Shown: positions 1 through 64,000, counted from the stretch's first letter. The stretch: DNA of 64,000 bases from Gemmatimonadota bacterium (GCA_041477065.1 JBGOUQ010000002.1:82033-146032), one strand, 5' to 3'. The notes: generated by a model not told the origin, from the letters alone. A program made the numbers and translations.

Positions 1-614
1 ACCAGCTCCGACGGCAACGCGGCGCTGTTGATCGCGATGAAGGGGCCGCGCGCCGCCGCCGAGCCGCCGTGCACCGCGCGGGCGACGAGCTCCTTGCCCG
101 AGCCGCTCTCGCCCACGATCAGCACCGGGCTCGGGATCGGCGCCACCCGGGCGATCTGGTCCCGCAGCTTGGCCATGGCGGGGCTCGCCCCGACCAGCGG
201 GGCATCGGCGTCCAGATCGCGCTGCAGCGCCGCGACCTGACCGGCGAGCCGCCGGCGCTCGAGAACGTGCTCCACCTCCTGCACCACCCGCTCCATCGGC
301 TCCGCCTTATCGATGAACCCCTGGGCGCCGAGGCGGATCGCCTGGATGCACCGGTCGTAGTTGCCGGTGCCGGTGTAGACGATCACGGGGACTCTGAAGC
401 CGCGCCGCTCGAGGGCGCGCAACACCTCGAAGCCGTCCATGCCCGGCATCTCGAGGTCGAGGATCACGCAATCGACCACCTCCCGCTCCAGGACGTCGAG
501 CGCCGCTCGGCCGCTCTCGGCCACGAGCGTCTCGTAGCCGCCGACGCGCTTCAGGTCGTAGGCGTACTGCCCGGCGAGCGCGGCGACGTCGTCGATGATG
601 AGGACGGCGGTCAT
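1..614 (-). CDS. sigma-54-dependent (NtrC-family) response regulator; 3' part lies beyond the window edge
   Basis: Not in the ORF track because no stop lies inside the window. My own minus-strand translation from ATG 614-612 gives [68 protein letters not shown] (receiver domain), then [44 protein letters not shown] (AAA+ Walker A typical of enhancer-binding proteins). ATGA overlap with the kinase stop (611-613). Confidence 0.85.
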
Positions 615-2260
615 GCGACGTCCCCTCCCCCCGGAAGCTCCACGAGCACGCGCGTCCCCTTCCCCGGCTGGGTCTCGACTTTGAGGGCGCCCCCCGCATC
701 CAGCACCAAGCGGCGGACGATCGAAAGCCCGAGCCCCGTGCCGCCGGGCTTGGTCGTGTAGAAGCCGTCGAACGCCTTGTCGAGCTGGCTTTTCGTCATT
801 CCCGCCCCAGTATCGGCGATGATGATGCGCACTCCGGTCGCGACGCGAGCGGTGGTAACGGTGACCGCGCCGCCCGCCCCATCGAGCGCGTCGAGCGCGT
901 TGCTGGCGAGGTTCTCGAGGATGCGCCGCAGCACGAGCGGGTCGCCGGACACCGCTGGGAGATCGCCCGCCAGCTCCAGCCGCACCTCTCGCCCGCGCTC
1001 GCCCAGCCGCTGGACCGTTTCGCGCACCAGCGCGTTCACGTCGCACGGCTCACGGGACGGCTGAGGATACAGGCGTGCGTAGTTGCCGGCGAGCCCTTCC
1101 AGGTAGGCGATGCTCGACTCCACCGTCCCCGCCCGCTCGACCAACACCTCCCCGACCGCCTCCGGCTGCTCGCGCGCGAGCTGCGTGAGATGCCGGAACA
1201 CGTTGCGGATCGGGACCAACCCGTTCTTGATGTCGTGATTCACCTGGCGCGCGAGATCGCCGATCGCCATGCGGCGCTCGGCCTCCCGCAGCCGGGCGGC
1301 GCCGGCGCGCAGCCGCTCGGTCATCGCGCCGAGCAGCCGCGTGAGCGCGCCGATCTCGTCGGCACGCTGGCTCGCGAAGGCGACGTCGAGACGGTCCATG
1401 TCGACTCGCGCCGTTTGCGCCGCCAGCGCCGTGAGCGGACCGCTGATCCGAGCCGCGAGCCACCAAGCGAGCAGCAGCGCGATGCCCGCCGTCACCGCGA
1501 GCGCGGCGACGAACCAGGCGTCCACATCGTGCCGCAGCGCCTCCAGGCCGGCGAGCGAATGACTCACGACGATGCTGGCAGTCCCGAGCGGGCCTGAGTC
1601 CGCGAGCACCGCTGGTACCAGCACAACGCCGACCACGCGGCCGGTGGTGTCCGGTAGGCCGGAGGTGTCGAGGGACACGACGAGCTCTGAATCGGTCGCC
1701 AGACGGGAGAGGAAAAGCGAATCCACGACCACCCCGCCCACGACGGCGAAGCGCTTGCCCGCAAGGCGGAAGGAGTCCACGCGCGCGAGCGCGAGGAACG
1801 GCGCCTCCGCGGTGCGGGCCCACACCAGCGCCGTCCCCCCCGGCGCGGCCGCCAACAGCCGCGGCAGATCCGGCTCGCGCCGATCGAACTCGTTGCGGAA
1901 ATGGCCGGAGCTCACAATGCGGCCGTCCCCGTCCTGAATCTGGAGCATTGAGAGCCCGGCAAGCCGCATCCCGTTCCCGGCGTAGTCCAGCAGGTAGGGC
2001 GGCTCGCCGCCTTGCAGCACCGCCACCCTCAGCCGGTTGTCCTGCACCGCCGCCTCGCGCAGCGCGGCGAGCCTGGCGGCGACGTCGGCACCGCGGCGTG
2101 CTAGGTCGGCACGGATCACGTCCACCAGGCCGTTCACGCGTCGCTCGTACTGGGCGGTGAGCCGGCTCGCGATGCCGCGGCGGATGCCGAGGCCAAAGAC
2201 TGCGAGCGGCACCAGCACCACGGCGACGAAGCCGAGCAGGAGGCGGGCGCGGAAGGTCAT
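611..2260 (-). CDS. sensor histidine kinase (two TM segments, periplasmic domain, HAMP, HisKA, HATPase_c)
   Basis: ORF 611..2422. The plausible start is the internal Met at 2260 ([24 protein letters not shown] is TM1), which overlaps the upstream gene stop by ATGA. H-box [16 protein letters not shown]-box [14 protein letters not shown]-boxes [10 protein letters not shown] and [13 protein letters not shown]. Confidence 0.9.
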
Positions 2261-3654
2261 GGCGCGAGGCGAACGGTGCCGTCGGCGTCGAACAACAGCC
2301 GCGGGATGCCGCGGCGGGCAACCACGTACGTACGGGTCTCGATCAGCCCCAGCGCGCGGGGCAGGCCAGCCACCGGCGCGACGCAGCCATCCAGTTGTGG
2401 CCAGGCGACGACGAACGCCCATGCATTTCCAGCACTGATCGTCGCGGCGAGCTGCTCCGCCGACACCCCCACGGCGGGAACGCCGGCGCCGACCACCCCG
2501 TGGGCGACCAGGCGCTCCGCAAGCTCGTGGGCCGTCCGATCGTCACGGCCATAGAAGAGACGCTTGGGGCCGAGCACCGGTCCGACCGCCACCTGGTCGC
2601 CCTTGAGGGTGCCTAACCACAGGCACGCCAACGCGCTCGTGGCCGGACGTGCTTCGGCGTGCACCGCCCGAGCCAAGTCCTGCCGTGCGAGACTGTCCAG
2701 CGAAGTATCAGATCGCGTCACGAGGGCGTAGCGCCGGCTCCAAGCGATCGGTGCAGCAATGAGCGCAGGATGCGTCGCGGCGTACGCCACGACGGCGGGA
2801 TCGTCGGTGACGAGGAGCTGCACGCCCTGGTCGAGCGCGTCGCGTGGGTCGGTGCCCGACAGCGCGCGGAATGCGAGCAACGGCAACGGTCCCTGTGTGA
2901 CTGGCCTCACGATCAACGTCCCGGTGTCCACCGGTCCCGACGTCCAATAGGCGCCGGTGCCGATCGGCCAGCCACCATCGGGAGCGCGCTTGGTCACCGC
3001 GAGAGACCACTGGGCGAGCATGGCGAGTGACATTCTCGCAGGGAGCCGCACCTCGCTGGTGCTGAGCGCCTCCGAGATCTGCGACCAGGCAGGGGAACGG
3101 GCGCGCCAACTCGCGATCACGTCCAGCGCCGTGACGGGGGCGCCGTCCCAGAAGCGGGCGCCGTCGCGCAACGTGACCCGCCAGTCCCCCGTGGAGTCCA
3201 CGCGCCAATTCCGGGCGAGGCCGGGCACGAGGCGGCCCGCGCAGTCTACGCGCACCAGCGTCTCGTAGAGCTGCGGGAACACGAGCCGCTCGGCGTCACT
3301 CGAGGGGACCGGCGCGTGCGCGGGATCGACCGGACCGGGGAGCGCGACGAGCAACGTTCCGGCAGGCGTCACGGCACCTGGTGACAGCTCGCAGGTCGTA
3401 TCAGACGGTACCGGCATCATGATCGGCGGCGGCAGCGGCACGGGCCGGTACGCCGGCGCGGGCGCCGGGCGGCATGCGCCGAGCGTCAAGGCGAGCAGGA
3501 TCAGCACAGCGACGAACACCGTGGAAACTCCGGCGGGGACCCGAGCGAACGATACGCCCCGCCTGCACGGCGGGCCAGCGTTATACCCCGAACCCGTCCG
3601 CGCGGCACGGCGCCTGGCGGGGCCGCGGGGCCGCGCGTTATCCTCTCCCCTCAT
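2257..3654 (-). CDS. periplasmic solute-binding protein, family-5-like, probable lipoprotein; start uncertain
   Basis: ORF 2257..3732. Hydrophobic segment plus lipobox VFVAVLILLALTLGAC. The core LVPGLARNWRVDSTGDWRVTLRDGARFWDGAPVTALDV resembles peptide/nickel-type SBPs. Candidate starts are ATG 3654, GTG 3519, or ATG 3732. Stop overlaps the kinase start. Confidence 0.6.
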   Translation of the reverse strand: MRGEDNARPRGPARRRAARTGSGYNAGPPCRRGVSFARVPAGVSTVFVAVLILLALTLGACRPAPAPAYRPVPLPPPIMMPVPSDTTCELSPGAVTPAGTLLVALPGPVDPAHAPVPSSDAERLVFPQLYETLVRVDCAGRLVPGLARNWRVDSTGDWRVTLRDGARFWDGAPVTALDVIASWRARSPAWSQISEALSTSEVRLPARMSLAMLAQWSLAVTKRAPDGGWPIGTGAYWTSGPVDTGTLIVRPVTQGPLPLLAFRALSGTDPRDALDQGVQLLVTDDPAVVAYAATHPALIAAPIAWSRRYALVTRSDTSLDSLARQDLARAVHAEARPATSALACLWLGTLKGDQVAVGPVLGPKRLFYGRDDRTAHELAERLVAHGVVGAGVPAVGVSAEQLAATISAGNAWAFVVAWPQLDGCVAPVAGLPRALGLIETRTYVVARRGIPRLLFDADGTVRLAP

Positions 3655-5014
3655 GCCCACCGCCGACCTCGTGATCACCAGTCCGCTCGTCGTGGCACCC
3701 GACGGGTTCGGCCCGGCGAGCATCGGCATCACGGACGGCGTGATCGTCGAAGTGACGCGCGGCGACGGCCCCGACGCTCGCCGCCGCCTCGTCGTCGCCG
3801 ACGGGGTGGTGATGCCGGGCGTGGTCGATACTCACGTGCACGTGAACGAGCCGGGACGCACGGAATGGGAAGGGTTCGAAACGGCCACGCGAGCCGCGGC
3901 GGCGGGTGGCGTGACGACCATCGTCGACATGCCCCTCAACAGCATCCCGGTCACCACGACCACTGAAGCGCTCGCCGAGAAAGTCCGAGCCGCCGCCGGC
4001 CGGGCGATGGTGGACTACGCCTTCTGGGGCGGAGTCGTGCCCGGCAACACCGACCGCCTCGAGCCGCTGGCGCACGCCGGACTCCGGGGGTTCAAGTGCT
4101 TTCTGGTGCCGTCGGGAATCGATGAGTTCGCCCCCGTGACGGCGCAGGACCTCCGCCCCGCGATGCGCCGGCTCGCCGAGCTCGGAGCGGTGCTGTTGGT
4201 GCACGCGGAGCTGCCCGGGCCGATCGAGCGCGCCGCGCGGGCGGCGGGAAACGGCGACCCGCGGCGCTACGACCGCTGGCTCGCCTCCCGGCCGCGCGCG
4301 GCCGAGAATGAGGCGATCGACCTAATGCTCGCCCTGTGCGGGGAAACCGGGTGCCCGGTGCACATCGTGCACCTCTCCTCGACCGATCCGCTGCCGGCAG
4401 TGGGCCGCGCGCGCCGCGCCGGGCTTCCGGTGACCGTCGAGACCTGTCCGCACTATCTCACCTTCGCCGCCGAGGAGATCCCGGACGGTGCCACGGCGTA
4501 CAAGTGCGCGCCCCCCATCCGCGAATCGGCCGTCCGCGAGGGGCTCCGGAACGCCCTGACGGAGGGAAGCATCGACCTGGTGGCGAGCGATCACTCCCCG
4601 GCTCCGCCGGCGCTCAAGGCGCTGGACACGGGAAGCTTCGCCGCCGCGTGGGGCGGTATCGCATCGCTCGAGCTGTCGTTCGCCGCCACATGGACCGTCG
4701 CCCGAGAGCGCGGGCTCGGGCTCCCCGACGTCACCCGCTGGCTGTCCGAAGGGCCCGCCCGACTCGCGGGGTTGACCCGCCGCAAGGGCCGTATCGCGCC
4801 CGGGTACGACGCCGACCTCGTGATCGCCACCCCGGACGCGAGCTTCACCGTCGATCCCGCGCGGCTGCACCACCGGCACCCGGTGACGCCGTATGCCGGC
4901 CGCCTGCTGCACGGCGTGGTGCGGCAGACGTTCGTGCGGGGGGTGTGCGTCTACGACGAGGGCAAGTTCCCGGTCCGGCCGATGGGGACGTGGATGCGTC
5001 AGGAGGCCGCGTGA
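3653..5014 (+). CDS. allB: allantoinase (cyclic amidohydrolase superfamily)
   Basis: ORF 3419..5014, with likely start at Met 3653 (MPTADLVITSPLVVAPDG). Motifs DTHVHVNEPGRTEWEGFETATRAAAAGGVTTIVDMPLNSIP, KCFL, LVHAE, DHSP. Sits in a ureide-pathway operon. Confidence 0.85.
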   Translation: MPTADLVITSPLVVAPDGFGPASIGITDGVIVEVTRGDGPDARRRLVVADGVVMPGVVDTHVHVNEPGRTEWEGFETATRAAAAGGVTTIVDMPLNSIPVTTTTEALAEKVRAAAGRAMVDYAFWGGVVPGNTDRLEPLAHAGLRGFKCFLVPSGIDEFAPVTAQDLRPAMRRLAELGAVLLVHAELPGPIERAARAAGNGDPRRYDRWLASRPRAAENEAIDLMLALCGETGCPVHIVHLSSTDPLPAVGRARRAGLPVTVETCPHYLTFAAEEIPDGATAYKCAPPIRESAVREGLRNALTEGSIDLVASDHSPAPPALKALDTGSFAAAWGGIASLELSFAATWTVARERGLGLPDVTRWLSEGPARLAGLTRRKGRIAPGYDADLVIATPDASFTVDPARLHHRHPVTPYAGRLLHGVVRQTFVRGVCVYDEGKFPVRPMGTWMRQEAA

Positions 5015-6009
5015 GCTGGCGACCTGGGCTCGTCGATCTCGCCGCCGAGCGGCTGGGCGGCCGGGCGGTGGCGGCCAACGACGAGTTCTTCGCGCCCAAG
5101 GGGAATCTGCTCAAACCGGGGCGCGGGGTGTTCATCGAGGGGAAGTACACGACCCGCGGCAAATGGATGGACGGATGGGAAACGCGGCGGCGGCGGACCC
5201 CCGGCCACGACTGGTGCATCATCCGCCTGGGAGTCCCGGGCGTGATTCGCGCGCTTACCGTGGACACGAACCACTTCCGCGGCAACCATCCCGAGGCGTG
5301 CTCGCTCGACACCCTGGAGCTGCCGGGTATACCGAACGCGAAGCGGCTCGTCGCTTCCAACGCCTGGCACGAGCTGCTCTTGAGGACGCCGCTCAAAGGT
5401 CATAGCGAGAACGAGCTCACGATCGCGGCCGTGGAGCGGCGCGCCTCGCACCTGCGCTTCAATATTTTCCCAGACGGCGGAGTCGCCCGGCTGCGGGTCT
5501 GGGGCGACCCGCGACCCGATTGGGCTGGGCTGGCGAGGAGCAAGAAGCCCCTGGACCTCGCCGCTGCGCAGCACGGCGGCGTACCGCTCGCCTGCAGCGA
5601 CGAGTTCTTCAGCGAGCCGGTCAACCTGTTGATGCCGGGCCGCGGGCGCGACATGGGCGACGGCTGGGAGACGAGGCGCCGGCGCGGGCCGGGCCACGAC
5701 TGGGTGGTGCTGCGGCTCGGCGCCCGAGGCACCATCGACACGATTCTCGTGGACACTCATCATTTCAAGGGGAACTACCCCGAGAGCTGCAGCCTCGAGG
5801 GGTGCGATGCAGCGGGGCTTCCCGCCGGCGCCGCGCCGCCCGCCGGCGCAACGTGGCGCGAGCTGCTGCCGCGCACCAAGCTCCGGGCGCACGCACAGCA
5901 ACGGTTGCGTGTGGGACCCGGGGCCCCGCTCACCCACGTGCGCTTCAATATCTTCCCCGACGGCGGGGTCAGCCGGCTGCGGCTGTTCGGGCGGCCGGCG
6001 GCGGGGTGA
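5011..6009 (+). CDS. alc: allantoicase (two-repeat architecture)
   Basis: In-frame GTG at 5011 inside ORF 4336..6009 (GTGA overlap with the allB stop). Two internal repeats, each carrying GWETRRRRxPGHDW and HFxGN(H/Y)PE. About 332 aa, as expected for allantoicase. Confidence 0.85.
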   Translation: MSWRPGLVDLAAERLGGRAVAANDEFFAPKGNLLKPGRGVFIEGKYTTRGKWMDGWETRRRRTPGHDWCIIRLGVPGVIRALTVDTNHFRGNHPEACSLDTLELPGIPNAKRLVASNAWHELLLRTPLKGHSENELTIAAVERRASHLRFNIFPDGGVARLRVWGDPRPDWAGLARSKKPLDLAAAQHGGVPLACSDEFFSEPVNLLMPGRGRDMGDGWETRRRRGPGHDWVVLRLGARGTIDTILVDTHHFKGNYPESCSLEGCDAAGLPAGAAPPAGATWRELLPRTKLRAHAQQRLRVGPGAPLTHVRFNIFPDGGVSRLRLFGRPAAG

Positions 6010-6509
6010 GCGGGGCCACTGTCGCCGCGCATCTCGACGGCCTCGGGACGGCCGACGCGTGGGCAACCCTCGACCGGTGCTGCGGAGCCCGGCGCTGGGT
6101 GGACGCGATGCTGGCCGCTCGTCCCTTCGGGGATGACGCCATGTTGTACGCGGCCGCGGAGCGGACCTGGTGGTCGCTGGCGCCGGCGGATTGGCTCGAG
6201 GCGTTCGCCCGGCACCCGCGGATCGGTGAGCGAGTGCGGGCGGATGACTTGGCTCGGCGGGAGCAGGGAGGGATGGACCGAGCGAGCGCGGGCACGCGGG
6301 AGGCCCTGGCGCAAGGCAATCGAGCCTATGAAGGGCGGTTCGGCCACGTGTTCCTGATTCGCGCCACGGGCCGGACGCCCGAAGAAATGCTATCCGAGCT
6401 GCAGCGCCGCCTCGGCAACGACTCCGCCACGGAGCTGCGCGTGGCGGCGATGGAGCAGGCAAAGATCACCCGGCTGCGACTGGAGAAACTGGGGGGGAGG
6501 GCCACATGA
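6006..6509 (+). CDS. uraD: 2-oxo-4-hydroxy-4-carboxy-5-ureidoimidazoline (OHCU) decarboxylase
   Basis: GTG 6006 inside ORF 5520..6509 (GTGA overlap with the alc stop). Contains RWVDAMLAARPF, FARHPRIGE, GHVFLIRATGRTPEEML. About 167 aa. Confidence 0.8.
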   Translation: MSGATVAAHLDGLGTADAWATLDRCCGARRWVDAMLAARPFGDDAMLYAAAERTWWSLAPADWLEAFARHPRIGERVRADDLARREQGGMDRASAGTREALAQGNRAYEGRFGHVFLIRATGRTPEEMLSELQRRLGNDSATELRVAAMEQAKITRLRLEKLGGRAT

Positions 6510-6844
6510 GCGGTATCACCACTCACGTACTCGACACCGCGCGGGGCCGCCCCGCGACCGGAGTGCGCGTGAGCCTGTCCGTCCGCAGCGGCGAGCGCTG
6601 GACCGAGCTCGCCTCCGCGACCACGGACTCCGACGGGCGGATCGCAGACCTCCTCCCCAACCGGCCCCCGACGGTGGCCGGCACGTACCGGCTGCGCTTC
6701 GAGGTCGGTGAGTACTTCGCGGCGCAGGGCGTGTCGGCGTTCTATCCGTACGTCGAGGTCGTCTTCGCGATCCACGATGATCGCCACCATCACGTGCCGC
6801 TACTGATCGGCCCCTTCGGCTACACGACGTACCGGGGCAGCTGA
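6506..6844 (+). CDS. uraH: 5-hydroxyisourate hydrolase (transthyretin-like)
   Basis: 112 aa. N-terminal ITTHVLDTARGRPA and C-terminal YTTYRGS signature. ATGA overlap with the upstream stop. Confidence 0.9.
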   Translation: MSGITTHVLDTARGRPATGVRVSLSVRSGERWTELASATTDSDGRIADLLPNRPPTVAGTYRLRFEVGEYFAAQGVSAFYPYVEVVFAIHDDRHHHVPLLIGPFGYTTYRGS

Positions 6845-8050
6845 GTGGCGGCGCACGCGCTCGCCTGGTTGAGCCTCGCCCTGCGTTGGGGACACCTGAT
6901 CACCGGCGTGGCATGGATTGGCACGTCGTTCTACTTCAACTGGCTGAATAGCCGGCTCCAACCCCCCCCCCCCCGCGACGGCCCAGCCGAGCCCGGCGTA
7001 GACGGTGAGCTGTGGTCGGTCCACGGGGGCGGCTTCTACCGGGTGGTGAAGTACATGGTGGCGCCGAAGCAACTGCCGCGCACCCTGCACTGGTTCAAGT
7101 GGGAGGCGTACGCGACCTGGGTGTCGGGCTTCGCACTGCTCGTGCTCGTCTATTACGTGGGCGCCCGGGCGTATCTGATCGATCCACAAGTCGCCGCGCT
7201 CGGACCCGCCGCCGCGATCGCGATCGGCGTGGGGGCGCTGGCCGTCGCGTGGCTGGTGTACGACGTGCTGTGCCGCTCGCCCCTCGCCGCCCGCCCCGCC
7301 TTTTTCGCTCTGTTGCTGTTCGCCCTTGGCACCGGCCTGGCGTTCGGCCTGACGCGCGTCTTCAGCGCCCGCGCCGCCTACCTGCACGTCGGAGCGGCGG
7401 TGGGGACCATCATGGCCGCGAACGTGCTCATGGTGATCATCCCCGCGCAGCGGGAGATGGTGGATGCGATGACCGCGGGTCGCGCTTCGAACGCCGCGCG
7501 CGGGCGCCAAGCCGCCCTGCGATCCCTGCACAACAACTATTTCACGCTCCCGGTGCTGTTCATTATGGTGAGCAGCCACTACCCCGAGACGTTCGCCCAC
7601 CGGTGGAACTGGCTCATCCTGGCCGGGCTGTCGGTCATCGGGGTCGCTACGCGCCATTGGTTCAATCTGCGCAACCAAGGACGACGGAGCGCTTGGCTGC
7701 TCCCCGGCGCGGCGCTCGGCATGGTGGCGCTGGCGGTGGTGACCGCGCCGCCGACCAATCCAGCCGCGGCCGGGCCCGGCGGAGAGACCGCAGGATTCGC
7801 GGACGTCCGGGTGGTGATCGCCCGACGCTGCGCGCCGTGCCACTCGGCCGCACCCACCAATGCGGCGTTCCCGGCGGCACCGAAAGGCGTCCTGTTGGAC
7901 ACGCCGGAGCAGATACGCACGGCCGCCCCGCGCATCCTCGCGCAGGCGGTCGAGTCGCAGACGATGCCGCTCGGGAATTTGACGGGGATGACGCCGGAGG
8001 AGCGGGCACTGCTGGGCCGGTGGATCACCGCGGGAGCGCCGCTCCGCTAG
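6845..8050 (+). CDS. puuD: membrane urate hydroxylase PuuD-like (multi-TM domain fused to a C-terminal cytochrome c domain)
   Basis: GTG start directly after the uraH stop. N-terminal HLITGVAWIGTSFYFNWLN, several TM helices, C-terminal CAPCHS haem-c motif. Sits in the urate operon in place of a soluble uricase. Confidence 0.8.
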   Translation: MAAHALAWLSLALRWGHLITGVAWIGTSFYFNWLNSRLQPPPPRDGPAEPGVDGELWSVHGGGFYRVVKYMVAPKQLPRTLHWFKWEAYATWVSGFALLVLVYYVGARAYLIDPQVAALGPAAAIAIGVGALAVAWLVYDVLCRSPLAARPAFFALLLFALGTGLAFGLTRVFSARAAYLHVGAAVGTIMAANVLMVIIPAQREMVDAMTAGRASNAARGRQAALRSLHNNYFTLPVLFIMVSSHYPETFAHRWNWLILAGLSVIGVATRHWFNLRNQGRRSAWLLPGAALGMVALAVVTAPPTNPAAAGPGGETAGFADVRVVIARRCAPCHSAAPTNAAFPAAPKGVLLDTPEQIRTAAPRILAQAVESQTMPLGNLTGMTPEERALLGRWITAGAPLR

Positions 8051-8138
8051 CGACAATCGGGTACGGCATGCGGGCTTTTGCCTACGCGGGGGCCGAGCGT
8101 ATGTTCGTCGTACGGCAGGACCCAACGGGAGACACCCA

Positions 8139-8462
8139 GTGCCGGTCACTGCCAGGTTGTCGCGCGGCTTCTACGAGAAGTTCGGGGACGAGATCGCCAA
8201 CGATCTCGTGGACTGGTTCAATAGAGTGGACGCAGCCTAGAAGACGGACCTCAGAGAGCTGAACGAGACCAACTTCGCGCGATTCGACGCGAAGTTGGAG
8301 CAGCGGATCGCCGAGCTGCGAGCGGAAATCGGAGGTCTTGGGGCTCGGATCGATACCGGCCTCGCCTCGCTGCGTGCCGAGCTGATCAAGCGGATGTTCA
8401 TCTTCTGGACGGGCACGACGGTCACGACCATCGGCCTCACGCTGGCACTGCTCAGGCGCTAG
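8139..8462 (+). pseudogene. DUF1640-like small coiled-coil, C-terminally TM-anchored protein interrupted by an in-frame TAG (8238-8240)
   Basis: My own translation from GTG 8139 (GGGAG 8 nt upstream): VPVTARLSRGFYEKFGDEIANDLVDWFNRVDAA*KTDLRELNETNFARFDAKLEQRIAELRAEIGGLGARIDTGLASLRAELIKRMFIFWTGTTVTTIGLTLALLRR*. Both halves share one frame and resemble the DUF1640 pattern (..K.DLREL.. coiled coil then a TM tail). Confidence 0.5.
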
Positions 8463-9681
8463 CCACCTTCCCCCGCCTCCCCTCCAGGATCCTCAGGAAC
8501 GACCGGCTGCGCAGCTCCTCCAGCGTGAGCCCCGTGGCGAGCGCCTCGGTTTCCGTGATGGCCCCGCAGGCGAGTCCCCGCAGGAAATAGTTCAGCAGCC
8601 CCTGCCCCGTCGCCGCATCGTCGAACACGTCTCCGACCAGCGTCGCTTGCGCCGCCTGCTCGACGAAATTCCGCAGCCGGGCCGAGGCGGACTCGGCTCC
8701 CTCCAAGAAGAAGGTGTAGCACGCCGCGTAACGCGTCGGCAGCTGGGCGGGATGCAGGTCCCATCCCTGGTAGAACGCGCACGTCAAGGAGTGCCGCACG
8801 TCCTGGAAGTGCAGTCGCCAAGCGCGGTGCACGGCGTCCCGGTCACCGACCGGCATGACGGTGGTGGCGCCGTCGGACAGCGCGACGCCCGTGCCCGCGA
8901 GGGCCACCTGCATGATCCCGCGTGCCAGATCGCAGGCGGGGTGCCCCATGCGCTGCTCGGCGGCTGTGATGTCGAGCGACGCGGTGTAGTCGTACACGCC
9001 GAAGTGGGCGCCGACGCAGCGTCCCCGCGTCGCGGCGACGAAGCTGCGCAAGGGGCAGCGCCCGTCCGTGTCGAGGATTGCCTGCGGCGTCTCCACCATC
9101 AGCTCGAGGTTGAGCGACCCGTCCGCGAGGCCGAGCGACCGCTCGTGCGCCTCGAGTGCGTCCACCAGCCTCGCGACCTGGTCGGGAGCGACGACCTTCG
9201 GGAGCGTGACCACGAAGTTACCGGGCAGTCGCCCACCGGTTTTGCCGAGCAGCGTCGTCAGGAAGAGCTGGAGCGTGCGCAGCGCACGCGGCGCCAGCTC
9301 GTGGGAGAGCGACTTGATCCGGATGCCGAGGAACGGCGGCAGCGTGCCGTCCGCGAGACCGGTCGCGACCTCGGCGGCCGCGGCGTGCGCGACCGCGTCC
9401 TCTTCGGCGTCCGGCCTGTTGCCGAAGCCATCCTCGAAGTCGATGCGGAAGTCCTCGACGGGCTCGCGCCGCAGCTTTTCGGCCACGCGGGTGTATGCCG
9501 TTTCGAAGACCGGCCCCGGGAAATACCCCAGCGCGGTGGCGAAGACGGTGGGGTTGCGCGCGTGCTCGTCCAGCGCCCGGAGGGCCAGCTCGCCGAGTCG
9601 CGGCGCCGTGGCCGCCTTGAACAGGTGCGCCCCGCCATAGACCGTGTGCACCGGCTGGCGTCGCGTGGTGTGGTCCGTCAT
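8452..9681 (-). CDS. CitE/HpcH-like (beta/alpha)8 lyase-superfamily protein, function unknown
   Basis: 409-aa ORF. FRIDFEDGFGNRPDAEED resembles the D-x-E-D metal site of the citrate-lyase-beta/HpcH family. ATGA-type overlap with the upstream FAD subunit gene (9678-9681). The family call is tentative. Confidence 0.5.
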   Translation of the reverse strand: MTDHTTRRQPVHTVYGGAHLFKAATAPRLGELALRALDEHARNPTVFATALGYFPGPVFETAYTRVAEKLRREPVEDFRIDFEDGFGNRPDAEEDAVAHAAAAEVATGLADGTLPPFLGIRIKSLSHELAPRALRTLQLFLTTLLGKTGGRLPGNFVVTLPKVVAPDQVARLVDALEAHERSLGLADGSLNLELMVETPQAILDTDGRCPLRSFVAATRGRCVGAHFGVYDYTASLDITAAEQRMGHPACDLARGIMQVALAGTGVALSDGATTVMPVGDRDAVHRAWRLHFQDVRHSLTCAFYQGWDLHPAQLPTRYAACYTFFLEGAESASARLRNFVEQAAQATLVGDVFDDAATGQGLLNYFLRGLACGAITETEALATGLTLEELRSRSFLRILEGRRGKVASA

Positions 9682-10511
9682 CCGCCGTCCGTTCTCCGGA
9701 AAACGTCGTGGAACAACACGCGCGCCATCGCCCGCGCGCGATACTGGGCCGTGGAGCGGACATCGTCGATCGGCGCCACGTCGCGGGCGATCACGGGCAG
9801 CAGGTCCGCCGGTGACCGGATGGCGGCACCCTCCTCAAGGAGTCGCTCGATGCCCGGGCAGCGGCGAATGGTGGGCGCCATGCTCGCCGCGACCACGCGC
9901 CACCCCCCCGCCGAGTGCGTCACGGCGAGCCCCACCTTGGCGATCGCCTGCGCGCGGCGCGCGCCGACTTTCACGAACCGCTGAAACGCGTAAGGGCGCC
10001 TGGGAATCCTGATCGCGACCACGAGCTGGTCGGGACGGCGTTCCAGTTGCTTGTAGCCCCGGTAGAACCGGTCGAGCGGAATCTCCTCCCGCCCCGCGAC
10101 CGACTCGAGCACCACCACGGCATCGTAGGCCATCAGCACGGGGACCCCGTCGGCGGCCGGGGAGGCGTTGACGATGTTGCCGGCCCAGGTGCCGCGCGCC
10201 TGGATCTGGATCGCCCCGACCTGGCGCGCGGCGTGCGCCAGCAGCGGCAGCTCCCGCGCCGCGCGCGCGTCGCGAATCACGTCCCAGTACGTCGTGAGGG
10301 CGCCCAGCACCAGGGCGTCCGCGGTCCACTCGAGCGGCGGTAAGTCGGCCAGCGCCGAGAGATCCACGTAGGTCCGGTCGTGCTCTGCGAAGCGCTGCGG
10401 CCAGTGCACCAGCAGGTCGGTGCCACCGGCGATCGGTACGGCGCCCGGGGGGGGAGCGGCGGCCAGCATCTGCAGCGCCTCACGCCGGGTCCCCGGCAGC
10501 AGGACGCTCAC
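9678..10511 (-). CDS. xanthine dehydrogenase-family molybdoenzyme, FAD-binding (medium) subunit
   Basis: 277 aa. AVPIAGGTDLLVHWP, TWAGNIVNASPAADGVPVLMAYDA and a CO-dehydrogenase-flavoprotein-like C-terminus. 4-nt overlaps on both sides. Confidence 0.85.
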   Translation of the reverse strand: MSVLLPGTRREALQMLAAAPPPGAVPIAGGTDLLVHWPQRFAEHDRTYVDLSALADLPPLEWTADALVLGALTTYWDVIRDARAARELPLLAHAARQVGAIQIQARGTWAGNIVNASPAADGVPVLMAYDAVVVLESVAGREEIPLDRFYRGYKQLERRPDQLVVAIRIPRRPYAFQRFVKVGARRAQAIAKVGLAVTHSAGGWRVVAASMAPTIRRCPGIERLLEEGAAIRSPADLLPVIARDVAPIDDVRSTAQYRARAMARVLFHDVFRRTDGG

Positions 10512-10975
10512 GGCCGGCCAGCCTGGGCCGGCATCGCCGCCTCGATGCCTTCAATGATCCCGTCATAGCCCGTGCAGCGGCACAGGTTCCCCGCCATCAG
10601 CTCGCGCACGGTGTGCGTCGCGAGGACCTCGGGGTGATTGACGATCCAGCGCGCGGTCATGACGACGCCAGGGGTGCACGCCCCGCATTGCGTCGCGCCC
10701 GCCCGCAGCAACGGCTCCAGCGCGGCTGCGTCCGCCGCTTCGACGGTGTCCACGCGGCGGTTGCGAACCTGATAGGTCGGGACCAGACAGGAATTCACCG
10801 GCAGGCCGTCGAGCCAGACGGTGCAGGCGCCGCACTCCCCCTCCCCGCACCCTTCCTTCGCGCCCGTCAGGCCGAGGCGGTAGCGGAGCGTGTCGAGCAG
10901 GCGCTCGGCCGCCGGCGCAGAGACGGTCGTCGCCGCGCCGTTCAGCGTGAAAGACACCGCGAGAGCCGGCATCAA
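10508..10975 (-). CDS. xanthine dehydrogenase-family molybdoenzyme, [2Fe-2S] (small) subunit
   Basis: 155 aa. GCGEGECGACTV, NSCLVP, QCGACTPGVVM, NLCRCTGY (two 2Fe-2S cluster motifs). Confidence 0.9.
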   Translation of the reverse strand: MMPALAVSFTLNGAATTVSAPAAERLLDTLRYRLGLTGAKEGCGEGECGACTVWLDGLPVNSCLVPTYQVRNRRVDTVEAADAAALEPLLRAGATQCGACTPGVVMTARWIVNHPEVLATHTVRELMAGNLCRCTGYDGIIEGIEAAMPAQAGRP

Positions 10976-13146
10976 TCGAACAGCGCCATCAGACGCTCAG
11001 GCGTCAGCGGGATCTCCCGCGGGTCGGTGCCCGTCGCCTCGGCGACGGCGTTCAGGATCGCCGGCGCTGGGCCGTCGATCGGCAGCTCGCCCAATCCCTT
11101 GGCGCCCTGTGCGCCGTGGGCGTACGGGGCCTCGAGAAACGCCACCCGGATCGACGGCACGTCGTCGCTCGTGGGGATGATGTAATTGGTGAGCTGGTTG
11201 TTGGTCATCGCGCCGTCTTTCCACTTGCATTCTTCCATGAGCGCCCAACCGATCCCCTGAGCGACGCCGCCCTGCACCTGGCCCCGGGCGAGGGTCTCGT
11301 TGATCACCTTGCCGATCTCCTGCACGGCGACGAAGTCGGTGACCCGCACCGCGCCGGTGCGGAGGTCCACCTCCACCTCGGCGACGTAGGCCGCCCAAGC
11401 GAAGGCGCCATAGGCGTCGCCGCGGTACGTCGTATCGTTCCAGTTGATGGCAGGCGGCTTCTCATAGACGGCTTCGCCGACGACGCCTCGGCGTCGCGAC
11501 GCCCTTAGCGCCGCGCGCACGGCGTCGCCGCGTGCGGACTCGGGGAGCCCCAGGCGGCGTCGCAGGTCGTCACAGGCGCGCTCCACCAGCCGCCCGACGA
11601 CCATGGTCGTGCGCGAGGCGACGGTCGGCCCGCTGTTCGGCACCCGCGCGGTGTCCGCCTCGGCGATCACCACCTCCTCGGGCGCCAGGCCGAGCCGGTC
11701 CGCCGCGATCTGGGTGAACACAGTGATGGCGCCCTGCCCCATCTCGATGTTGGCCGACCGGACTTCGACCCGGCCGTCCTCGAGCCCCGCCACCTGGAGC
11801 CGGGACTTGAGGTAGACCTCGCCACCCCCCGTAAAGCCACCGCCGTGGTAGAAGGTGGCGAGGCCCATGCCCCGCCGGGTGGTCGGATGGGTCGCGTTGT
11901 GCGCGGCGTGGGCGCGCCGCTTGCCTCGCCAATCCGACAGCTCGAGCGCGCGTTCGACCACCGCGACGCGGTCGGCACCGTCGGTGATGACCTGGCCGGT
12001 CGCGGTACTCTGACCGTCGCGGATCAGGTTGATGCGTCGCAGCTCGACCGGATCCACGCCGAGGGTGCGGGCGATCACGTCCATGTGACGCTCGCAGGCG
12101 AACAACGTCTGCGGCGCGCCGAAGCCCCGGAACGCGCCGAACGGCACGGCGTTGGTGAACACGGCACGGCCGTCGATCCGTACGTGCTCGCATGCATACG
12201 GACCCGCCGCATGGATGATCCCCCGCGACAGCACCACCGGCGACAGCGTCACGTAGGCGCCCCCGTCCATCAGCACCTCGATGTCCTGGGCGAGCAGGCG
12301 GCCGTCCTTGGTGAGGCCCGTGCGGTGGCGCACGCGCGCCGGATGGCGCTTGGTGGTCGCGGCCATGTCCTCGCCGCGGTCGTAGATCATCTTGACGGGA
12401 CGCCTCGCCTTCAAGGCGAGCAGGGCGGCGTGAATGGCGAGGTGCGAGGGGAATTCCTCCTTGCCGCCGAAGCCGCCGCCGGTCGGCGCTTGGATCACGC
12501 GCAGCCGCGACTCATCACGCGCCAGCGCGTGCGTCAAGGCGGCGAGCACGTAGTAGGGGCACTGCATAGATCCCCGGATCACGACCGTGTCGCCCTCGAG
12601 CGATGCAATCATCCCCTGGGGCTCGAGGTACACGTGCTCCTGCGCTCCCGTCTCGTACACTCCCTCGACGACCACGGGAGCGTCCGCCAGCGCCCGCTCC
12701 ACGTCGCCCTTTTCAATCTTCAGGTGCTTGAGGACGTTGTCCGCACCGTACTGGATCTGGTCCGGGCGCGGCGGCTCGCGGAAGTCGAGCGCCGGCGGCT
12801 CGGGAGCGACGACCACCTCGACGGCCTGCACGGCGCGCCGCAGTTCGTCGCGGTCGGGATGGGCGAGCAGGAGCACCGGCTCGTGGACGTGGCGCACGAC
12901 GCCGGCCGCGAGCACCGGCTGATCCTGCTCGATCAGGTGGACGACGTTGGGGCCGGGGAGGTCGCGGTGGTCCACGACGATGAACTGGGACCAGTCCACG
13001 TCCCGGCCGAACCGGATCGCCGTGACGCGACCGCGGGGCGCCGGGCTGCGTACCGTCATCCCCCAGAAGAAGCCGTCGAGCGGCAGATCGTCCACGTAGC
13101 GCTCGCGGCCGGTGAGCTTGGCCAGGCCCTCGCGACGCTGCAGCAC
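10972..13146 (-). CDS. xanthine dehydrogenase-family molybdoenzyme, molybdopterin-binding (large) subunit
   Basis: ORF 10972..13923. The real start is most likely GTG 13146, just after the upstream stop (VLQRREGLAKLTGRERYVDDLPLDGFFWGMTVRS). Contains APTGGGFGGKEE, FRGFGAPQ and a GELP-type C-terminal motif. About 724 aa. Confidence 0.85.
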   Translation of the reverse strand: MLQRREGLAKLTGRERYVDDLPLDGFFWGMTVRSPAPRGRVTAIRFGRDVDWSQFIVVDHRDLPGPNVVHLIEQDQPVLAAGVVRHVHEPVLLLAHPDRDELRRAVQAVEVVVAPEPPALDFREPPRPDQIQYGADNVLKHLKIEKGDVERALADAPVVVEGVYETGAQEHVYLEPQGMIASLEGDTVVIRGSMQCPYYVLAALTHALARDESRLRVIQAPTGGGFGGKEEFPSHLAIHAALLALKARRPVKMIYDRGEDMAATTKRHPARVRHRTGLTKDGRLLAQDIEVLMDGGAYVTLSPVVLSRGIIHAAGPYACEHVRIDGRAVFTNAVPFGAFRGFGAPQTLFACERHMDVIARTLGVDPVELRRINLIRDGQSTATGQVITDGADRVAVVERALELSDWRGKRRAHAAHNATHPTTRRGMGLATFYHGGGFTGGGEVYLKSRLQVAGLEDGRVEVRSANIEMGQGAITVFTQIAADRLGLAPEEVVIAEADTARVPNSGPTVASRTTMVVGRLVERACDDLRRRLGLPESARGDAVRAALRASRRRGVVGEAVYEKPPAINWNDTTYRGDAYGAFAWAAYVAEVEVDLRTGAVRVTDFVAVQEIGKVINETLARGQVQGGVAQGIGWALMEECKWKDGAMTNNQLTNYIIPTSDDVPSIRVAFLEAPYAHGAQGAKGLGELPIDGPAPAILNAVAEATGTDPREIPLTPERLMALFD

Positions 13147-13148
13147 GA

Positions 13149-15934
<2,786 letters not shown>

Positions 15935-15938
<4 letters not shown>

Positions 15939-17563
15939 GGCAGCGCCTTGGCGGCGCACGTGCCGTCGGCGCGCCGCAGCGTGGGATACGCGATCCCCAG
16001 CTGCTCGAGGTAGGTCCGATAGCGCGTCGGGTCGTAATAGAACTTCCGCATTTCGGGCCGGTACCTCTCCATAGTCCGCGCGTTCAGCTCGATCGCCGGC
16101 CGGTCCTCGGGGCGCATCAGCGGCTGGTAATGGACCGTCTTGGTCTGGACGTTCCGGAAATAGTCCCACGCCTGCTGGACCAGCTCGGGGCGGAGCAGGA
16201 AGTCGAGGACGGTCATCGCCATCGCCTTGGCCCCCGCCGTGATCCCCTTATGGGCGATCGGCGTCGCCATGGTGATCGCGTTCGACCAGTTGTGCCCCGG
16301 CAGCCCCGGAATGTTGGAGGGGTAGCGCAGCGTGACCGTCGGCAGGTTCCAGGAGACGTCGCCGATGTCGTCCGAGCCTCCGCCTCGGCGGTCCGCCTCC
16401 CGCAGCGGGCCCCGCAGCGTGTCCAGCTTCACCGCGAGCCCGGAGTCCGGAGCGCCGACCTCCTTCTGCACCGCGCGGGCGAGCCCCTGATCGGCCTCGC
16501 TCCACTGCGGCAGGCCCACCTGCTTGATGTTCGCAGTCATGACCTCGGCGATCACCTTGTTGAAGTGCCCCGGCCACGCCGAGCCGAGGATACGCTCGGA
16601 GGCGAGCGTGGTGCCGGTCATCATCGCCGCCGCCCGCGCCAGCGTGTCGCCGAGGGCGAACAACTCCTGGATGTGTGGGTAATCGATCTCCCGGAAGTAA
16701 TACCAGACGGATGCGGTGGGGGGCACGACGTTGGGCTGATCGCCACCATCCACGATCACACTGTGCGAGCGCTGCTGGAGCCGCAGATGCTCGCGCCGGA
16801 AATTCCAGCCCACGTCCATCAGCTCGACGGCATCGAGCGCGCTGCGGCCCCGCCAGGGGGCGCCCGCCGCGTGCGCGCTCCGTCCCTGGAACGAGAACAG
16901 CACGGAGACGAGCCCGGTCCCTTCGCCCTGGCCCCAGGACGTGGTGAAGTTGTTGTCGACGTGGGAGAACAGCGCGATGTCCACATCCTGGAACAGCCCC
17001 GCGCGCACGTAGTAGGCCTTGGTACCCACCAGCTCCTCGGCGACACCGGGCCACAGCCGGATCGTCCCCGGAATGTGGTCGCGCTCCATGATCGCCTTGA
17101 CGGCGAGCGCGGCGGTGATGTTCACCGCCTGGCCGGAGTTGTGCCCCTCCCCGTGGCCGGGCGCCCCATCGATCATCGCCAGATGGCAGGCGACCGCGGG
17201 GAACTGCGACGCCTGCGGGATGTCGTCGATGTCCGAGCCGAGGGAGATCACCGGTTTCCCCGAGCCCCAGGTGGCGACCCAGGCCGTCGGGATGCCGGCG
17301 ACGCCCTCTTGAACGGTGAACCCGTTCTGCCGCAGCAGGTTCACGAGGTAGCGGGAGGTCTCGACCTCCTGGAAGCCGAGCTCGGCGTAGCTGAAGATCT
17401 GGTCGCTGATCTGCTGCGACAGCTGGCTGTGCGCCTCGACGTCTCTCACCGCGTCGCGTTTCAACGCCTCCAGCCGGGCGGGAAGAGGCGGAGGGGAGGG
17501 CTGCTGCGCGATCGCGGGCACGGCGATGAGGGCGAGCACCGGCAAGATCCGAAGCGGCGGCAT
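15935..17563 (-). CDS. secreted M20-family amidohydrolase (AbgB-like)
   Basis: 542 aa. Signal peptide MPPLRILPVLALIAVPAIAQ. ELGFQEVETSRYL, GSDIDDIPQASQ, GHGEGHNSG are typical of M20D aminobenzoyl-glutamate-utilisation-type enzymes. Confidence 0.8.
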
Positions 17564-17594
17564 CCGAAGCTCCTGTAATGAGGAGGCGAGGGAA

Positions 17595-18008
17595 TTAAGC
17601 TACCCGCCCCCCCGGCGGTGGGCGAGCAGCCGACCGGCTGCGCTCAGTGCGGTGGGCGCGCCAGCCCCAGAAGACGAGTCCGGCGATCGCAGCCGTGGCC
17701 CCGCTCGCCACGAGCCCGACGAGGATCGAGCTCCCGCCCCAGGCGACGGAGGCGAGGCCCGCGGTGGCCGTGACGGCAAGCCCCCAGAGCGCGAGCAGAA
17801 CGCCGGCAGAGCGGTGCTTCAGGCCCATCGCCACGAGGCTGGCAATTGAGAGGACGCCGTACAGCAGCTGGGTCGCGGTCGCGAGATACTGGCCCGTCGT
17901 GGCCGCGGAGGGCGCGGTGTTCAGGCCCTCCACTACGCCGATGTAGGCGGTGAGGAGCAGGAGTCCGCAGATGGCGGCGAGCCGCAGCGCAGACCAGACC
18001 TTGGACAT
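17595..18008 (-). CDS. hypothetical 4-TM membrane protein
   Basis: 137-aa ORF with four hydrophobic segments. Codon third positions look GC-rich. No recognisable family. Confidence 0.6.
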   Translation of the reverse strand: MSKVWSALRLAAICGLLLLTAYIGVVEGLNTAPSAATTGQYLATATQLLYGVLSIASLVAMGLKHRSAGVLLALWGLAVTATAGLASVAWGGSSILVGLVASGATAAIAGLVFWGWRAHRTERSRSAARPPPGGRVA

Positions 18009-18017
18009 GCGGAGAAG

Positions 18018-20702
18018 GTGCCCGTCACCATCGTCTCCATCAAGGGCGTTCGCGCCGTCGCCGCATCACGGCGATATTTCGACCGCGTGACCCGCTCCGT
18101 CTCCCTCCTCGCCGCCGGTCTGCTGCTCGTCCCGCGACCCGCCGTCCCGCAGGCGCAGACGCCCTACCGCGACCCGCGCCTCCCGGTCGCCGAGCGCGCG
18201 CGAGATCTGCTCGGCCGCATGACGCGGGAAGAGAAGTTCTGGCAGCTGTTCATGATCCCCGGCGACCTCGACGACTCCACCCACGACTACTCGCACGGCG
18301 TCTTCGGACTTCAGATCGCGACGGTCCAAGGCGCGCCCGGTGCGAATCCGGCGCGTGCCCACGCCGAGCGCATCAACGCCATCCAGCGTCACTTCGTCGA
18401 GCGGACGAGGCTCGGCATTCCCATCATCCCGTTCGACGAGGCGGTGCACGGCCTGGTGCGCGAGGGCGCCACAGTGTTTCCCCAGGCGATCGCGCTCGCC
18501 GCGACCTGGGACACCGCGCTGGTCGGGGACGTCGCCCGCGCCATCGCGCGCGAAGCGGGCAGTCGCGGCGTACGCCAGGTGCTCTCCCCCGTGCTGAACG
18601 TCGCGAGCGACGTCCGCTGGGGGCGTGTCGAGGAGACCTATGGCGAGGATCCCTTCCTCGCCGCGCTCATGGGTCGCGCGTTCGTCGCGGCGTTCGAGCG
18701 CGCCGGCATCGTGACGACCCCCAAGCATTTCGTCGCGAACGTTGGCGAGGGCGGGCGCGACAGCTACCCCATCGACGTCGACCAGCGCCTGCTGGACGAG
18801 GAGTATTTCCCCCCGTTCCGAGCCGCGATCGCGTCCGGCGCCCGGTCCATCATGGCCGCCTACAACTCCGTGGACGGCACGCCGGCCACTCAGAGCCGAG
18901 CGCTGCTGACGGACAAGCTGAGAGGCGAATGGGGCTTCGGTGGCTTCGTGGTTTCCGACGCGGCGGCGACCGCCGGCGCCACCGTGCTCCATTTCACCGA
19001 GCCGAGCACCGCCGCCGCGGCGAAGGATGCGCTCGACGCCGGACTCGACGTGATCTTCCAGTCGTCGTTCGAGCAGCACCGCCCCTACCTGGACGCGTTC
19101 CGGCGCGGCCTGATCGCCGATTCCGTCATCGACACCGCGGTGGCGCGCGTGCTGCGCACAAAGCTCGAGCTGGGGCTGTTCGAGCATCCCTACGTGAACC
19201 CCGACAGCGCCGCCTACTGGAACGGACACGCCACGCACCGCGCGCTGGCTCTCGCGGCGGCACGCGAGGCGATCGTACTGTTGAAGAACGAGCGGGGTGT
19301 CCTCCCCCTCTCGCGGGCGATGCGGTCCGTCGCCGTGATCGGCGACGACGCGGCCGAAGCCCGCCTGGGCGGCTACAGCGGTCCCGGCGCCCGGAAGGTG
19401 TCGATCCTGGACGGCCTGCGCGAAAAGGTCGGCGCGATGGTCGAGGTGCGCTACGCCCCCGGCCCGGGTCGCTTCAGGCGCGAATACCTGACGGTTCCCG
19501 TCGCGCGGCTCACCTCCCTGCGCGGGGAGTACTTCGACAACATCCGCCTCGACGGGCAGCCGCGGATGGTGCGCGCCGACTCCCTCGTGGACTTCGGATG
19601 GACGCTCTCTTCACCCGGACCGGGAATCCCCCTCGACTGGTACTCGGTGCGATGGAGCGGCACCCTCACCGCGCCGGCAGCGGGAGGGGTGCACCGGATC
19701 GGGGTCGAAGGCAACGACGGCTACCGGCTCTACCTCGACGGCAAGTTGTTGATCGACGACTGGAAGAAGCAGTCCTCTCGCGTGCGTCTCGCCGACGTCA
19801 CGCTCGCGCCGGGCACGGTCCACGACCTGCGGCTCGAGTACTTCGAGACCACGGGGAACGGGCACGTGAGGCTGGTGTGGGACGCGGGCGCGGCGGACGA
19901 CTGGCGGGGGATGATCGACAGCGCGGGCGCCGTCGCCCGCCGCAGCGACGTCGCCATCGTCGTCGCGGGGATCGAAGAGGGCGAGTTTCGCGACCGCGCC
20001 TTCCTCGGCCTTCCCGGCCACCAGGAGGAGCTGATCGCGGCGGTCGCCGCGACCGGCAAGCCGGTCGTGGTGGTGGTCATCGGTGGGAATGCCGTGACGA
20101 TGGCGCGCTGGCTCGATCGGGTGGACGCGGTGATCGACGCCTGGTATCCGGGGGAGGAAGGAGGCCGGGCCGTGGCCGACGTGCTGTTCGGCGACTACGA
20201 CCCGGCCGGCCGGCTCCCGATCACCCTCCCGGTCGCCGAAGGCCAGCTCCCGCTGCGCTACAACCACAAACCGACGGGACGGGGGGACGACTACCTCGAT
20301 CTGACCGGCCAGCCGCTGTTTCCCTTCGGGTTTGGGCTCAGCTACACGACCTTCGACTACTCGGCGCTCACGATCGCTCCCGCGGAGGTGGGGACGGGCG
20401 GGACGGCCGTCGTGCGGTGCCGGGTGAAGAACAGCGGGGCGCGCGCGGGCGACGAAGTCGTGCAGTTGTATGTGCGCGACCTGCTCGCCTCGGTGGCGCG
20501 CCCCGTGATGGAGCTGAAAGGGTTTACCCGCATCCACCTCGCCCCAGGCGAGGAGCGCGAGGTGCGCTTCGATCTGGGTCCGGCGGAGCTCCGCATGCTG
20601 GACCGCGACCGACGCTGGGTGGTCGAGGCGGGCGTCTTCCGCGTGCTGATCGGCGGCTCCTCCAGGGACATCCGGCTACGAGGGGACCTCACCGTGAAGT
20701 GA
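18018..20702 (+). CDS. glycoside hydrolase family 3 beta-glucosidase with an inserted PA14-like domain; start uncertain
   Basis: 894-aa ORF. RMTREEKFWQL, VLSPVLNVASDVRWGRVEETYGEDP, GFGGFVVSDA. A PA14-like stretch (GEYFDN...DGYRLYLDG) lies between the GH3 domains. Alternative GTG starts at 18048 or 18087 would give a normal signal peptide and a longer intergenic gap. Confidence 0.85.
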   Translation: MPVTIVSIKGVRAVAASRRYFDRVTRSVSLLAAGLLLVPRPAVPQAQTPYRDPRLPVAERARDLLGRMTREEKFWQLFMIPGDLDDSTHDYSHGVFGLQIATVQGAPGANPARAHAERINAIQRHFVERTRLGIPIIPFDEAVHGLVREGATVFPQAIALAATWDTALVGDVARAIAREAGSRGVRQVLSPVLNVASDVRWGRVEETYGEDPFLAALMGRAFVAAFERAGIVTTPKHFVANVGEGGRDSYPIDVDQRLLDEEYFPPFRAAIASGARSIMAAYNSVDGTPATQSRALLTDKLRGEWGFGGFVVSDAAATAGATVLHFTEPSTAAAAKDALDAGLDVIFQSSFEQHRPYLDAFRRGLIADSVIDTAVARVLRTKLELGLFEHPYVNPDSAAYWNGHATHRALALAAAREAIVLLKNERGVLPLSRAMRSVAVIGDDAAEARLGGYSGPGARKVSILDGLREKVGAMVEVRYAPGPGRFRREYLTVPVARLTSLRGEYFDNIRLDGQPRMVRADSLVDFGWTLSSPGPGIPLDWYSVRWSGTLTAPAAGGVHRIGVEGNDGYRLYLDGKLLIDDWKKQSSRVRLADVTLAPGTVHDLRLEYFETTGNGHVRLVWDAGAADDWRGMIDSAGAVARRSDVAIVVAGIEEGEFRDRAFLGLPGHQEELIAAVAATGKPVVVVVIGGNAVTMARWLDRVDAVIDAWYPGEEGGRAVADVLFGDYDPAGRLPITLPVAEGQLPLRYNHKPTGRGDDYLDLTGQPLFPFGFGLSYTTFDYSALTIAPAEVGTGGTAVVRCRVKNSGARAGDEVVQLYVRDLLASVARPVMELKGFTRIHLAPGEEREVRFDLGPAELRMLDRDRRWVVEAGVFRVLIGGSSRDIRLRGDLTVK

Positions 20703-20731
20703 GGACCCCCCGCCCCCCCACACCCCAGCCG

Positions 20732-21397
20732 TCACTGTCCCGTCGCCTGCCGCTCGGTGTTGATGAACGCCACCAGCGACGCGATCTCCGCGGGCTTGAG
20801 GTGCAGGTTGGGCATCTCCCAGGACCCGGACCGCACTCCCGCGTAGACCGCGGACGGATTGGCCAGGAACCGCGTGAGGTACTCCGGGGGGAAGCGCCGA
20901 CCGGTCAAGTCGGGCGCATTGGCGACGCTGGTCGTGTTGACGTCGCGATGGATGTGGCAGGTGACGCAGCCTTTGGCCACGAAGAGTCGCCGCCCGCGAT
21001 CTCCGGCGGCGAGGGGACGAGGCGCCGCGGCGCCCGCGGCAATCGCCGGGATCGGCATGAGGGTCGAGTGGCTGTTTCCGAACCCGCTCTGAATCGTGAT
21101 CGTCCACACGCCGGTGTCGGCCACGGTGAGCGCCGCGATGTACTGGCCGGGCTCCGTCCCCGGAGTTGCCGCGGCGGTCGCGGTGAGGCGTCCGTTTGTG
21201 GCTTCGATGCTGGGGCGGAGACTGCCGAGCAGGGTGACCCCGTGCTGGCGTACGGTGAAGGTGAGCGTGGTCGGCTGCCGGGCCACGACGTAGTCCGGCA
21301 GGTCTTCGACGGTGATCGACGCCCAGCCGCCGTAAGCCGCGATCGCCGGGAGCAACGCCACGCCTGCCAGGATGAGGTGCAACGGTCTCTTGCCCAT
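20732..21397 (-). CDS. exported mono-haem cytochrome c domain protein
   Basis: ORF 20732..21427, with likely start MGKRPLHLILAGVALLPAIAA at 21397. Beta-rich N-terminal domain and a C-terminal GRRLFVAKGCVTCH haem-binding motif. Confidence 0.7.
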   Translation of the reverse strand: MGKRPLHLILAGVALLPAIAAYGGWASITVEDLPDYVVARQPTTLTFTVRQHGVTLLGSLRPSIEATNGRLTATAAATPGTEPGQYIAALTVADTGVWTITIQSGFGNSHSTLMPIPAIAAGAAAPRPLAAGDRGRRLFVAKGCVTCHIHRDVNTTSVANAPDLTGRRFPPEYLTRFLANPSAVYAGVRSGSWEMPNLHLKPAEIASLVAFINTERQATGQ

Positions 21398-21517
21398 CTG
21401 TCCCTCCTTGGTGGAACGGAGCGGCACGCCTTCCCCACGTCTACCCGGGGCGCCGTCAGTCCCGGTCGGAGGTGAGATGCCGCGGAGGGAGCTGGGGTTT
21501 GAATGGTCGGGACAGCG

Positions 21518-22078
21518 CTATTTCGGCCACAGCCATCCGAACACGCCCGCCGTCAGGAGCGCATAGATCAGCCCGTCCACAGTCGTCTTGATCGTCGTGA
21601 GCCAGGAACGGTGGTACCAGATCGACATCTGCCAGAGGGCGACCGAGTAGCCGATGAACGCGGTGACGCCGGCGAACCGGAAGACGCGCAGGTAGGGGAC
21701 GCCGGCGGGCAGCGCGCGCCCGGCCACGTAGGCGGCAAAGACCCCGACGACCACAGAGTACAGGAACCAGATGGCCAGGGTCTTCCCCATCTGCATCGTC
21801 CCGTTCGGGACCACCGTGAGGAGGACGACCGGACCCCGCTTCATCTTCTCGTCGAACTCCGGCGAGCGCATCTCCTGCGTGCCCGAAGGGCGGGGGATGA
21901 AGTAGTCGCCCGGCGGGATGTTGAGCGGCCGAAGCGCGTCCATCACCTTGTCTTCGTTCGGCATCTTGGGGTAGTCGCTCTTATGCCAGGGAGACGCCAT
22001 ATGGATGATGGAGCTCATCACGAAGACGATCACCGCCGACAGCAGGATCGGGAGCCACAGTACGAGTAACCCGGTCAT
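21518..22078 (-). CDS. hypothetical membrane protein
   Basis: 186-aa ORF with several TM helices ([21 protein letters not shown]...). No family recognised. Confidence 0.65.
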
Positions 22079-22157
22079 GCCTACCTCCTAGAGTGGGACA
22101 ACCAGCCGATCAACGGACGGGGCATAAGCTGCGGGCCGCGGCAGCGGCCCGCCAGCG

Positions 22158-22871
22158 TCAAGCAGGCACGGCCAGAGAGGCGATGCGGGCACGCGTGTGC
22201 CTGATCCACAGCTCCGCCGCGCCGAGCGTGATCGCCCACGACGTCCAGATCGAGAGGACAAAGAGCGCCCGTGGCGGCAGTCCGGCCGGGGTGAATGCGA
22301 TTTCCAGGGCCACTCCGACGACTCGCATAGTCGAGATGCCGATCGCGATGGCGAACGCCCGGATCATCCACTCCCGGTGACGCGCCACCTGATGCCTGCG
22401 GATGGCGATGAAGGCCCGGGTTACGGCGACGAGGAACAGACCGCCGAAGAGGGCGATCGCCGCCGCCTCGCCCGGTCCGCCGTACGGCATGAGCAGGCCA
22501 AAGTACAGCGCGGTGACAGCGGTGACGCAGCCCGCCAGCAGGAGGAGGCGACCGGACCAGCGGTGAACCCGGATGTGGCGCCGGCGAATGCGGGCCGAGA
22601 ACTGGAGGGGGGCGAGCGCGAGAAAGATGCCGCCGGGAAGAATGTGCAGCAGCGTCGGGCCGGGGTGGGCGGCGAAGCGGCTGTCGAACCGATCCAATAT
22701 TTCCGCCCGTTGCGACGCGAAGGGATCGTCGCGATGCAGAACCGTCATCATCCGCACCCGGACGGGCTCCACACGCGTGATGAAAACGGTCGGGAACGCG
22801 GCTCGGCCGACCGCCACTCCCAGGCCGATGAGGACGAGCAGGACCACGCCGCACCACAGGAGGCGAATCAC
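22158..22871 (-). CDS. DUF2306-like multi-TM membrane protein
   Basis: 237 aa. The pattern [16 protein letters not shown]...HRWSGR...[12 protein letters not shown] resembles the DUF2306 family. The call is tentative. Confidence 0.6.
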
Positions 22872-23843
22872 GGAATTAGCACGACCTTCCCCGTGGTCTT
22901 CCTTCCTTCCAGCTGCCGGTGCGCCTCGGCGGCCTGCGCCAAGGGAAGCTCGAGGCCGATGCGAAGCTTCACCTTACCCGCCCCAATCCACCCCAGCACC
23001 TCTCCCGCCCGCGCCAGCAGCTCCGTCCGCGTCGCCGTGTAATGCGCCAGGGTGGGCCGGGTCAGGAACAGCGAGCCCTTCTGGTTCAACACCTGCGGAT
23101 CGATCGGTCTCACCGGTCCGCTCGATTGGCCGTACAACACCATCACTCCGCGTTTGGCGAGCACATTGAGGCCCTTCTCGAACGTCGTATTCCCCACCGA
23201 GTCGTACACCACCTGCACCCCTGCTCCGCCGGTGATGCGTTTGACTTCGACTTCGAAGTCCCGCTCGGTGTAGCGGATCACCTCGTCGGCGCCGGCGTCG
23301 CGCGCCAGCCGCTCCTTTGCTTCCGTGGACACGGTGCCGATCACCCGCGCCCCCCTCAGCTTCGCGATCTGCACCAGCAGCAAACCCACGCCACCCGCCG
23401 CCGCGTGGACGACACAGGTGTCGCCCGACTTCAGTGGATAGGTGGACGTCGCGAGATAGTGCGCCGTCATCCCCTGGAGCATCACGGCTGCACCCTGCTT
23501 CGCGCTGACGCCTGCGGTGAGCGGCACGAGCCGGTCCACCGGCACGACCGCGTACTCGGCGTAGGCGCCCAAGACGCCCGTGTAGGCGACGCGGTCACCG
23601 GCCTTCACCTCCGTCACGCCGGCGCCGACCGCCACCACCACGCCGGCCGCTTCCTGGCCGAGGATGAACGGGACTCCGACCTTGTACAACCCAATCCGCT
23701 GATAGACGTCGATGAAGTTGACGCCCGCTGCCTCTATCTTCAGGAGCGCCTGGCCCGCGGCGGGCGCAGGCACCGGCACGTCTTCATATCGCAGCATCTC
23801 CACGCCGCCCGTGGCATGAACGCGGATCGCCTTCATCGTGCCG

Positions 23844-23851
<8 letters not shown>
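22868..23851 (-). CDS. qor: NADPH:quinone oxidoreductase (zeta-crystallin type MDR)
   Basis: ORF 22868..23917. Likely start is Met 23851 or Met 23836 ([23 protein letters not shown]). Contains [16 protein letters not shown] and [15 protein letters not shown]. Confidence 0.85.
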
Positions 23852-24830
<979 letters not shown>

Positions 24831-24833
24831 CGA

Positions 24834-25310
24834 TTACGCTTTCCGGGCCAGGCGCTTCACAAGCTGGATCTGGCCCGCGTGGTAGAGGTCATGGGAGGCG
24901 ATGCCGTAGATGTGGGCCATGTTGCTCCACTGCGAGTGCCAGCCGCGGCGCTGGAGCGCCCGAGGATCGAAGCGCGCGATGGCCTGGCGCAGCAGGTCGT
25001 GCTCGCGTTTCAGCAGCGCCTTGTCGCGCGCCCAGGCGGCGGCGTTGGGGCGCGCGGGGAGGGGGAGCCAATTGCTGCCCTCGCGTGGGAAGGAGATGGC
25101 GGGATCGGCGAGCAGCCGCCGACGCACCATGCACTTCCAGTAGGCGGTGTGCAGCGTCAGCTCCCAGATGTTGTGCCGTCGCTTCCCCGGCCGCCGCAGC
25201 GCGAGGGCCGGGCTCACGCCGCGCAGCGATCCCCACAACGGCGTGCCATGCCAGGAGCGGCCGCTGAAGCCTTGATCGAACATTGCGAGCAGGACGACTC
25301 GGGCGTTCAT
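24834..25310 (-). CDS. DinB-family protein
   Basis: Internal Met 25310 of ORF 24834..25775 (MNARVVLLAMFDQGFSGRSWHG). Contains LTLHTAYW and HDLYHAGQIQLV, the His triad pattern of the DinB_2 fold. Confidence 0.7.
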   Translation of the reverse strand: MNARVVLLAMFDQGFSGRSWHGTPLWGSLRGVSPALALRRPGKRRHNIWELTLHTAYWKCMVRRRLLADPAISFPREGSNWLPLPARPNAAAWARDKALLKREHDLLRQAIARFDPRALQRRGWHSQWSNMAHIYGIASHDLYHAGQIQLVKRLARKA

Positions 25311-25323
25311 GCTTGCTCCCCAG

Positions 25324-27567
25324 CTAGGGCCGACGCAGCGCGAAGGTGCCGGGCTCCACATGGTCGCTGCACGTGCTGGACACTTGCAGCGTCCCGACGA
25401 GCAGCCGCCCGCCGTTGGCCTGGGCGCCAGCGCCCGTGATGGTCCCCTCACAGTGCTTGGCGGTAAAGATGAAAGGCGCCGTGAAAGTGAAGGCGTTTCC
25501 CTGGACGCGCGCGGCCACGGTGCCCGTGAGGTGAATGTCCACGAGCCCCAGGTCGCCGACGAGCGAGTCCCCGCTCGCGCGGAGCTCGAGCGTCGCCGGG
25601 TGGCTGTCGCGCTCGACGCGCAGCTCGCCGCTCCAGGTGCCGGGGAGCGAGCGCGCCAGCGTGTCGGGCCTGGGCATCCGGGGCCCGGGAAGACCGAACG
25701 CCAGCACGTAATCACCCAGGGTGGTCCGGAGCTCGGAGTGGCCGCCGGCGGCGATGACGACGTACTGGCGTCCATCCGCCAGGTAAGTCATCGGCAGGGC
25801 GTTCCCGCCTGCCGGCAGCGGCGCGCTCCACAGCTCGTGCCCCGTCTGCTCGTCGATCGCCCGCAACCGCAGGTCGTGCGTGCCGGCGACGAAGACGAGT
25901 CCACCCGCGGTCGCAAACGCCCCGCCGAGGCTCGGGCCGCCGGCGAGCGGGACCTGCCACTTCACCTTCCCGGCGCCGAGATCGAGAGCGGTAAGCTGAG
26001 TCCAAGGGGGCGGGTTGCAGGGCGTCCCCTTCGGTGTCAGCAGAGTCTCGCGCATCATCCCGAACGGCGTGCCGCGCATCGGGCTGATCTCGGTGCCCGG
26101 ATGAGCGCGGCGCGTGGGGCGGATCGAGTCGCGCGGAATCAGCGTCACCACCATCGCAAGCCGGTTGGAGGGCACGATGAGCAGGCCGCCACTCTCGTCC
26201 ACGGTGAGGCCCGACCAGTTGGCGCCGCCGATGTGGCCCGGATAGTGGATCGAGCCGCGCAGTGACGGCGGTGTGAAAATTCCGTCGGAGCGCAGGGCCG
26301 CGATGCGACTGCGGCACAGCTCCAGGTCCTGGGGCGTCGCGCCCCAGGCGTCGGAGGGCGGCAGGCTCTCGGGCACCAGGCGGAACGCGGCCGGCGGGAA
26401 CGGCTGCGTCGGCCACGTCTCCTCCCCGGGGACGTCGGTCTGCGGCACGGGACGCTCTTCCACCGGGAACAGCGGCGTCCCCGTGCGGCGGTCGAGGATG
26501 AAGATGTGCCCCATCTTGGTGCCGACGGCGAGGGCCGGGATCACGCGGCCGCCGCGACGCAAGGTGAAGACGACCGGCTGCGCGGGAACGTCATAGTCCC
26601 ACAGGTCGTGGTGCACCACCTGGAACGACCAGACGACCGCCCCCGACGACGCTCGGAGCGCGACCACCGAGTTGGCGTAGAGGTTCTGGCCGAGGCGCTC
26701 GCCGCCGAAGAAGTCGGGGCTGGCGCTGCCGACCGGCACGAACACCAGATCGGCCGCCGGGTCCGCCGAGAGCACGCTCCAGGCGTTGGCGGCGCCGGTC
26801 GAGTGGGCCCACGTCCCGCGCCAGGTGTCGTAGCCGGGGGCGCCGGGAGTGCGCGGCACGGGGTCCCAGCTCCAGCGCTCGGCACCGGTGCGCGCGTCGT
26901 AGGCACGGACCACACCGTTCGGCGCGTCCGTCCGGTTGTTGTCGCCCACCGCCGACCCGACGATCACCAGGTCCCCCACCACGGCGGGGGGTGAGGTCAC
27001 CTCGTACTCGCCCGGAAAGTCGGGGGCGTTGAGCAGGTCCCGCGTGAGATCGATCATCCCGTGGTCGGCGAAGTCCTCGCACGGCTGCCCCGTGGCGGCG
27101 TCCAGGGCGATGAGCCGCGCGTCGACGGTCCCGATGTAGATGCGGCGCCGGCAAACGGCATCAGCAGCGGCCCGGGCGTCCAGCCACGTCGAGACGCCGC
27201 GGCTCGCAAAGTCGCCGTAGTCGCCGTGCAGGTCGATGTGGGGATCGTACGCCCACCGCTCGGCGCCGGTCGCGGGGTCGAGCGCCACGACGCGGCTGAG
27301 CGAGGTGGACAGATAGAGCGTGCCGTCCACCACGATGGGCGTCGTCTCGAAACGCCCGCGGCCCGCGAGCATATCGCCGGTGCGGTACACCCAGACCAGC
27401 CGCAGTCCCGCGACATTCGCACGGCTGATCTGCTCCAGCGGTGCGAACCGCGTGCCGCCGGCGTCGCGGCCGTAAGCGGGCCAGTCGGTCGAGCTGGCGG
27501 CCGCCTGGCCCCGCCCCGGAGGGGGCAGAGCCAGAGCCACCGTAAGCGTAATGGCGAGAACCCTCAT
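25324..27567 (-). CDS. exported PQQ-dependent dehydrogenase (8-bladed propeller) with a C-terminal domain of about 120 aa that lacks a haem motif
   Basis: 747 aa. Signal peptide, then DWPAYGRDAGGTRFAPLEQISRANVAGLRLVWVYRTGD, typical of quinoprotein glucose/alcohol dehydrogenases. Repeated W-containing blades. ATGA overlap with the upstream gene. Confidence 0.8.
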   Translation of the reverse strand: MRVLAITLTVALALPPPGRGQAAASSTDWPAYGRDAGGTRFAPLEQISRANVAGLRLVWVYRTGDMLAGRGRFETTPIVVDGTLYLSTSLSRVVALDPATGAERWAYDPHIDLHGDYGDFASRGVSTWLDARAAADAVCRRRIYIGTVDARLIALDAATGQPCEDFADHGMIDLTRDLLNAPDFPGEYEVTSPPAVVGDLVIVGSAVGDNNRTDAPNGVVRAYDARTGAERWSWDPVPRTPGAPGYDTWRGTWAHSTGAANAWSVLSADPAADLVFVPVGSASPDFFGGERLGQNLYANSVVALRASSGAVVWSFQVVHHDLWDYDVPAQPVVFTLRRGGRVIPALAVGTKMGHIFILDRRTGTPLFPVEERPVPQTDVPGEETWPTQPFPPAAFRLVPESLPPSDAWGATPQDLELCRSRIAALRSDGIFTPPSLRGSIHYPGHIGGANWSGLTVDESGGLLIVPSNRLAMVVTLIPRDSIRPTRRAHPGTEISPMRGTPFGMMRETLLTPKGTPCNPPPWTQLTALDLGAGKVKWQVPLAGGPSLGGAFATAGGLVFVAGTHDLRLRAIDEQTGHELWSAPLPAGGNALPMTYLADGRQYVVIAAGGHSELRTTLGDYVLAFGLPGPRMPRPDTLARSLPGTWSGELRVERDSHPATLELRASGDSLVGDLGLVDIHLTGTVAARVQGNAFTFTAPFIFTAKHCEGTITGAGAQANGGRLLVGTLQVSSTCSDHVEPGTFALRRP

Positions 27568-29699
27568 CGGGTGCCGCTCGCTGCCGCCCCACCGCCCGTC
27601 ACGCCAAGCCGCCAGAAGAGAAAGCGCATCTCGTCGGTCAGGTCGTCCACGATCTGGCTCACCGGCAGCCCCCCGGAGTGCCCAGCGTTGGTGTTGTAGC
27701 GCAGCAGGATCGGATTCGCGGAGCCCCCCCCCCCCCCGGACGCCGCCTGCATCAGCGCCGCCATCTTGCGCGCGTGCAGCGGCGCGACGCGGGTGTCGGC
27801 GTCACCCGTGATGAACAGCACCGCGGGATACCTCACCCCCGCAGTTACGTGTAGGTAGGGCGAGTAGGCGCGGATCCATTGGAGCTGGGTCGAATCCTCC
27901 GCGGAGCCGTATTCGGGAACCCAGAAGCGGGCCACGAAGAAGCGGTGGTAGCGCACCATGTCGAGCAGTGGGAAGGAGCACACCACCGCCTGGAACAGAT
28001 CGGGGCGCTGCGTCATCGCCGCCCCTACGAGCAGCCCGCCGTTCGAGCCGCCCGAAATGGCGAGCTTGGAGGGGCTCGTGTACTTGTTGGCGATCAGCCA
28101 TTCGGCCGCGGCGAGAAAATCGTCGAACACGTTCTGCTTCTTGCCGAGCATCCCCGCCTGGTGCCACGTCTCGCCGAACTCCCCGCCGCCCCGCAGGTTG
28201 GGCAGGGCGTACACCCCGCCGTTCTCGATCCAGAACGCGGCGCGCTGCGAGAAGCCCGGGAGCTGGGAAAGCTGGAATCCGCCGTAACCCGTGAGCAGCG
28301 TCGGGTTCGTGCCGTCGAGCTTGATGCCGCGCCGATGCGCTAGGAACATCGGGATTCTGGTCCCGTCCTTCGAGGTGTACCACACCTGCTTCACGTCGAC
28401 CGCCTGGTCGGACACCGGGACCGCCAGTTTCGCCCACACCTCCTGCGCTCCCGTGGCCACGTCGTATCGGTAGATGGTGGTCGGCTGGGCGAGGGCGCTG
28501 AAGCTGTAGAAGGTCTCCGGACGCTCCCACTCGCCGTTCAGACCTCCCAGCGCACCGAGCGTCGGGAGCGCGATTTCGCCTCGAGCCTGTCCGGCGGGGT
28601 CGAAGATTTTCACACGCGTCTGCACGTTCTCCAGGTAGCTCACGAGCAACCTGCCGCCGACCGCCGAGATGCCGCTGATCGGCGTGAGCCCTTCGGAAAT
28701 CAGCTCACGCCAATTGGCTCGCGCTGGGCTCCGCAGGTCCACGTCCAGGATCTTGCCGTTGGGTGCGTTCCAGTTGGTGCGCAGGTACATGTGGTCCCCG
28801 GCCACCGGACCGCCGAACTGCGCCTCGACGTCGTTGACGAGCGGCGTGATCGGCGTTTTCGCCTGAAGATTCTGGAAGTACAGCTCGATCTTGCGCGCCG
28901 CCGAGCCGAAGAAGACGGAGATCACCAGGTACTTGGCATCGTCCGTCTCGAAGACCCCGATCCCGGCGCCGGGGCCGTACCCCGCGCCAAAGATCTCGCG
29001 GTCGCCCGCAGGGTCGGCTCCCATGGCGTGGTAGTAGACCCGTGGCCCCGCAGGAGTCTGCTTGCCGTAGTAGATGCCGCTCCTGTCCGGGGTGATGTTG
29101 ACGGTGGAGTAGCGGGCCCGCGGCAACGTGTCGGCGAGCAGCCGGTGGGCGTCCACGTCCAGCAGCCGCACCGTGACTTCGTCTTCCCCGCCGTGGCGCT
29201 CACCGTAGGCCACGACCTTGCCGTCGGGAGAGATGTCGAGGAACCCGACCGACGTAGTGTGGCCCGGGCTCAGGGGGTGCGGGTCCACGAGCACCTCGTC
29301 CGCGGCGTGAAGCCCCTTCCTCATATAGAGCACCGTGAGGTCCTGATCGGCGGCCCGGCGCGAGAAGAAGTAACGACCGCCGCGGTTCGTGGGCGTCCCG
29401 ATCGTCTCGACCTTGAGCAGCTCGGTCAGCCGGCGCCCGATCCGCTCGCGACCGGGGAGCGGGCCGATCACCGCCCGCGTGTACGCGTTCTCGGCGTCGA
29501 TCCAGCCCCTCGTCTCGGGCGCCTCCTGATCTTCGAGCCAGCGGTAGGGATCGGGAATGCGCGCGCCGAACAGCGTGTCCACCACGCTGTCGCGACGGGT
29601 CTCGGGCGGCTTGGGGGGGGGTGATTGGGCTGCGAGCGGCGCGGCGAGGAGCGCCGCCACGACCAGCCAGCGCGGGCGCCACAGGGAAGCGGGAGGCAC
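27564..29699 (-). CDS. prolyl oligopeptidase (S9A), exported
   Basis: 711 aa. DPYRWLEDQEAPETRGWIDAENAYT N-terminus, catalytic GGSNGGLLVGA, and C-terminal AGHSG. Confidence 0.9.
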   Translation of the reverse strand: MPPASLWRPRWLVVAALLAAPLAAQSPPPKPPETRRDSVVDTLFGARIPDPYRWLEDQEAPETRGWIDAENAYTRAVIGPLPGRERIGRRLTELLKVETIGTPTNRGGRYFFSRRAADQDLTVLYMRKGLHAADEVLVDPHPLSPGHTTSVGFLDISPDGKVVAYGERHGGEDEVTVRLLDVDAHRLLADTLPRARYSTVNITPDRSGIYYGKQTPAGPRVYYHAMGADPAGDREIFGAGYGPGAGIGVFETDDAKYLVISVFFGSAARKIELYFQNLQAKTPITPLVNDVEAQFGGPVAGDHMYLRTNWNAPNGKILDVDLRSPARANWRELISEGLTPISGISAVGGRLLVSYLENVQTRVKIFDPAGQARGEIALPTLGALGGLNGEWERPETFYSFSALAQPTTIYRYDVATGAQEVWAKLAVPVSDQAVDVKQVWYTSKDGTRIPMFLAHRRGIKLDGTNPTLLTGYGGFQLSQLPGFSQRAAFWIENGGVYALPNLRGGGEFGETWHQAGMLGKKQNVFDDFLAAAEWLIANKYTSPSKLAISGGSNGGLLVGAAMTQRPDLFQAVVCSFPLLDMVRYHRFFVARFWVPEYGSAEDSTQLQWIRAYSPYLHVTAGVRYPAVLFITGDADTRVAPLHARKMAALMQAASGGGGGSANPILLRYNTNAGHSGGLPVSQIVDDLTDEMRFLFWRLGVTGGGAAASGTR

Positions 29700-29751
29700 G
29701 GGAGAACTCCAGGACAGGGGCTGCTAGAGAAACTGCAGCGCGAAGGGCGTC

Positions 29752-30789
29752 TCAGGAAGCGGGCGCGACCCCCCGCTCGTACCACCCCTGGCTGCGGCGC
29801 ACCATCTGCACCACCGAGAGCATGACCGGGACCTCGATGAGCACCCCGACCACGGTTGCCAGCGCCGCCCCGGATTCGAGGCCGAACACCCCGATGGCTG
29901 TCGCCACGGCCAGCTCGAAGAAGTTGCTCGCGCCGATCAGCGCCGACGGGCAGGCCACGCGATGCGGCTCCCCCATCGCGCGGCTGAGCAGGTAGGCCAG
30001 GCCGCTGTTGAAGTAGACCTGGATGAGAATGGGGACGGCGAGCAGAGCGATCACGAGCGGCTGCGCCAAGATCTGCCCTCCCTGGAGCCCGAAGAGCAGG
30101 ATCAGCGTGACGAGCAAGGCCGTGAGGGATACCGCGTGCAGGCGCCCCAGCACGCGGGCGAGCGTGTCGGAGCCGCCGCGGCGCAGCAAGAGGTAGCGCC
30201 ACAGCTGGGCCCCCAGCACCGGGATGACGATGTACAGCGCCACCGAGAGGAGCAGAGTGGCCCAGGGGACGGTGATCGCCGAGAGCCCGAGCAGCAGGCT
30301 GACGAGCGGTGCGAACGCGATCACCATGATCGCGTCGTTCAACGCTACCTGCGTCAGCGTGAAGTTCGGGTCCCCCTCACTCAAGTTGCTCCACACGAAG
30401 ACCATTGCCGTACACGGGGCGGCGGCGAGCAGGATGAGTCCCGCGACGTAGGAGTCGATATGGTCGGCCGGAAGCAGAGGCGCGAACAGTCGGCGGATGA
30501 AGACCCAGGCGAGCAGCGCCATGGAGAACGGCTTCACGGCCCAGTTGACGAACAGCGTGACGCCGATCCCCCGCCAGTGCCGCCGCACTTGATGAAGGGC
30601 GCCGAAGTCGATCTTGAGCAGCATCGGCACGATCATCAACCAGATCAGAACGGCCACGGGGAGATTCACGTGGGCGATCTGCAGCCCACCCAGCGCGGCA
30701 AACGCGCCTGGCGAGAGGCGGCCGAGCGCGATGCCGGCGGCCATGCTGAGAAGCACCCACACGGTGAGAAACCGCTCGAACGCGTTCAG
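29752..30789 (-). CDS. acr3: ACR3-family arsenite efflux permease; start codon unresolved
   Basis: C-terminal two-thirds of ORF 29752..31506. LNAFERFLTVWVLLSMAAGIALG ... VAVLIWLMIVPMLLKIDF ... CTAMVFVWS. There is no ATG at the expected N-terminus. Candidate starts are CTG 30789 (overlapping the arsC stop) or GTG 30762. Confidence 0.8.
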   Translation of the reverse strand: MNAFERFLTVWVLLSMAAGIALGRLSPGAFAALGGLQIAHVNLPVAVLIWLMIVPMLLKIDFGALHQVRRHWRGIGVTLFVNWAVKPFSMALLAWVFIRRLFAPLLPADHIDSYVAGLILLAAAPCTAMVFVWSNLSEGDPNFTLTQVALNDAIMVIAFAPLVSLLLGLSAITVPWATLLLSVALYIVIPVLGAQLWRYLLLRRGGSDTLARVLGRLHAVSLTALLVTLILLFGLQGGQILAQPLVIALLAVPILIQVYFNSGLAYLLSRAMGEPHRVACPSALIGASNFFELAVATAIGVFGLESGAALATVVGVLIEVPVMLSVVQMVRRSQGWYERGVAPAS

Positions 30790-31298
30790 TCGCCCGCCTC
30801 CGCCGGCGCCGCGCCGATCGCCCTGACACGCGCCTCGAGCGCCAGGCGCTCCAGACCCGCCACCGGCAGCGCGAGCAGCAAGTCGATCCGGCGGCTGAGC
30901 AGCAAGAACGCCTGCCGGAACGCCTCGCGCTTCGCCGCGTCGTCTCCCTGGACGTCGGCCGGGTCCGGCATCCCCCAGTGCGCGAGCACCGGCTGGCCGG
31001 GGAAGATCGGGCACGACTCCTTGGCGCGGTCGCACACCGTGATCACGAAGTCCCACGGCTCTCGCTCCAGGCCGTCCACGCCGCGCGGCGCGTGGCCGTG
31101 CCAGGCGATCCCGTGGTCCAGCAGCGTTGCGATCGCGTACGGATTGACCCGCGCCGCGGGCCGGGACCCCGCACTTTCGGCGCGGAACCCGCCCTTGCTT
31201 TTCAGATTGAGCAGCGCCTCGGCCATTTGACTGCGGGCCGAGTTGCCGGTGCAGAGAAACAGCACGCGGAACACCCGGGCGGGAGCGGGGCCGCTCAC
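30786..31298 (-). CDS. arsC: arsenate reductase, LMW-PTP type
   Basis: GTG 31298 inside ORF 30786..31520 (GTGA overlap with the arsM stop). P-loop VLFLCTGNSARSQMAE, then ITVCDRAKESCP. Confidence 0.85.
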   Translation of the reverse strand: MSGPAPARVFRVLFLCTGNSARSQMAEALLNLKSKGGFRAESAGSRPAARVNPYAIATLLDHGIAWHGHAPRGVDGLEREPWDFVITVCDRAKESCPIFPGQPVLAHWGMPDPADVQGDDAAKREAFRQAFLLLSRRIDLLLALPVAGLERLALEARVRAIGAAPAEAGD

Positions 31299-32107
31299 GC
31301 GCGACTCGGCTTCCGCGCCCGCACGAACGCGCCGAACACACGCCCGCCCACTTCGCGGGCCAGCACCTCGGCGTCGACGCCTGTCCCAGCGAGGAGCTTG
31401 CGCGCGTCGGCGAACTCGTAGATCCGGGTGGGCTCGATGCCGATCTCGGTGAATCCCTGCGCGTCGAGGAGCCCAGTGAACTCTTTCTCCTCCAGCGCGC
31501 CGGCAATGCACCCCACCCACAGCTCGAGGCTGCGACGGATCGGATCCGGCACGTCGCCGCGCACCACGACGTCCGACACCGCCAGGCGCCCGCCGGGCTT
31601 CAGCACCCGGAACGCCTCGGCGAAAACCTTGCGTTTGTCGGCCGAGAGGTTGATGACGCAGTTGGAGATGATCACGTCCACCGACGCGTCGGGCAGCGGG
31701 ATCCGCTCGATGTCGCCCTTCAGGAATTCGACGTTCTCCGCCCCCGCCTGGCGCTGGTTCTCGCGAGCCAGCGCCAGCATCTCATCCGTCATGTCCAGTC
31801 CGTACGCCTTGCCGGTCGGGCCCACACGCTTGGCCGAGAGCAGCACGTCGATCCCGCCGCCTGAGCCGAGGTCGAGCACGATCTCGCCTTCATGCAGCTC
31901 GGCCAGCGCCGTCGGGTTGCCGCAGCCCAGGGAGGCGAGGACCGCGTTCTCCGGGAGGGCGGAGGTCTCGGCGGCGTCGTAGAGGCCGCCAGTAATGGCA
32001 TCGCATTCGCTCCCGCCGCAGCAGCCGCTCTTGTCACCCGCGAGCACCGTCAGGGCCGCCTCGCCGTACTTCCTGCGCACCACGTCCTTGATCGCATCCC
32101 CGTTCAT
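31295..32107 (-). CDS. arsM: arsenite S-adenosylmethionine methyltransferase
   Basis: 270 aa. Cys-rich N-terminus CCGGSECD, GCGNP, SAM motif VLDLGSGGGID, ISNCVINL. Confidence 0.85.
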   Translation of the reverse strand: MNGDAIKDVVRRKYGEAALTVLAGDKSGCCGGSECDAITGGLYDAAETSALPENAVLASLGCGNPTALAELHEGEIVLDLGSGGGIDVLLSAKRVGPTGKAYGLDMTDEMLALARENQRQAGAENVEFLKGDIERIPLPDASVDVIISNCVINLSADKRKVFAEAFRVLKPGGRLAVSDVVVRGDVPDPIRRSLELWVGCIAGALEEKEFTGLLDAQGFTEIGIEPTRIYEFADARKLLAGTGVDAEVLAREVGGRVFGAFVRARKPSRA

Positions 32108-32159
32108 CGGTCCGCTCCTGGTATCAAGAAGTGTTTGATGTATTAAGACAGGAAAAAAC

Positions 32160-32495
32160 TCACGGGCAGCACGCGGCGCGGCAGCTGCCGGCGTGCTTGC
32201 CGGGCTTCACCGCCCCGGCGAACGCCGCGATGTGCTCCAGCGCCTCGCGGTTGAGCGTGTAGTACACCCAGCGTCCCTCCCGCCGGTCGGTGACCAGTCC
32301 CGCGTCCTTCAGGGCACGCAGGTGGAACGACAGCCGCGACTGGGCCGCGTCCATCACCTGCTGGAGCTCGCACACGCAGCGCTCGCCGTGCGACAGCAGC
32401 CGCACGATCTCGACGCGCGTCTCGTCGGAGAGCGCGTGGAACCAACGGGCGACGTGCGCGGGCTCGGGAAGGGTCATGGTGGACATGGCGGTCAA
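32160..32495 (-). CDS. arsR: ArsR-family metalloregulator
   Basis: Met 32495 inside ORF 32160..32987. HALSDETRVEIVRLLSHGERCVCELQQVM (CVC site), wHTH LSFHLRALKDAGLV, and a Cys-rich tail SCRAACCP. Confidence 0.85.
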   Translation of the reverse strand: MTAMSTMTLPEPAHVARWFHALSDETRVEIVRLLSHGERCVCELQQVMDAAQSRLSFHLRALKDAGLVTDRREGRWVYYTLNREALEHIAAFAGAVKPGKHAGSCRAACCP

Positions 32496-32500
32496 TATAT

Positions 32501-32531
32501 CAATAATGGTTGATACGTCAACCTCCGGACA
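32501..32531. promoter_or_regulatory. AT-rich operator/promoter region of the ars operon with overlapping inverted repeats
   Basis: TCAATATATCAATAATGGTTGATACGTCAAC lies immediately upstream of arsR. It contains ATCAA-N6-TTGAT (32508-32523) and GTTGA-N4-TCAAC (32518-32531). This is a striking AT island in GC-rich DNA. Confidence 0.45.
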
Positions 32532-32564
32532 CCTCCATGCCTGCCGGCACGTACATTGAGGGCG

Positions 32565-34451
32565 ATGACCACCCACCCCGGTCCTGAATTCCTCGCCCTC
32601 GAAGTGGCCCTGAAGGGCCGCTACGTGCTGGAGCGCGAGCTGGGCCGCGGCGGCATGGGGGTGGTGTTCCTGGCGCGCGAGGTGGCGCTCGAGCGGCCCG
32701 TGGCCATCAAGCTGCTCCCGCCCAGCCTCGCCGCACTCCCGGAGCTGCGAGCCCGGTTCCTCCAGGAAGCGCGCACGGCAGCCCGGCTCGCCCACCCGCA
32801 CATCGTCCCGATCTACTCGGTGGAGGAGAGCGGCGACCTGGTCTTTTTCGTGATGGGCTACGTCCCCGGCCGGACGCTCGCCGAGCAGGTGCGCGCCGAG
32901 GGGCCGCTCGCCCCGGCGGCCGTCGCCCGGCTGGTGCAGGAGGTCGCCTGGGCGCTCAACCAGGCGCACGAGGCGGGCGTGGTGCACCGCGACATCAAGC
33001 CCGAGAACATCCTGATCGAGCGCGGCACGGGGCGCGCGCTGGTCGCGGACTTCGGCATCGCCCGGCTCGCCGACGCGACCCCCCCCCCCGCCAGCGGAGG
33101 CGGCCGCCTGCTCGGCACGGCGCGCGTCGTGAGCCCCGAGCAGGCGGCGGGCGAGCCGGTCGACGGCCGCAGCGACCTCTATTCACTCGGCGCGACGGCC
33201 TTCTACGCCCTCACCGGGCGATTCCCGTTCGAGGACGCCGATGCCCGACGGCTGCTCGCGCAGCACCTCACCCTCCCCGCCCCCCCGGTCGCAGCGCTGC
33301 GCCGCGGCGTGCCGCCGGCACTCGCCTCAGCGATCGACCGTTGCCTGGCCAAGTCGCCCGACGCGCGGTTTCCGTCCGCACGCGCCCTCGCCGAAGCCAT
33401 CGCGGCGACCCACGAGGGCTCTCGGATCCCGGAAACCCTGCGCCGCCTCGCGCGGGAGATCTCGGCGTTCGGCGTGGACTTGACGGGTTACGCCACGCTC
33501 GTCTCGATCGCCGTCTTGTCGCTCGTCCTCACACCGCACGGCGACTTCTTCGGGTTCGGCTACGTGTACACGATGGCTATCGCGCTCGGCTTGATCGCCC
33601 TCACCGCCCTGCGGGGCGTTTCGGTCGGGCGGCTGGTGCGCGAGGCGGCGATGGAAGGTTGGACCGAGACCGACCTCGTCCTTGCGGTCACGCGCGAAGC
33701 GCGGCTCGCGGAAACCGATGGACGCGCCGCAGGACTCAAGCTGAGCAAGGCCCTGCCGCTGTATCTCGTGGGGTATGTTGCCCTGCTGCTCTACTGGCTC
33801 GGTCCCAAGACCGCGGCGCTGGCTTCGCTGGAAGGACCGATCGCCTGGGTGATCGAGCTGGCCGGATTCATCTTCCCGATGATGCTGGGGCGCTGGTTCG
33901 GCGCACGTCTCGAGGCTCCACGCGACGGCCGCCCCGGTCTGTTCAGCCGGTTCGTGACGCGGTTCAAAGCCCGCTTTCTCTTCTGGGCCGTGCGGCTCGG
34001 CCGCCGCGGCCCCGCTCGTCCCACTGCCGCGGCCGCGGGCGATCAACCGACAGAAGTGCTGCTCGCCGACGCGGCCCGCGAAATTCTGCGCGCTCTGCCG
34101 GACCCCGATCGGAAACAGCTCTTCGGCGTGGAGGACCTGCTCGTCCGGCTCGAGGGCGACGCGACGGCCTTGCGCGGCCGGCTCGACCAGCTCGACGCGA
34201 CCGCGGCGCAGGTCGGCGATCCGGGTTCCCCCGCCCGTGTCGACGTGCTGCGCGACCTCACCGCCGCCCGCAGCGAGACCGCGGCGCGACTCGGCACCGC
34301 GGTGAGCGCCCTGGAAAACGTGCGCCTGGAGCTGCTGCGGCTGCAGGCGGGGATGGTCACCGACGGTCTCACGGAGAGCCTCGAGGCATTGCGCAGAATG
34401 CAAGACCGGATGGACGCTGCCGGCGAATCGGATGCAATCGTCTCGGGCTAA
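32565..34451 (+). CDS. Hanks-type Ser/Thr protein kinase with a multi-TM and coiled-coil C-terminal region
   Basis: ORF 32556..34451 (TTG 32556 or ATG 32565). GRGGMGVVFLA, AIK, HRDIKPENIL, ADFGIARL, SPEQ. Downstream hydrophobic helices, then a helical tail. Confidence 0.85.
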   Translation: MTTHPGPEFLALEVALKGRYVLERELGRGGMGVVFLAREVALERPVAIKLLPPSLAALPELRARFLQEARTAARLAHPHIVPIYSVEESGDLVFFVMGYVPGRTLAEQVRAEGPLAPAAVARLVQEVAWALNQAHEAGVVHRDIKPENILIERGTGRALVADFGIARLADATPPPASGGGRLLGTARVVSPEQAAGEPVDGRSDLYSLGATAFYALTGRFPFEDADARRLLAQHLTLPAPPVAALRRGVPPALASAIDRCLAKSPDARFPSARALAEAIAATHEGSRIPETLRRLAREISAFGVDLTGYATLVSIAVLSLVLTPHGDFFGFGYVYTMAIALGLIALTALRGVSVGRLVREAAMEGWTETDLVLAVTREARLAETDGRAAGLKLSKALPLYLVGYVALLLYWLGPKTAALASLEGPIAWVIELAGFIFPMMLGRWFGARLEAPRDGRPGLFSRFVTRFKARFLFWAVRLGRRGPARPTAAAAGDQPTEVLLADAAREILRALPDPDRKQLFGVEDLLVRLEGDATALRGRLDQLDATAAQVGDPGSPARVDVLRDLTAARSETAARLGTAVSALENVRLELLRLQAGMVTDGLTESLEALRRMQDRMDAAGESDAIVSG

Positions 34452-37400
34452 GGTCGCCGCCCGGGGCGGGGGTCGGCCTTGCTCCCGCCACTTCGATCAT
34501 TGTCGTGACCTTCCCGGGAACGGCGTTTGTCGCGGTGATGCTCGTCGTCCCTATCATCGTCGTCGCTATCCTGCCGCACGCGGAGCGTAGCGCTCCCCGA
34601 TTTCCCGCCGGCAGCCGCACTGATCACTGTTGTGCCAGTCCCGACCGCCGTCGCCAGGCCGCTCGAATCCACCACTGCTACGGATTCGTTCGAACTCGCC
34701 CAGACGAATGCAATCCCCCGTAGCGGGGTCCCGGCCGCGTCAAACGCCTCGGCCGTGAATTGCTGCGTGGCGTTGCCCGCTGTGCCTGATAGAAAGCCTG
34801 GCCCGGGAGCAGACGGGGATCCGCCGACAGCCGAGGTTCGCTTCCCGAAAACGGTCAGCGTGGCCGTGGCCGGCGTCACCACGATCGACCCGATCGATTC
34901 GACTGGACTCACCCGCAGTGTCGCGACCCCGGAGTCGCTCCCCGCTTTCGCCACAATGGTGACCGCACCGCCCTGCAGGGCCGTCGCGAGCCCTGTCCCC
35001 GCATCGACCGTCGCGACGGTCGGATCGGAGCTGGACCAGACAAAGGTGAGGCCGGCGAGCGGCTGCCCCGCGCCGTCGAACGCCTGGGAGGTGTACTGCT
35101 GCGTCGCCCCAAGGGCCATTAGCGTCGCGGCCGCGGGGGTCACAACGATCGTCGCGATCGACTGCACGGGAGTCACGGTGAGTGTCGCCGACCCGGCATG
35201 GGGTCCGGCAGTCGCCGTAATCGTCGCCGCCCCACCCCGCATCGCGGTCGCGAGCCCCGTCACCGGGTCGATCCTGGCGACGGCCGGATCGGAGCTGGAC
35301 CAGACAAAGGTGAGGCCGGCGAGCGGCCGGCCCGCCCCGTCGAACCCCTGCGCCGTGTAGTGCTGCGTCGCGCCGAACGCCGTCAGGGTTGCCGCGGGCG
35401 GGCTGACCACGATCGTCGTGACCGATTGCACCGGACTCACGGTGAGTGTCGCCGATCCACTGTGGCTGCCCGCCGTCGCCGTGATCGTCGCCGCCCCGCC
35501 CTGTACCGCGGTCGCGAGCCCCGTCACCGCGTCGATGGTGGCGATGGTTGGGTCGGAGCTGGACCAAGTGAAGGTGAGGCTGGCGAGTGGCTGCCCCGCG
35601 CCGTCCAACGCTTGGGCGGTGTACTGCTGCGTCGCCCCAAGGGCCGTCAGGATCGCGGCCGTCGGGCTCACCACGATCGTCGCGATCGATTGCACCGGAT
35701 TCACGGTAAGCGTCGCCGACCCCGTGATCGCTCCGGCGCCGGCGGTGATCATCGCCGCCCCGCCTTGCACCGCCGTCGCGAGCCCTGTCCCCGCGTCGAC
35801 CGTCGCAATGGCCGGATCGGAGCTGGACCAGGCGAACGTGATGCCGGCGAGTGGGTGGCCGGCGCCGTCGAACGCCTGCGCCGTGTAGTGCTGCGTCGCG
35901 CCAAGGGCCGTCAGCCTCGCGGCCGCCGGACTCACCACGATCGTCGCGACCGATTGCACCGGACTCACGGTGAGTGTCGCCGTTCCGCTGTGGCTGCCCG
36001 CCGTCGCCGTGATCGTCGCCGCCCCACCCTGTACCGCCGTCGCGAGCCCCGTCACCGGGTCGATCGTGGCGACGGCCGGATCGGAGCTGGACCAGACAAA
36101 GGTGAGGCCGCCGAGCGGCTGACCCGCCCCGTCGAACCCCTGCGCCGTGTAGTGCTGCGTCGCCCCGAGCGCCGTCAGGGTTGCCGCGGGCGGGCTCACC
36201 ACGATCGTCGCGACCGATTGCACCGGACTCACGGTGAGTGTCGCCGATCCACTGTGGCTGCCGGCCGTCGCCGTGATCGTCGCCGCCCCACCCTGCACCG
36301 CGGTCGCGAGCCCGGTCACCGGGTCGATCGTGGCGACGGCCGGATCCGAGCTGAACCAGACAAAGGTGAGGCCGGCGAGCGGCTGACCCGCCCCGTCGAA
36401 CCCCTGCGCCACGAACTGCTGCGTCGCCCCAAGGGCCGTCAGCGTCGCGGCCGCCGGACTCACCACGATCGTCGCGATCGATTGCACCGGACTCACGGTG
36501 AGTGTCGCCGATCCACTGTGGCTGCCCGCCGTCGCCGTGATCGTCGCCGCCCCGCCCTGCACCGCCGTCGCGAGCCCGGTGGCGGGGTCGATGGTGGCGA
36601 TCGCGGCATTCGAGCTGGTCCACGTGAACATCACGCCGGGGACCGGGTGGCCGTTAGCATCGCGGGCCTCGGCCGTGAAGAGCTGTGTCGCACCGAGGGC
36701 CAGCAGCGCGGCCGCGGGCGGCGTCACCTCCACTGAGGCGATCGCTTGGCTCACGGTCAGCGTGGCGGTGCCGGACTGTGTCCCGGCCGTGGCGGTGACG
36801 GTCGTCTCGCCGTTCGCCACGGCGGTCGCGAGTCCGCTCGCGGCGTCGATCGAGGCCACGGCGGGGGCGGAGCTGGCCCAGGAGAAGGTGATCTCGGCGA
36901 GCGGGTGACCACTCGCGTCCAGCGCCTGCGCCGCGAACTGCTGCGTGGCGCCGACCGCGGTCAGGGTCGGCGTCCCCGGCGTGACGATGATCGCCGCGAT
37001 GGACTGGACGGGGTTCACCGTGATGGTAGCGGCGCCCGCGTGCCCGCCCGCCGCAGCGGTGACGGTCGCGACTCCGCCTTGAACGGCGGTTGCCAGACCG
37101 GTCGCGGGATCGACGGTGGCGACGCCGCCGTTCGAGCTGGACCACGCGAAGGTGACGCCGGCAAGCGGCCGGCCCGCCGCGTCCAGCGCCTGCGCCACGA
37201 ACTGCTGCGTCGCGCCGACGGCCGTCAGCGTCGCGGTGGCGGGAGTGACGACGATCGAGGCAATCGAAGCCACCGGATTCACCGTCAGGCTCGCCCAACC
37301 GGAGTCCGGGCCTGCGTGCGCGACGATGTTGGTGGTGCCGCCCTGGACCGCGGTGGCGAGGCCGGTTGCGGGGTCGGCCGTGGCGACCGCCGGATCCGTA

Positions 37401-38224
37401 CTGGACCAGGTGAACGTGACCCCCGGGATCGGATGCCCCGTCGCGTCCCGCGCACCGGCCGCGAACTGTTGCCTGGCGCCGATCGAGTCGAGGGTGATCG
37501 TCGCGGGCGTGACCGCGACGGCCACGACGGCCTGAGCGACGGTGAGCGTGGCCGCTCCCGCCACGCCGCCGCTCGTCGCCGCGATCGTCGCCGTGCCGCC
37601 CCCCACCGCAGTCGCGAGCCCCGTGGCGGGATCGACGGTTGCGACGGCGGGCGCCGAGCTCAACCAGGTGAAGACGGCCCCGGGGATAGGCGCGCCGTCC
37701 TGATCCAGAGCCTGACCCGTGAACTGCTGCGTCGCGTCCAACGCCGTGAGGGTGGCGGCGCCGGGCGAGACGACCACAGCGGTCACGATAGGCGGTCCGA
37801 CGTACAGCATCGGCACGGCGCCGACCGGCGCCGTCGCGATCACCCCGTTGCGCACCGCGACGACCGCGCTGCCGTCGTAAAGCGTGGTGTGGCGGCCGCG
37901 CAGCCGCAGGCGGACGGTGAGCGATTCCTCTTCGGCAACGAGGTCGATCACCCAGCCGAGGGATGCCGAATCGCCGGCATACACCACAGTCGTATCGACC
38001 ACGGAGGCGCCGCCCGTCCGCCGAATTGCGAGGACCGCCGCGCTCTCCGGCGTGACCCGGAGAGCGGCCGGATCGCGGCCCGCGTCGAACCGCGGCCGGA
38101 CCCGCCACTCTCCCAGGCGCCCGGGACCCGCCGTGCCGTCCACGCACGCCGCCAGCGCCAGCGCCGCCGCCAGTCGCCCCCACCGTGCGGCACGGGACGC
38201 GCGGGCTAGAGCTGGTGCGTCCAT
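34448..38224 (-). CDS. lipoprotein with 12 tandem Big_2 (bacterial Ig-like group 2) domains and an acidic/basic C-terminal tail
   Basis: Met 38224 inside ORF 34448..38884 (MDAPALARASRAARWGRLAAALALAAC lipobox). There are 12 units of the pattern V.V.P....L...GATQQ..A.A.D..G.P..G..F.W.SS.P.VATID..TGLATAVQGG.ATITA..G...G.ATLTV. The tail is RQDSDDDDRDDEHHRDKRRSREGHDNDR. Confidence 0.85.
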   Translation of the reverse strand: MDAPALARASRAARWGRLAAALALAACVDGTAGPGRLGEWRVRPRFDAGRDPAALRVTPESAAVLAIRRTGGASVVDTTVVYAGDSASLGWVIDLVAEEESLTVRLRLRGRHTTLYDGSAVVAVRNGVIATAPVGAVPMLYVGPPIVTAVVVSPGAATLTALDATQQFTGQALDQDGAPIPGAVFTWLSSAPAVATVDPATGLATAVGGGTATIAATSGGVAGAATLTVAQAVVAVAVTPATITLDSIGARQQFAAGARDATGHPIPGVTFTWSSTDPAVATADPATGLATAVQGGTTNIVAHAGPDSGWASLTVNPVASIASIVVTPATATLTAVGATQQFVAQALDAAGRPLAGVTFAWSSSNGGVATVDPATGLATAVQGGVATVTAAAGGHAGAATITVNPVQSIAAIIVTPGTPTLTAVGATQQFAAQALDASGHPLAEITFSWASSAPAVASIDAASGLATAVANGETTVTATAGTQSGTATLTVSQAIASVEVTPPAAALLALGATQLFTAEARDANGHPVPGVMFTWTSSNAAIATIDPATGLATAVQGGAATITATAGSHSGSATLTVSPVQSIATIVVSPAAATLTALGATQQFVAQGFDGAGQPLAGLTFVWFSSDPAVATIDPVTGLATAVQGGAATITATAGSHSGSATLTVSPVQSVATIVVSPPAATLTALGATQHYTAQGFDGAGQPLGGLTFVWSSSDPAVATIDPVTGLATAVQGGAATITATAGSHSGTATLTVSPVQSVATIVVSPAAARLTALGATQHYTAQAFDGAGHPLAGITFAWSSSDPAIATVDAGTGLATAVQGGAAMITAGAGAITGSATLTVNPVQSIATIVVSPTAAILTALGATQQYTAQALDGAGQPLASLTFTWSSSDPTIATIDAVTGLATAVQGGAATITATAGSHSGSATLTVSPVQSVTTIVVSPPAATLTAFGATQHYTAQGFDGAGRPLAGLTFVWSSSDPAVARIDPVTGLATAMRGGAATITATAGPHAGSATLTVTPVQSIATIVVTPAAATLMALGATQQYTSQAFDGAGQPLAGLTFVWSSSDPTVATVDAGTGLATALQGGAVTIVAKAGSDSGVATLRVSPVESIGSIVVTPATATLTVFGKRTSAVGGSPSAPGPGFLSGTAGNATQQFTAEAFDAAGTPLRGIAFVWASSNESVAVVDSSGLATAVGTGTTVISAAAGGKSGSATLRVRQDSDDDDRDDEHHRDKRRSREGHDNDRSGGSKADPRPGRRP
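34575..37790. repeat. tandem coding repeats of about 261 bp (Big_2 units); the central copies are near-identical at the DNA level
   Basis: The string CGGACTCACGGTGAGTGTCGCCGATCCACTGTGGCTGCC recurs near 35436, 35958 (variant), 36219 and 36480, a spacing of about 261 bp. Flanking copies are more diverged. Confidence 0.8.
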
Positions 38225-39974
38225 CGCAGGATCATGAGCTGCTCGTTGTAGCCGTTCAGCGGCGTGGCCGTGTCGCTGAATCGGTTCAGCTGCAGCGACA
38301 GCGAGAGCGCGTCCTGGGCGGTGAGGGCATAGCGGGCGCTGGCGCTGCCCGTCCACGCATGCGTCCGGCTGTAGCGGGTGCGCGACAGGGAGGCGGTGGA
38401 AGACAGACGTCCTCCCATGGCGCGCCAGGCCGCACTGATCCCGTAGGTCGCGCGGGTCGCCGGCTCCGACGATCCGGCCCACGACCGCGCGAACCCCAGC
38501 GAGGGCGTCAGCGTGAGGGCTGCGCTCATGCGCAGGCCGGCGCTGAGATCGGCGGTGTGGGCGACGAAGGCGCTGCTGGCCCGCAGGGGGTTGGCGTCGC
38601 CCGCGCGTTGGTAGTTGTAGTTGAGCGAGAGCGTCTCCCACCTCCGCCGCGGGCCGAAAGAAATCGATTGGCTGGCGCCGAACGACCAGGTGGAGTAGGC
38701 GATGCGGCTCAGGTTGTCCTGCAGGCCGTTGCCCATGGTCAGGTAGCTGCCGCGCGCGCTGACCGTCCACGCTCGGCCAGCCTGGAAGGTGAACGTGCCG
38801 TCGACGCGGCGCCGCACGGTCGTCGCGAGCTTCTGTCCGATCAGATTGTCGTTCTGGCGCAGCCCGTGCGCCTGCAGCGACCACCGGGCGAACCGGATCG
38901 TCGTCTTGAGATCGATCGCCTGCTGATCGTTGGGTAGGGAGGCGGCGCCGAGCGTCGCGTAGCCGGGTCCGACGTAGCGGAGGCCGAGGGTGGCGGTCAG
39001 CGTACGCGGCGAGGTGGGCGACGCCCCCGGCAGCCGCGGCAGCCGCAGCTGCAGCTCGGTCGAATACGCGTAGTCCGCATGGGTGCCGACCCGCGGTGTG
39101 ACGAGCCCCCGCAAGAAACCCGGATAACCGCCGAGCGTCCCGGTCGCGAGCGGCGAAGCCCGCCGGTCCGGGGACAGCACGCTTCCCGCGACTTCACCGC
39201 GCCAAGAGAGCCGACGATCGAACAGCGCCAGCCCGCCTGCACCGGACACGACGAGGTTATCCTGGGGCGTCACGGCGAAGGGGTTGGCGGCAAGGGCCGC
39301 CGGGGAATTGGGCGGCAACGCGGTGTCCACGGGGACCGGCAAGGAGCTCACGTTGTCCCAGGCCCGGACGACCACGACGTCGAAGTAGGTTCCGGGCCGC
39401 CCGCTGGTGCGCCGACCAATGCCGACGCGCCCACCGACGGTGCCGCGGGTGAAGCTTCCCGTAGGGGCGCCCCCGTCCACGGCGCTGCGCGCCTGGCCCC
39501 CGAACGCCGCAAGCCGCAGCAATCCGGGATTGACCTCGAATCCCAGGCCCGTGACGCGCACGCCGTTCCAGGTGTACGGCGTATAGCTGCCGCTGAAGGT
39601 GCCGATGTCGGCGCGTCCCCAACCCCATTCCGGGTGCAGGCCGAACTGGCTCACGCGTTGGCGACCGGGCAGGCCCCCGAAGCCCGCGGTGGACACGAGA
39701 CCGTCTTCGGATGAAAGCAGCAGGTTGACCCCGACCGTGACGTGTCCGAACAGCGTCGCCGTCGAATTGAGGAAGAAGCGGCCGGTTTCGCCGGGCCGGC
39801 GGGCGATCGCCGCGGACGTGTGATACAGCTCGCCGTACGTGCCCATCTCTCCGCGCCATAGCAGCGCCGGGCCCGTGAGGCGCGGCAGCTGCGGCAACTG
39901 GGCCCCGAGCGCCGTCGTTCCACCCCACCCGAGCAGGGCGGCGACTCCCAGCGACCGGCCTGCCGCGCGGGCGC

Positions 39975-39978
<4 letters not shown>
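38206..39978 (-). CDS. exported hypothetical protein, probable outer-membrane beta-barrel
   Basis: 590 aa. Signal peptide MSARAAGRSLGVAALLGWGGTTALGAQ. Rich in Gly/Ser/Thr/Tyr/Arg with alternating hydrophobic pattern throughout. ATGA overlap with the upstream gene, and a 19-nt overlap with the downstream Big_2 gene. The barrel call is inference only. Confidence 0.6.
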
Positions 39979-42376
<2,398 letters not shown>

Positions 42377-42380
<4 letters not shown>

Positions 42381-45028
42381 GGACGCAGCGCCGGGACCAA
42401 GCCCGCCAACAGCTCGAACAGCTTGTCCACCCCCGCGTCCTGGGACAGGCGTGCGGTGATCTTCCACTGCAGCCGCGTGCGTTGTGTGACCGTGGAATCC
42501 TCGACCACGCGCGCGCGATTACCCGTCGTGTCTACGGTGAAGGTGCTGGTGGAGACCCGCCGCTGGCGCGTCCCGAACGAGACCTTCAGGGTGCCCAGGT
42601 GGTCGAGGTCCCCCACGGCTCCGAGGTTGGCGAGCCCCCAGTCGCTCGATAAGGCGACTGTGACGTTCTTGAGCGGGTTCGCGAGGGCCGTGGCCGACGG
42701 GTCGGAGCGTTCCAGCCGCAGCTCCGGATCGAACAGACGGAAGTGCTCACCGAACTGCAGCGTCCCCTTAAACCCCCAAGCGAGGGAGAACTGCAGCCGG
42801 GACCAGGCGCTGGTGGTGTCCTTGGCGATCACGGTATCCGTCACCACGCCTTGTGTCGGAAGCGGGCGCGTCGTCGTGTCCGACGCGTCGGTCACCGCGT
42901 TGGAACGCGCGCGCGTGAACACGGTATCCGAGGTGAACGTGGTGTCGTCCGCCCTGCCGGTGAGCTCCGCCTTGAACTCCCCGAAGAACGCGAGCGTGGA
43001 GTCCGCCGGCACGCCCAGCACCTTCTTCCACGAATCGAAGCCGCGCAACACGTCCCGGGCCACGAATCGCGTGCGGCGCCGCGTCGGAGCCTCTCCCGCC
43101 AGGCTCAAGCGGTTGGTGGTGCTCGTGTCGCCGCTCACGAGCTCGAACTGCAGCACGCGGGACGTGACCAGGCTGGACAGGAACGATGGTGGCGTGGTCG
43201 GGATCTCGGCCCAGAGACCCCACCTGTCCCCCCGTTCGAGACCGGCCGCGCCGAACCCCGCGTCGCCGGACAGCGAAACGCCGCGGAACGTGCTGCCATG
43301 TCCGTGATTGCCGGCGAACCCCCGGAGCGTGATCTTCGGGTCCGAGACGCAGGCGACCGTCACCGGCCCGGCACACAACACCTTGAAGAGCGCACTCAAC
43401 AGGTGGGACTGCCCGACGTCGAGCACGCCGTAGAAGTTCACGCCCAGCATCGTCAGCGCGGTCTTCGCCGAGCGGTCGTGGATCGCGGAGGCGACGTTCT
43501 TGAGGAGGTCGTCCTGGCCCTGTCCCCACAGCGGCACCTGGTAAGTGTCGTAAAACTCCGCGACGTTGTCCGGCAGGTCGGCGGACTGGATCGTGAAATC
43601 CCCCACGAGGTTCAGCACGAACACGGCGTACCGGAGATTGAGGCCGAAATGCGACAGCAACCCCGGGATCATCGGCTTGATCCCCAGCGTCACGTGCGGG
43701 AGACCGCCCGCCTTGTACTGGATCGCCAGCAGCAGCGACAGCGACTGCTGGACTTCCGGCGTCATCCATCCCGGTAGGCCGAGGCAATCGAGGATCGGGG
43801 TCGACCCTGGGGGATACGCGAACCCCAGCGTGATCGCCCCGTGCTGCTTGTCGAACCCGAACAGGCCGTGCAGCGCGCCCAGCTGGCTGCAGTCGAAGAC
43901 CAGCGGCCGCGCCGCCGGGGCCGGGCCACCGCCCCGCGGCTTCCGGGGATCCGGATCGCTCGCCTGCCCAATCAAGGTTTGACGGAGCTGCGGGGGCAAC
44001 GGCAGCGGGATCTCCACGACGCCGCGCCGGACCTCCGCGTCCAAGAACGTGACCATCTGGTCGAATGAAGCCGTATCGAGAGTCGCCCACAGGGGCGGGA
44101 GCGCTCCAGCGGGGTCGAAGAAGGTGATCCGGACCTCGAACTCCCCCACGGGAACGTCCCCGGTATTCGCTCCCGGCGAGAACTGGAACGTCTGCACCTC
44201 GCTCATGCCGCCGTTCGCGGCGGGCGGATAACCGTGCTGGTCCAGTGCCTGCACACGCCACGCGTAGGTCTTTCCGGCTTCGAGCGGCCGCGCGCTGATC
44301 GGATACTCCAGGTTGGGTGCGCGGACGTCGACGTTTTCGTAGAGCGGGATGTTCGCCGTCAGCGCTTCGTCGGGCGTCTGGGTCGCTAGCACCTCGGCGA
44401 TCCGCAGCACGTACTGCAACCCGTACCCGACCGGTACCTGCAGGGGTGTCCACTGGAAGATCGGATTGGCCGCGGTGAGCTGCGCGCCGTCCTGCGGCGC
44501 GACGAGCAGCGGGGGATCAGGATAGACGATCGAGAACTCGGCGCACGTTTCCGCCAGCACGAAGCCGCCGCCGTCCGTGGCCACCACGCACGCGCGATAG
44601 TCGCCCTCGGGGAGGCGGCCGGTGCGGGTCATCTGGTCCTCCAGCGCGGCATCGTGCTCGGAGTGGCCCGCGATATCGATGAAGGAGTTGAAGACCGTCG
44701 GCGGCCCCGCAGGGATGACCTGCGGATCGCTGCGCCCCGAGGCCAGCACTTGCCCGGCCTGGTTGGAGATGTGGTAGACGAGGATGACCGATTGGTCCAG
44801 CGCGGTCGGATTGGTAAGCGTCAGGGAGCTGATGCTCGGGTTGGCCTCCCAGTCGTTGAGGTAGGCGGAAGGAAACGGTGTGATCGCGAGGTTCGCCGTC
44901 CACGTTCCCTGAGCCCGCGCCGCAGGGGGGGGGGCCAGACACAACGCGGCGACGAGCCCAACCAACACGGCCCCATTGCACCGGATGGCGACTGGAACTG
45001 CGTCTCTCACATCCGGACCTCGAAGCAC
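42377..45028 (-). CDS. exported hypothetical protein (about 880 aa) with Ig/FN3-like N-terminal modules; start uncertain
   Basis: ORF 42377..45028, with GTG at 45028 and an alternative GTG at 45010. Signal-like AVLVGLVAALCLAPPPAARAQG. The module PQDGAQLTAANPIFQWTPL...GKTYAWRVQALD looks like a beta-sandwich. The C-terminal half shares a module with the next gene. Confidence 0.7.
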
Positions 45029-45175
45029 ACCGTGTGCCCAATTGCACCGGTGCGCCTCCCCGCCGAGTCGGTGGGGCTGGAGATGGGTCGAACGACCGTA
45101 ACCCTTTGGGGGAGTGTGCAGCTAGCTGTTCATTCCGTCCAATACGCCAGAGTGATAGATTGATGCTGGACAGGC

Positions 45176-46120
45176 ATGAACATCCCAGCTTCGGACTCAC
45201 CCAGCCTCAGCCTGCTGCAGTCCTTCGTCACTATGGCGGAAGAGCTGCATGTCGGTCGTGCGGCCCACCGGCTGAACGTGGCGCAGCCGGCGCTGAGCCG
45301 GCGGCTGCAGCGCCTGGAGCATCAGCTCGGTCTCGCCCTATTCGATCGGCAGCGCCGAAGACTGCACCTCACCGTGGCCGGGCAGGCGCTGCTGACCGAA
45401 GCCCGGGCGCTGCTGGCACACGCCGAAGCCGCCTTCCGCCTGGTGCGGAGCACGGCACGCGGAGAGGTCGGGAGACTTCGCATCGGCTTCGTGGAGGGAG
45501 CGACGGCAAGCGGGATTCTGCCGGGCGCCGTGCGGCGGCTGCTGCGGGATCGGCCGGGGCTCGCCCTCGAGCTGCAGGAGCTGCCATCCCTCGCACAGGT
45601 CGACGCGCTGCTCCGCGGGCAGATCGACGTCGGCATGGTGTTCAGTCGTCCGGCCGTCCCTACCGGACTCGCCTTTCGCACGCTGCTGCGCGGGCGCTTC
45701 GCGGCCGTGCTCAGCACGCGTCATCCCCTGGCGCGGAGCAGCGAGATCGCCGTGGCCCAGCTGGCCCGTGAGCCGCTGATTCTGTGGGAGCGCGGCATCA
45801 ACCCGCCACGGTACGACGCCATCCTGGCGGCGCTCCGCGCGGCCGCCGGGGGCACCACTTCGCAGGCGCTTCATCATGCGGTGCAGCTGCAGGCGATCGT
45901 GAGTCTCGCAGCGGCCGGGGTCGGCGTGGGACTCGTCCCCGACACGCAGGCGACCATGCGCATGCAAGGCGTGGCGTACCGCCCCATCCCCGACCTCCAC
46001 ATCCCCGTCGACCTCGAAGTCATGTGGCGAGAGGGCGAGGGATCACCGGTCCTCTCGGCGTTCCTCGTCGCCCTCCACGCCTGGAAGGTGGAAAACACCG
46101 CGCGAGGCGACGATGAGTGA
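45176..46120 (+). CDS. LysR-family transcriptional regulator
   Basis: 314 aa. N-terminal HTH LLQSFVTMAEELHVGRAAHRLNVAQPALSRRLQRLEHQLGLALFDR and a LysR substrate-binding C-terminus. Divergent from the four-gene operon. Confidence 0.9.
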   Translation: MNIPASDSPSLSLLQSFVTMAEELHVGRAAHRLNVAQPALSRRLQRLEHQLGLALFDRQRRRLHLTVAGQALLTEARALLAHAEAAFRLVRSTARGEVGRLRIGFVEGATASGILPGAVRRLLRDRPGLALELQELPSLAQVDALLRGQIDVGMVFSRPAVPTGLAFRTLLRGRFAAVLSTRHPLARSSEIAVAQLAREPLILWERGINPPRYDAILAALRAAAGGTTSQALHHAVQLQAIVSLAAAGVGVGLVPDTQATMRMQGVAYRPIPDLHIPVDLEVMWREGEGSPVLSAFLVALHAWKVENTARGDDE

Positions 46121-46144
46121 TCGACGACGCCAGCCCAACGCCCC

Positions 46145-47470
46145 CTAGGGCGTCTGTCGCTTCACGACGAAGTCACCCGGCCGCTCCCCCGCGGAGATGA
46201 CCCAGCCCTCGTTCAAGTCGAGAACCCAGCCGGGTCCGCGAATGTGCCGGCCGTCGGCCGACGCCGGAGCGGCCACCCGCACGCGGCTGCCGTCGGAGGA
46301 GACGAGGGCCCCCAGGCTGTCGATCGCGAGCTTGCCCCACTCCGCCGAGAGACCACCGTTGGGAAACACCGTGCCCAGGGAATCGAGCGGGAACAGGTTC
46401 AGCGGATCGTAATAGTCGCGGTTCACCGCCGTTTGCCGGAGCTCGAGCACCGGTCCGTCCAGGAAGCGCCGACGATACTCGGCGATCTTCGTCCGGCGTT
46501 CGCCGGCCCGCTGGTCCTCGAACCGTAAGACCCCCTCGTAACCGTATGGCCGCGCGAGCTGCACGAGTGTCGCGGGAGCGGGAAGCGGGCCTCCGGCCTG
46601 GACCGCGTCCATGAGCAGGCCGGCGAGATCGCGACGCGTGACGATCTTGGTGCGCCACGCCGGATCGAACGAATCGAGCAGCACGCCGAGCGCCGGCCCC
46701 GTCGCGTAGGCAAAGGAGCGCGCGTACGACGGGTCGCCCACGTGCGCGTCCATCGTCCGCACGACCCGCAGACCGCCGAGCCCCGTCGCCGCGAGCGCCG
46801 TGTGCTGCCCGGTGTATTCGGCGTGCCCTTCGGCGATCTCGAGAGCCCGTTCCAGCGTGTCCGCGCCGGGGAACAGCGCGTAGCGGTAGCGGCGGAAGAG
46901 CATCGCATTGCGTGCGTGCCGCTGCCGGTCAGGGCCGGCGGTGGTCAACGCGTAGCTCAGGGCGCGCAGCTCGAGGCGCAGCCAGAGGCGGCCGTCGCGC
47001 TCTTCGAGGTGGGCGCCGAGTCGATCGGGGGCGGCGAGACCGAGAGCGGCCTGCACGCGGTGGAACGACTCGTGAGCGAGGAGGGTGAGGCGCAGATAGT
47101 CGTCGTCGGGAACGGGGAGCATCACCACGGACCATCCCTGCCCGTGCCAGTCGAGGGCGGTGTTGGCGATGCCGAGGCTGTCCGGCCAGCGGCCGACGAA
47201 GATGCCGCCGGCCGGAGCGAAGCCCGTGTCACGCGGCCGCACGCTCAGGTACGCGCGTCGCGAGGCGCGATCGACCAGCGCGAGCGGGCCGCACACCGAG
47301 CGCGCCCACAGACGCTCGGCGTGGGTTTGGCACGACCTGGCGAACTCGGTCAGAATCCGCTCCGCCGTTGAGTCGGGCAGCGGTGCCTGCGCGCGCGCCT
47401 CGACCGCGGCGCCCAGGAGGAGAGCGCCGGTGACCACCAGCGGCGCGACGGGCGAAGTCCATCGTGGCAT
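46145..47470 (-). CDS. secreted hypothetical protein with an HExxH motif (possible metallopeptidase)
   Basis: ORF 46145..47482. Likely start is ATG 47470, preceded by GGGAGG. Signal peptide ...GALLLGAAVEARAQ. Motifs LLAHESFHRVQ and, downstream, IAEGHAEYTG. Confidence 0.55.
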   Translation of the reverse strand: MPRWTSPVAPLVVTGALLLGAAVEARAQAPLPDSTAERILTEFARSCQTHAERLWARSVCGPLALVDRASRRAYLSVRPRDTGFAPAGGIFVGRWPDSLGIANTALDWHGQGWSVVMLPVPDDDYLRLTLLAHESFHRVQAALGLAAPDRLGAHLEERDGRLWLRLELRALSYALTTAGPDRQRHARNAMLFRRYRYALFPGADTLERALEIAEGHAEYTGQHTALAATGLGGLRVVRTMDAHVGDPSYARSFAYATGPALGVLLDSFDPAWRTKIVTRRDLAGLLMDAVQAGGPLPAPATLVQLARPYGYEGVLRFEDQRAGERRTKIAEYRRRFLDGPVLELRQTAVNRDYYDPLNLFPLDSLGTVFPNGGLSAEWGKLAIDSLGALVSSDGSRVRVAAPASADGRHIRGPGWVLDLNEGWVISAGERPGDFVVKRQTP

Positions 47471-47536
47471 AGGGCCTCCCACGGGGTTCAGGCAGATGAT
47501 GCGCGAGGCAGCGGCCGCGTCGCGACCCGTCCCCGG

Positions 47537-47551
47537 CCCCCCCCCCCCCCC
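47537..47551. repeat. C15 homopolymer in a divergent intergenic region
   Basis: Direct count: C at 47537-47551. It lies between the start of the HExxH gene (47470, minus) and the DPP-IV gene (47654, plus). Confidence 0.95.
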
Positions 47552-47653
47552 GGCCCGCCTGTCCGGTCGCGGCCGGGCAGGGTATCATCATCGGACGAAT
47601 TTCCGCGCCGCCGCCGCTCCGGCGACGCTCACCCAGACATCGAACGACGGAGT

Positions 47654-49909
47654 ATGGTGACGATGCGCGTCAGGCACACGATGGGACTGGTCTGCGTCGC
47701 CCTGCTCGCCCTGCCGATTGCCGGCCGGGCGCAGCAAAAGACGCGGTTCGCGAACCTCACGGAAGCCCTCCGCGCGCCTCTGGGCGGTGGGGCGGGTCCG
47801 CGGAGCGTGAACTGGATCGACGGCGGCAAGCGGTACTCCTTCATTACGCGCGACTCCTCCGGAGAGCAGATCCGGGCCTACGACCCCGCCACGGGGCGCG
47901 ACACCCTGCTCTTCTCGGCGAAGGGCCTGAGCTTTCCCGACACGGCCGAGCCGTTCGCGTATCAGTCGTTCCAGTGGGCGCACGACTCCAAGCACCTCGT
48001 GTTCCAGACGCACTTCAAGCCGCTGTACCGGCGCTCGGGGACGTCGGACTTCTACGTCTATTCCCTGGCCGACCACGGCCTCACCCGCGCGGCGCGCGGC
48101 GCCCGCACTGCCGAGCTCTCGCCCGACGGGGGGACGCTGGGCTACGAGCGGGACGGCGACCTGTTCGTCTACGACCTCGTGCAGCACCGGGAGACGCGCC
48201 TCACGAGCGACGCCCGCGAGACTCGCTACAACGGGCATTTCGACTGGGTCTACGAGGAGGAGTTCGGCATGGCCCAGGCGTGGACCTGGTCGCCCGACAA
48301 CCGGTTCATCGCCTATTGGCAGGTGGACGAGAGCCCCGAGCCGGTCCTGCAGTTCAGCGACTTCGGCGGCGCGCACCCGGAGTGGACGCGGATCCGGATC
48401 CCGCAGCCCGGGGACTCGAACCCCACCGTCAGAGTCGGCGTCGTGGACGTACGGACCGGCCGCCAGCGCTGGCTCGAGACCGCGCTCGCGGGCGACTTCT
48501 ACATCCCGCGGATGTACTGGACGAGCCGGCCTGACACAGTGGCCGTCGTCACGCTCAACCGGCAGCAGAACGAAATGAAGCTGTTCTTCTTCGACGTGAA
48601 CACCGGGGGCCGCCGCCTCGTGCTGACCCAGACTTCGGACACGTGGATCGACATCTACGATTTCTACGCGGGCGTGCAGGACCTCCTCACCTTCCCGGCG
48701 GGCACCGACCAGTTCTTCTGGGTCTCCGACCGGGACGGCTGGCAGCACATCTACCGCTACGACTACTCCGGCCGGCTGGTGAACCAGGTGACCAAAGGCC
48801 GCTGGAGCGTCACTCGCATCGAAGGAACCGACGCGAAGACCCGCACGATCTACTACTCCTCCACCCAGGCGTCGCCGCTGCAGCGCCAGCTGTACGCCGT
48901 CCGGTTCGACGGGACGCAGTCGCGGCGGATCACGAGCACCGCCGGGACACATTCGATCGACATGTCTCCCGACGCCCAGTACTTCATCGATCGCTGGTCG
49001 AGCACGCGCCAGCCCCGTCAGGTGGAGCTGTGGACCACCGCCGGATCGGGCGGGATGCTGAAGAAGCTGGAGGACAACGCGCGGGTGACCCAGTGGCTCG
49101 CGACCCACGAGTACGCCCCCGTCGAGCTGTTCAGCTTCACGACGTCCGACTCTATGCGGCTCGACGGCTCGATGATCCGGCCGGCGCCGTTCGACTCGAC
49201 CCGCCGCTACCCGGCGATCTTCGCCATCTACGGCGGTCCCGGCTCGCAGCAGGTCTACGACCAGTTCGGCGCGAGCGGCTGGTCGCAGTATCTGGCGCAG
49301 CAGGGCTACATCGTGGTCGGGCTGAACAACCGCGGGACGAACAACTACGGCAGCGCCTTCATGAAGGTGACGTACAAGCACCTCGGAAAGTGGGAGAGTC
49401 ACGACTTCGCGGAGGCGGCGCGGTACCTCGCCACGCTGGGCTATGTTGACCCGGCGCGCGTGGCGATCGTCGGCACGAGCTACGGGGGCTACAGCAGCGT
49501 CTTCACGATGGAGATGTACCCGAGCCTGTTCCCGGTCGGCATCGCGAATTCGCCGGTCACCGACTGGAAGCTCTACGACACCATCTACACCGAGCGGTAC
49601 ATGGGGCTGCTGGGCGACAACCCCGAAGGATATCGGGAGAGCTCGGGGGTCGAGAACGCGAAGAAGCTCACGGGGCACCTGCTCCTGATCCACTCGATGA
49701 TGGACGACAACGTGCACCCGCAGAACACCATGCAGCTGCTGACGGCGCTGACCGACGCGGGGCGGGACGTGGACCTCAGGGTTTTTCCCCCGGGCCATCA
49801 CGGCGCGGTCTACAATCAGGCGAGTCTCAACGTGATGCTCCAGGCGGAGCTGGAGTTCCTGGCGCGGTACCTCAAGAGCGGGAGCGCGGCCACCCCCGCC
49901 ATCCCCTGA
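47654..49909 (+). CDS. dipeptidyl-peptidase IV family serine peptidase (S9B), exported
   Basis: 751 aa. Signal peptide. DPPIV_N-like propeller (YNGHFDWVYEEEF, WSPDNRFIAYWQVDES). Catalytic VGTSYGGYSS, and D...H near the C-terminus. Confidence 0.9.
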   Translation: MVTMRVRHTMGLVCVALLALPIAGRAQQKTRFANLTEALRAPLGGGAGPRSVNWIDGGKRYSFITRDSSGEQIRAYDPATGRDTLLFSAKGLSFPDTAEPFAYQSFQWAHDSKHLVFQTHFKPLYRRSGTSDFYVYSLADHGLTRAARGARTAELSPDGGTLGYERDGDLFVYDLVQHRETRLTSDARETRYNGHFDWVYEEEFGMAQAWTWSPDNRFIAYWQVDESPEPVLQFSDFGGAHPEWTRIRIPQPGDSNPTVRVGVVDVRTGRQRWLETALAGDFYIPRMYWTSRPDTVAVVTLNRQQNEMKLFFFDVNTGGRRLVLTQTSDTWIDIYDFYAGVQDLLTFPAGTDQFFWVSDRDGWQHIYRYDYSGRLVNQVTKGRWSVTRIEGTDAKTRTIYYSSTQASPLQRQLYAVRFDGTQSRRITSTAGTHSIDMSPDAQYFIDRWSSTRQPRQVELWTTAGSGGMLKKLEDNARVTQWLATHEYAPVELFSFTTSDSMRLDGSMIRPAPFDSTRRYPAIFAIYGGPGSQQVYDQFGASGWSQYLAQQGYIVVGLNNRGTNNYGSAFMKVTYKHLGKWESHDFAEAARYLATLGYVDPARVAIVGTSYGGYSSVFTMEMYPSLFPVGIANSPVTDWKLYDTIYTERYMGLLGDNPEGYRESSGVENAKKLTGHLLLIHSMMDDNVHPQNTMQLLTALTDAGRDVDLRVFPPGHHGAVYNQASLNVMLQAELEFLARYLKSGSAATPAIP

Positions 49910-50003
49910 GGCCCGTCGCGGCACGGGGACGCGGCAGTGCAACCCTCTGGGCACGAGGTGCATCTCACATAAAGAGGAAAGCAATCGTCCCAGAGGAGCC
50001 GTC

Positions 50004-50222
50004 ATGACCGCGATGCCGATGACCATGCCCGACCTGTTCAAAATGGAAGCGTGCTTCCCCGCCCGGCGTGACGTCCGGCCCCAGCACGGCGACGCCAAGT
50101 CGGCCCGCGAGTACTGCCTCCAGGACCCCGCCGGCCGGCCGATCGGCACGATCGCCGCGCCGGCAGATCAGCCGAGATTCGGGGCCGGAGCGCCGACGCT
50201 CCTCCTCAGACGGAAGGCCTGA
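50004..50222 (+). CDS. small hypothetical protein (72 aa)
   Basis: ATG preceded by GAGGAG at -12..-7. Codon third positions are almost all G/C, as in real genes here. It lies 80 nt upstream of the MacA-like gene. No family recognised. Confidence 0.4.
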   Translation: MTAMPMTMPDLFKMEACFPARRDVRPQHGDAKSAREYCLQDPAGRPIGTIAAPADQPRFGAGAPTLLLRRKA

Positions 50223-50301
50223 CCGCACCGGGCGCCTGAAACCTCCACCTTGGCCGCAGCGTCGAGAGAGGATAGTCTTCACCTTCCCTCGGAGCCCCGC
50301 C

Positions 50302-51411
50302 ATGAGAGCAGTCCCGCTGCTGCCGGCTCTGGCCGCCCTGGCGCTCGGCTGTACGTCCTCGCAAGCCCACGACAAGAACGCGCGCACCTACCGCGTCGGC
50401 GCCGCCGACCGCGGCGACGTCCGTGTGCTGGTCGAAGAGACGGGTGTCGTGGAGCCGGAGCGACAGATCGTCGTCAAGTCGCCGATTTCCGGCGTGGTGC
50501 AGCTGCTGTACGTCCGCGAGGGTGACCGGGTCGCGACCGGCGCCCCCCTCGCCCGCATCGTGCCCGACATTGCCCAAGCCAACGTGTTCGCCCAGCTGCG
50601 GAGCGGCCTCGCGCAAGCGGAGTTGCAGCGCGCCGTCGCCGAGCGCGAGTACCGCCGCGCCGAATCGCTCGCCCAGAGCAACGGCGTGACGCAGTCCGAG
50701 CTCGACCAGAAGCGCCTCATCTTCGAGCAGGCGGGAAGCCAGCTGCGAACCGCGCGCGAGCAGCTCACGCTCGTCCAGCAGAGCGGCGTAACGACGGGGG
50801 ACACGGCGCAGTGGGCCCGGGTGACCGCGCCCGTGGCCGGGGTGGTGATCCGGCGCGGCGTCGAAGCGGGTGAGACCGTGGTCGGCGGCACCAGCGCCTT
50901 CGGCGGCGGCACCGAGCTGTTCACGATCGCCGACCTCTCCTCGCTGCGCGTGAAGGCCGCGATCAATGAGGTGGACATCGGCAAAGTGCAGGCCGGCGAC
51001 AGCGTCGCGCTCACGGTGGATGCGTACCCCAGCGACACGGTGCTCGGCATCGTCCGCCTCGTGCCGCCCGCCGCCCGGCTCCAGGACCGGGTGCGCGTAT
51101 TCGACGTGGAGATCGCGGTCCGCGGGCGCAACACGGTGCTGAAGCCGGGGATGACGGCCAACGTCCGCATCGTCGGCCCGTCCCGACACGACGTCATCCG
51201 GGTTCCGGTGGAGGGGGTGTTCCTCTCCGAGGGCCAGCCGACGGTGTTCAAGCTGGTGGGCGGCACCCCGCGGCGGCTGCCGGTGCGGCTTGGCCTTTCG
51301 GACCTGTCCTACGCCGAGGTCCTCAGCGGCCTCGCTCCGGGCGACTCGATCGCGCTCGAGGACCCCGCGGTCGCCGCGGAACACGCCAGCAACCCGGCGC
51401 GGCGGCGCTGA
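50302..51411 (+). CDS. periplasmic adaptor (HlyD/MacA-type membrane fusion protein), lipoprotein
   Basis: Met 50302 inside ORF 50068..51411 (MRAVPLLPALAALALGC lipobox). SPISGVVQLLYVREGDRV, a coiled-coil hairpin, VTAPVAGVVIRRGVEAGE. Confidence 0.85.
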   Translation: MRAVPLLPALAALALGCTSSQAHDKNARTYRVGAADRGDVRVLVEETGVVEPERQIVVKSPISGVVQLLYVREGDRVATGAPLARIVPDIAQANVFAQLRSGLAQAELQRAVAEREYRRAESLAQSNGVTQSELDQKRLIFEQAGSQLRTAREQLTLVQQSGVTTGDTAQWARVTAPVAGVVIRRGVEAGETVVGGTSAFGGGTELFTIADLSSLRVKAAINEVDIGKVQAGDSVALTVDAYPSDTVLGIVRLVPPAARLQDRVRVFDVEIAVRGRNTVLKPGMTANVRIVGPSRHDVIRVPVEGVFLSEGQPTVFKLVGGTPRRLPVRLGLSDLSYAEVLSGLAPGDSIALEDPAVAAEHASNPARRR

Positions 51412-52091
51412 TGTCCGTTCCCCCGCTGATGGCCGCGCAGGGGATCGCGAAGACGTACCGCCTCGGCCGCGTGGATGTCCCCGCACTGCGCGGCGTGGAC
51501 GTCGCGATCGCGCCCGGCGAATTCGTCGCCATCGTCGGCCCTTCCGGCTCGGGCAAGAGCACCCTGATGCACATCCTCGGCTGTCTCGACACGCCGACCG
51601 CGGGCCGCTACGTGCTCGACGGCGAGGACGTGAGCGGGCTCTCCGGCCGCCGCCTGGCGCACGTGCGCAATCGCAAGGTCGGGTTCGTGTTTCAGACCTT
51701 CAATCTCATGCCGCGACTCACGGTCGAGGAAAACGTGGCCCTGCCGCTCAAGTACCGCGGCGGCGTGCCGCGCCGTGAGCGCCGCGCCCGCGCCCGCGCG
51801 CTGCTCGAGCGGCTCGGCCTGGGGCACCGCATCGGCCACCGGCCCGACGAGCTGTCCGGCGGCGAGCGCCAGCGCGTCGCGATCGCCCGCGCGCTGGTGG
51901 GGACCCCCGCGATCATCATGGCCGACGAGCCCACGGGGAACCTCGACTCGCACGCGGGGGGCGAGGTCATGCGCACGCTCGAGGAGCTGCACGCGCAGGG
52001 GCACACGATCCTGCTCGTCACGCACGACACACGGCTCGCCGAGCGGGCCCAGCGCCTCATTCAGATGGCCGACGGGAAAGTCGTGGCGTGA
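51411..52091 (+). CDS. ABC transporter ATP-binding protein (MacB/LolD type)
   Basis: Walker A GPSGSGKST, Q-loop, signature LSGGERQRVAIARAL, Walker B IIMADEPTGNLD, H-loop VTHD. Confidence 0.9.
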   Translation: MSVPPLMAAQGIAKTYRLGRVDVPALRGVDVAIAPGEFVAIVGPSGSGKSTLMHILGCLDTPTAGRYVLDGEDVSGLSGRRLAHVRNRKVGFVFQTFNLMPRLTVEENVALPLKYRGGVPRRERRARARALLERLGLGHRIGHRPDELSGGERQRVAIARALVGTPAIIMADEPTGNLDSHAGGEVMRTLEELHAQGHTILLVTHDTRLAERAQRLIQMADGKVVA

Positions 52092-53320
52092 ACCTGCTCG
52101 AATCCCTCGCCGCGGGACTGGACGAGGCCCGGCGCCACTGGGGTCAGACCGCGCTCTCCCTGCTCGGCCTCGTGCTGGGAACGGCCAGCATCGTCACCGT
52201 CCTCGCCCTGTTCGGCGGTCAGACCGCGCACACCCGGCGGTTCATCGAGGAAGTCGGCGGCGTGGGGACGATCATCGTCTCCAACCGCGACCTGCCGGCG
52301 CAGCCGAGAGCCCGGGACCTCGCGTCCAAGCGGCTCACCTACCCCGACGCCGTCCTGCTGAAGGCCCGGGCCACCGCGCTGTTCGCGGTGAGCCCCGGAT
52401 GGGCCAGTCAGCGCGACTATCGTGCCGGTGACCGCTCCTTCAGCGGCCAGGTCATCGGCACCGTTCCCGACTACGCGGTGATCAACGACATCCGGCCGCT
52501 GGTGGGCCGCTATCTGTCGGATCTGGACGTCGCCCGACGGGCGCGGGTCACGGTGCTCGGCTGGAAGTACGCCGACTCGCTGTTCGGAGCGGCGGCCGCC
52601 GCGTTGGGGCGCCGGCTGAGCATCGGCGGATTCGCCTACACCGTGGTCGGGGTGCTGGAGCGCGAGGAGTTCTACTTCGCTCCCTGGGCGGACAATTCTC
52701 TCGAGTACCGCAACGAGCGGGCGTACGTCCCGATCACAACCGCCATCGCGAACTACTCCCCCGAGGCGGGAGGTCGGCTCGACTTTCTGACGTTGAAGGC
52801 CCGGCCGTCCGAGGGCGTCACGGTCGCCCAGGCGCAGGTCGAACAGCTCTTGTACGCGCGCCACGGCGTGGAGGACTTCGACATCCGCCCGTCGGGCCAG
52901 GGCGCCGGTGGAGAGACCGGCCAGTTCTTCCAGCTCTTCAACTTCATCTTCCTGGTCGTCGGGGTGGTGTCGCTGTTCACCGGCGGCATCGTGATCGCCA
53001 ACATCTTCCTCGCGTCCGTGGTCGAGCGCGTGCGTGAGTTCGGCACGCGGATGGCGCTCGGCGCCACGGGTCTCGGGGTCTTCACGCACGTCCTGGCCGA
53101 GGTGTTGTTCGTCGCGGTGCTCGGCGGGCTGGCCGGGCTGGGCCTCGGCGCGGCGCTGACGGGGACCGTCGCCAAGGTGATGCAGCTCCCCGCCGCCGTG
53201 ACACCGCTGATGGCGAGCGTCGCGCTCGCGACGTCCCTCACCGTCGGCCTCCTCGCCGGCCTGTACCCGGCCTGGCGGGCGGCGCGGCTTTCCCCGGTGG
53301 AGGCGCTGCGCTATGGCTGA
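52088..53320 (+). CDS. ABC transporter permease (MacB_PCD plus FtsX domain)
   Basis: 410 aa. N-terminal TM, a large periplasmic domain, and a C-terminal FtsX-like 3-TM bundle (ERVREFGTRMALGAT). Ends with PAWRAARLSPVEALRYG. Confidence 0.85.
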   Translation: MNLLESLAAGLDEARRHWGQTALSLLGLVLGTASIVTVLALFGGQTAHTRRFIEEVGGVGTIIVSNRDLPAQPRARDLASKRLTYPDAVLLKARATALFAVSPGWASQRDYRAGDRSFSGQVIGTVPDYAVINDIRPLVGRYLSDLDVARRARVTVLGWKYADSLFGAAAAALGRRLSIGGFAYTVVGVLEREEFYFAPWADNSLEYRNERAYVPITTAIANYSPEAGGRLDFLTLKARPSEGVTVAQAQVEQLLYARHGVEDFDIRPSGQGAGGETGQFFQLFNFIFLVVGVVSLFTGGIVIANIFLASVVERVREFGTRMALGATGLGVFTHVLAEVLFVAVLGGLAGLGLGAALTGTVAKVMQLPAAVTPLMASVALATSLTVGLLAGLYPAWRAARLSPVEALRYG

Positions 53321-54581
53321 CCTGCGCGCGCGCCTCCTCGCCGCCGGGGAGCTTGTGGAGGACGCGTTCCGCGAGATCCGCGCCCACCCCATGCGCTCCC
53401 TGCTCACGCTGTCGGGGATCGTGTTCGGAGCGGCCTCGCTCGTCTCCATGACGGCGCTGGCGAACGCCACGAAGGCGATGGCCTACCGCGACCTGATCGA
53501 CATGGGGCTGCCGCGCAGCTTCACCGCGGCGGACCGCGGGCCGCGCTCGGATGCGCGGACGGCGCGGGACCGCCGGCATGCGGGGCTGCGCCTCGCCGAT
53601 GCAGCGGCGCTCCAGGCGCTCCCGGGAGTCGAGGCCGTCCAGCCGCGCAACTGGGGAGGCGAGCAGGTGGTGGTGGGGCCGGCGGGACGGCGCGACGTGC
53701 CCCTCGACGGCGTGGACGCCGGCTACCTCGAGGCCCATCACTACATCATCACCGCCGGCCGCAGTCTCCGCGACCTGGACGTGGCGAACCGGTCTCGCGT
53801 CGCCGTGATCGGCGCCGATCTGCTGCACGACCTGTTCGGGGCGGCTCAGCCGCTCGGCCAGACGATCACCGTGAACAAGGTCCGCTTCCGCGTGGTGGGC
53901 GTGGTGCGCCAGCCCACGTTCGAGATCGCCCCGGTGAACTTCTCCTGGGTGGCCCGGCGCGTCTACGTCCCGTACAGCTACGTCACCCGCTACTATCGGG
54001 GCGAGGGACGGGTGGATCAGGTCACGGTGACGGCCGCCCCCGAGGTCGATTTCGCGACCGTGCTGCAGGACGGGCGCGCTCGGCTGCGCCAGCGGCACGG
54101 CGGCACCGAGGACTTCGAGATCGAGAATGACGCCGCCGAGGTAGCGAGCGACCTGCGGATGGCGGACAACATTCTGGGCGGCTGGAACGCCGTGATGTAC
54201 GCGATCGCGTTCGTGACCCTGCTCGTCGGCGGCATCGGGCTGTTTTCCGTGCTGCTGATCTCGGTGCGCGAGCGCGTCCGCGAGATCGGGATCCGCAAGG
54301 CGCTGGGCGCGGACGACGGCGAGATCCTGCGCCTGTTCCTCACCGAGTCCCTGACGCTGGCCGCGACCGGGGCGGTGGTCGGGGTGGTGGGGGGCGCCGG
54401 TCTGGTCCTCTTGACCGAGGCCATCAGCCGGCAGTTCGGGCGAAATTTCGTGATCACCGTGACGCCCCCCGGCATCGTCCTGGGGATCGTATTCGCCCTC
54501 CTGGTGGGGCTGGTGTTCGGCTGGTATCCGGCCCGGCGCGCCGCGAAGCTCGACCCCGTCGAGGCGATGAGCGGAGTCTAG
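53313..54581 (+). CDS. ABC transporter permease (MacB_PCD plus FtsX domain), paralogue of the previous gene
   Basis: 422 aa with the same architecture (ERVREIGIRKALGA, YPARRAAKLDPVEAM). 8-nt overlap with the upstream permease gene. Confidence 0.85.
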   Translation: MADLRARLLAAGELVEDAFREIRAHPMRSLLTLSGIVFGAASLVSMTALANATKAMAYRDLIDMGLPRSFTAADRGPRSDARTARDRRHAGLRLADAAALQALPGVEAVQPRNWGGEQVVVGPAGRRDVPLDGVDAGYLEAHHYIITAGRSLRDLDVANRSRVAVIGADLLHDLFGAAQPLGQTITVNKVRFRVVGVVRQPTFEIAPVNFSWVARRVYVPYSYVTRYYRGEGRVDQVTVTAAPEVDFATVLQDGRARLRQRHGGTEDFEIENDAAEVASDLRMADNILGGWNAVMYAIAFVTLLVGGIGLFSVLLISVRERVREIGIRKALGADDGEILRLFLTESLTLAATGAVVGVVGGAGLVLLTEAISRQFGRNFVITVTPPGIVLGIVFALLVGLVFGWYPARRAAKLDPVEAMSGV

Positions 54582-54599
54582 GCCGGCGGTCTCAACGCC

Positions 54600-55910
54600 C
54601 TACGCCGCCGACAGGCTGCGCGACCCCATCTGCACCCCGATGCTCTCGAGAAATGCCGACGGCGGCGTGCCACCGGCGAACACCCACACGTAGTCATTCG
54701 GAACTTCTCTCCGGGTCCCCTGGGCCTCGATCACAACGCTGCCCGCGCGCACTTCGAGCGGTGCGGAGCTGAAACAGACGGCGATCTGGCGGCGCCGGAT
54801 CGCCTCCGCGATCCGCTCCTCGTTCCTCCCCTTGAGACGGGTGAAGGCCTCCTTGCGATAGGACATGGTGACTTTATTCCCCCGCTGGTGCGCGAGGCCG
54901 AGGGCTGCTTCCACGGCGCTGTCGCCGCCACCCACCACGAGGATCCGATTGTCCCGGTAGCTCTCGGCGTCGATCAGGTGATACATCACCTTGGGCAGCT
55001 CTTCGCCCGGGATGTCGAGCTTGCGTGGCGTCCCCCGCCGGCCGATCGCCAGGATCACGTTGCGGGCGCGGTAGCTCCCCTGGGAAGTCTCGATCGTGAA
55101 GCCTCCGTTCGATTCCGGGCGGATGCGGTCCACCCGCTCGCCGGTGCGGATCCTGACGCGGGTGTCCCGCACGACCTTCGCCCACAGGTCGAGCAGAGCT
55201 TCTTTCGATATCTCCAGCTTCTTGAACTTGCCGTAGAGCGGCAGCTCGAACGGGCTCGTGAGCACTAGTTTCTGCCGGGGATACTTCGCGACGCTGCCTC
55301 CGAGCTCCTCCTGCTCGAGCGTGAGGTAGGACAGTCCGAGCTCGTGCGCCCGGAGTGACGCGCTCAAGCCCGCCGGCCCGGCGCCGACCACGCACACATC
55401 GACGATCCCCCCGCCGTTTCCAGTCCGGCCGTGAGCCAAGCGCCGGGCCAACGTGTCGACGGCATCGCGCCCCTGGTTGATGGCGTTCTTGACCAGGGCC
55501 AGGCCGCCGAGCTCGCCGACCACGAAAAGTCCGGGGACGCTCGACTCCAGCTCGGGAGTCAGGAACGGGGTGTCCGCGGACACGCTGGGCGGCGCCATGA
55601 CGATCTGGATCGCGCCGACCGGGCACGCATCGGCGCACAGCCCGTGTCCGATGCACTTCTGGGGGTTCACGAGGGCCGCTTTTCCGCCGACCACCGCCAG
55701 CACCTCGCCTTCGGGGCAGACCCTGACGCACGCCCCGCAGCCGATGCAGTGGGAGATGTCGATGCGCGGGTGCTGGGCGCGCGGGCCTTCCTGCAGCACG
55801 CGCGCGCGGGAGGCGGCGTCACGCGCCGCCGCCTCGCGGCGGCGGAAGCGACGCAGCTGCCGCCACAGAGCGAGCACGAGAATCGCCGCCACTCCGAGAT
55901 TGAAGAGCAT
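54600..55910 (-). CDS. membrane-anchored 2x[4Fe-4S] ferredoxin domain fused to an FAD/NAD(P)-binding (thioredoxin-reductase-like) oxidoreductase
   Basis: ORF 54600..55961 (GTG 55961; ATG 55910 gives MLFNLGVAAILVLALW as an N-terminal TM). CIGCGACVRVCP and CIGHGLCADACP cluster motifs. Dinucleotide folds VCVVGAGPAGLSA and ILVVGGGDSAVEAA. Confidence 0.75.
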   Translation of the reverse strand: MLFNLGVAAILVLALWRQLRRFRRREAAARDAASRARVLQEGPRAQHPRIDISHCIGCGACVRVCPEGEVLAVVGGKAALVNPQKCIGHGLCADACPVGAIQIVMAPPSVSADTPFLTPELESSVPGLFVVGELGGLALVKNAINQGRDAVDTLARRLAHGRTGNGGGIVDVCVVGAGPAGLSASLRAHELGLSYLTLEQEELGGSVAKYPRQKLVLTSPFELPLYGKFKKLEISKEALLDLWAKVVRDTRVRIRTGERVDRIRPESNGGFTIETSQGSYRARNVILAIGRRGTPRKLDIPGEELPKVMYHLIDAESYRDNRILVVGGGDSAVEAALGLAHQRGNKVTMSYRKEAFTRLKGRNEERIAEAIRRRQIAVCFSSAPLEVRAGSVVIEAQGTRREVPNDYVWVFAGGTPPSAFLESIGVQMGSRSLSAA

Positions 55911-56175
55911 GAGTCCCGATGCCTCCAGGCGTCCGACCCGACGCCGTGCGTCGTGGATCACAATCTCTGTCGTCGATCACACAATTCGCGGTCACGCGTT
56001 TGTGAATCGATTCGATGCAGCATGATCCGCAACGAGTCAGATCCACAAACGGCCGGCTCACACTCGGGAATCGGAAAACTCCCGGTGCGCAACGCGTTCG
56101 CTCATTTCTCGGTGCAGGGCGTGGTCCTTGCGTGTCGCACGCCGCGTGCCGCGGCACTCCGATCGTTCCGCCACC

Positions 56176-57174
56176 ATGACCGCGCTCCTGCGCCCCAGCC
56201 CGGTCGGCGTGCAAGCACCCGACACACGATTCGCGTCCCCGCCCGGACGCGTCTCGGGTGACCTGCGGGTCTCAGGCGGCGTCCGAGTTTCCGGCGGCAC
56301 CGAAGCCCCGGCCCGCGCGGCGCGGCGACGCTGGTTGCTGCTCGGGTTGATCCTGTTGGGCGGGATCACCCTCCTGGGCTCCCCGTACTACTTCGCCCCC
56401 GCCGCGGATCGCGTGCGCTCGCCGCTGCACCCCTGGCTGCGGCCGTCCGGATACGTCGGCCAGGCGGCGGGGATTCTCTCGCTCGTGATCTTCGTGAGCT
56501 TGTGGCTCTATCCGCTGCGACGGCGGCTCCGCTGGCTTTCCTTCACGGGCACCATGGCGCAATGGCTGAATGCGCATGTGGCGCTCGCCCTCCTCCTGCC
56601 GCTCCTCGCCGCGGTACACGCCAGCTGGCATTTCCGCGGCGTGATCGGACTTGGCTATGACGCGATGCTCGCGGTGTGGCTGAGCGGAATGGTCGGGCGG
56701 TACCTCTATGTCCGGATCCCGCGCAGCAAGACGGGCCTCGAGCTCGGCGCCGAGGAGCTGGCCAAGACGCGCCATGCACTGCTGGGCGAAATCGCCAAGC
56801 GCTCGCGGATGCCCGTGGAAGAGATCCAGACGATCCTGGGAGACGACCCCTGGCCCTGCGAAGGGCTCGGACTGGGGGCGACCCTACGGCAGCTCGTCTC
56901 CGATGACTTCGCCCGGTGGCGGGCGACCCGCGTGCTGGCGCGGACGGTCGCCGCCCGGGCGGGCGGGCGGCTAGACCGCGGCACCCTGCGCCGGGTCCGC
57001 AAGCTCGCCCGGCGCGAGATGTCTCTGACCCAGCAGGCACGGATGCTCGCCGGAACGCAGCGCCTGTTCCGGTTCTGGCACGTGGTGCACCGGCCGTTCG
57101 CGATCGCAGCGCTCGTCGCGGTGCTGGTGCACGTCACCGTGGCGGTGGCGATGGGCGCCACCTGGCTGTGGTGA
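56176..57174 (+). CDS. 5-TM membrane protein with two H-x13-H helices (dihaem cytochrome-b-like) and a soluble insert of about 130 aa
   Basis: Met 56176 inside ORF 56128..57174. TM helices include NAHVALALLLPLLAAVHASWH and WHVVHRPFAIAALVAVLVHV. No family recognised by eye. Confidence 0.65.
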   Translation: MTALLRPSPVGVQAPDTRFASPPGRVSGDLRVSGGVRVSGGTEAPARAARRRWLLLGLILLGGITLLGSPYYFAPAADRVRSPLHPWLRPSGYVGQAAGILSLVIFVSLWLYPLRRRLRWLSFTGTMAQWLNAHVALALLLPLLAAVHASWHFRGVIGLGYDAMLAVWLSGMVGRYLYVRIPRSKTGLELGAEELAKTRHALLGEIAKRSRMPVEEIQTILGDDPWPCEGLGLGATLRQLVSDDFARWRATRVLARTVAARAGGRLDRGTLRRVRKLARREMSLTQQARMLAGTQRLFRFWHVVHRPFAIAALVAVLVHVTVAVAMGATWLW

Positions 57175-57180
57175 GGCGGC

Positions 57181-58878
57181 GTGCGACGTGGTCTATCGCT
57201 CGGCCTCTTCCTCCTGCTCCACGCGCCGGCCGTGAGCGCCCAGATCTCCCCCGGCCCGCTGGCGCGGGCGCACGCCTCGCTCGAGGGCGCGCTCCGCTGC
57301 ACGACCTGCCATACGGGGGGGCGCCAGGCCCTCTCCGCCAACTGCCTCGCCTGCCACAAGGACATCGGCTGGCTCGTCCAGCGGGAGCGCGGATTCCACG
57401 CCTCGACGGGAGGCGCAACCTGCGCCTCCTGCCACCCCGACCACGCCGGGGAGTCGTTCGCGTTGATCAAGTGGCCGGAGGGCGACTCGGAGCACTTCGA
57501 TCACACCCGTGCCGGGTGGCCGCTCGACGGGCGCCATGCGCGCGCGACCTGCGCCGATTGCCATACGGCCAAGTACCGCGTCTCCGAAGCCACATTGCTC
57601 TCCGTCCGGAAGACCGGCGCTGGGTGGACGGGGCTCGAGCGCACGTGCACCGCCTGTCACGAGGATCCGCATCGGGGCGCGCTCGACCACACGTGCGTCA
57701 CATGCCATGACACCAACCGCTGGCACGAAACCCCGCGGTTCGACCACGTGCGGACCCGCTACCCGTTGACCGGCAAGCATGCGGCCGTGGCGTGCGACAA
57801 GTGCCACCTCGACGCCCGGCTCGGCCTGCGCGCCGACGCCCGGGGCAGGCCGGTGCCGCTGTTTCGACCGCTCGCCTTCGGCCAGTGCTCGGCATGCCAC
57901 ACCGACCCCCACGCAGGCCGGCTCGGGCCCAAATGCGCCGCCTGTCACGTGACCGGAGGGTTCAAGGTGTTCGAAGCGGCGAGCTTCGATCACGAGCGCA
58001 CGCACTACCCGCTGCGCGGGGCCCATCAGCGGGTGTCCTGCGAGGGCTGCCACGATTTCTCCGACCGTCCGGGCGCGCGCCGCAATCCGGTCGCCTTCGC
58101 CGCCTGCGGCGACTGCCATAAGGACCCCCACGGCGCCACGGCCACCCTTGCCGGAAGAGTGGTGGACTGCAGCGCCTGCCACGACCTCGCGGCCTTCACA
58201 CCGTCCACGTTCACCGCGGTGCGTCACCGCGATGCCCGCTATCCCCTCGAGGGGCGCCACGCGGCCGTTCGCTGCGCCGATTGCCACGTGAAAACACCGG
58301 CGACGGCCGGCGGCCTGTGGGGGACGGCCCGCGTCGTGATCCGGCCGCCCTATGCCCGCTGCCGCGACTGTCACACCGACGATCCGCATCGGGAGCGCAC
58401 CGAGCAGGACTGCCGCGATTGCCACGACCTGCACGGGTACCGCCCGTCGACCGTGACCGTCGGGGCGCACCTGAAATACCGCTTCGCGCTCGAAGGGGCG
58501 CACCGGGCCGTTCCGTGCGCGGGGTGCCACCGCGAAATCCAAACGGTGGCTGCGGGGCCCCGAACGGCCGCCGGGGGCCTGTTCCCACCCCTGCGATTCA
58601 GCGCCCCTCAGACGTGCGCCCAATGCCACACCGGCCCTCACGGGGGGCAGTTCGCCGCGCGGGCGGATGGAGGTCGATGCGACGCTTGTCACGACCCCGA
58701 CGTCTGGCGGCCGGCGGCGCGCTTCGATCACGACCGCGACGCCACGTTTTCGCTGAAGGGTGCGCACACCGGCGTCCCCTGCCAACGCTGCCACCGGCCG
58801 GCCGGCCCGGGCTTGGACCGCATCTACCGGCCGGTCACCGCGAAGTGCGAGAGCTGCCACGGATCGGAGGCAAGATGA
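57181..58878 (+). CDS. exported multihaem cytochrome c, 20 CxxCH motifs (c7/c3-type repeats)
   Basis: 565 aa. Signal peptide MRRGLSLGLFLLLHAPAVSAQ. I counted 20 CxxCH motifs. The recurring unit is FDH..T.YPL.G.H..V.C..CH. Confidence 0.9.
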   Translation: MRRGLSLGLFLLLHAPAVSAQISPGPLARAHASLEGALRCTTCHTGGRQALSANCLACHKDIGWLVQRERGFHASTGGATCASCHPDHAGESFALIKWPEGDSEHFDHTRAGWPLDGRHARATCADCHTAKYRVSEATLLSVRKTGAGWTGLERTCTACHEDPHRGALDHTCVTCHDTNRWHETPRFDHVRTRYPLTGKHAAVACDKCHLDARLGLRADARGRPVPLFRPLAFGQCSACHTDPHAGRLGPKCAACHVTGGFKVFEAASFDHERTHYPLRGAHQRVSCEGCHDFSDRPGARRNPVAFAACGDCHKDPHGATATLAGRVVDCSACHDLAAFTPSTFTAVRHRDARYPLEGRHAAVRCADCHVKTPATAGGLWGTARVVIRPPYARCRDCHTDDPHRERTEQDCRDCHDLHGYRPSTVTVGAHLKYRFALEGAHRAVPCAGCHREIQTVAAGPRTAAGGLFPPLRFSAPQTCAQCHTGPHGGQFAARADGGRCDACHDPDVWRPAARFDHDRDATFSLKGAHTGVPCQRCHRPAGPGLDRIYRPVTAKCESCHGSEAR

Positions 58879-60122
58879 AGCACGTCGCCGCGCTGGTCTG
58901 CGGGCTCCTGCTGTGCGCTCGCGGCGCCCGCGCGCAGGGCACGACCCGGTCGCCTCACGGCCCGCTCTCTGTCGAGTGCGCCGTGTGTCACCGTCCCGAA
59001 AGCTGGACCGCCATCCGGAGCGACAAGTTCGACCACGGTAAAGCCGGGTGGCCGCTCGAGGGAGCCCACGCGCAGGTCGCCTGCCGCACCTGCCACAAGT
59101 CGTTGGACTTCAAGGGGGCGCCGCGCGCCTGCGCCGGCTGCCACGAAGACCTGCACCGGGGCGAGCTCGGCAACGACTGCGTGCGGTGCCACACGCCGCG
59201 CAGCTTCCAGGACCGTACGGCGATGGTGCGGGCCCACGCGACCACGCGCTTCCCACTGGACGGCGCCCACACCGTCGCGGACTGCCAGGCCTGCCACAAG
59301 TCCGCGGCCCAGGGCGCCCTTGCGTTCGTCGGCAGCCCGACGCGCTGCGAGGACTGCCATATGCCCAGCTACGTGGCGACCTCGAACCCTAACCACCGGG
59401 CCGCCTCGTATCCGACCGATTGCATCAGCTGTCACGTCACCTCCACCTGGGCGCGGGCCCGGTTCGACCACAGCGCGTCGGGCTTCCCGCTGACCGGGGC
59501 CCACGCCGCGGTCGCCTGCGACCAGTGCCACAAGAACAACCGGTTCAACGGCACGCCGACCGCTTGCGTGGCGTGTCACCAGACCGACTACAACGGGACG
59601 ACCGACCCGGCTCACGGGAACGCCGGCTTCTCCACGAGCTGCGAGTCCTGCCATACGACCGCGACCTGGCAGGGCGCCAAGTTCAACCACAACGCGTCCG
59701 GCTTCCCGCTGACCGGGGCACACACCGCGGTGGCGTGCGATCAGTGTCACAAGAACGGGCGGTTCAGCGGAACGCCGACCACCTGTGTGGCGTGCCACCA
59801 GACCGACTACAACGCCACCACCGACCCTGCCCACGTGAGCGCGGGCTTCTCCACGAGCTGCGAGTCCTGTCATACGACCACGACTTGGCAAGGCGCCAAG
59901 TTCGACCACGATGCCCAGTTCTTCCCGGTCTACTCGGGGGTGCACCGCGGCCGGTGGTCTTCCTGCTCGGACTGCCACACCGTGGCCAACGACTTCTCGC
60001 AGTTCACCTGCGCCAAGTGCCACACTCCAGCGGGGATGGCGAGCAAGCATCGGGGCGTCTCGGGCTTCGGGCCGAACCCGCAGGACTGCCTGCGCTGTCA
60101 CCCCACCGGGCGGGCAGGATGA
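58875..60122 (+). CDS. exported multihaem cytochrome c, 16 CxxCH motifs
   Basis: ATG 58875 inside ORF 58281..60122 (ATGA overlap with the upstream stop). Signal MKHVAALVCGLLLCARGARAQ. I counted 16 CxxCH motifs. Contains an internal 73-aa tandem duplication. Confidence 0.9.
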   Translation: MKHVAALVCGLLLCARGARAQGTTRSPHGPLSVECAVCHRPESWTAIRSDKFDHGKAGWPLEGAHAQVACRTCHKSLDFKGAPRACAGCHEDLHRGELGNDCVRCHTPRSFQDRTAMVRAHATTRFPLDGAHTVADCQACHKSAAQGALAFVGSPTRCEDCHMPSYVATSNPNHRAASYPTDCISCHVTSTWARARFDHSASGFPLTGAHAAVACDQCHKNNRFNGTPTACVACHQTDYNGTTDPAHGNAGFSTSCESCHTTATWQGAKFNHNASGFPLTGAHTAVACDQCHKNGRFSGTPTTCVACHQTDYNATTDPAHVSAGFSTSCESCHTTTTWQGAKFDHDAQFFPVYSGVHRGRWSSCSDCHTVANDFSQFTCAKCHTPAGMASKHRGVSGFGPNPQDCLRCHPTGRAG

Positions 60123-61738
60123 GGGGCCGCGTCGCGGCAGTCTTGCTCGCGGGCTTGCTCTTCGCGGGAACGGGGTGGGCGCAGGGGGTGGCGGGGGGCA
60201 GCCCGCCCCAAGCCCTTCCTCCCCGCGTCGCGCAGGTCACCTACGTCACCGGCGATCAGGTGTACGTGAGCGCGGGACGGCTGGACGGGCTCGCCGAGGG
60301 ACGCGAGCTGCAGGTGGTGCGCGGCCGGAGCGACTCGGTCGTCGCCACGCTGCAAGTGCTGTACGTCTCGTCGCACCAGTCGGCGTGCAAGATCGCGCGC
60401 GGCGCGGCGGACGTAGCGGCCGGCGATCGGGTGCGGTACACCTCGGCGGTCGTCGTGGCGGCGGCGCCCGCGCCCACCGGCGCTCCGGCGGCCGGGGCTC
60501 CGGCGCGGTCCTCGCCCCGGGGGCGGAGCAGTCCGGGGCTGCATGGCCGCGTCGCGGCGCGGTACGTCTGGACGCGCGAGATCGGGATCGGGCGATTCGC
60601 GCAGCCCGCGTTCGACGCGCGGCTCATGGGTGTCGGCCTCGGCGGAACGGCGCTCGGGCTCGTCGCGGATGTCCGGGGTCGCGCCACCATGTCGTCGCTG
60701 GTCGCCGGCAGCTCGCTGGGTGACGGCCAGACGGACGTGTACCAGCTCGCGCTGTTGTGGAACCAGCCCGGCGCGCCGGTCCGGATGGCGATCGGCCGCC
60801 AGTATCTGACGACGGTGTCTTCGATCGTGCTGCTCGACGGCGTATTGAGCGAGGTGAGCAGCCAGCGGGTCGGCCTCGGCGTGTTCGGCGGCGCGGAGCC
60901 GGCTCCCGACGGCTTCGGGTTTTCGGCCGCGGTACGGGACTACGGCGGGTACCTGCAGCTGCGCAGCGCCCGGGGGTCGAGCGCGCCCTGGATGATCACC
61001 ACCGGGGTGGTCGGCTCCTATCGGTCGGGGCTCGCCAACCGGGAGTTCGGCTTCCTGCAGGCGAGCTACTCGAGCCGGGCCTTCACCTTCAACGCGTCCC
61101 AGGAAGTGGACTACTACCGCTCGGTGAAGCAGGCGGCCGGGGAGCCGCGGGTCTCCTTCACGAGCAGCTACGTGAGCGCTTCGCTCCATCCCGGCGCGCT
61201 GCGACTCGATGCCGGGGTCAACAGCCGGCGCAACGTCCGGTTGTACAGTGACGTCGCCAACCCCATCACGGCGTTCGACGATCGGTACCGTCGCGCCGCA
61301 TGGGGCGCGGTGGGCCTGTCCGGCCGACGTCTGCGGTTCCGCGTCGAGGGTCGCACCACCGGTGGAGGCACCTCCGGGCGGGCGACGGCGCTCACCGCTT
61401 CAGTCGGCGCCGACCGTGTCGCCCCGTTCAATCTGGGTGTCTCTGCGCGGGTCACGCGCTATCGCTCCACGCTCATCGCGGGGGAAACCAGCGGATGGCT
61501 GGAGAGCGTCCGCCTCGGCGCCGATCCCATCGCCCCGCTGCACCTCGAGCTCACGGGCGGCGAGCGGCGGGAAGCGAATCCCCTGCTCTCACCGGGCCTG
61601 CGTCGCACCGTCTGGTACGGCGGGGAGGCGGACGTTGGGATCGCCCGCGCGTGGTTCCTGCTCGCATCCGCGAATCGCGAGACCGGACCCGATGGACCGC
61701 TCGATCAAGCGTACGTGAGTCTCAGCTACCGCTTCTGA
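60119..61738 (+). CDS. exported protein, probable outer-membrane beta-barrel (C-terminal ...LSYRF)
   Basis: ATG 60119 inside ORF 59420..61738 (ATGA overlap). Signal MRGRVAAVLLAGLLFAGTGWAQG. A small N-terminal beta domain, an Ala/Pro-rich linker, then about 400 aa of alternating-pattern sequence ending in Y-R-F. Confidence 0.7.
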   Translation: MRGRVAAVLLAGLLFAGTGWAQGVAGGSPPQALPPRVAQVTYVTGDQVYVSAGRLDGLAEGRELQVVRGRSDSVVATLQVLYVSSHQSACKIARGAADVAAGDRVRYTSAVVVAAAPAPTGAPAAGAPARSSPRGRSSPGLHGRVAARYVWTREIGIGRFAQPAFDARLMGVGLGGTALGLVADVRGRATMSSLVAGSSLGDGQTDVYQLALLWNQPGAPVRMAIGRQYLTTVSSIVLLDGVLSEVSSQRVGLGVFGGAEPAPDGFGFSAAVRDYGGYLQLRSARGSSAPWMITTGVVGSYRSGLANREFGFLQASYSSRAFTFNASQEVDYYRSVKQAAGEPRVSFTSSYVSASLHPGALRLDAGVNSRRNVRLYSDVANPITAFDDRYRRAAWGAVGLSGRRLRFRVEGRTTGGGTSGRATALTASVGADRVAPFNLGVSARVTRYRSTLIAGETSGWLESVRLGADPIAPLHLELTGGERREANPLLSPGLRRTVWYGGEADVGIARAWFLLASANRETGPDGPLDQAYVSLSYRF

Positions 61739-61750
61739 CGGGGAGGCACC

Positions 61751-62089
61751 ATGGCCGGCATCCGGTGGATTCCGACGGCGCACGACCCGCACAAAATGAT
61801 CGCGGAAGCGACGCTCCAGGCGTTGCGCGCGGTCCTGACCGCCACACGTCCGTCGCTGCCCGGAGTGCGAGACGGGACCGCCGTCGAGCCGGTGACCATT
61901 CGGGTGGAGGATCACCCGATCCTGTCGGAGGTCGGCGGTGTCGCTCGCGTGGGCCGGGTGGCAGTGGCGCGGATCAGCCGGGCGAGCTTCGTAGCGTATG
62001 AAATGGACCTGGCGGGACTTCACGAGCTGCCGGTGGAGAACGACCCCGCGGCGGGCCTGCTGCGGGTCCGCCGGGGCCGGCAGGTTTGA
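61751..62089 (+). CDS. hypothetical protein (112 aa)
   Basis: ATG preceded by GGAGG. GC-rich third positions. Lies 12 nt after the beta-barrel gene. No family recognised. Confidence 0.45.
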   Translation: MAGIRWIPTAHDPHKMIAEATLQALRAVLTATRPSLPGVRDGTAVEPVTIRVEDHPILSEVGGVARVGRVAVARISRASFVAYEMDLAGLHELPVENDPAAGLLRVRRGRQV

Positions 62090-62137
62090 CTTCACCCGCC
62101 CGCCCCATTAGGGTTCCTATCGCGTTCACCTGTCCAG

Positions 62138-62176
62138 GCGGGACTTGGCCAAGCGCCGGTCCCGCTTCTGTTTTTT
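62138..62176 (+). terminator. hairpin plus T-tract (intrinsic-terminator-like)
   Basis: GCGGGAC (62138-62144), a 14-nt loop, GTCCCGC (62159-62165), followed by TTCTGTTTTTT (62166-62176). Lies 22 nt upstream of the infA start. Confidence 0.45.
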
Positions 62177-62198
62177 CGACCTTCATTCCGGCGGGCCC

Positions 62199-62417
62199 AT
62201 GGCGAAGGAAGAGGCGATCGAGATCGACGGGACCGTCGCGGAGGTGTTGCCCAACGCCACCTTCCGGGTCCTGCTAGTGAACGGCCACAACGTGCTCGCC
62301 ACCGTGGCGGGGAAGATGCGGCGCTTCCGGATCCGCGTGCTCGCGGGCGATCGGGTGACCCTCGCGGTGTCCCCGTACGATCTCACGCGGGGCCGCATCA
62401 CGTTCCGCCACAAGTGA
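62199..62417 (+). CDS. infA: translation initiation factor IF-1
   Basis: [72 protein letters not shown]. 72 aa, canonical IF-1 S1-like sequence. The longer ORF from 62145 is an upstream extension. Confidence 0.95.
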
Positions 62418-63391
62418 ACGCCGCCTGGACGGCCCGCCTCGCGCCGTACCGGGGGCCGGAGTTGACCCGCAGCGTGTGGCAGCTGGCGAGCGGCGCGGCG
62501 CTGTTTGCCGGCGCTTGGGCGCTGATGTACGTCAGCCTCCGGGTCGGCTACTGGCTCACGGTGCTGCTGGCGGTGCCGGCGGCGTTTTTCCTCGTCCGAC
62601 TCTTCATCATCCAGCACGACTGCGGCCACGGTGCGTTTTTCCGCTCCTCCCGGGCGGCGGACATCGTGGGGTCGATCATCGGCGTGCTCACCCTGACGCC
62701 GTACCATTACTGGAAGAAGACGCACGCGCTCCATCACGCGACTTCGGGCAACCTCGAGCACCGCGGGTTCGGCGACATCGACACCCTGACGGTGGACGAG
62801 TACCTCGCGCGCTCGCGCTGGGAGCGGTTCAAGTACCGCGTGTACCGCCATCCGGCGGTGCTGTTCGGCGCGGGCGCCATTATCCATTTCTTCGTGCGCC
62901 ACCGGCTGCCGACCATCGTGCCGCGGCACTGGACGCGAGAGCGGCGCAGCATCTTCTGGACCGACGTCGGCCTAGCCGCGTTCGTGGTGTTGATGGCGAC
63001 GCTGGTGGGATTCCGCGCGTTCCTCCTCGTCCACCTCCCCGTGGCGTTCCTGTCGACCGTGATCGGGGTGTGGCTCTTCTACGTCCAGCACCAGTTCGAG
63101 CCGACGTATTGGGAGCACGACGAGCGCTGGGCGTATGACGCCGCGGCGCTGGAGGGAAGCTCCTACTACCGGCTCCCCAAGGTCCTGCAATGGGCGACGG
63201 GGAACATCGGGCTGCATCACATCCACCACCTCAACGCGCGGATCCCCAACTACCGGCTGCAGCAGGTGCTGGACGCCTACCCCGAGCTGCACCGCGTGGC
63301 GACACTGACCTTGTGGGACAGCTTCCGTTGCGTGCGTCTCGTCCTCTGGGACGAGCGGGCGCGCAAGCTGGTGCCGTTCCCGCGCGGGTAG
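62414..63391 (+). CDS. membrane fatty-acid desaturase
   Basis: 325 aa. The three His boxes HDCGH, HALHH and HHIHH. GTGA overlap with the infA stop. Confidence 0.9.
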
Positions 63392-63405
63392 CGGGCGCTG
63401 CACGG

Positions 63406-63438
63406 GCCTCGCCAACCCACCCGGGGCGAGGCAGTTTT
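63406..63438 (+). terminator. hairpin with a short T-tract downstream of the desaturase gene
   Basis: GCCTCGCC (63406-63413), an 11-nt loop, GGCGAGGC (63425-63432), then AGTTTT. Confidence 0.4.
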
Positions 63439-63444
63439 CATTCC

Positions 63445-63966
63445 ATGGACGACAGCGAGAAGATCAAGGCCGCGCTCGAGCGCAACGTGCAGGCCGTGTC
63501 CCTGCGGCCGTCCGTCGGCCAGGGGACCGCGGTGACGAAGGTCCGGCTGCGGCCCGGGCTCGCGTGCGAAGTGGAAGAAGGCCCCTGGCGGCTGACCGTG
63601 GGCATGACGGAGAAGTACGGCGGCTCGAACGCTGGGCCCAACCCCGGCATCTACGGCCGCGCCGCACTCGGCTCCTGTCTCGCGGTCGGCTACGCGATGT
63701 GGGCCGCCCGGCTGGGCGTGCCGCTCGACGCTCTCGAGGTCGAGGTCCAGGCCGATTACGATCTCCGCGGCGAGCTCGGTGTCTCGGCGGACGTCCACCC
63801 CGGCTACTCCGAGATGCGCTACGTGGTGCGGGTCGAGAGCCAGGCGCCCGAATCGGACGTGCTCCGCGTACTCGACACGGCGGACCAGCACAGCTCCTAC
63901 CGGGACGATTTCTCCCGCGCGATCCCGCTGCGCCGTCAGGTGAAGCTCACCACGCCCACGCGGTAG
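63445..63966 (+). CDS. OsmC/Ohr-family peroxiredoxin-like protein
   Basis: Met 63445 inside ORF 63190..63966. Contains GGSNAGPNPGIYGRAALGSCLAVGY, with the conserved Cys context of the OsmC family. Confidence 0.8.
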   Translation: MDDSEKIKAALERNVQAVSLRPSVGQGTAVTKVRLRPGLACEVEEGPWRLTVGMTEKYGGSNAGPNPGIYGRAALGSCLAVGYAMWAARLGVPLDALEVEVQADYDLRGELGVSADVHPGYSEMRYVVRVESQAPESDVLRVLDTADQHSSYRDDFSRAIPLRRQVKLTTPTR

Positions 63967-64000
63967 CGATGGACCCCCGGGTGCAGCGCCGGGTGCAGCG

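Follow-up and report, generated by a model that had tools for sequence, protein, structure and literature searches.

A candidate PCC3-type porin-cytochrome conduit with a predicted FeS flavoprotein input in a Gemmatimonadota genome

Gene layout of the locus

The locus lies in a 64-kb window (the whole stretch of DNA analysed here, from a Gemmatimonadota bacterium) and consists of a divergent gene pair, the plus-strand arm of which continues through the cytochrome and barrel genes and one further small gene:

54600..55961, minus strand: gene A, FeS flavoprotein anchored by a transmembrane (TM) helix
55962..56175: spacer between the divergent genes A and B, presumed from the gene positions to contain the promoters
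56176..57174, plus strand: gene B, 332 aa, predicted di-haem b inner-membrane protein
57181..58878, plus strand: gene C, GTG start, 565 aa, secreted protein with 20 CxxCH motifs
58875..60122, plus strand: gene D, ATG start, 415 aa, secreted protein with 16 CxxCH motifs
60119..61738, plus strand: gene E, ATG start, 539 aa, predicted outer-membrane barrel
61751..62089, plus strand: gene F, 112 aa, directly after E

The coordinates confirm the divergent pair, the ungapped B-C-D-E arm and the two ATGA overlaps given in the preliminary description; at both the C/D and the D/E junction, the start codon of the downstream gene lies on the stop codon of the upstream one. A consensus scan of the A/B intergenic region found no sigma-70-like site. 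The start of B is most likely ATG 56176, the database gene call, rather than TTG 56128, and A may start at ATG 55910, which yields a protein of 436 aa, the length of the homologue in a related locus (L001), instead of GTG 55961, which yields 453 aa. The end of the cluster, previously placed at 61738, is about 350 bases short, with the conserved gene F coming after E. The F protein is 33-41% identical to the products of the genes that follow E in three related loci (L001, L003 and L005), and F is found directly after E in at least 19 related loci, a subset of Gemmatimonadales; it has no signal peptide and no Pfam match.

The counts of 20 CxxCH motifs in C, read from GTG 57181, and 16 in D hold, and no further reading frame of the 64-kb window contains two or more such motifs. 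The CxxCH background in the window is 0.036 per 1000 aa, whereas C and D together reach about 35 per 1000, an approximately 1000-fold higher density. The other genes in the window encode peptidases, a glycosidase and a PQQ dehydrogenase, and none of the genes elsewhere in the window points to a lithotrophic metabolism.

The predicted protein components

In the A protein, a TM helix at the N-terminus precedes a ferredoxin-like domain, which carries both FeS motifs, and a FAD and NAD(P)H domain of the TrxR-like/YpdA-like type. The membrane anchor that had been read from the sequence is confirmed, and A matches Fer4 families. The two dinucleotide-binding folds are borne out by matches to Pyr_redox_3 (E = 5e-46, 157.8 bits with a cut-off of 30) and Pyr_redox_2 (90.1 bits), the above-threshold hits being those expected of a two-dinucleotide-fold FAD/NAD(P)H domain, and by two GxGxxG/A motifs at residues 193 and 344. 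Both FeS motifs had been described as CxxCxxCxxxCP. This is correct for the first but not for the second, in which histidine replaces the second cysteine in all 73 of 73 homologues:

55713..55748, minus strand: first FeS motif of A, CIGCGACVRVCP, canonical CxxCxxCxxxCP
55620..55655, minus strand: second FeS motif of A, CIGHGLCADACP, CxxHxxCxxxCP

The nearest solved relatives of the flavodomain are the NADPH-dependent YpdA/Bdr (PDB entry 7a7b, E = 5.8e-28) and the TrxR-like ferredoxin-NADP reductases. At the equivalog level, A falls below the cut-offs for both YpdA (TIGR04018, 170.2 bits versus 339.9) and TrxR (TIGR01292, 71.9 bits versus 343.45), and it has an additional TM helix and FeS domain. 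A redox-active CxxC is absent from the flavodomain in 73 of 73 homologues. The positive-inside rule puts the domains of A on the cytoplasmic side, as predicted from the distribution of charged residues.

The AF2 model of B contains five TM helices, with TM4 and TM5 separated by a helical insert of about 120 aa that faces the cytoplasm. Three motifs in the membrane part are invariant in all 27 aligned sequences:

56563..56619, plus strand: WX3HX13H motif of B on TM3, WLNAHVALALLLPLLAAVH; W130-x3-H134-x13-H148
56683..56697, plus strand: SGXXG motif of B on TM4, SGMVG; S170 to G174
57076..57132, plus strand: WX3HX13H motif of B on TM5, WHVVHRPFAIAALVAVLVH; W301-x3-H305-x13-H319

The invariant histidines in the same alignment are H85, H134, H148, H302, H305 and H319. 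The two H-x13-H pairs are located on two parallel helices, TM3 and TM5, as in the ferric reductase/NOX superfamily, and are in register across the membrane according to the positive-inside rule and the distribution of hydropathy and charge. Within the B family, sub-threshold Pfam matches recur to DUF4405 (21 of 27 sequences), Ferric_reduct (18 of 27) and Ni_hydr_CYTB (16 of 27). The gathering threshold of Ferric_reduct (PF01794) is not reached by any of these (best E = 0.043; 9.6 bits for the protein from the window, with a cut-off of 28), and two distant relatives carry precomputed matches to PF01794 or PF14358. Given that the membrane part of the AF2 model is of moderate confidence (pLDDT 55-80) and that the model has no structural match in the PDB, the assignment of a haem-b fold rests on the motifs. 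The invariant histidine pairs and the consistent sub-threshold matches uphold the earlier designation of B as dihaem-b-like, and B probably binds two b-type haems. Distant B-like proteins are encoded on plasmids of Methylophaga and Legionella, where the gene sits between genes for an FeS protein and a cytochrome c, an arrangement that follows the same logic as the A-B-C locus.

The C protein is built of c7-type three-haem units (Cytochrome_C7 matches), with 28.2 aa per haem and 46 histidines; most loci encode a homologue with 23 haems, those of the window's clade one with 20. The D protein, with 26 aa per haem, is rich in Thr, Ser and Gly, the combined content of T, S, N and G being 29% as opposed to 21% in C, and it contains a pair of repeated units:

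59421..59858, plus strand: tandem repeats of D, two 73-aa three-haem units with 79% mutual identity

Homologues of D have 9-51 haems, the number varying by three-haem repeats. D has an ordinary Sec-type signal peptide and no lipobox. We predict that C is a periplasm-spanning wire and that D is a distal, outer-face cytochrome, probably exposed to the extracellular side.

The E protein begins with a signal peptide, followed by a small beta domain at residues 36-107, then a disordered linker and a predicted barrel (residues 142-538). The length of 539 aa, the signal peptide and the C-terminal ...AYVSLSYRF noted earlier are all confirmed; the beta-signal ...YVSLSYRF ends in R538 and F539, each conserved in at least 90% of the family. 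The AF2 model (pLDDT 83, pTM 0.75) shows a barrel of about 22 strands, and the best Foldseek matches are the PapC/FimD ushers, AlgE and the Occ porins, with TM-scores of 0.3-0.4. The proposal that the last gene encodes an outer-membrane protein is in agreement with this confident prediction of a large beta-barrel of usher/porin-like fold. In TonB-dependent transporters, barrels of this size class (about 22 strands) surround plugs of about 150 residues, and therefore E could hold a haem wire. When the family profile of E was compared with PDB sequences, no MtrB chain and no related solved protein was found.

Conservation, electron path and alternatives

The genome comparison covered the 80 closest loci. 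Nearly all of these hold A to E where the sequence extends far enough to judge, and the five genes occur together in at least about 80 genomes with unrelated flanks, which bears out the expected conservation of the gene set. The hosts among these loci are mostly Gemmatimonadales, along with Acidobacteriota, Krumholzibacteriota and Calditrichota-like lineages; in a plasmid search, in which the other matches were weak, the module was also detected on a plasmid of the cultured Emticicia oligotrophica (Bacteroidota; strain DSM 17448, plasmid pEMTOL02, EMTOL_RS21090-21110). There are at least four gene arrangements, including the single operons B-A-C-D-E and A-B-C-D-E, and in some loci D and E are inverted as a pair. 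Genes for cytochrome c maturation adjoin the module in some genomes, namely CcmE in two related loci (L003 and L004) and ccsA in Emticicia. No periplasmic terminal reductase is consistently attached across the surveyed loci, an outcome that favours the earlier reading. A to E are a real, widely conserved gene module. Many long spurious ORFs arise in high-GC DNA, but the view that these genes are chance neighbours or reading-frame artefacts of high-G+C DNA is for practical purposes refuted by the synteny across phyla with unrelated flanks, and it is further at odds with the tens to thousands of homologues of each of the five proteins and with the CxxCH density.

By sequence features, B-C-D-E matches PCC3, a cluster of porin and cytochrome genes recognised in genome sequences (He et al. 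2017, Front Microbiol 8:1584; PMC5566968), the reference PCC3 proteins being compared by description. The published examples are Slit_0867-0870 and Slit_1446-1449 of Sideroxydans lithotrophicus ES-1 and a cluster of Leptothrix cholodnii SP-6 (PMC5566968). The locus contains an IMP of about 300 aa, two large MHCs and a porin in the same relative order, with B-C-D-E contiguous. B has the five TM helices, the SGXXG on TM4 and the WX3HX13H on TM3 and TM5 that are typical of the PCC3 and PCC4 IMPs (PMC5566968). The PCC3 periplasmic MHC has 21, 24 or 27 haems and 22-39 aa per haem, and C, with its 20 haems (20 or 23 in homologues) and 28.2 aa per haem, corresponds to it; the repeat-built, small-residue-rich D, with 9-51 haems in its homologues, corresponds in these features to the variable extracellular MHC, for which 10-35 haems are given. 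The suggestion that the locus is an uncharacterised variant accordingly needs qualifying for B to E, since a matching cluster, PCC3, including the IMP motif signature, was already defined (PMC5566968), and stands for the FeS flavoprotein A, which is strictly co-conserved here and is a part absent from the PCC3 literature. In the literature of 2025, PCC3 is still described as functionally unverified.

Our preferred reading, to which we assign a probability of roughly 60%, is that a PCC3-type conduit is coupled here to an input enzyme of its own on the cytoplasmic side and carries electrons from NAD(P)H to an extracellular acceptor. A, held at the inner membrane by a single helix with its domains in the cytoplasm, would pass electrons from NAD(P)H through FAD to the two FeS clusters; two stacked b-haems in B, bound by H134/H305 near the cytoplasm and H148/H319 near the periplasm, would bring them to the periplasmic face; the 20-haem chain of C would take them across the periplasm; and the 16 haems of D, with the E barrel, would form the passage across the outer membrane to an acceptor, for instance humics, Fe(III)/Mn(IV) minerals or perhaps O2. 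A and B together would act like an NADPH oxidase or ferric reductase split over two proteins, B providing haem b and A the binding sites for flavin and NAD(P)H. In this scheme we infer that B binds haem b, that A contacts B, which cytochrome occupies the barrel, that D is exposed to the outside, what donates the electrons and which way they run. Energetics favour outward flow: electrons passing from NAD(P)H (about -320 mV) to bis-His c-haems go downhill and, on leaving the cell, follow the membrane potential, so inward transfer would be uphill in both respects.

The additional NAD(P)H-type input enzyme A suggests that electrons exit the cell bypassing quinones. A tentative extension, at less than even odds, is that the module is a quinone-independent export line in which the split A-B enzyme is fed straight from cytoplasmic NAD(P)H. 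If this is the case, the module would serve something other than classical respiration in its mostly aerobic heterotrophic hosts (Gemmatimonadales, Emticicia). It could be a redox valve or a source of extracellular superoxide, or a bacterial counterpart of the eukaryotic surface ferric reductases that reduces Fe(III), Mn(IV) or humics for acquisition, and PCC3 clusters in general may serve electron export and not iron oxidation.

Confinement of the system to the periplasm appears rather unlikely. A, B, C and perhaps D would then use NAD(P)H to reduce soluble substrates (metals, oxyanions or oxidised proteins) or would store electrons for them, in a manner comparable to MsrQ-type systems, and E would be an ordinary channel or assembly factor that holds no cytochrome. 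The top fold matches of E to generic porins and ushers and the lack of a lipoprotein signal in D fit such an arrangement, but E is translationally coupled to D through the ATGA overlap and its barrel is of a size that could take a haem wire. One locus (L043) contains B-A-C without D or E, so the inner-membrane and periplasmic components can occur where an exit through the outer membrane is missing, and many pairs of IMP and MHC without a porin have been noted (He et al., PMC5566968); nevertheless, across phyla almost all complete loci have E together with the cytochromes, even where the D-E pair is inverted.

Electron uptake, in which D, E and C accept electrons from sources outside the cell (Fe(II), minerals or partner cells) and B delivers them to quinone or, via A, to NAD(P)+, is improbable in our assessment. 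This is the direction of the published PCC3 models, proposed for iron oxidisers, in which electrons flow inward to quinone; multihaem wires are reversible in principle, and the closest relative of the window (L006) comes from a metagenome-assembled Gemmatimonadetes genome. However, A is kept inside the operon in many lineages, which makes A a more likely partner of B than quinone, and the reduction of NAD(P)+ by Fe(II) is strongly uphill and opposed by the membrane potential. Furthermore, the PCC3 genes of Sideroxydans ES-1 are down-regulated on Fe(II), the remainder of the window is free of signs of lithotrophy, and Emticicia oligotrophica, a cultured module carrier from warm spring water, is not known as an iron oxidiser.

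Comparison with known systems

The locus shares with PCC3 the repeat-built cytochromes with about 26-28 aa per haem, the near-fixed haem number of one MHC (C) and the variable number of the other (D), and the barrel size, the L. cholodnii PCC3 porin being predicted to have 22 strands and E about 22, although numerous PCC3 porins are far larger than E, with up to 42 strands. The published cluster has four genes, with no FeS flavoprotein mentioned, whereas A is always present here; the published hosts are Alpha-, Beta- and Gammaproteobacteria, as opposed to Gemmatimonadota, Acidobacteriota, Krumholzibacteriota, Calditrichota-like lineages and Bacteroidota in the present set. PCC4 has an IMP with the same five-TM and motif signature, and its subgroup II carries an FeS protein gene beside the IMP (PMC5566968). 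Unlike the locus described here, PCC4 lacks a large or variable MHC and instead encodes three small periplasmic ones with 4, 5 and 10 haems, and its FeS protein is of the pfam13247 (Fer4_11) type, whereas A is a Fer4 and Pyr_redox flavoprotein.

As in MtrCAB, MtoAB and PioAB, a periplasmic multihaem cytochrome and a barrel (and, in Mtr, an outer-face cytochrome) are encoded together. Membership in the MtrAB/MtoAB/PioAB group is ruled out: against the DmsE/MtrA family (TIGR03508, cut-off 192.2 bits) C scores 36.3 and D 33.3 bits, D scores 18.6 bits against OmcA/MtrC (TIGR03507, cut-off 209.3), and E has no match to MtrB_PioB (PF11854), with one of 39 E family members reaching E = 0.06. The earlier remark that the parts do not resemble the canonical Mtr components is therefore accurate. 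The haem numbers of C and D are 20 and 16 rather than 10 and 10, the E barrel is predicted to have about 22 strands as compared with 26 in MtrB, and the inner-membrane entry point in Mtr is the quinol oxidase CymA rather than a flavoprotein and a haem-b protein. The Geobacter Pcc (OmaB-OmbB-OmcB) and Ext systems likewise combine a porin with periplasmic and outer-face multihaem cytochromes that have c7-like units, and among the models compared the only matches are marginal ones to ExtN/ExtO (E of about 1e-3, far under the cut-off). The Geobacter Pcc cytochromes have 8 and 12 haems, compared with 20 and 16 here, and at the inner membrane Geobacter relies on partners linked to quinol (ImcH, CbcL and CbcBA).

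The inner-membrane part bears a different resemblance. NOX, the ferric reductases (FRD superfamily, PF01794) and MsrQ have H-x13-H pairs on TM3 and TM5 for two b-haems, as predicted for B; B has five TM helices with the cytoplasmic insert and no flavin domain, whereas in NOX an FNR-type FAD/NADPH domain is fused to a membrane part of six TM helices, the putative A-B enzyme being made of two polypeptides. It would also differ from NOX in having an FeS domain between flavin and haem, a flavodomain of the TrxR/YpdA type instead of FNR, and a multihaem cytochrome chain, rather than O2 or Fe(III) directly, as the proposed acceptor. The TM helix of A leads into cytoplasmic domains just as TM6 of NOX leads into its dehydrogenase domain, and the transfer of electrons proposed for A and B, from a cytoplasmic flavin and NAD(P)H site to the outer side of the membrane, would be that of NOX and the ferric reductases.

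Gene organization and predicted functions of the components

The module spans six genes, with the FeS flavoprotein gene (A) divergent from those encoding a predicted di-heme b membrane protein with five TMs (B), two multiheme cytochromes c (C and D), a predicted outer membrane barrel protein (E) and a small protein (F).

Genes of the module in the window

54600-55961, minus strand: gene A, FeS flavoprotein; ATG 55910 may be an alternative start
56176-57174, plus strand: gene B, membrane protein of 332 aa; ATG 56176, the start in the database gene call, is the most likely one
From GTG 57181, plus strand: gene C, cytochrome c with 20 CxxCH motifs
From ATG 58875, in an ATGA overlap with the stop of C, plus strand: gene D, cytochrome c with 16 CxxCH motifs
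From ATG 60119, in a second ATGA overlap, plus strand: gene E, 539 aa with a signal peptide and the C-terminus AYVSLSYRF
61751-62089, plus strand: gene F, 112 aa, 12 bases 3' of E, without a signal peptide

The reading frames of A to E are those of the preliminary description, with exactly 20 and 16 CxxCH motifs in C and D, respectively, and both ATGA overlaps. The G+C content of the window is about 70% throughout. The density of CxxCH in C and D is approximately 1000 times the window background, and no further frame with even two such motifs is present in the 64 kb. Promoter and terminator scans of the sequence yield nothing above chance.

Protein A begins with a TM helix and then a stretch of arginines, which by prediction places the remainder in the cytoplasm; there, a ferredoxin-like domain that carries two FeS motifs is joined to a flavodomain. 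The latter is of the two-dinucleotide-fold type (Pyr_redox_3 at 5e-46), and its nearest solved relatives are the NADPH-dependent YpdA/Bdr and TrxR-like ferredoxin-NADP reductases; A scores far under the equivalog cut-offs, and no redox-active CxxC is found in the flavodomain. Two ferredoxin motifs of the form CxxCxxCxxxCP had been reported for this protein. The first indeed has this form, whereas the second (55620-55655, minus strand) is CxxHxxCxxxCP, with histidine in place of the second cysteine in all 73 of the 73 homologs examined. At the sequence level, this histidine suggests a His-ligated [4Fe-4S] or [3Fe-4S] cluster, which is possibly the exit cluster facing B. Three database proteins that resemble B-A fusions (P0235, P0224 and P0232) were considered as Rosetta-stone evidence but are not counted because each results from read-through of a frameshift in high-GC DNA: B has lost TM5, with out-of-frame low-complexity sequence in its place, after which A resumes. 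In the clade of these three proteins, A carries a zinc-ribbon-like CxxC...CxxC insert between the TM helix and the FeS domain.

At normal thresholds, no Pfam or NCBIfam model recognizes protein B. In a permissive Pfam scan of 27 members of the family, weak, sub-threshold but consistent matches are obtained to heme b membrane families, namely DUF4405 (21 of the 27), Ferric_reduct (18 of 27) and Ni_hydr_CYTB (16 of 27). An alignment of 27 relatives reveals six invariant histidines, and the invariant positions include H134-x13-H148 on TM3, H305-x13-H319 on TM5 and SGxxG on TM4. The charge distribution assigns the N-terminus, the loop between TM2 and TM3, and the helical segment of about 120 aa inserted between TM4 and TM5 to the cytoplasmic side; with this orientation, the two histidine pairs line up across the membrane, as is classical for a stack of two b hemes. 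The AF2 model (pLDDT 74) contains five helices, with only moderate confidence for the membrane part, and a Foldseek search of PDB with this model detects nothing significant (best E = 0.19), so that the heme b assignment is based on the motifs and the sub-threshold Pfam matches.

Proteins C and D are secreted cytochromes built of c7-type units (Cytochrome_C7, Cytochrom_c3_2), with 28 and 26 residues per heme, respectively, and enough histidines for bis-His ligation in both. Protein D includes two three-heme repeats of 73 aa that are 79% identical, and its Thr/Ser/Asn/Gly content is higher than that of C. Across all loci, the C-type cytochromes contain 23 hemes, or 20 in the clade of the window, and the D-type cytochromes contain 9 to 51.

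Protein E has no family match; MtrB_PioB is not detected, and the profile of the E family matches no PDB sequence. The AF2 model, obtained from a 39-sequence alignment (pLDDT 83, pTM 0.75), predicts that residues 36-107 form a small beta domain at the N-terminus, which a disordered linker joins to about 22 long antiparallel strands that extend from residue 142 to the C-terminal Phe. The Foldseek matches of this model, with PapC/FimD ushers first, followed by AlgE and Occ porins (TM-scores of 0.3-0.4), are outer membrane barrels alone, in agreement with the barrel originally proposed. The terminal Arg-Phe is at least 90% conserved, and the N-terminal domain is weakly similar to FlgT_C in 10 of the 39 members. 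Long homologs of E (e.g., P0020, P0037, P0043, P0079 and P0082) comprise 650-810 aa, 100-270 aa more than E of the window; a FlgT_C match is present in P0020. Protein F has no Pfam match; it is 33-41% identical to the products of the genes after E in three other loci (L001, L003 and L005), and a gene of this kind is present after E in 19 loci. Apparently, F is an accessory of the module that is specific to a clade.

Conservation and genomic context

The 89 detectable relatives of E are all annotated as hypothetical, and the named ones originate from Gemmatimonadales MAGs. Protein B, which is better conserved and far more widespread than E, has more than 1,000 close relatives and 2,508 cluster representatives at E <= 1e-3 in a library of 1.84 billion proteins; its superfamily comprises about 2,500 clusters at 50% identity. 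Relatives of B are encoded in 214 species-level genomes, and the 80 closest loci were taken for comparison. A tblastn search with the five window proteins against 85 loci shows that A to E co-occur almost everywhere the contig is long enough. The flanks are unrelated from locus to locus, and the arrangement of the genes varies by lineage.

Arrangements of genes A to E and their sources

A diverging from B-C-D-E: this window and the majority of Gemmatimonadales
B-A-C-D-E, all on the same strand: MAGs of Krumholzibacteriota, Eisenbacteria, Myxococcales and Acidobacteriota, as well as a second clade of Gemmatimonadales
A diverging from B-C, which is followed downstream by an inverted D-E pair: several loci of Gemmatimonadales
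B-C-D-E-A: two Acidobacteria MAGs
A-B-C-D-E in a single operon: Calditrichota/Zixibacteria-like sources, which form a more distant clade in which B has about 290 aa

The module is also present on pEMTOL02, a 100-kb plasmid of the cultured Bacteroidota member Emticicia oligotrophica DSM 17448 (NC_018749.1, 81299-89995), in the order ccsA, B (281 aa), A (440 aa), C (23 hemes), D (40 hemes), E (538 aa) and a GW-domain protein gene. This plasmid copy suggests horizontal mobility of the module. Cytochrome c maturation genes sometimes adjoin it (CcmE in loci L003 and L004, as well as ccsA in Emticicia). A Krumholzibacteriota MAG locus (L043, 9001-13076) encodes B-A-C alone, with 20 hemes in C and neither a second cytochrome nor a barrel protein downstream; hence the inner membrane and periplasmic part can exist by itself. 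Two plasmids, from Methylophaga pinxianii (L089, 3968-7322) and Legionella pneumophila (L090, 3911-7382), encode a distant B-like protein of about 250 aa, with weak similarity (E of about 1e-3). Its gene is flanked on one side by that of a '2Fe-2S iron-sulfur cluster-binding protein' of about 620 aa and on the other by that of a small protein, either a cytochrome c or hypothetical. These plasmid genes may represent a minimal version of the same combination of FeS protein, heme b protein and cytochrome c.

The preliminary description called for a check on whether a periplasmic terminal reductase accompanies the module. Across the loci, no reductase is constantly attached, and neither of two candidate sets is constant or encoded in the window. 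One of these sets, located upstream of A (loci L004/L025, L012, L028-L030, L033-L035, L050 and L051), includes a molybdopterin oxidoreductase, 4- and 5-heme cytochromes, Fer4_11 and NrfD, and is ACIII/Psr-like; its association with the module is not constant. The other, also upstream of A (L010, L015, L016, L023, L027, L032, L036, L074 and L003/L009) and found in many Gemmatimonadales loci, consists of extra multiheme cytochrome genes (about 8, 18 and 16 CxxCH) and CcmE.

The remaining genes of the window encode peptidases, a GH3 glycosidase, a PQQ dehydrogenase, kinases and an ABC efflux system. The PQQ-dependent dehydrogenase (25324-27567, minus strand, PF01011 at 1.7e-220), a periplasmic enzyme dependent on an electron acceptor, has its gene some 27 kb upstream. 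Four MacAB-type efflux-like genes (50068-54581, plus strand; an HlyD-like adaptor, an ABC ATPase and two FtsX/MacB-like permeases) lie immediately upstream of A; this call was made from sequence features in the ORF list, and the four genes are not conserved beside the module elsewhere.

Proposed electron path and its alternatives

Gene A is next to B in every arrangement, often inside the operon. Judging from this context, A is the most likely partner of B on the cytoplasmic side, in place of the quinone pool that has been suggested for PCC3, the class of porin-cytochrome gene clusters discussed below. Electrons would then pass from NAD(P)H to FAD and the two FeS clusters of A, one of them probably His-ligated, from these to the cytoplasmic-side and on to the periplasmic-side heme b of B, further to the 20 hemes of C, and from C to D and E across the outer membrane.

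The module might instead be an NAD(P)H-driven reductase or electron store confined to the periplasm, with E as an unrelated channel. The locus that encodes B-A-C alone and the generic fold matches of E are compatible with such a system, but D and E are tightly coupled and inherited together, which makes it unlikely. Inward electron uptake, the published idea for PCC3, could operate if B also communicates with quinone, but is improbable. Transfer from NAD(P)H to bis-His hemes is downhill and outward electrons run with the membrane potential, whereas the reverse is uphill on both counts; these thermodynamic considerations point to outward flow, which is consistent with the heterotrophic genes around the cluster. 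Chance adjacency of the genes is excluded by the synteny.

To our knowledge, the known extracellular electron transfer systems (Mtr, Pcc/Ext, Cyc2 and flavin-based EET) are all linked to the quinone pool. Direct feeding of a conduit from an NAD(P)H-type flavoprotein via a two-heme-b subunit would, if true, represent another way of wiring metabolism outward, one that resembles the eukaryotic NOX/FRE enzymes more than it does respiratory chains. The module is not uncommon and is found mostly in soil and sediment phyla (Gemmatimonadota, Acidobacteriota), for which little is known of their part in the redox cycling of iron, manganese and humics. Since 2017, PCC3 has figured in the literature as a candidate iron oxidase; the linkage to an FeS flavoprotein turns this hypothetical conduit into a specific, testable biochemical hypothesis, for which the cultured E. 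oligotrophica DSM 17448, with its plasmid-borne copy, provides an organism for experiments.

Comparison with PCC3, Mtr and NADPH oxidases

The PCC3 class was defined purely from genomes and comprises a porin, an 'extracellular' multiheme cytochrome (median 34 hemes), a 'periplasmic' multiheme cytochrome (median 21 hemes) and a conserved hypothetical inner membrane protein of about 300 aa, for which the signature common to PCC3 and PCC4 consists of five TMs, SGXXG on TM4 and WX3HX13H on TM3 and TM5 (He et al. 2017, PMC5566968). In later work on Gallionellaceae, the periplasmic cytochromes of PCC3 have 21, 24 or 27 hemes and the extracellular ones 10-35; in Sideroxydans ES-1, the PCC3 genes are down on Fe(II), and the class was still called functionally unverified in 2025. 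Protein B bears the full signature of the inner membrane protein, residue for residue, and the module further resembles PCC3 in the relative gene order, in the nearly fixed heme count of C as opposed to the variable count of D, in the repeat-built sequences with low residue-to-heme ratios, and in the 22-strand porin, as predicted for Leptothrix cholodnii. Homology to the proteobacterial PCC3 clusters is therefore likely, with the match drawn from published descriptions rather than reference sequences. A tblastn search of plasmids gave Emticicia and weak matches, and cluster look-ups returned 'hypothetical protein' alone.

The proposal that the cluster encodes a trans-envelope electron conduit is supported, and the cluster is best classed as a porin-cytochrome module of the PCC3 type rather than as an unprecedented one, the core architecture having been described in 2017. 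It differs from published PCC3, which is everywhere described as four genes, in the presence of A and F and in its hosts, namely Gemmatimonadota and the other phyla found here. FAD, flavoprotein and 4Fe-4S are not mentioned in PMC5566968, and neither PCC3 in Gemmatimonadota nor a flavoprotein-linked PCC3 was found in literature searches. The conserved NAD(P)H-type FeS flavoprotein is the distinguishing feature of this PCC3-type module.

The cluster is not a member of the Mtr/Mto/Pio group: none of the MtrB_PioB, DmsE/MtrA and OmcA/MtrC models comes close to a match, in accord with the dissimilarity to canonical Mtr parts recorded at the outset. Together, A and B resemble a split version of an NADPH oxidase/ferric reductase, in which the single TM helix of A with the cytoplasmic domains has the topology of TM6 of NOX with its dehydrogenase domain.
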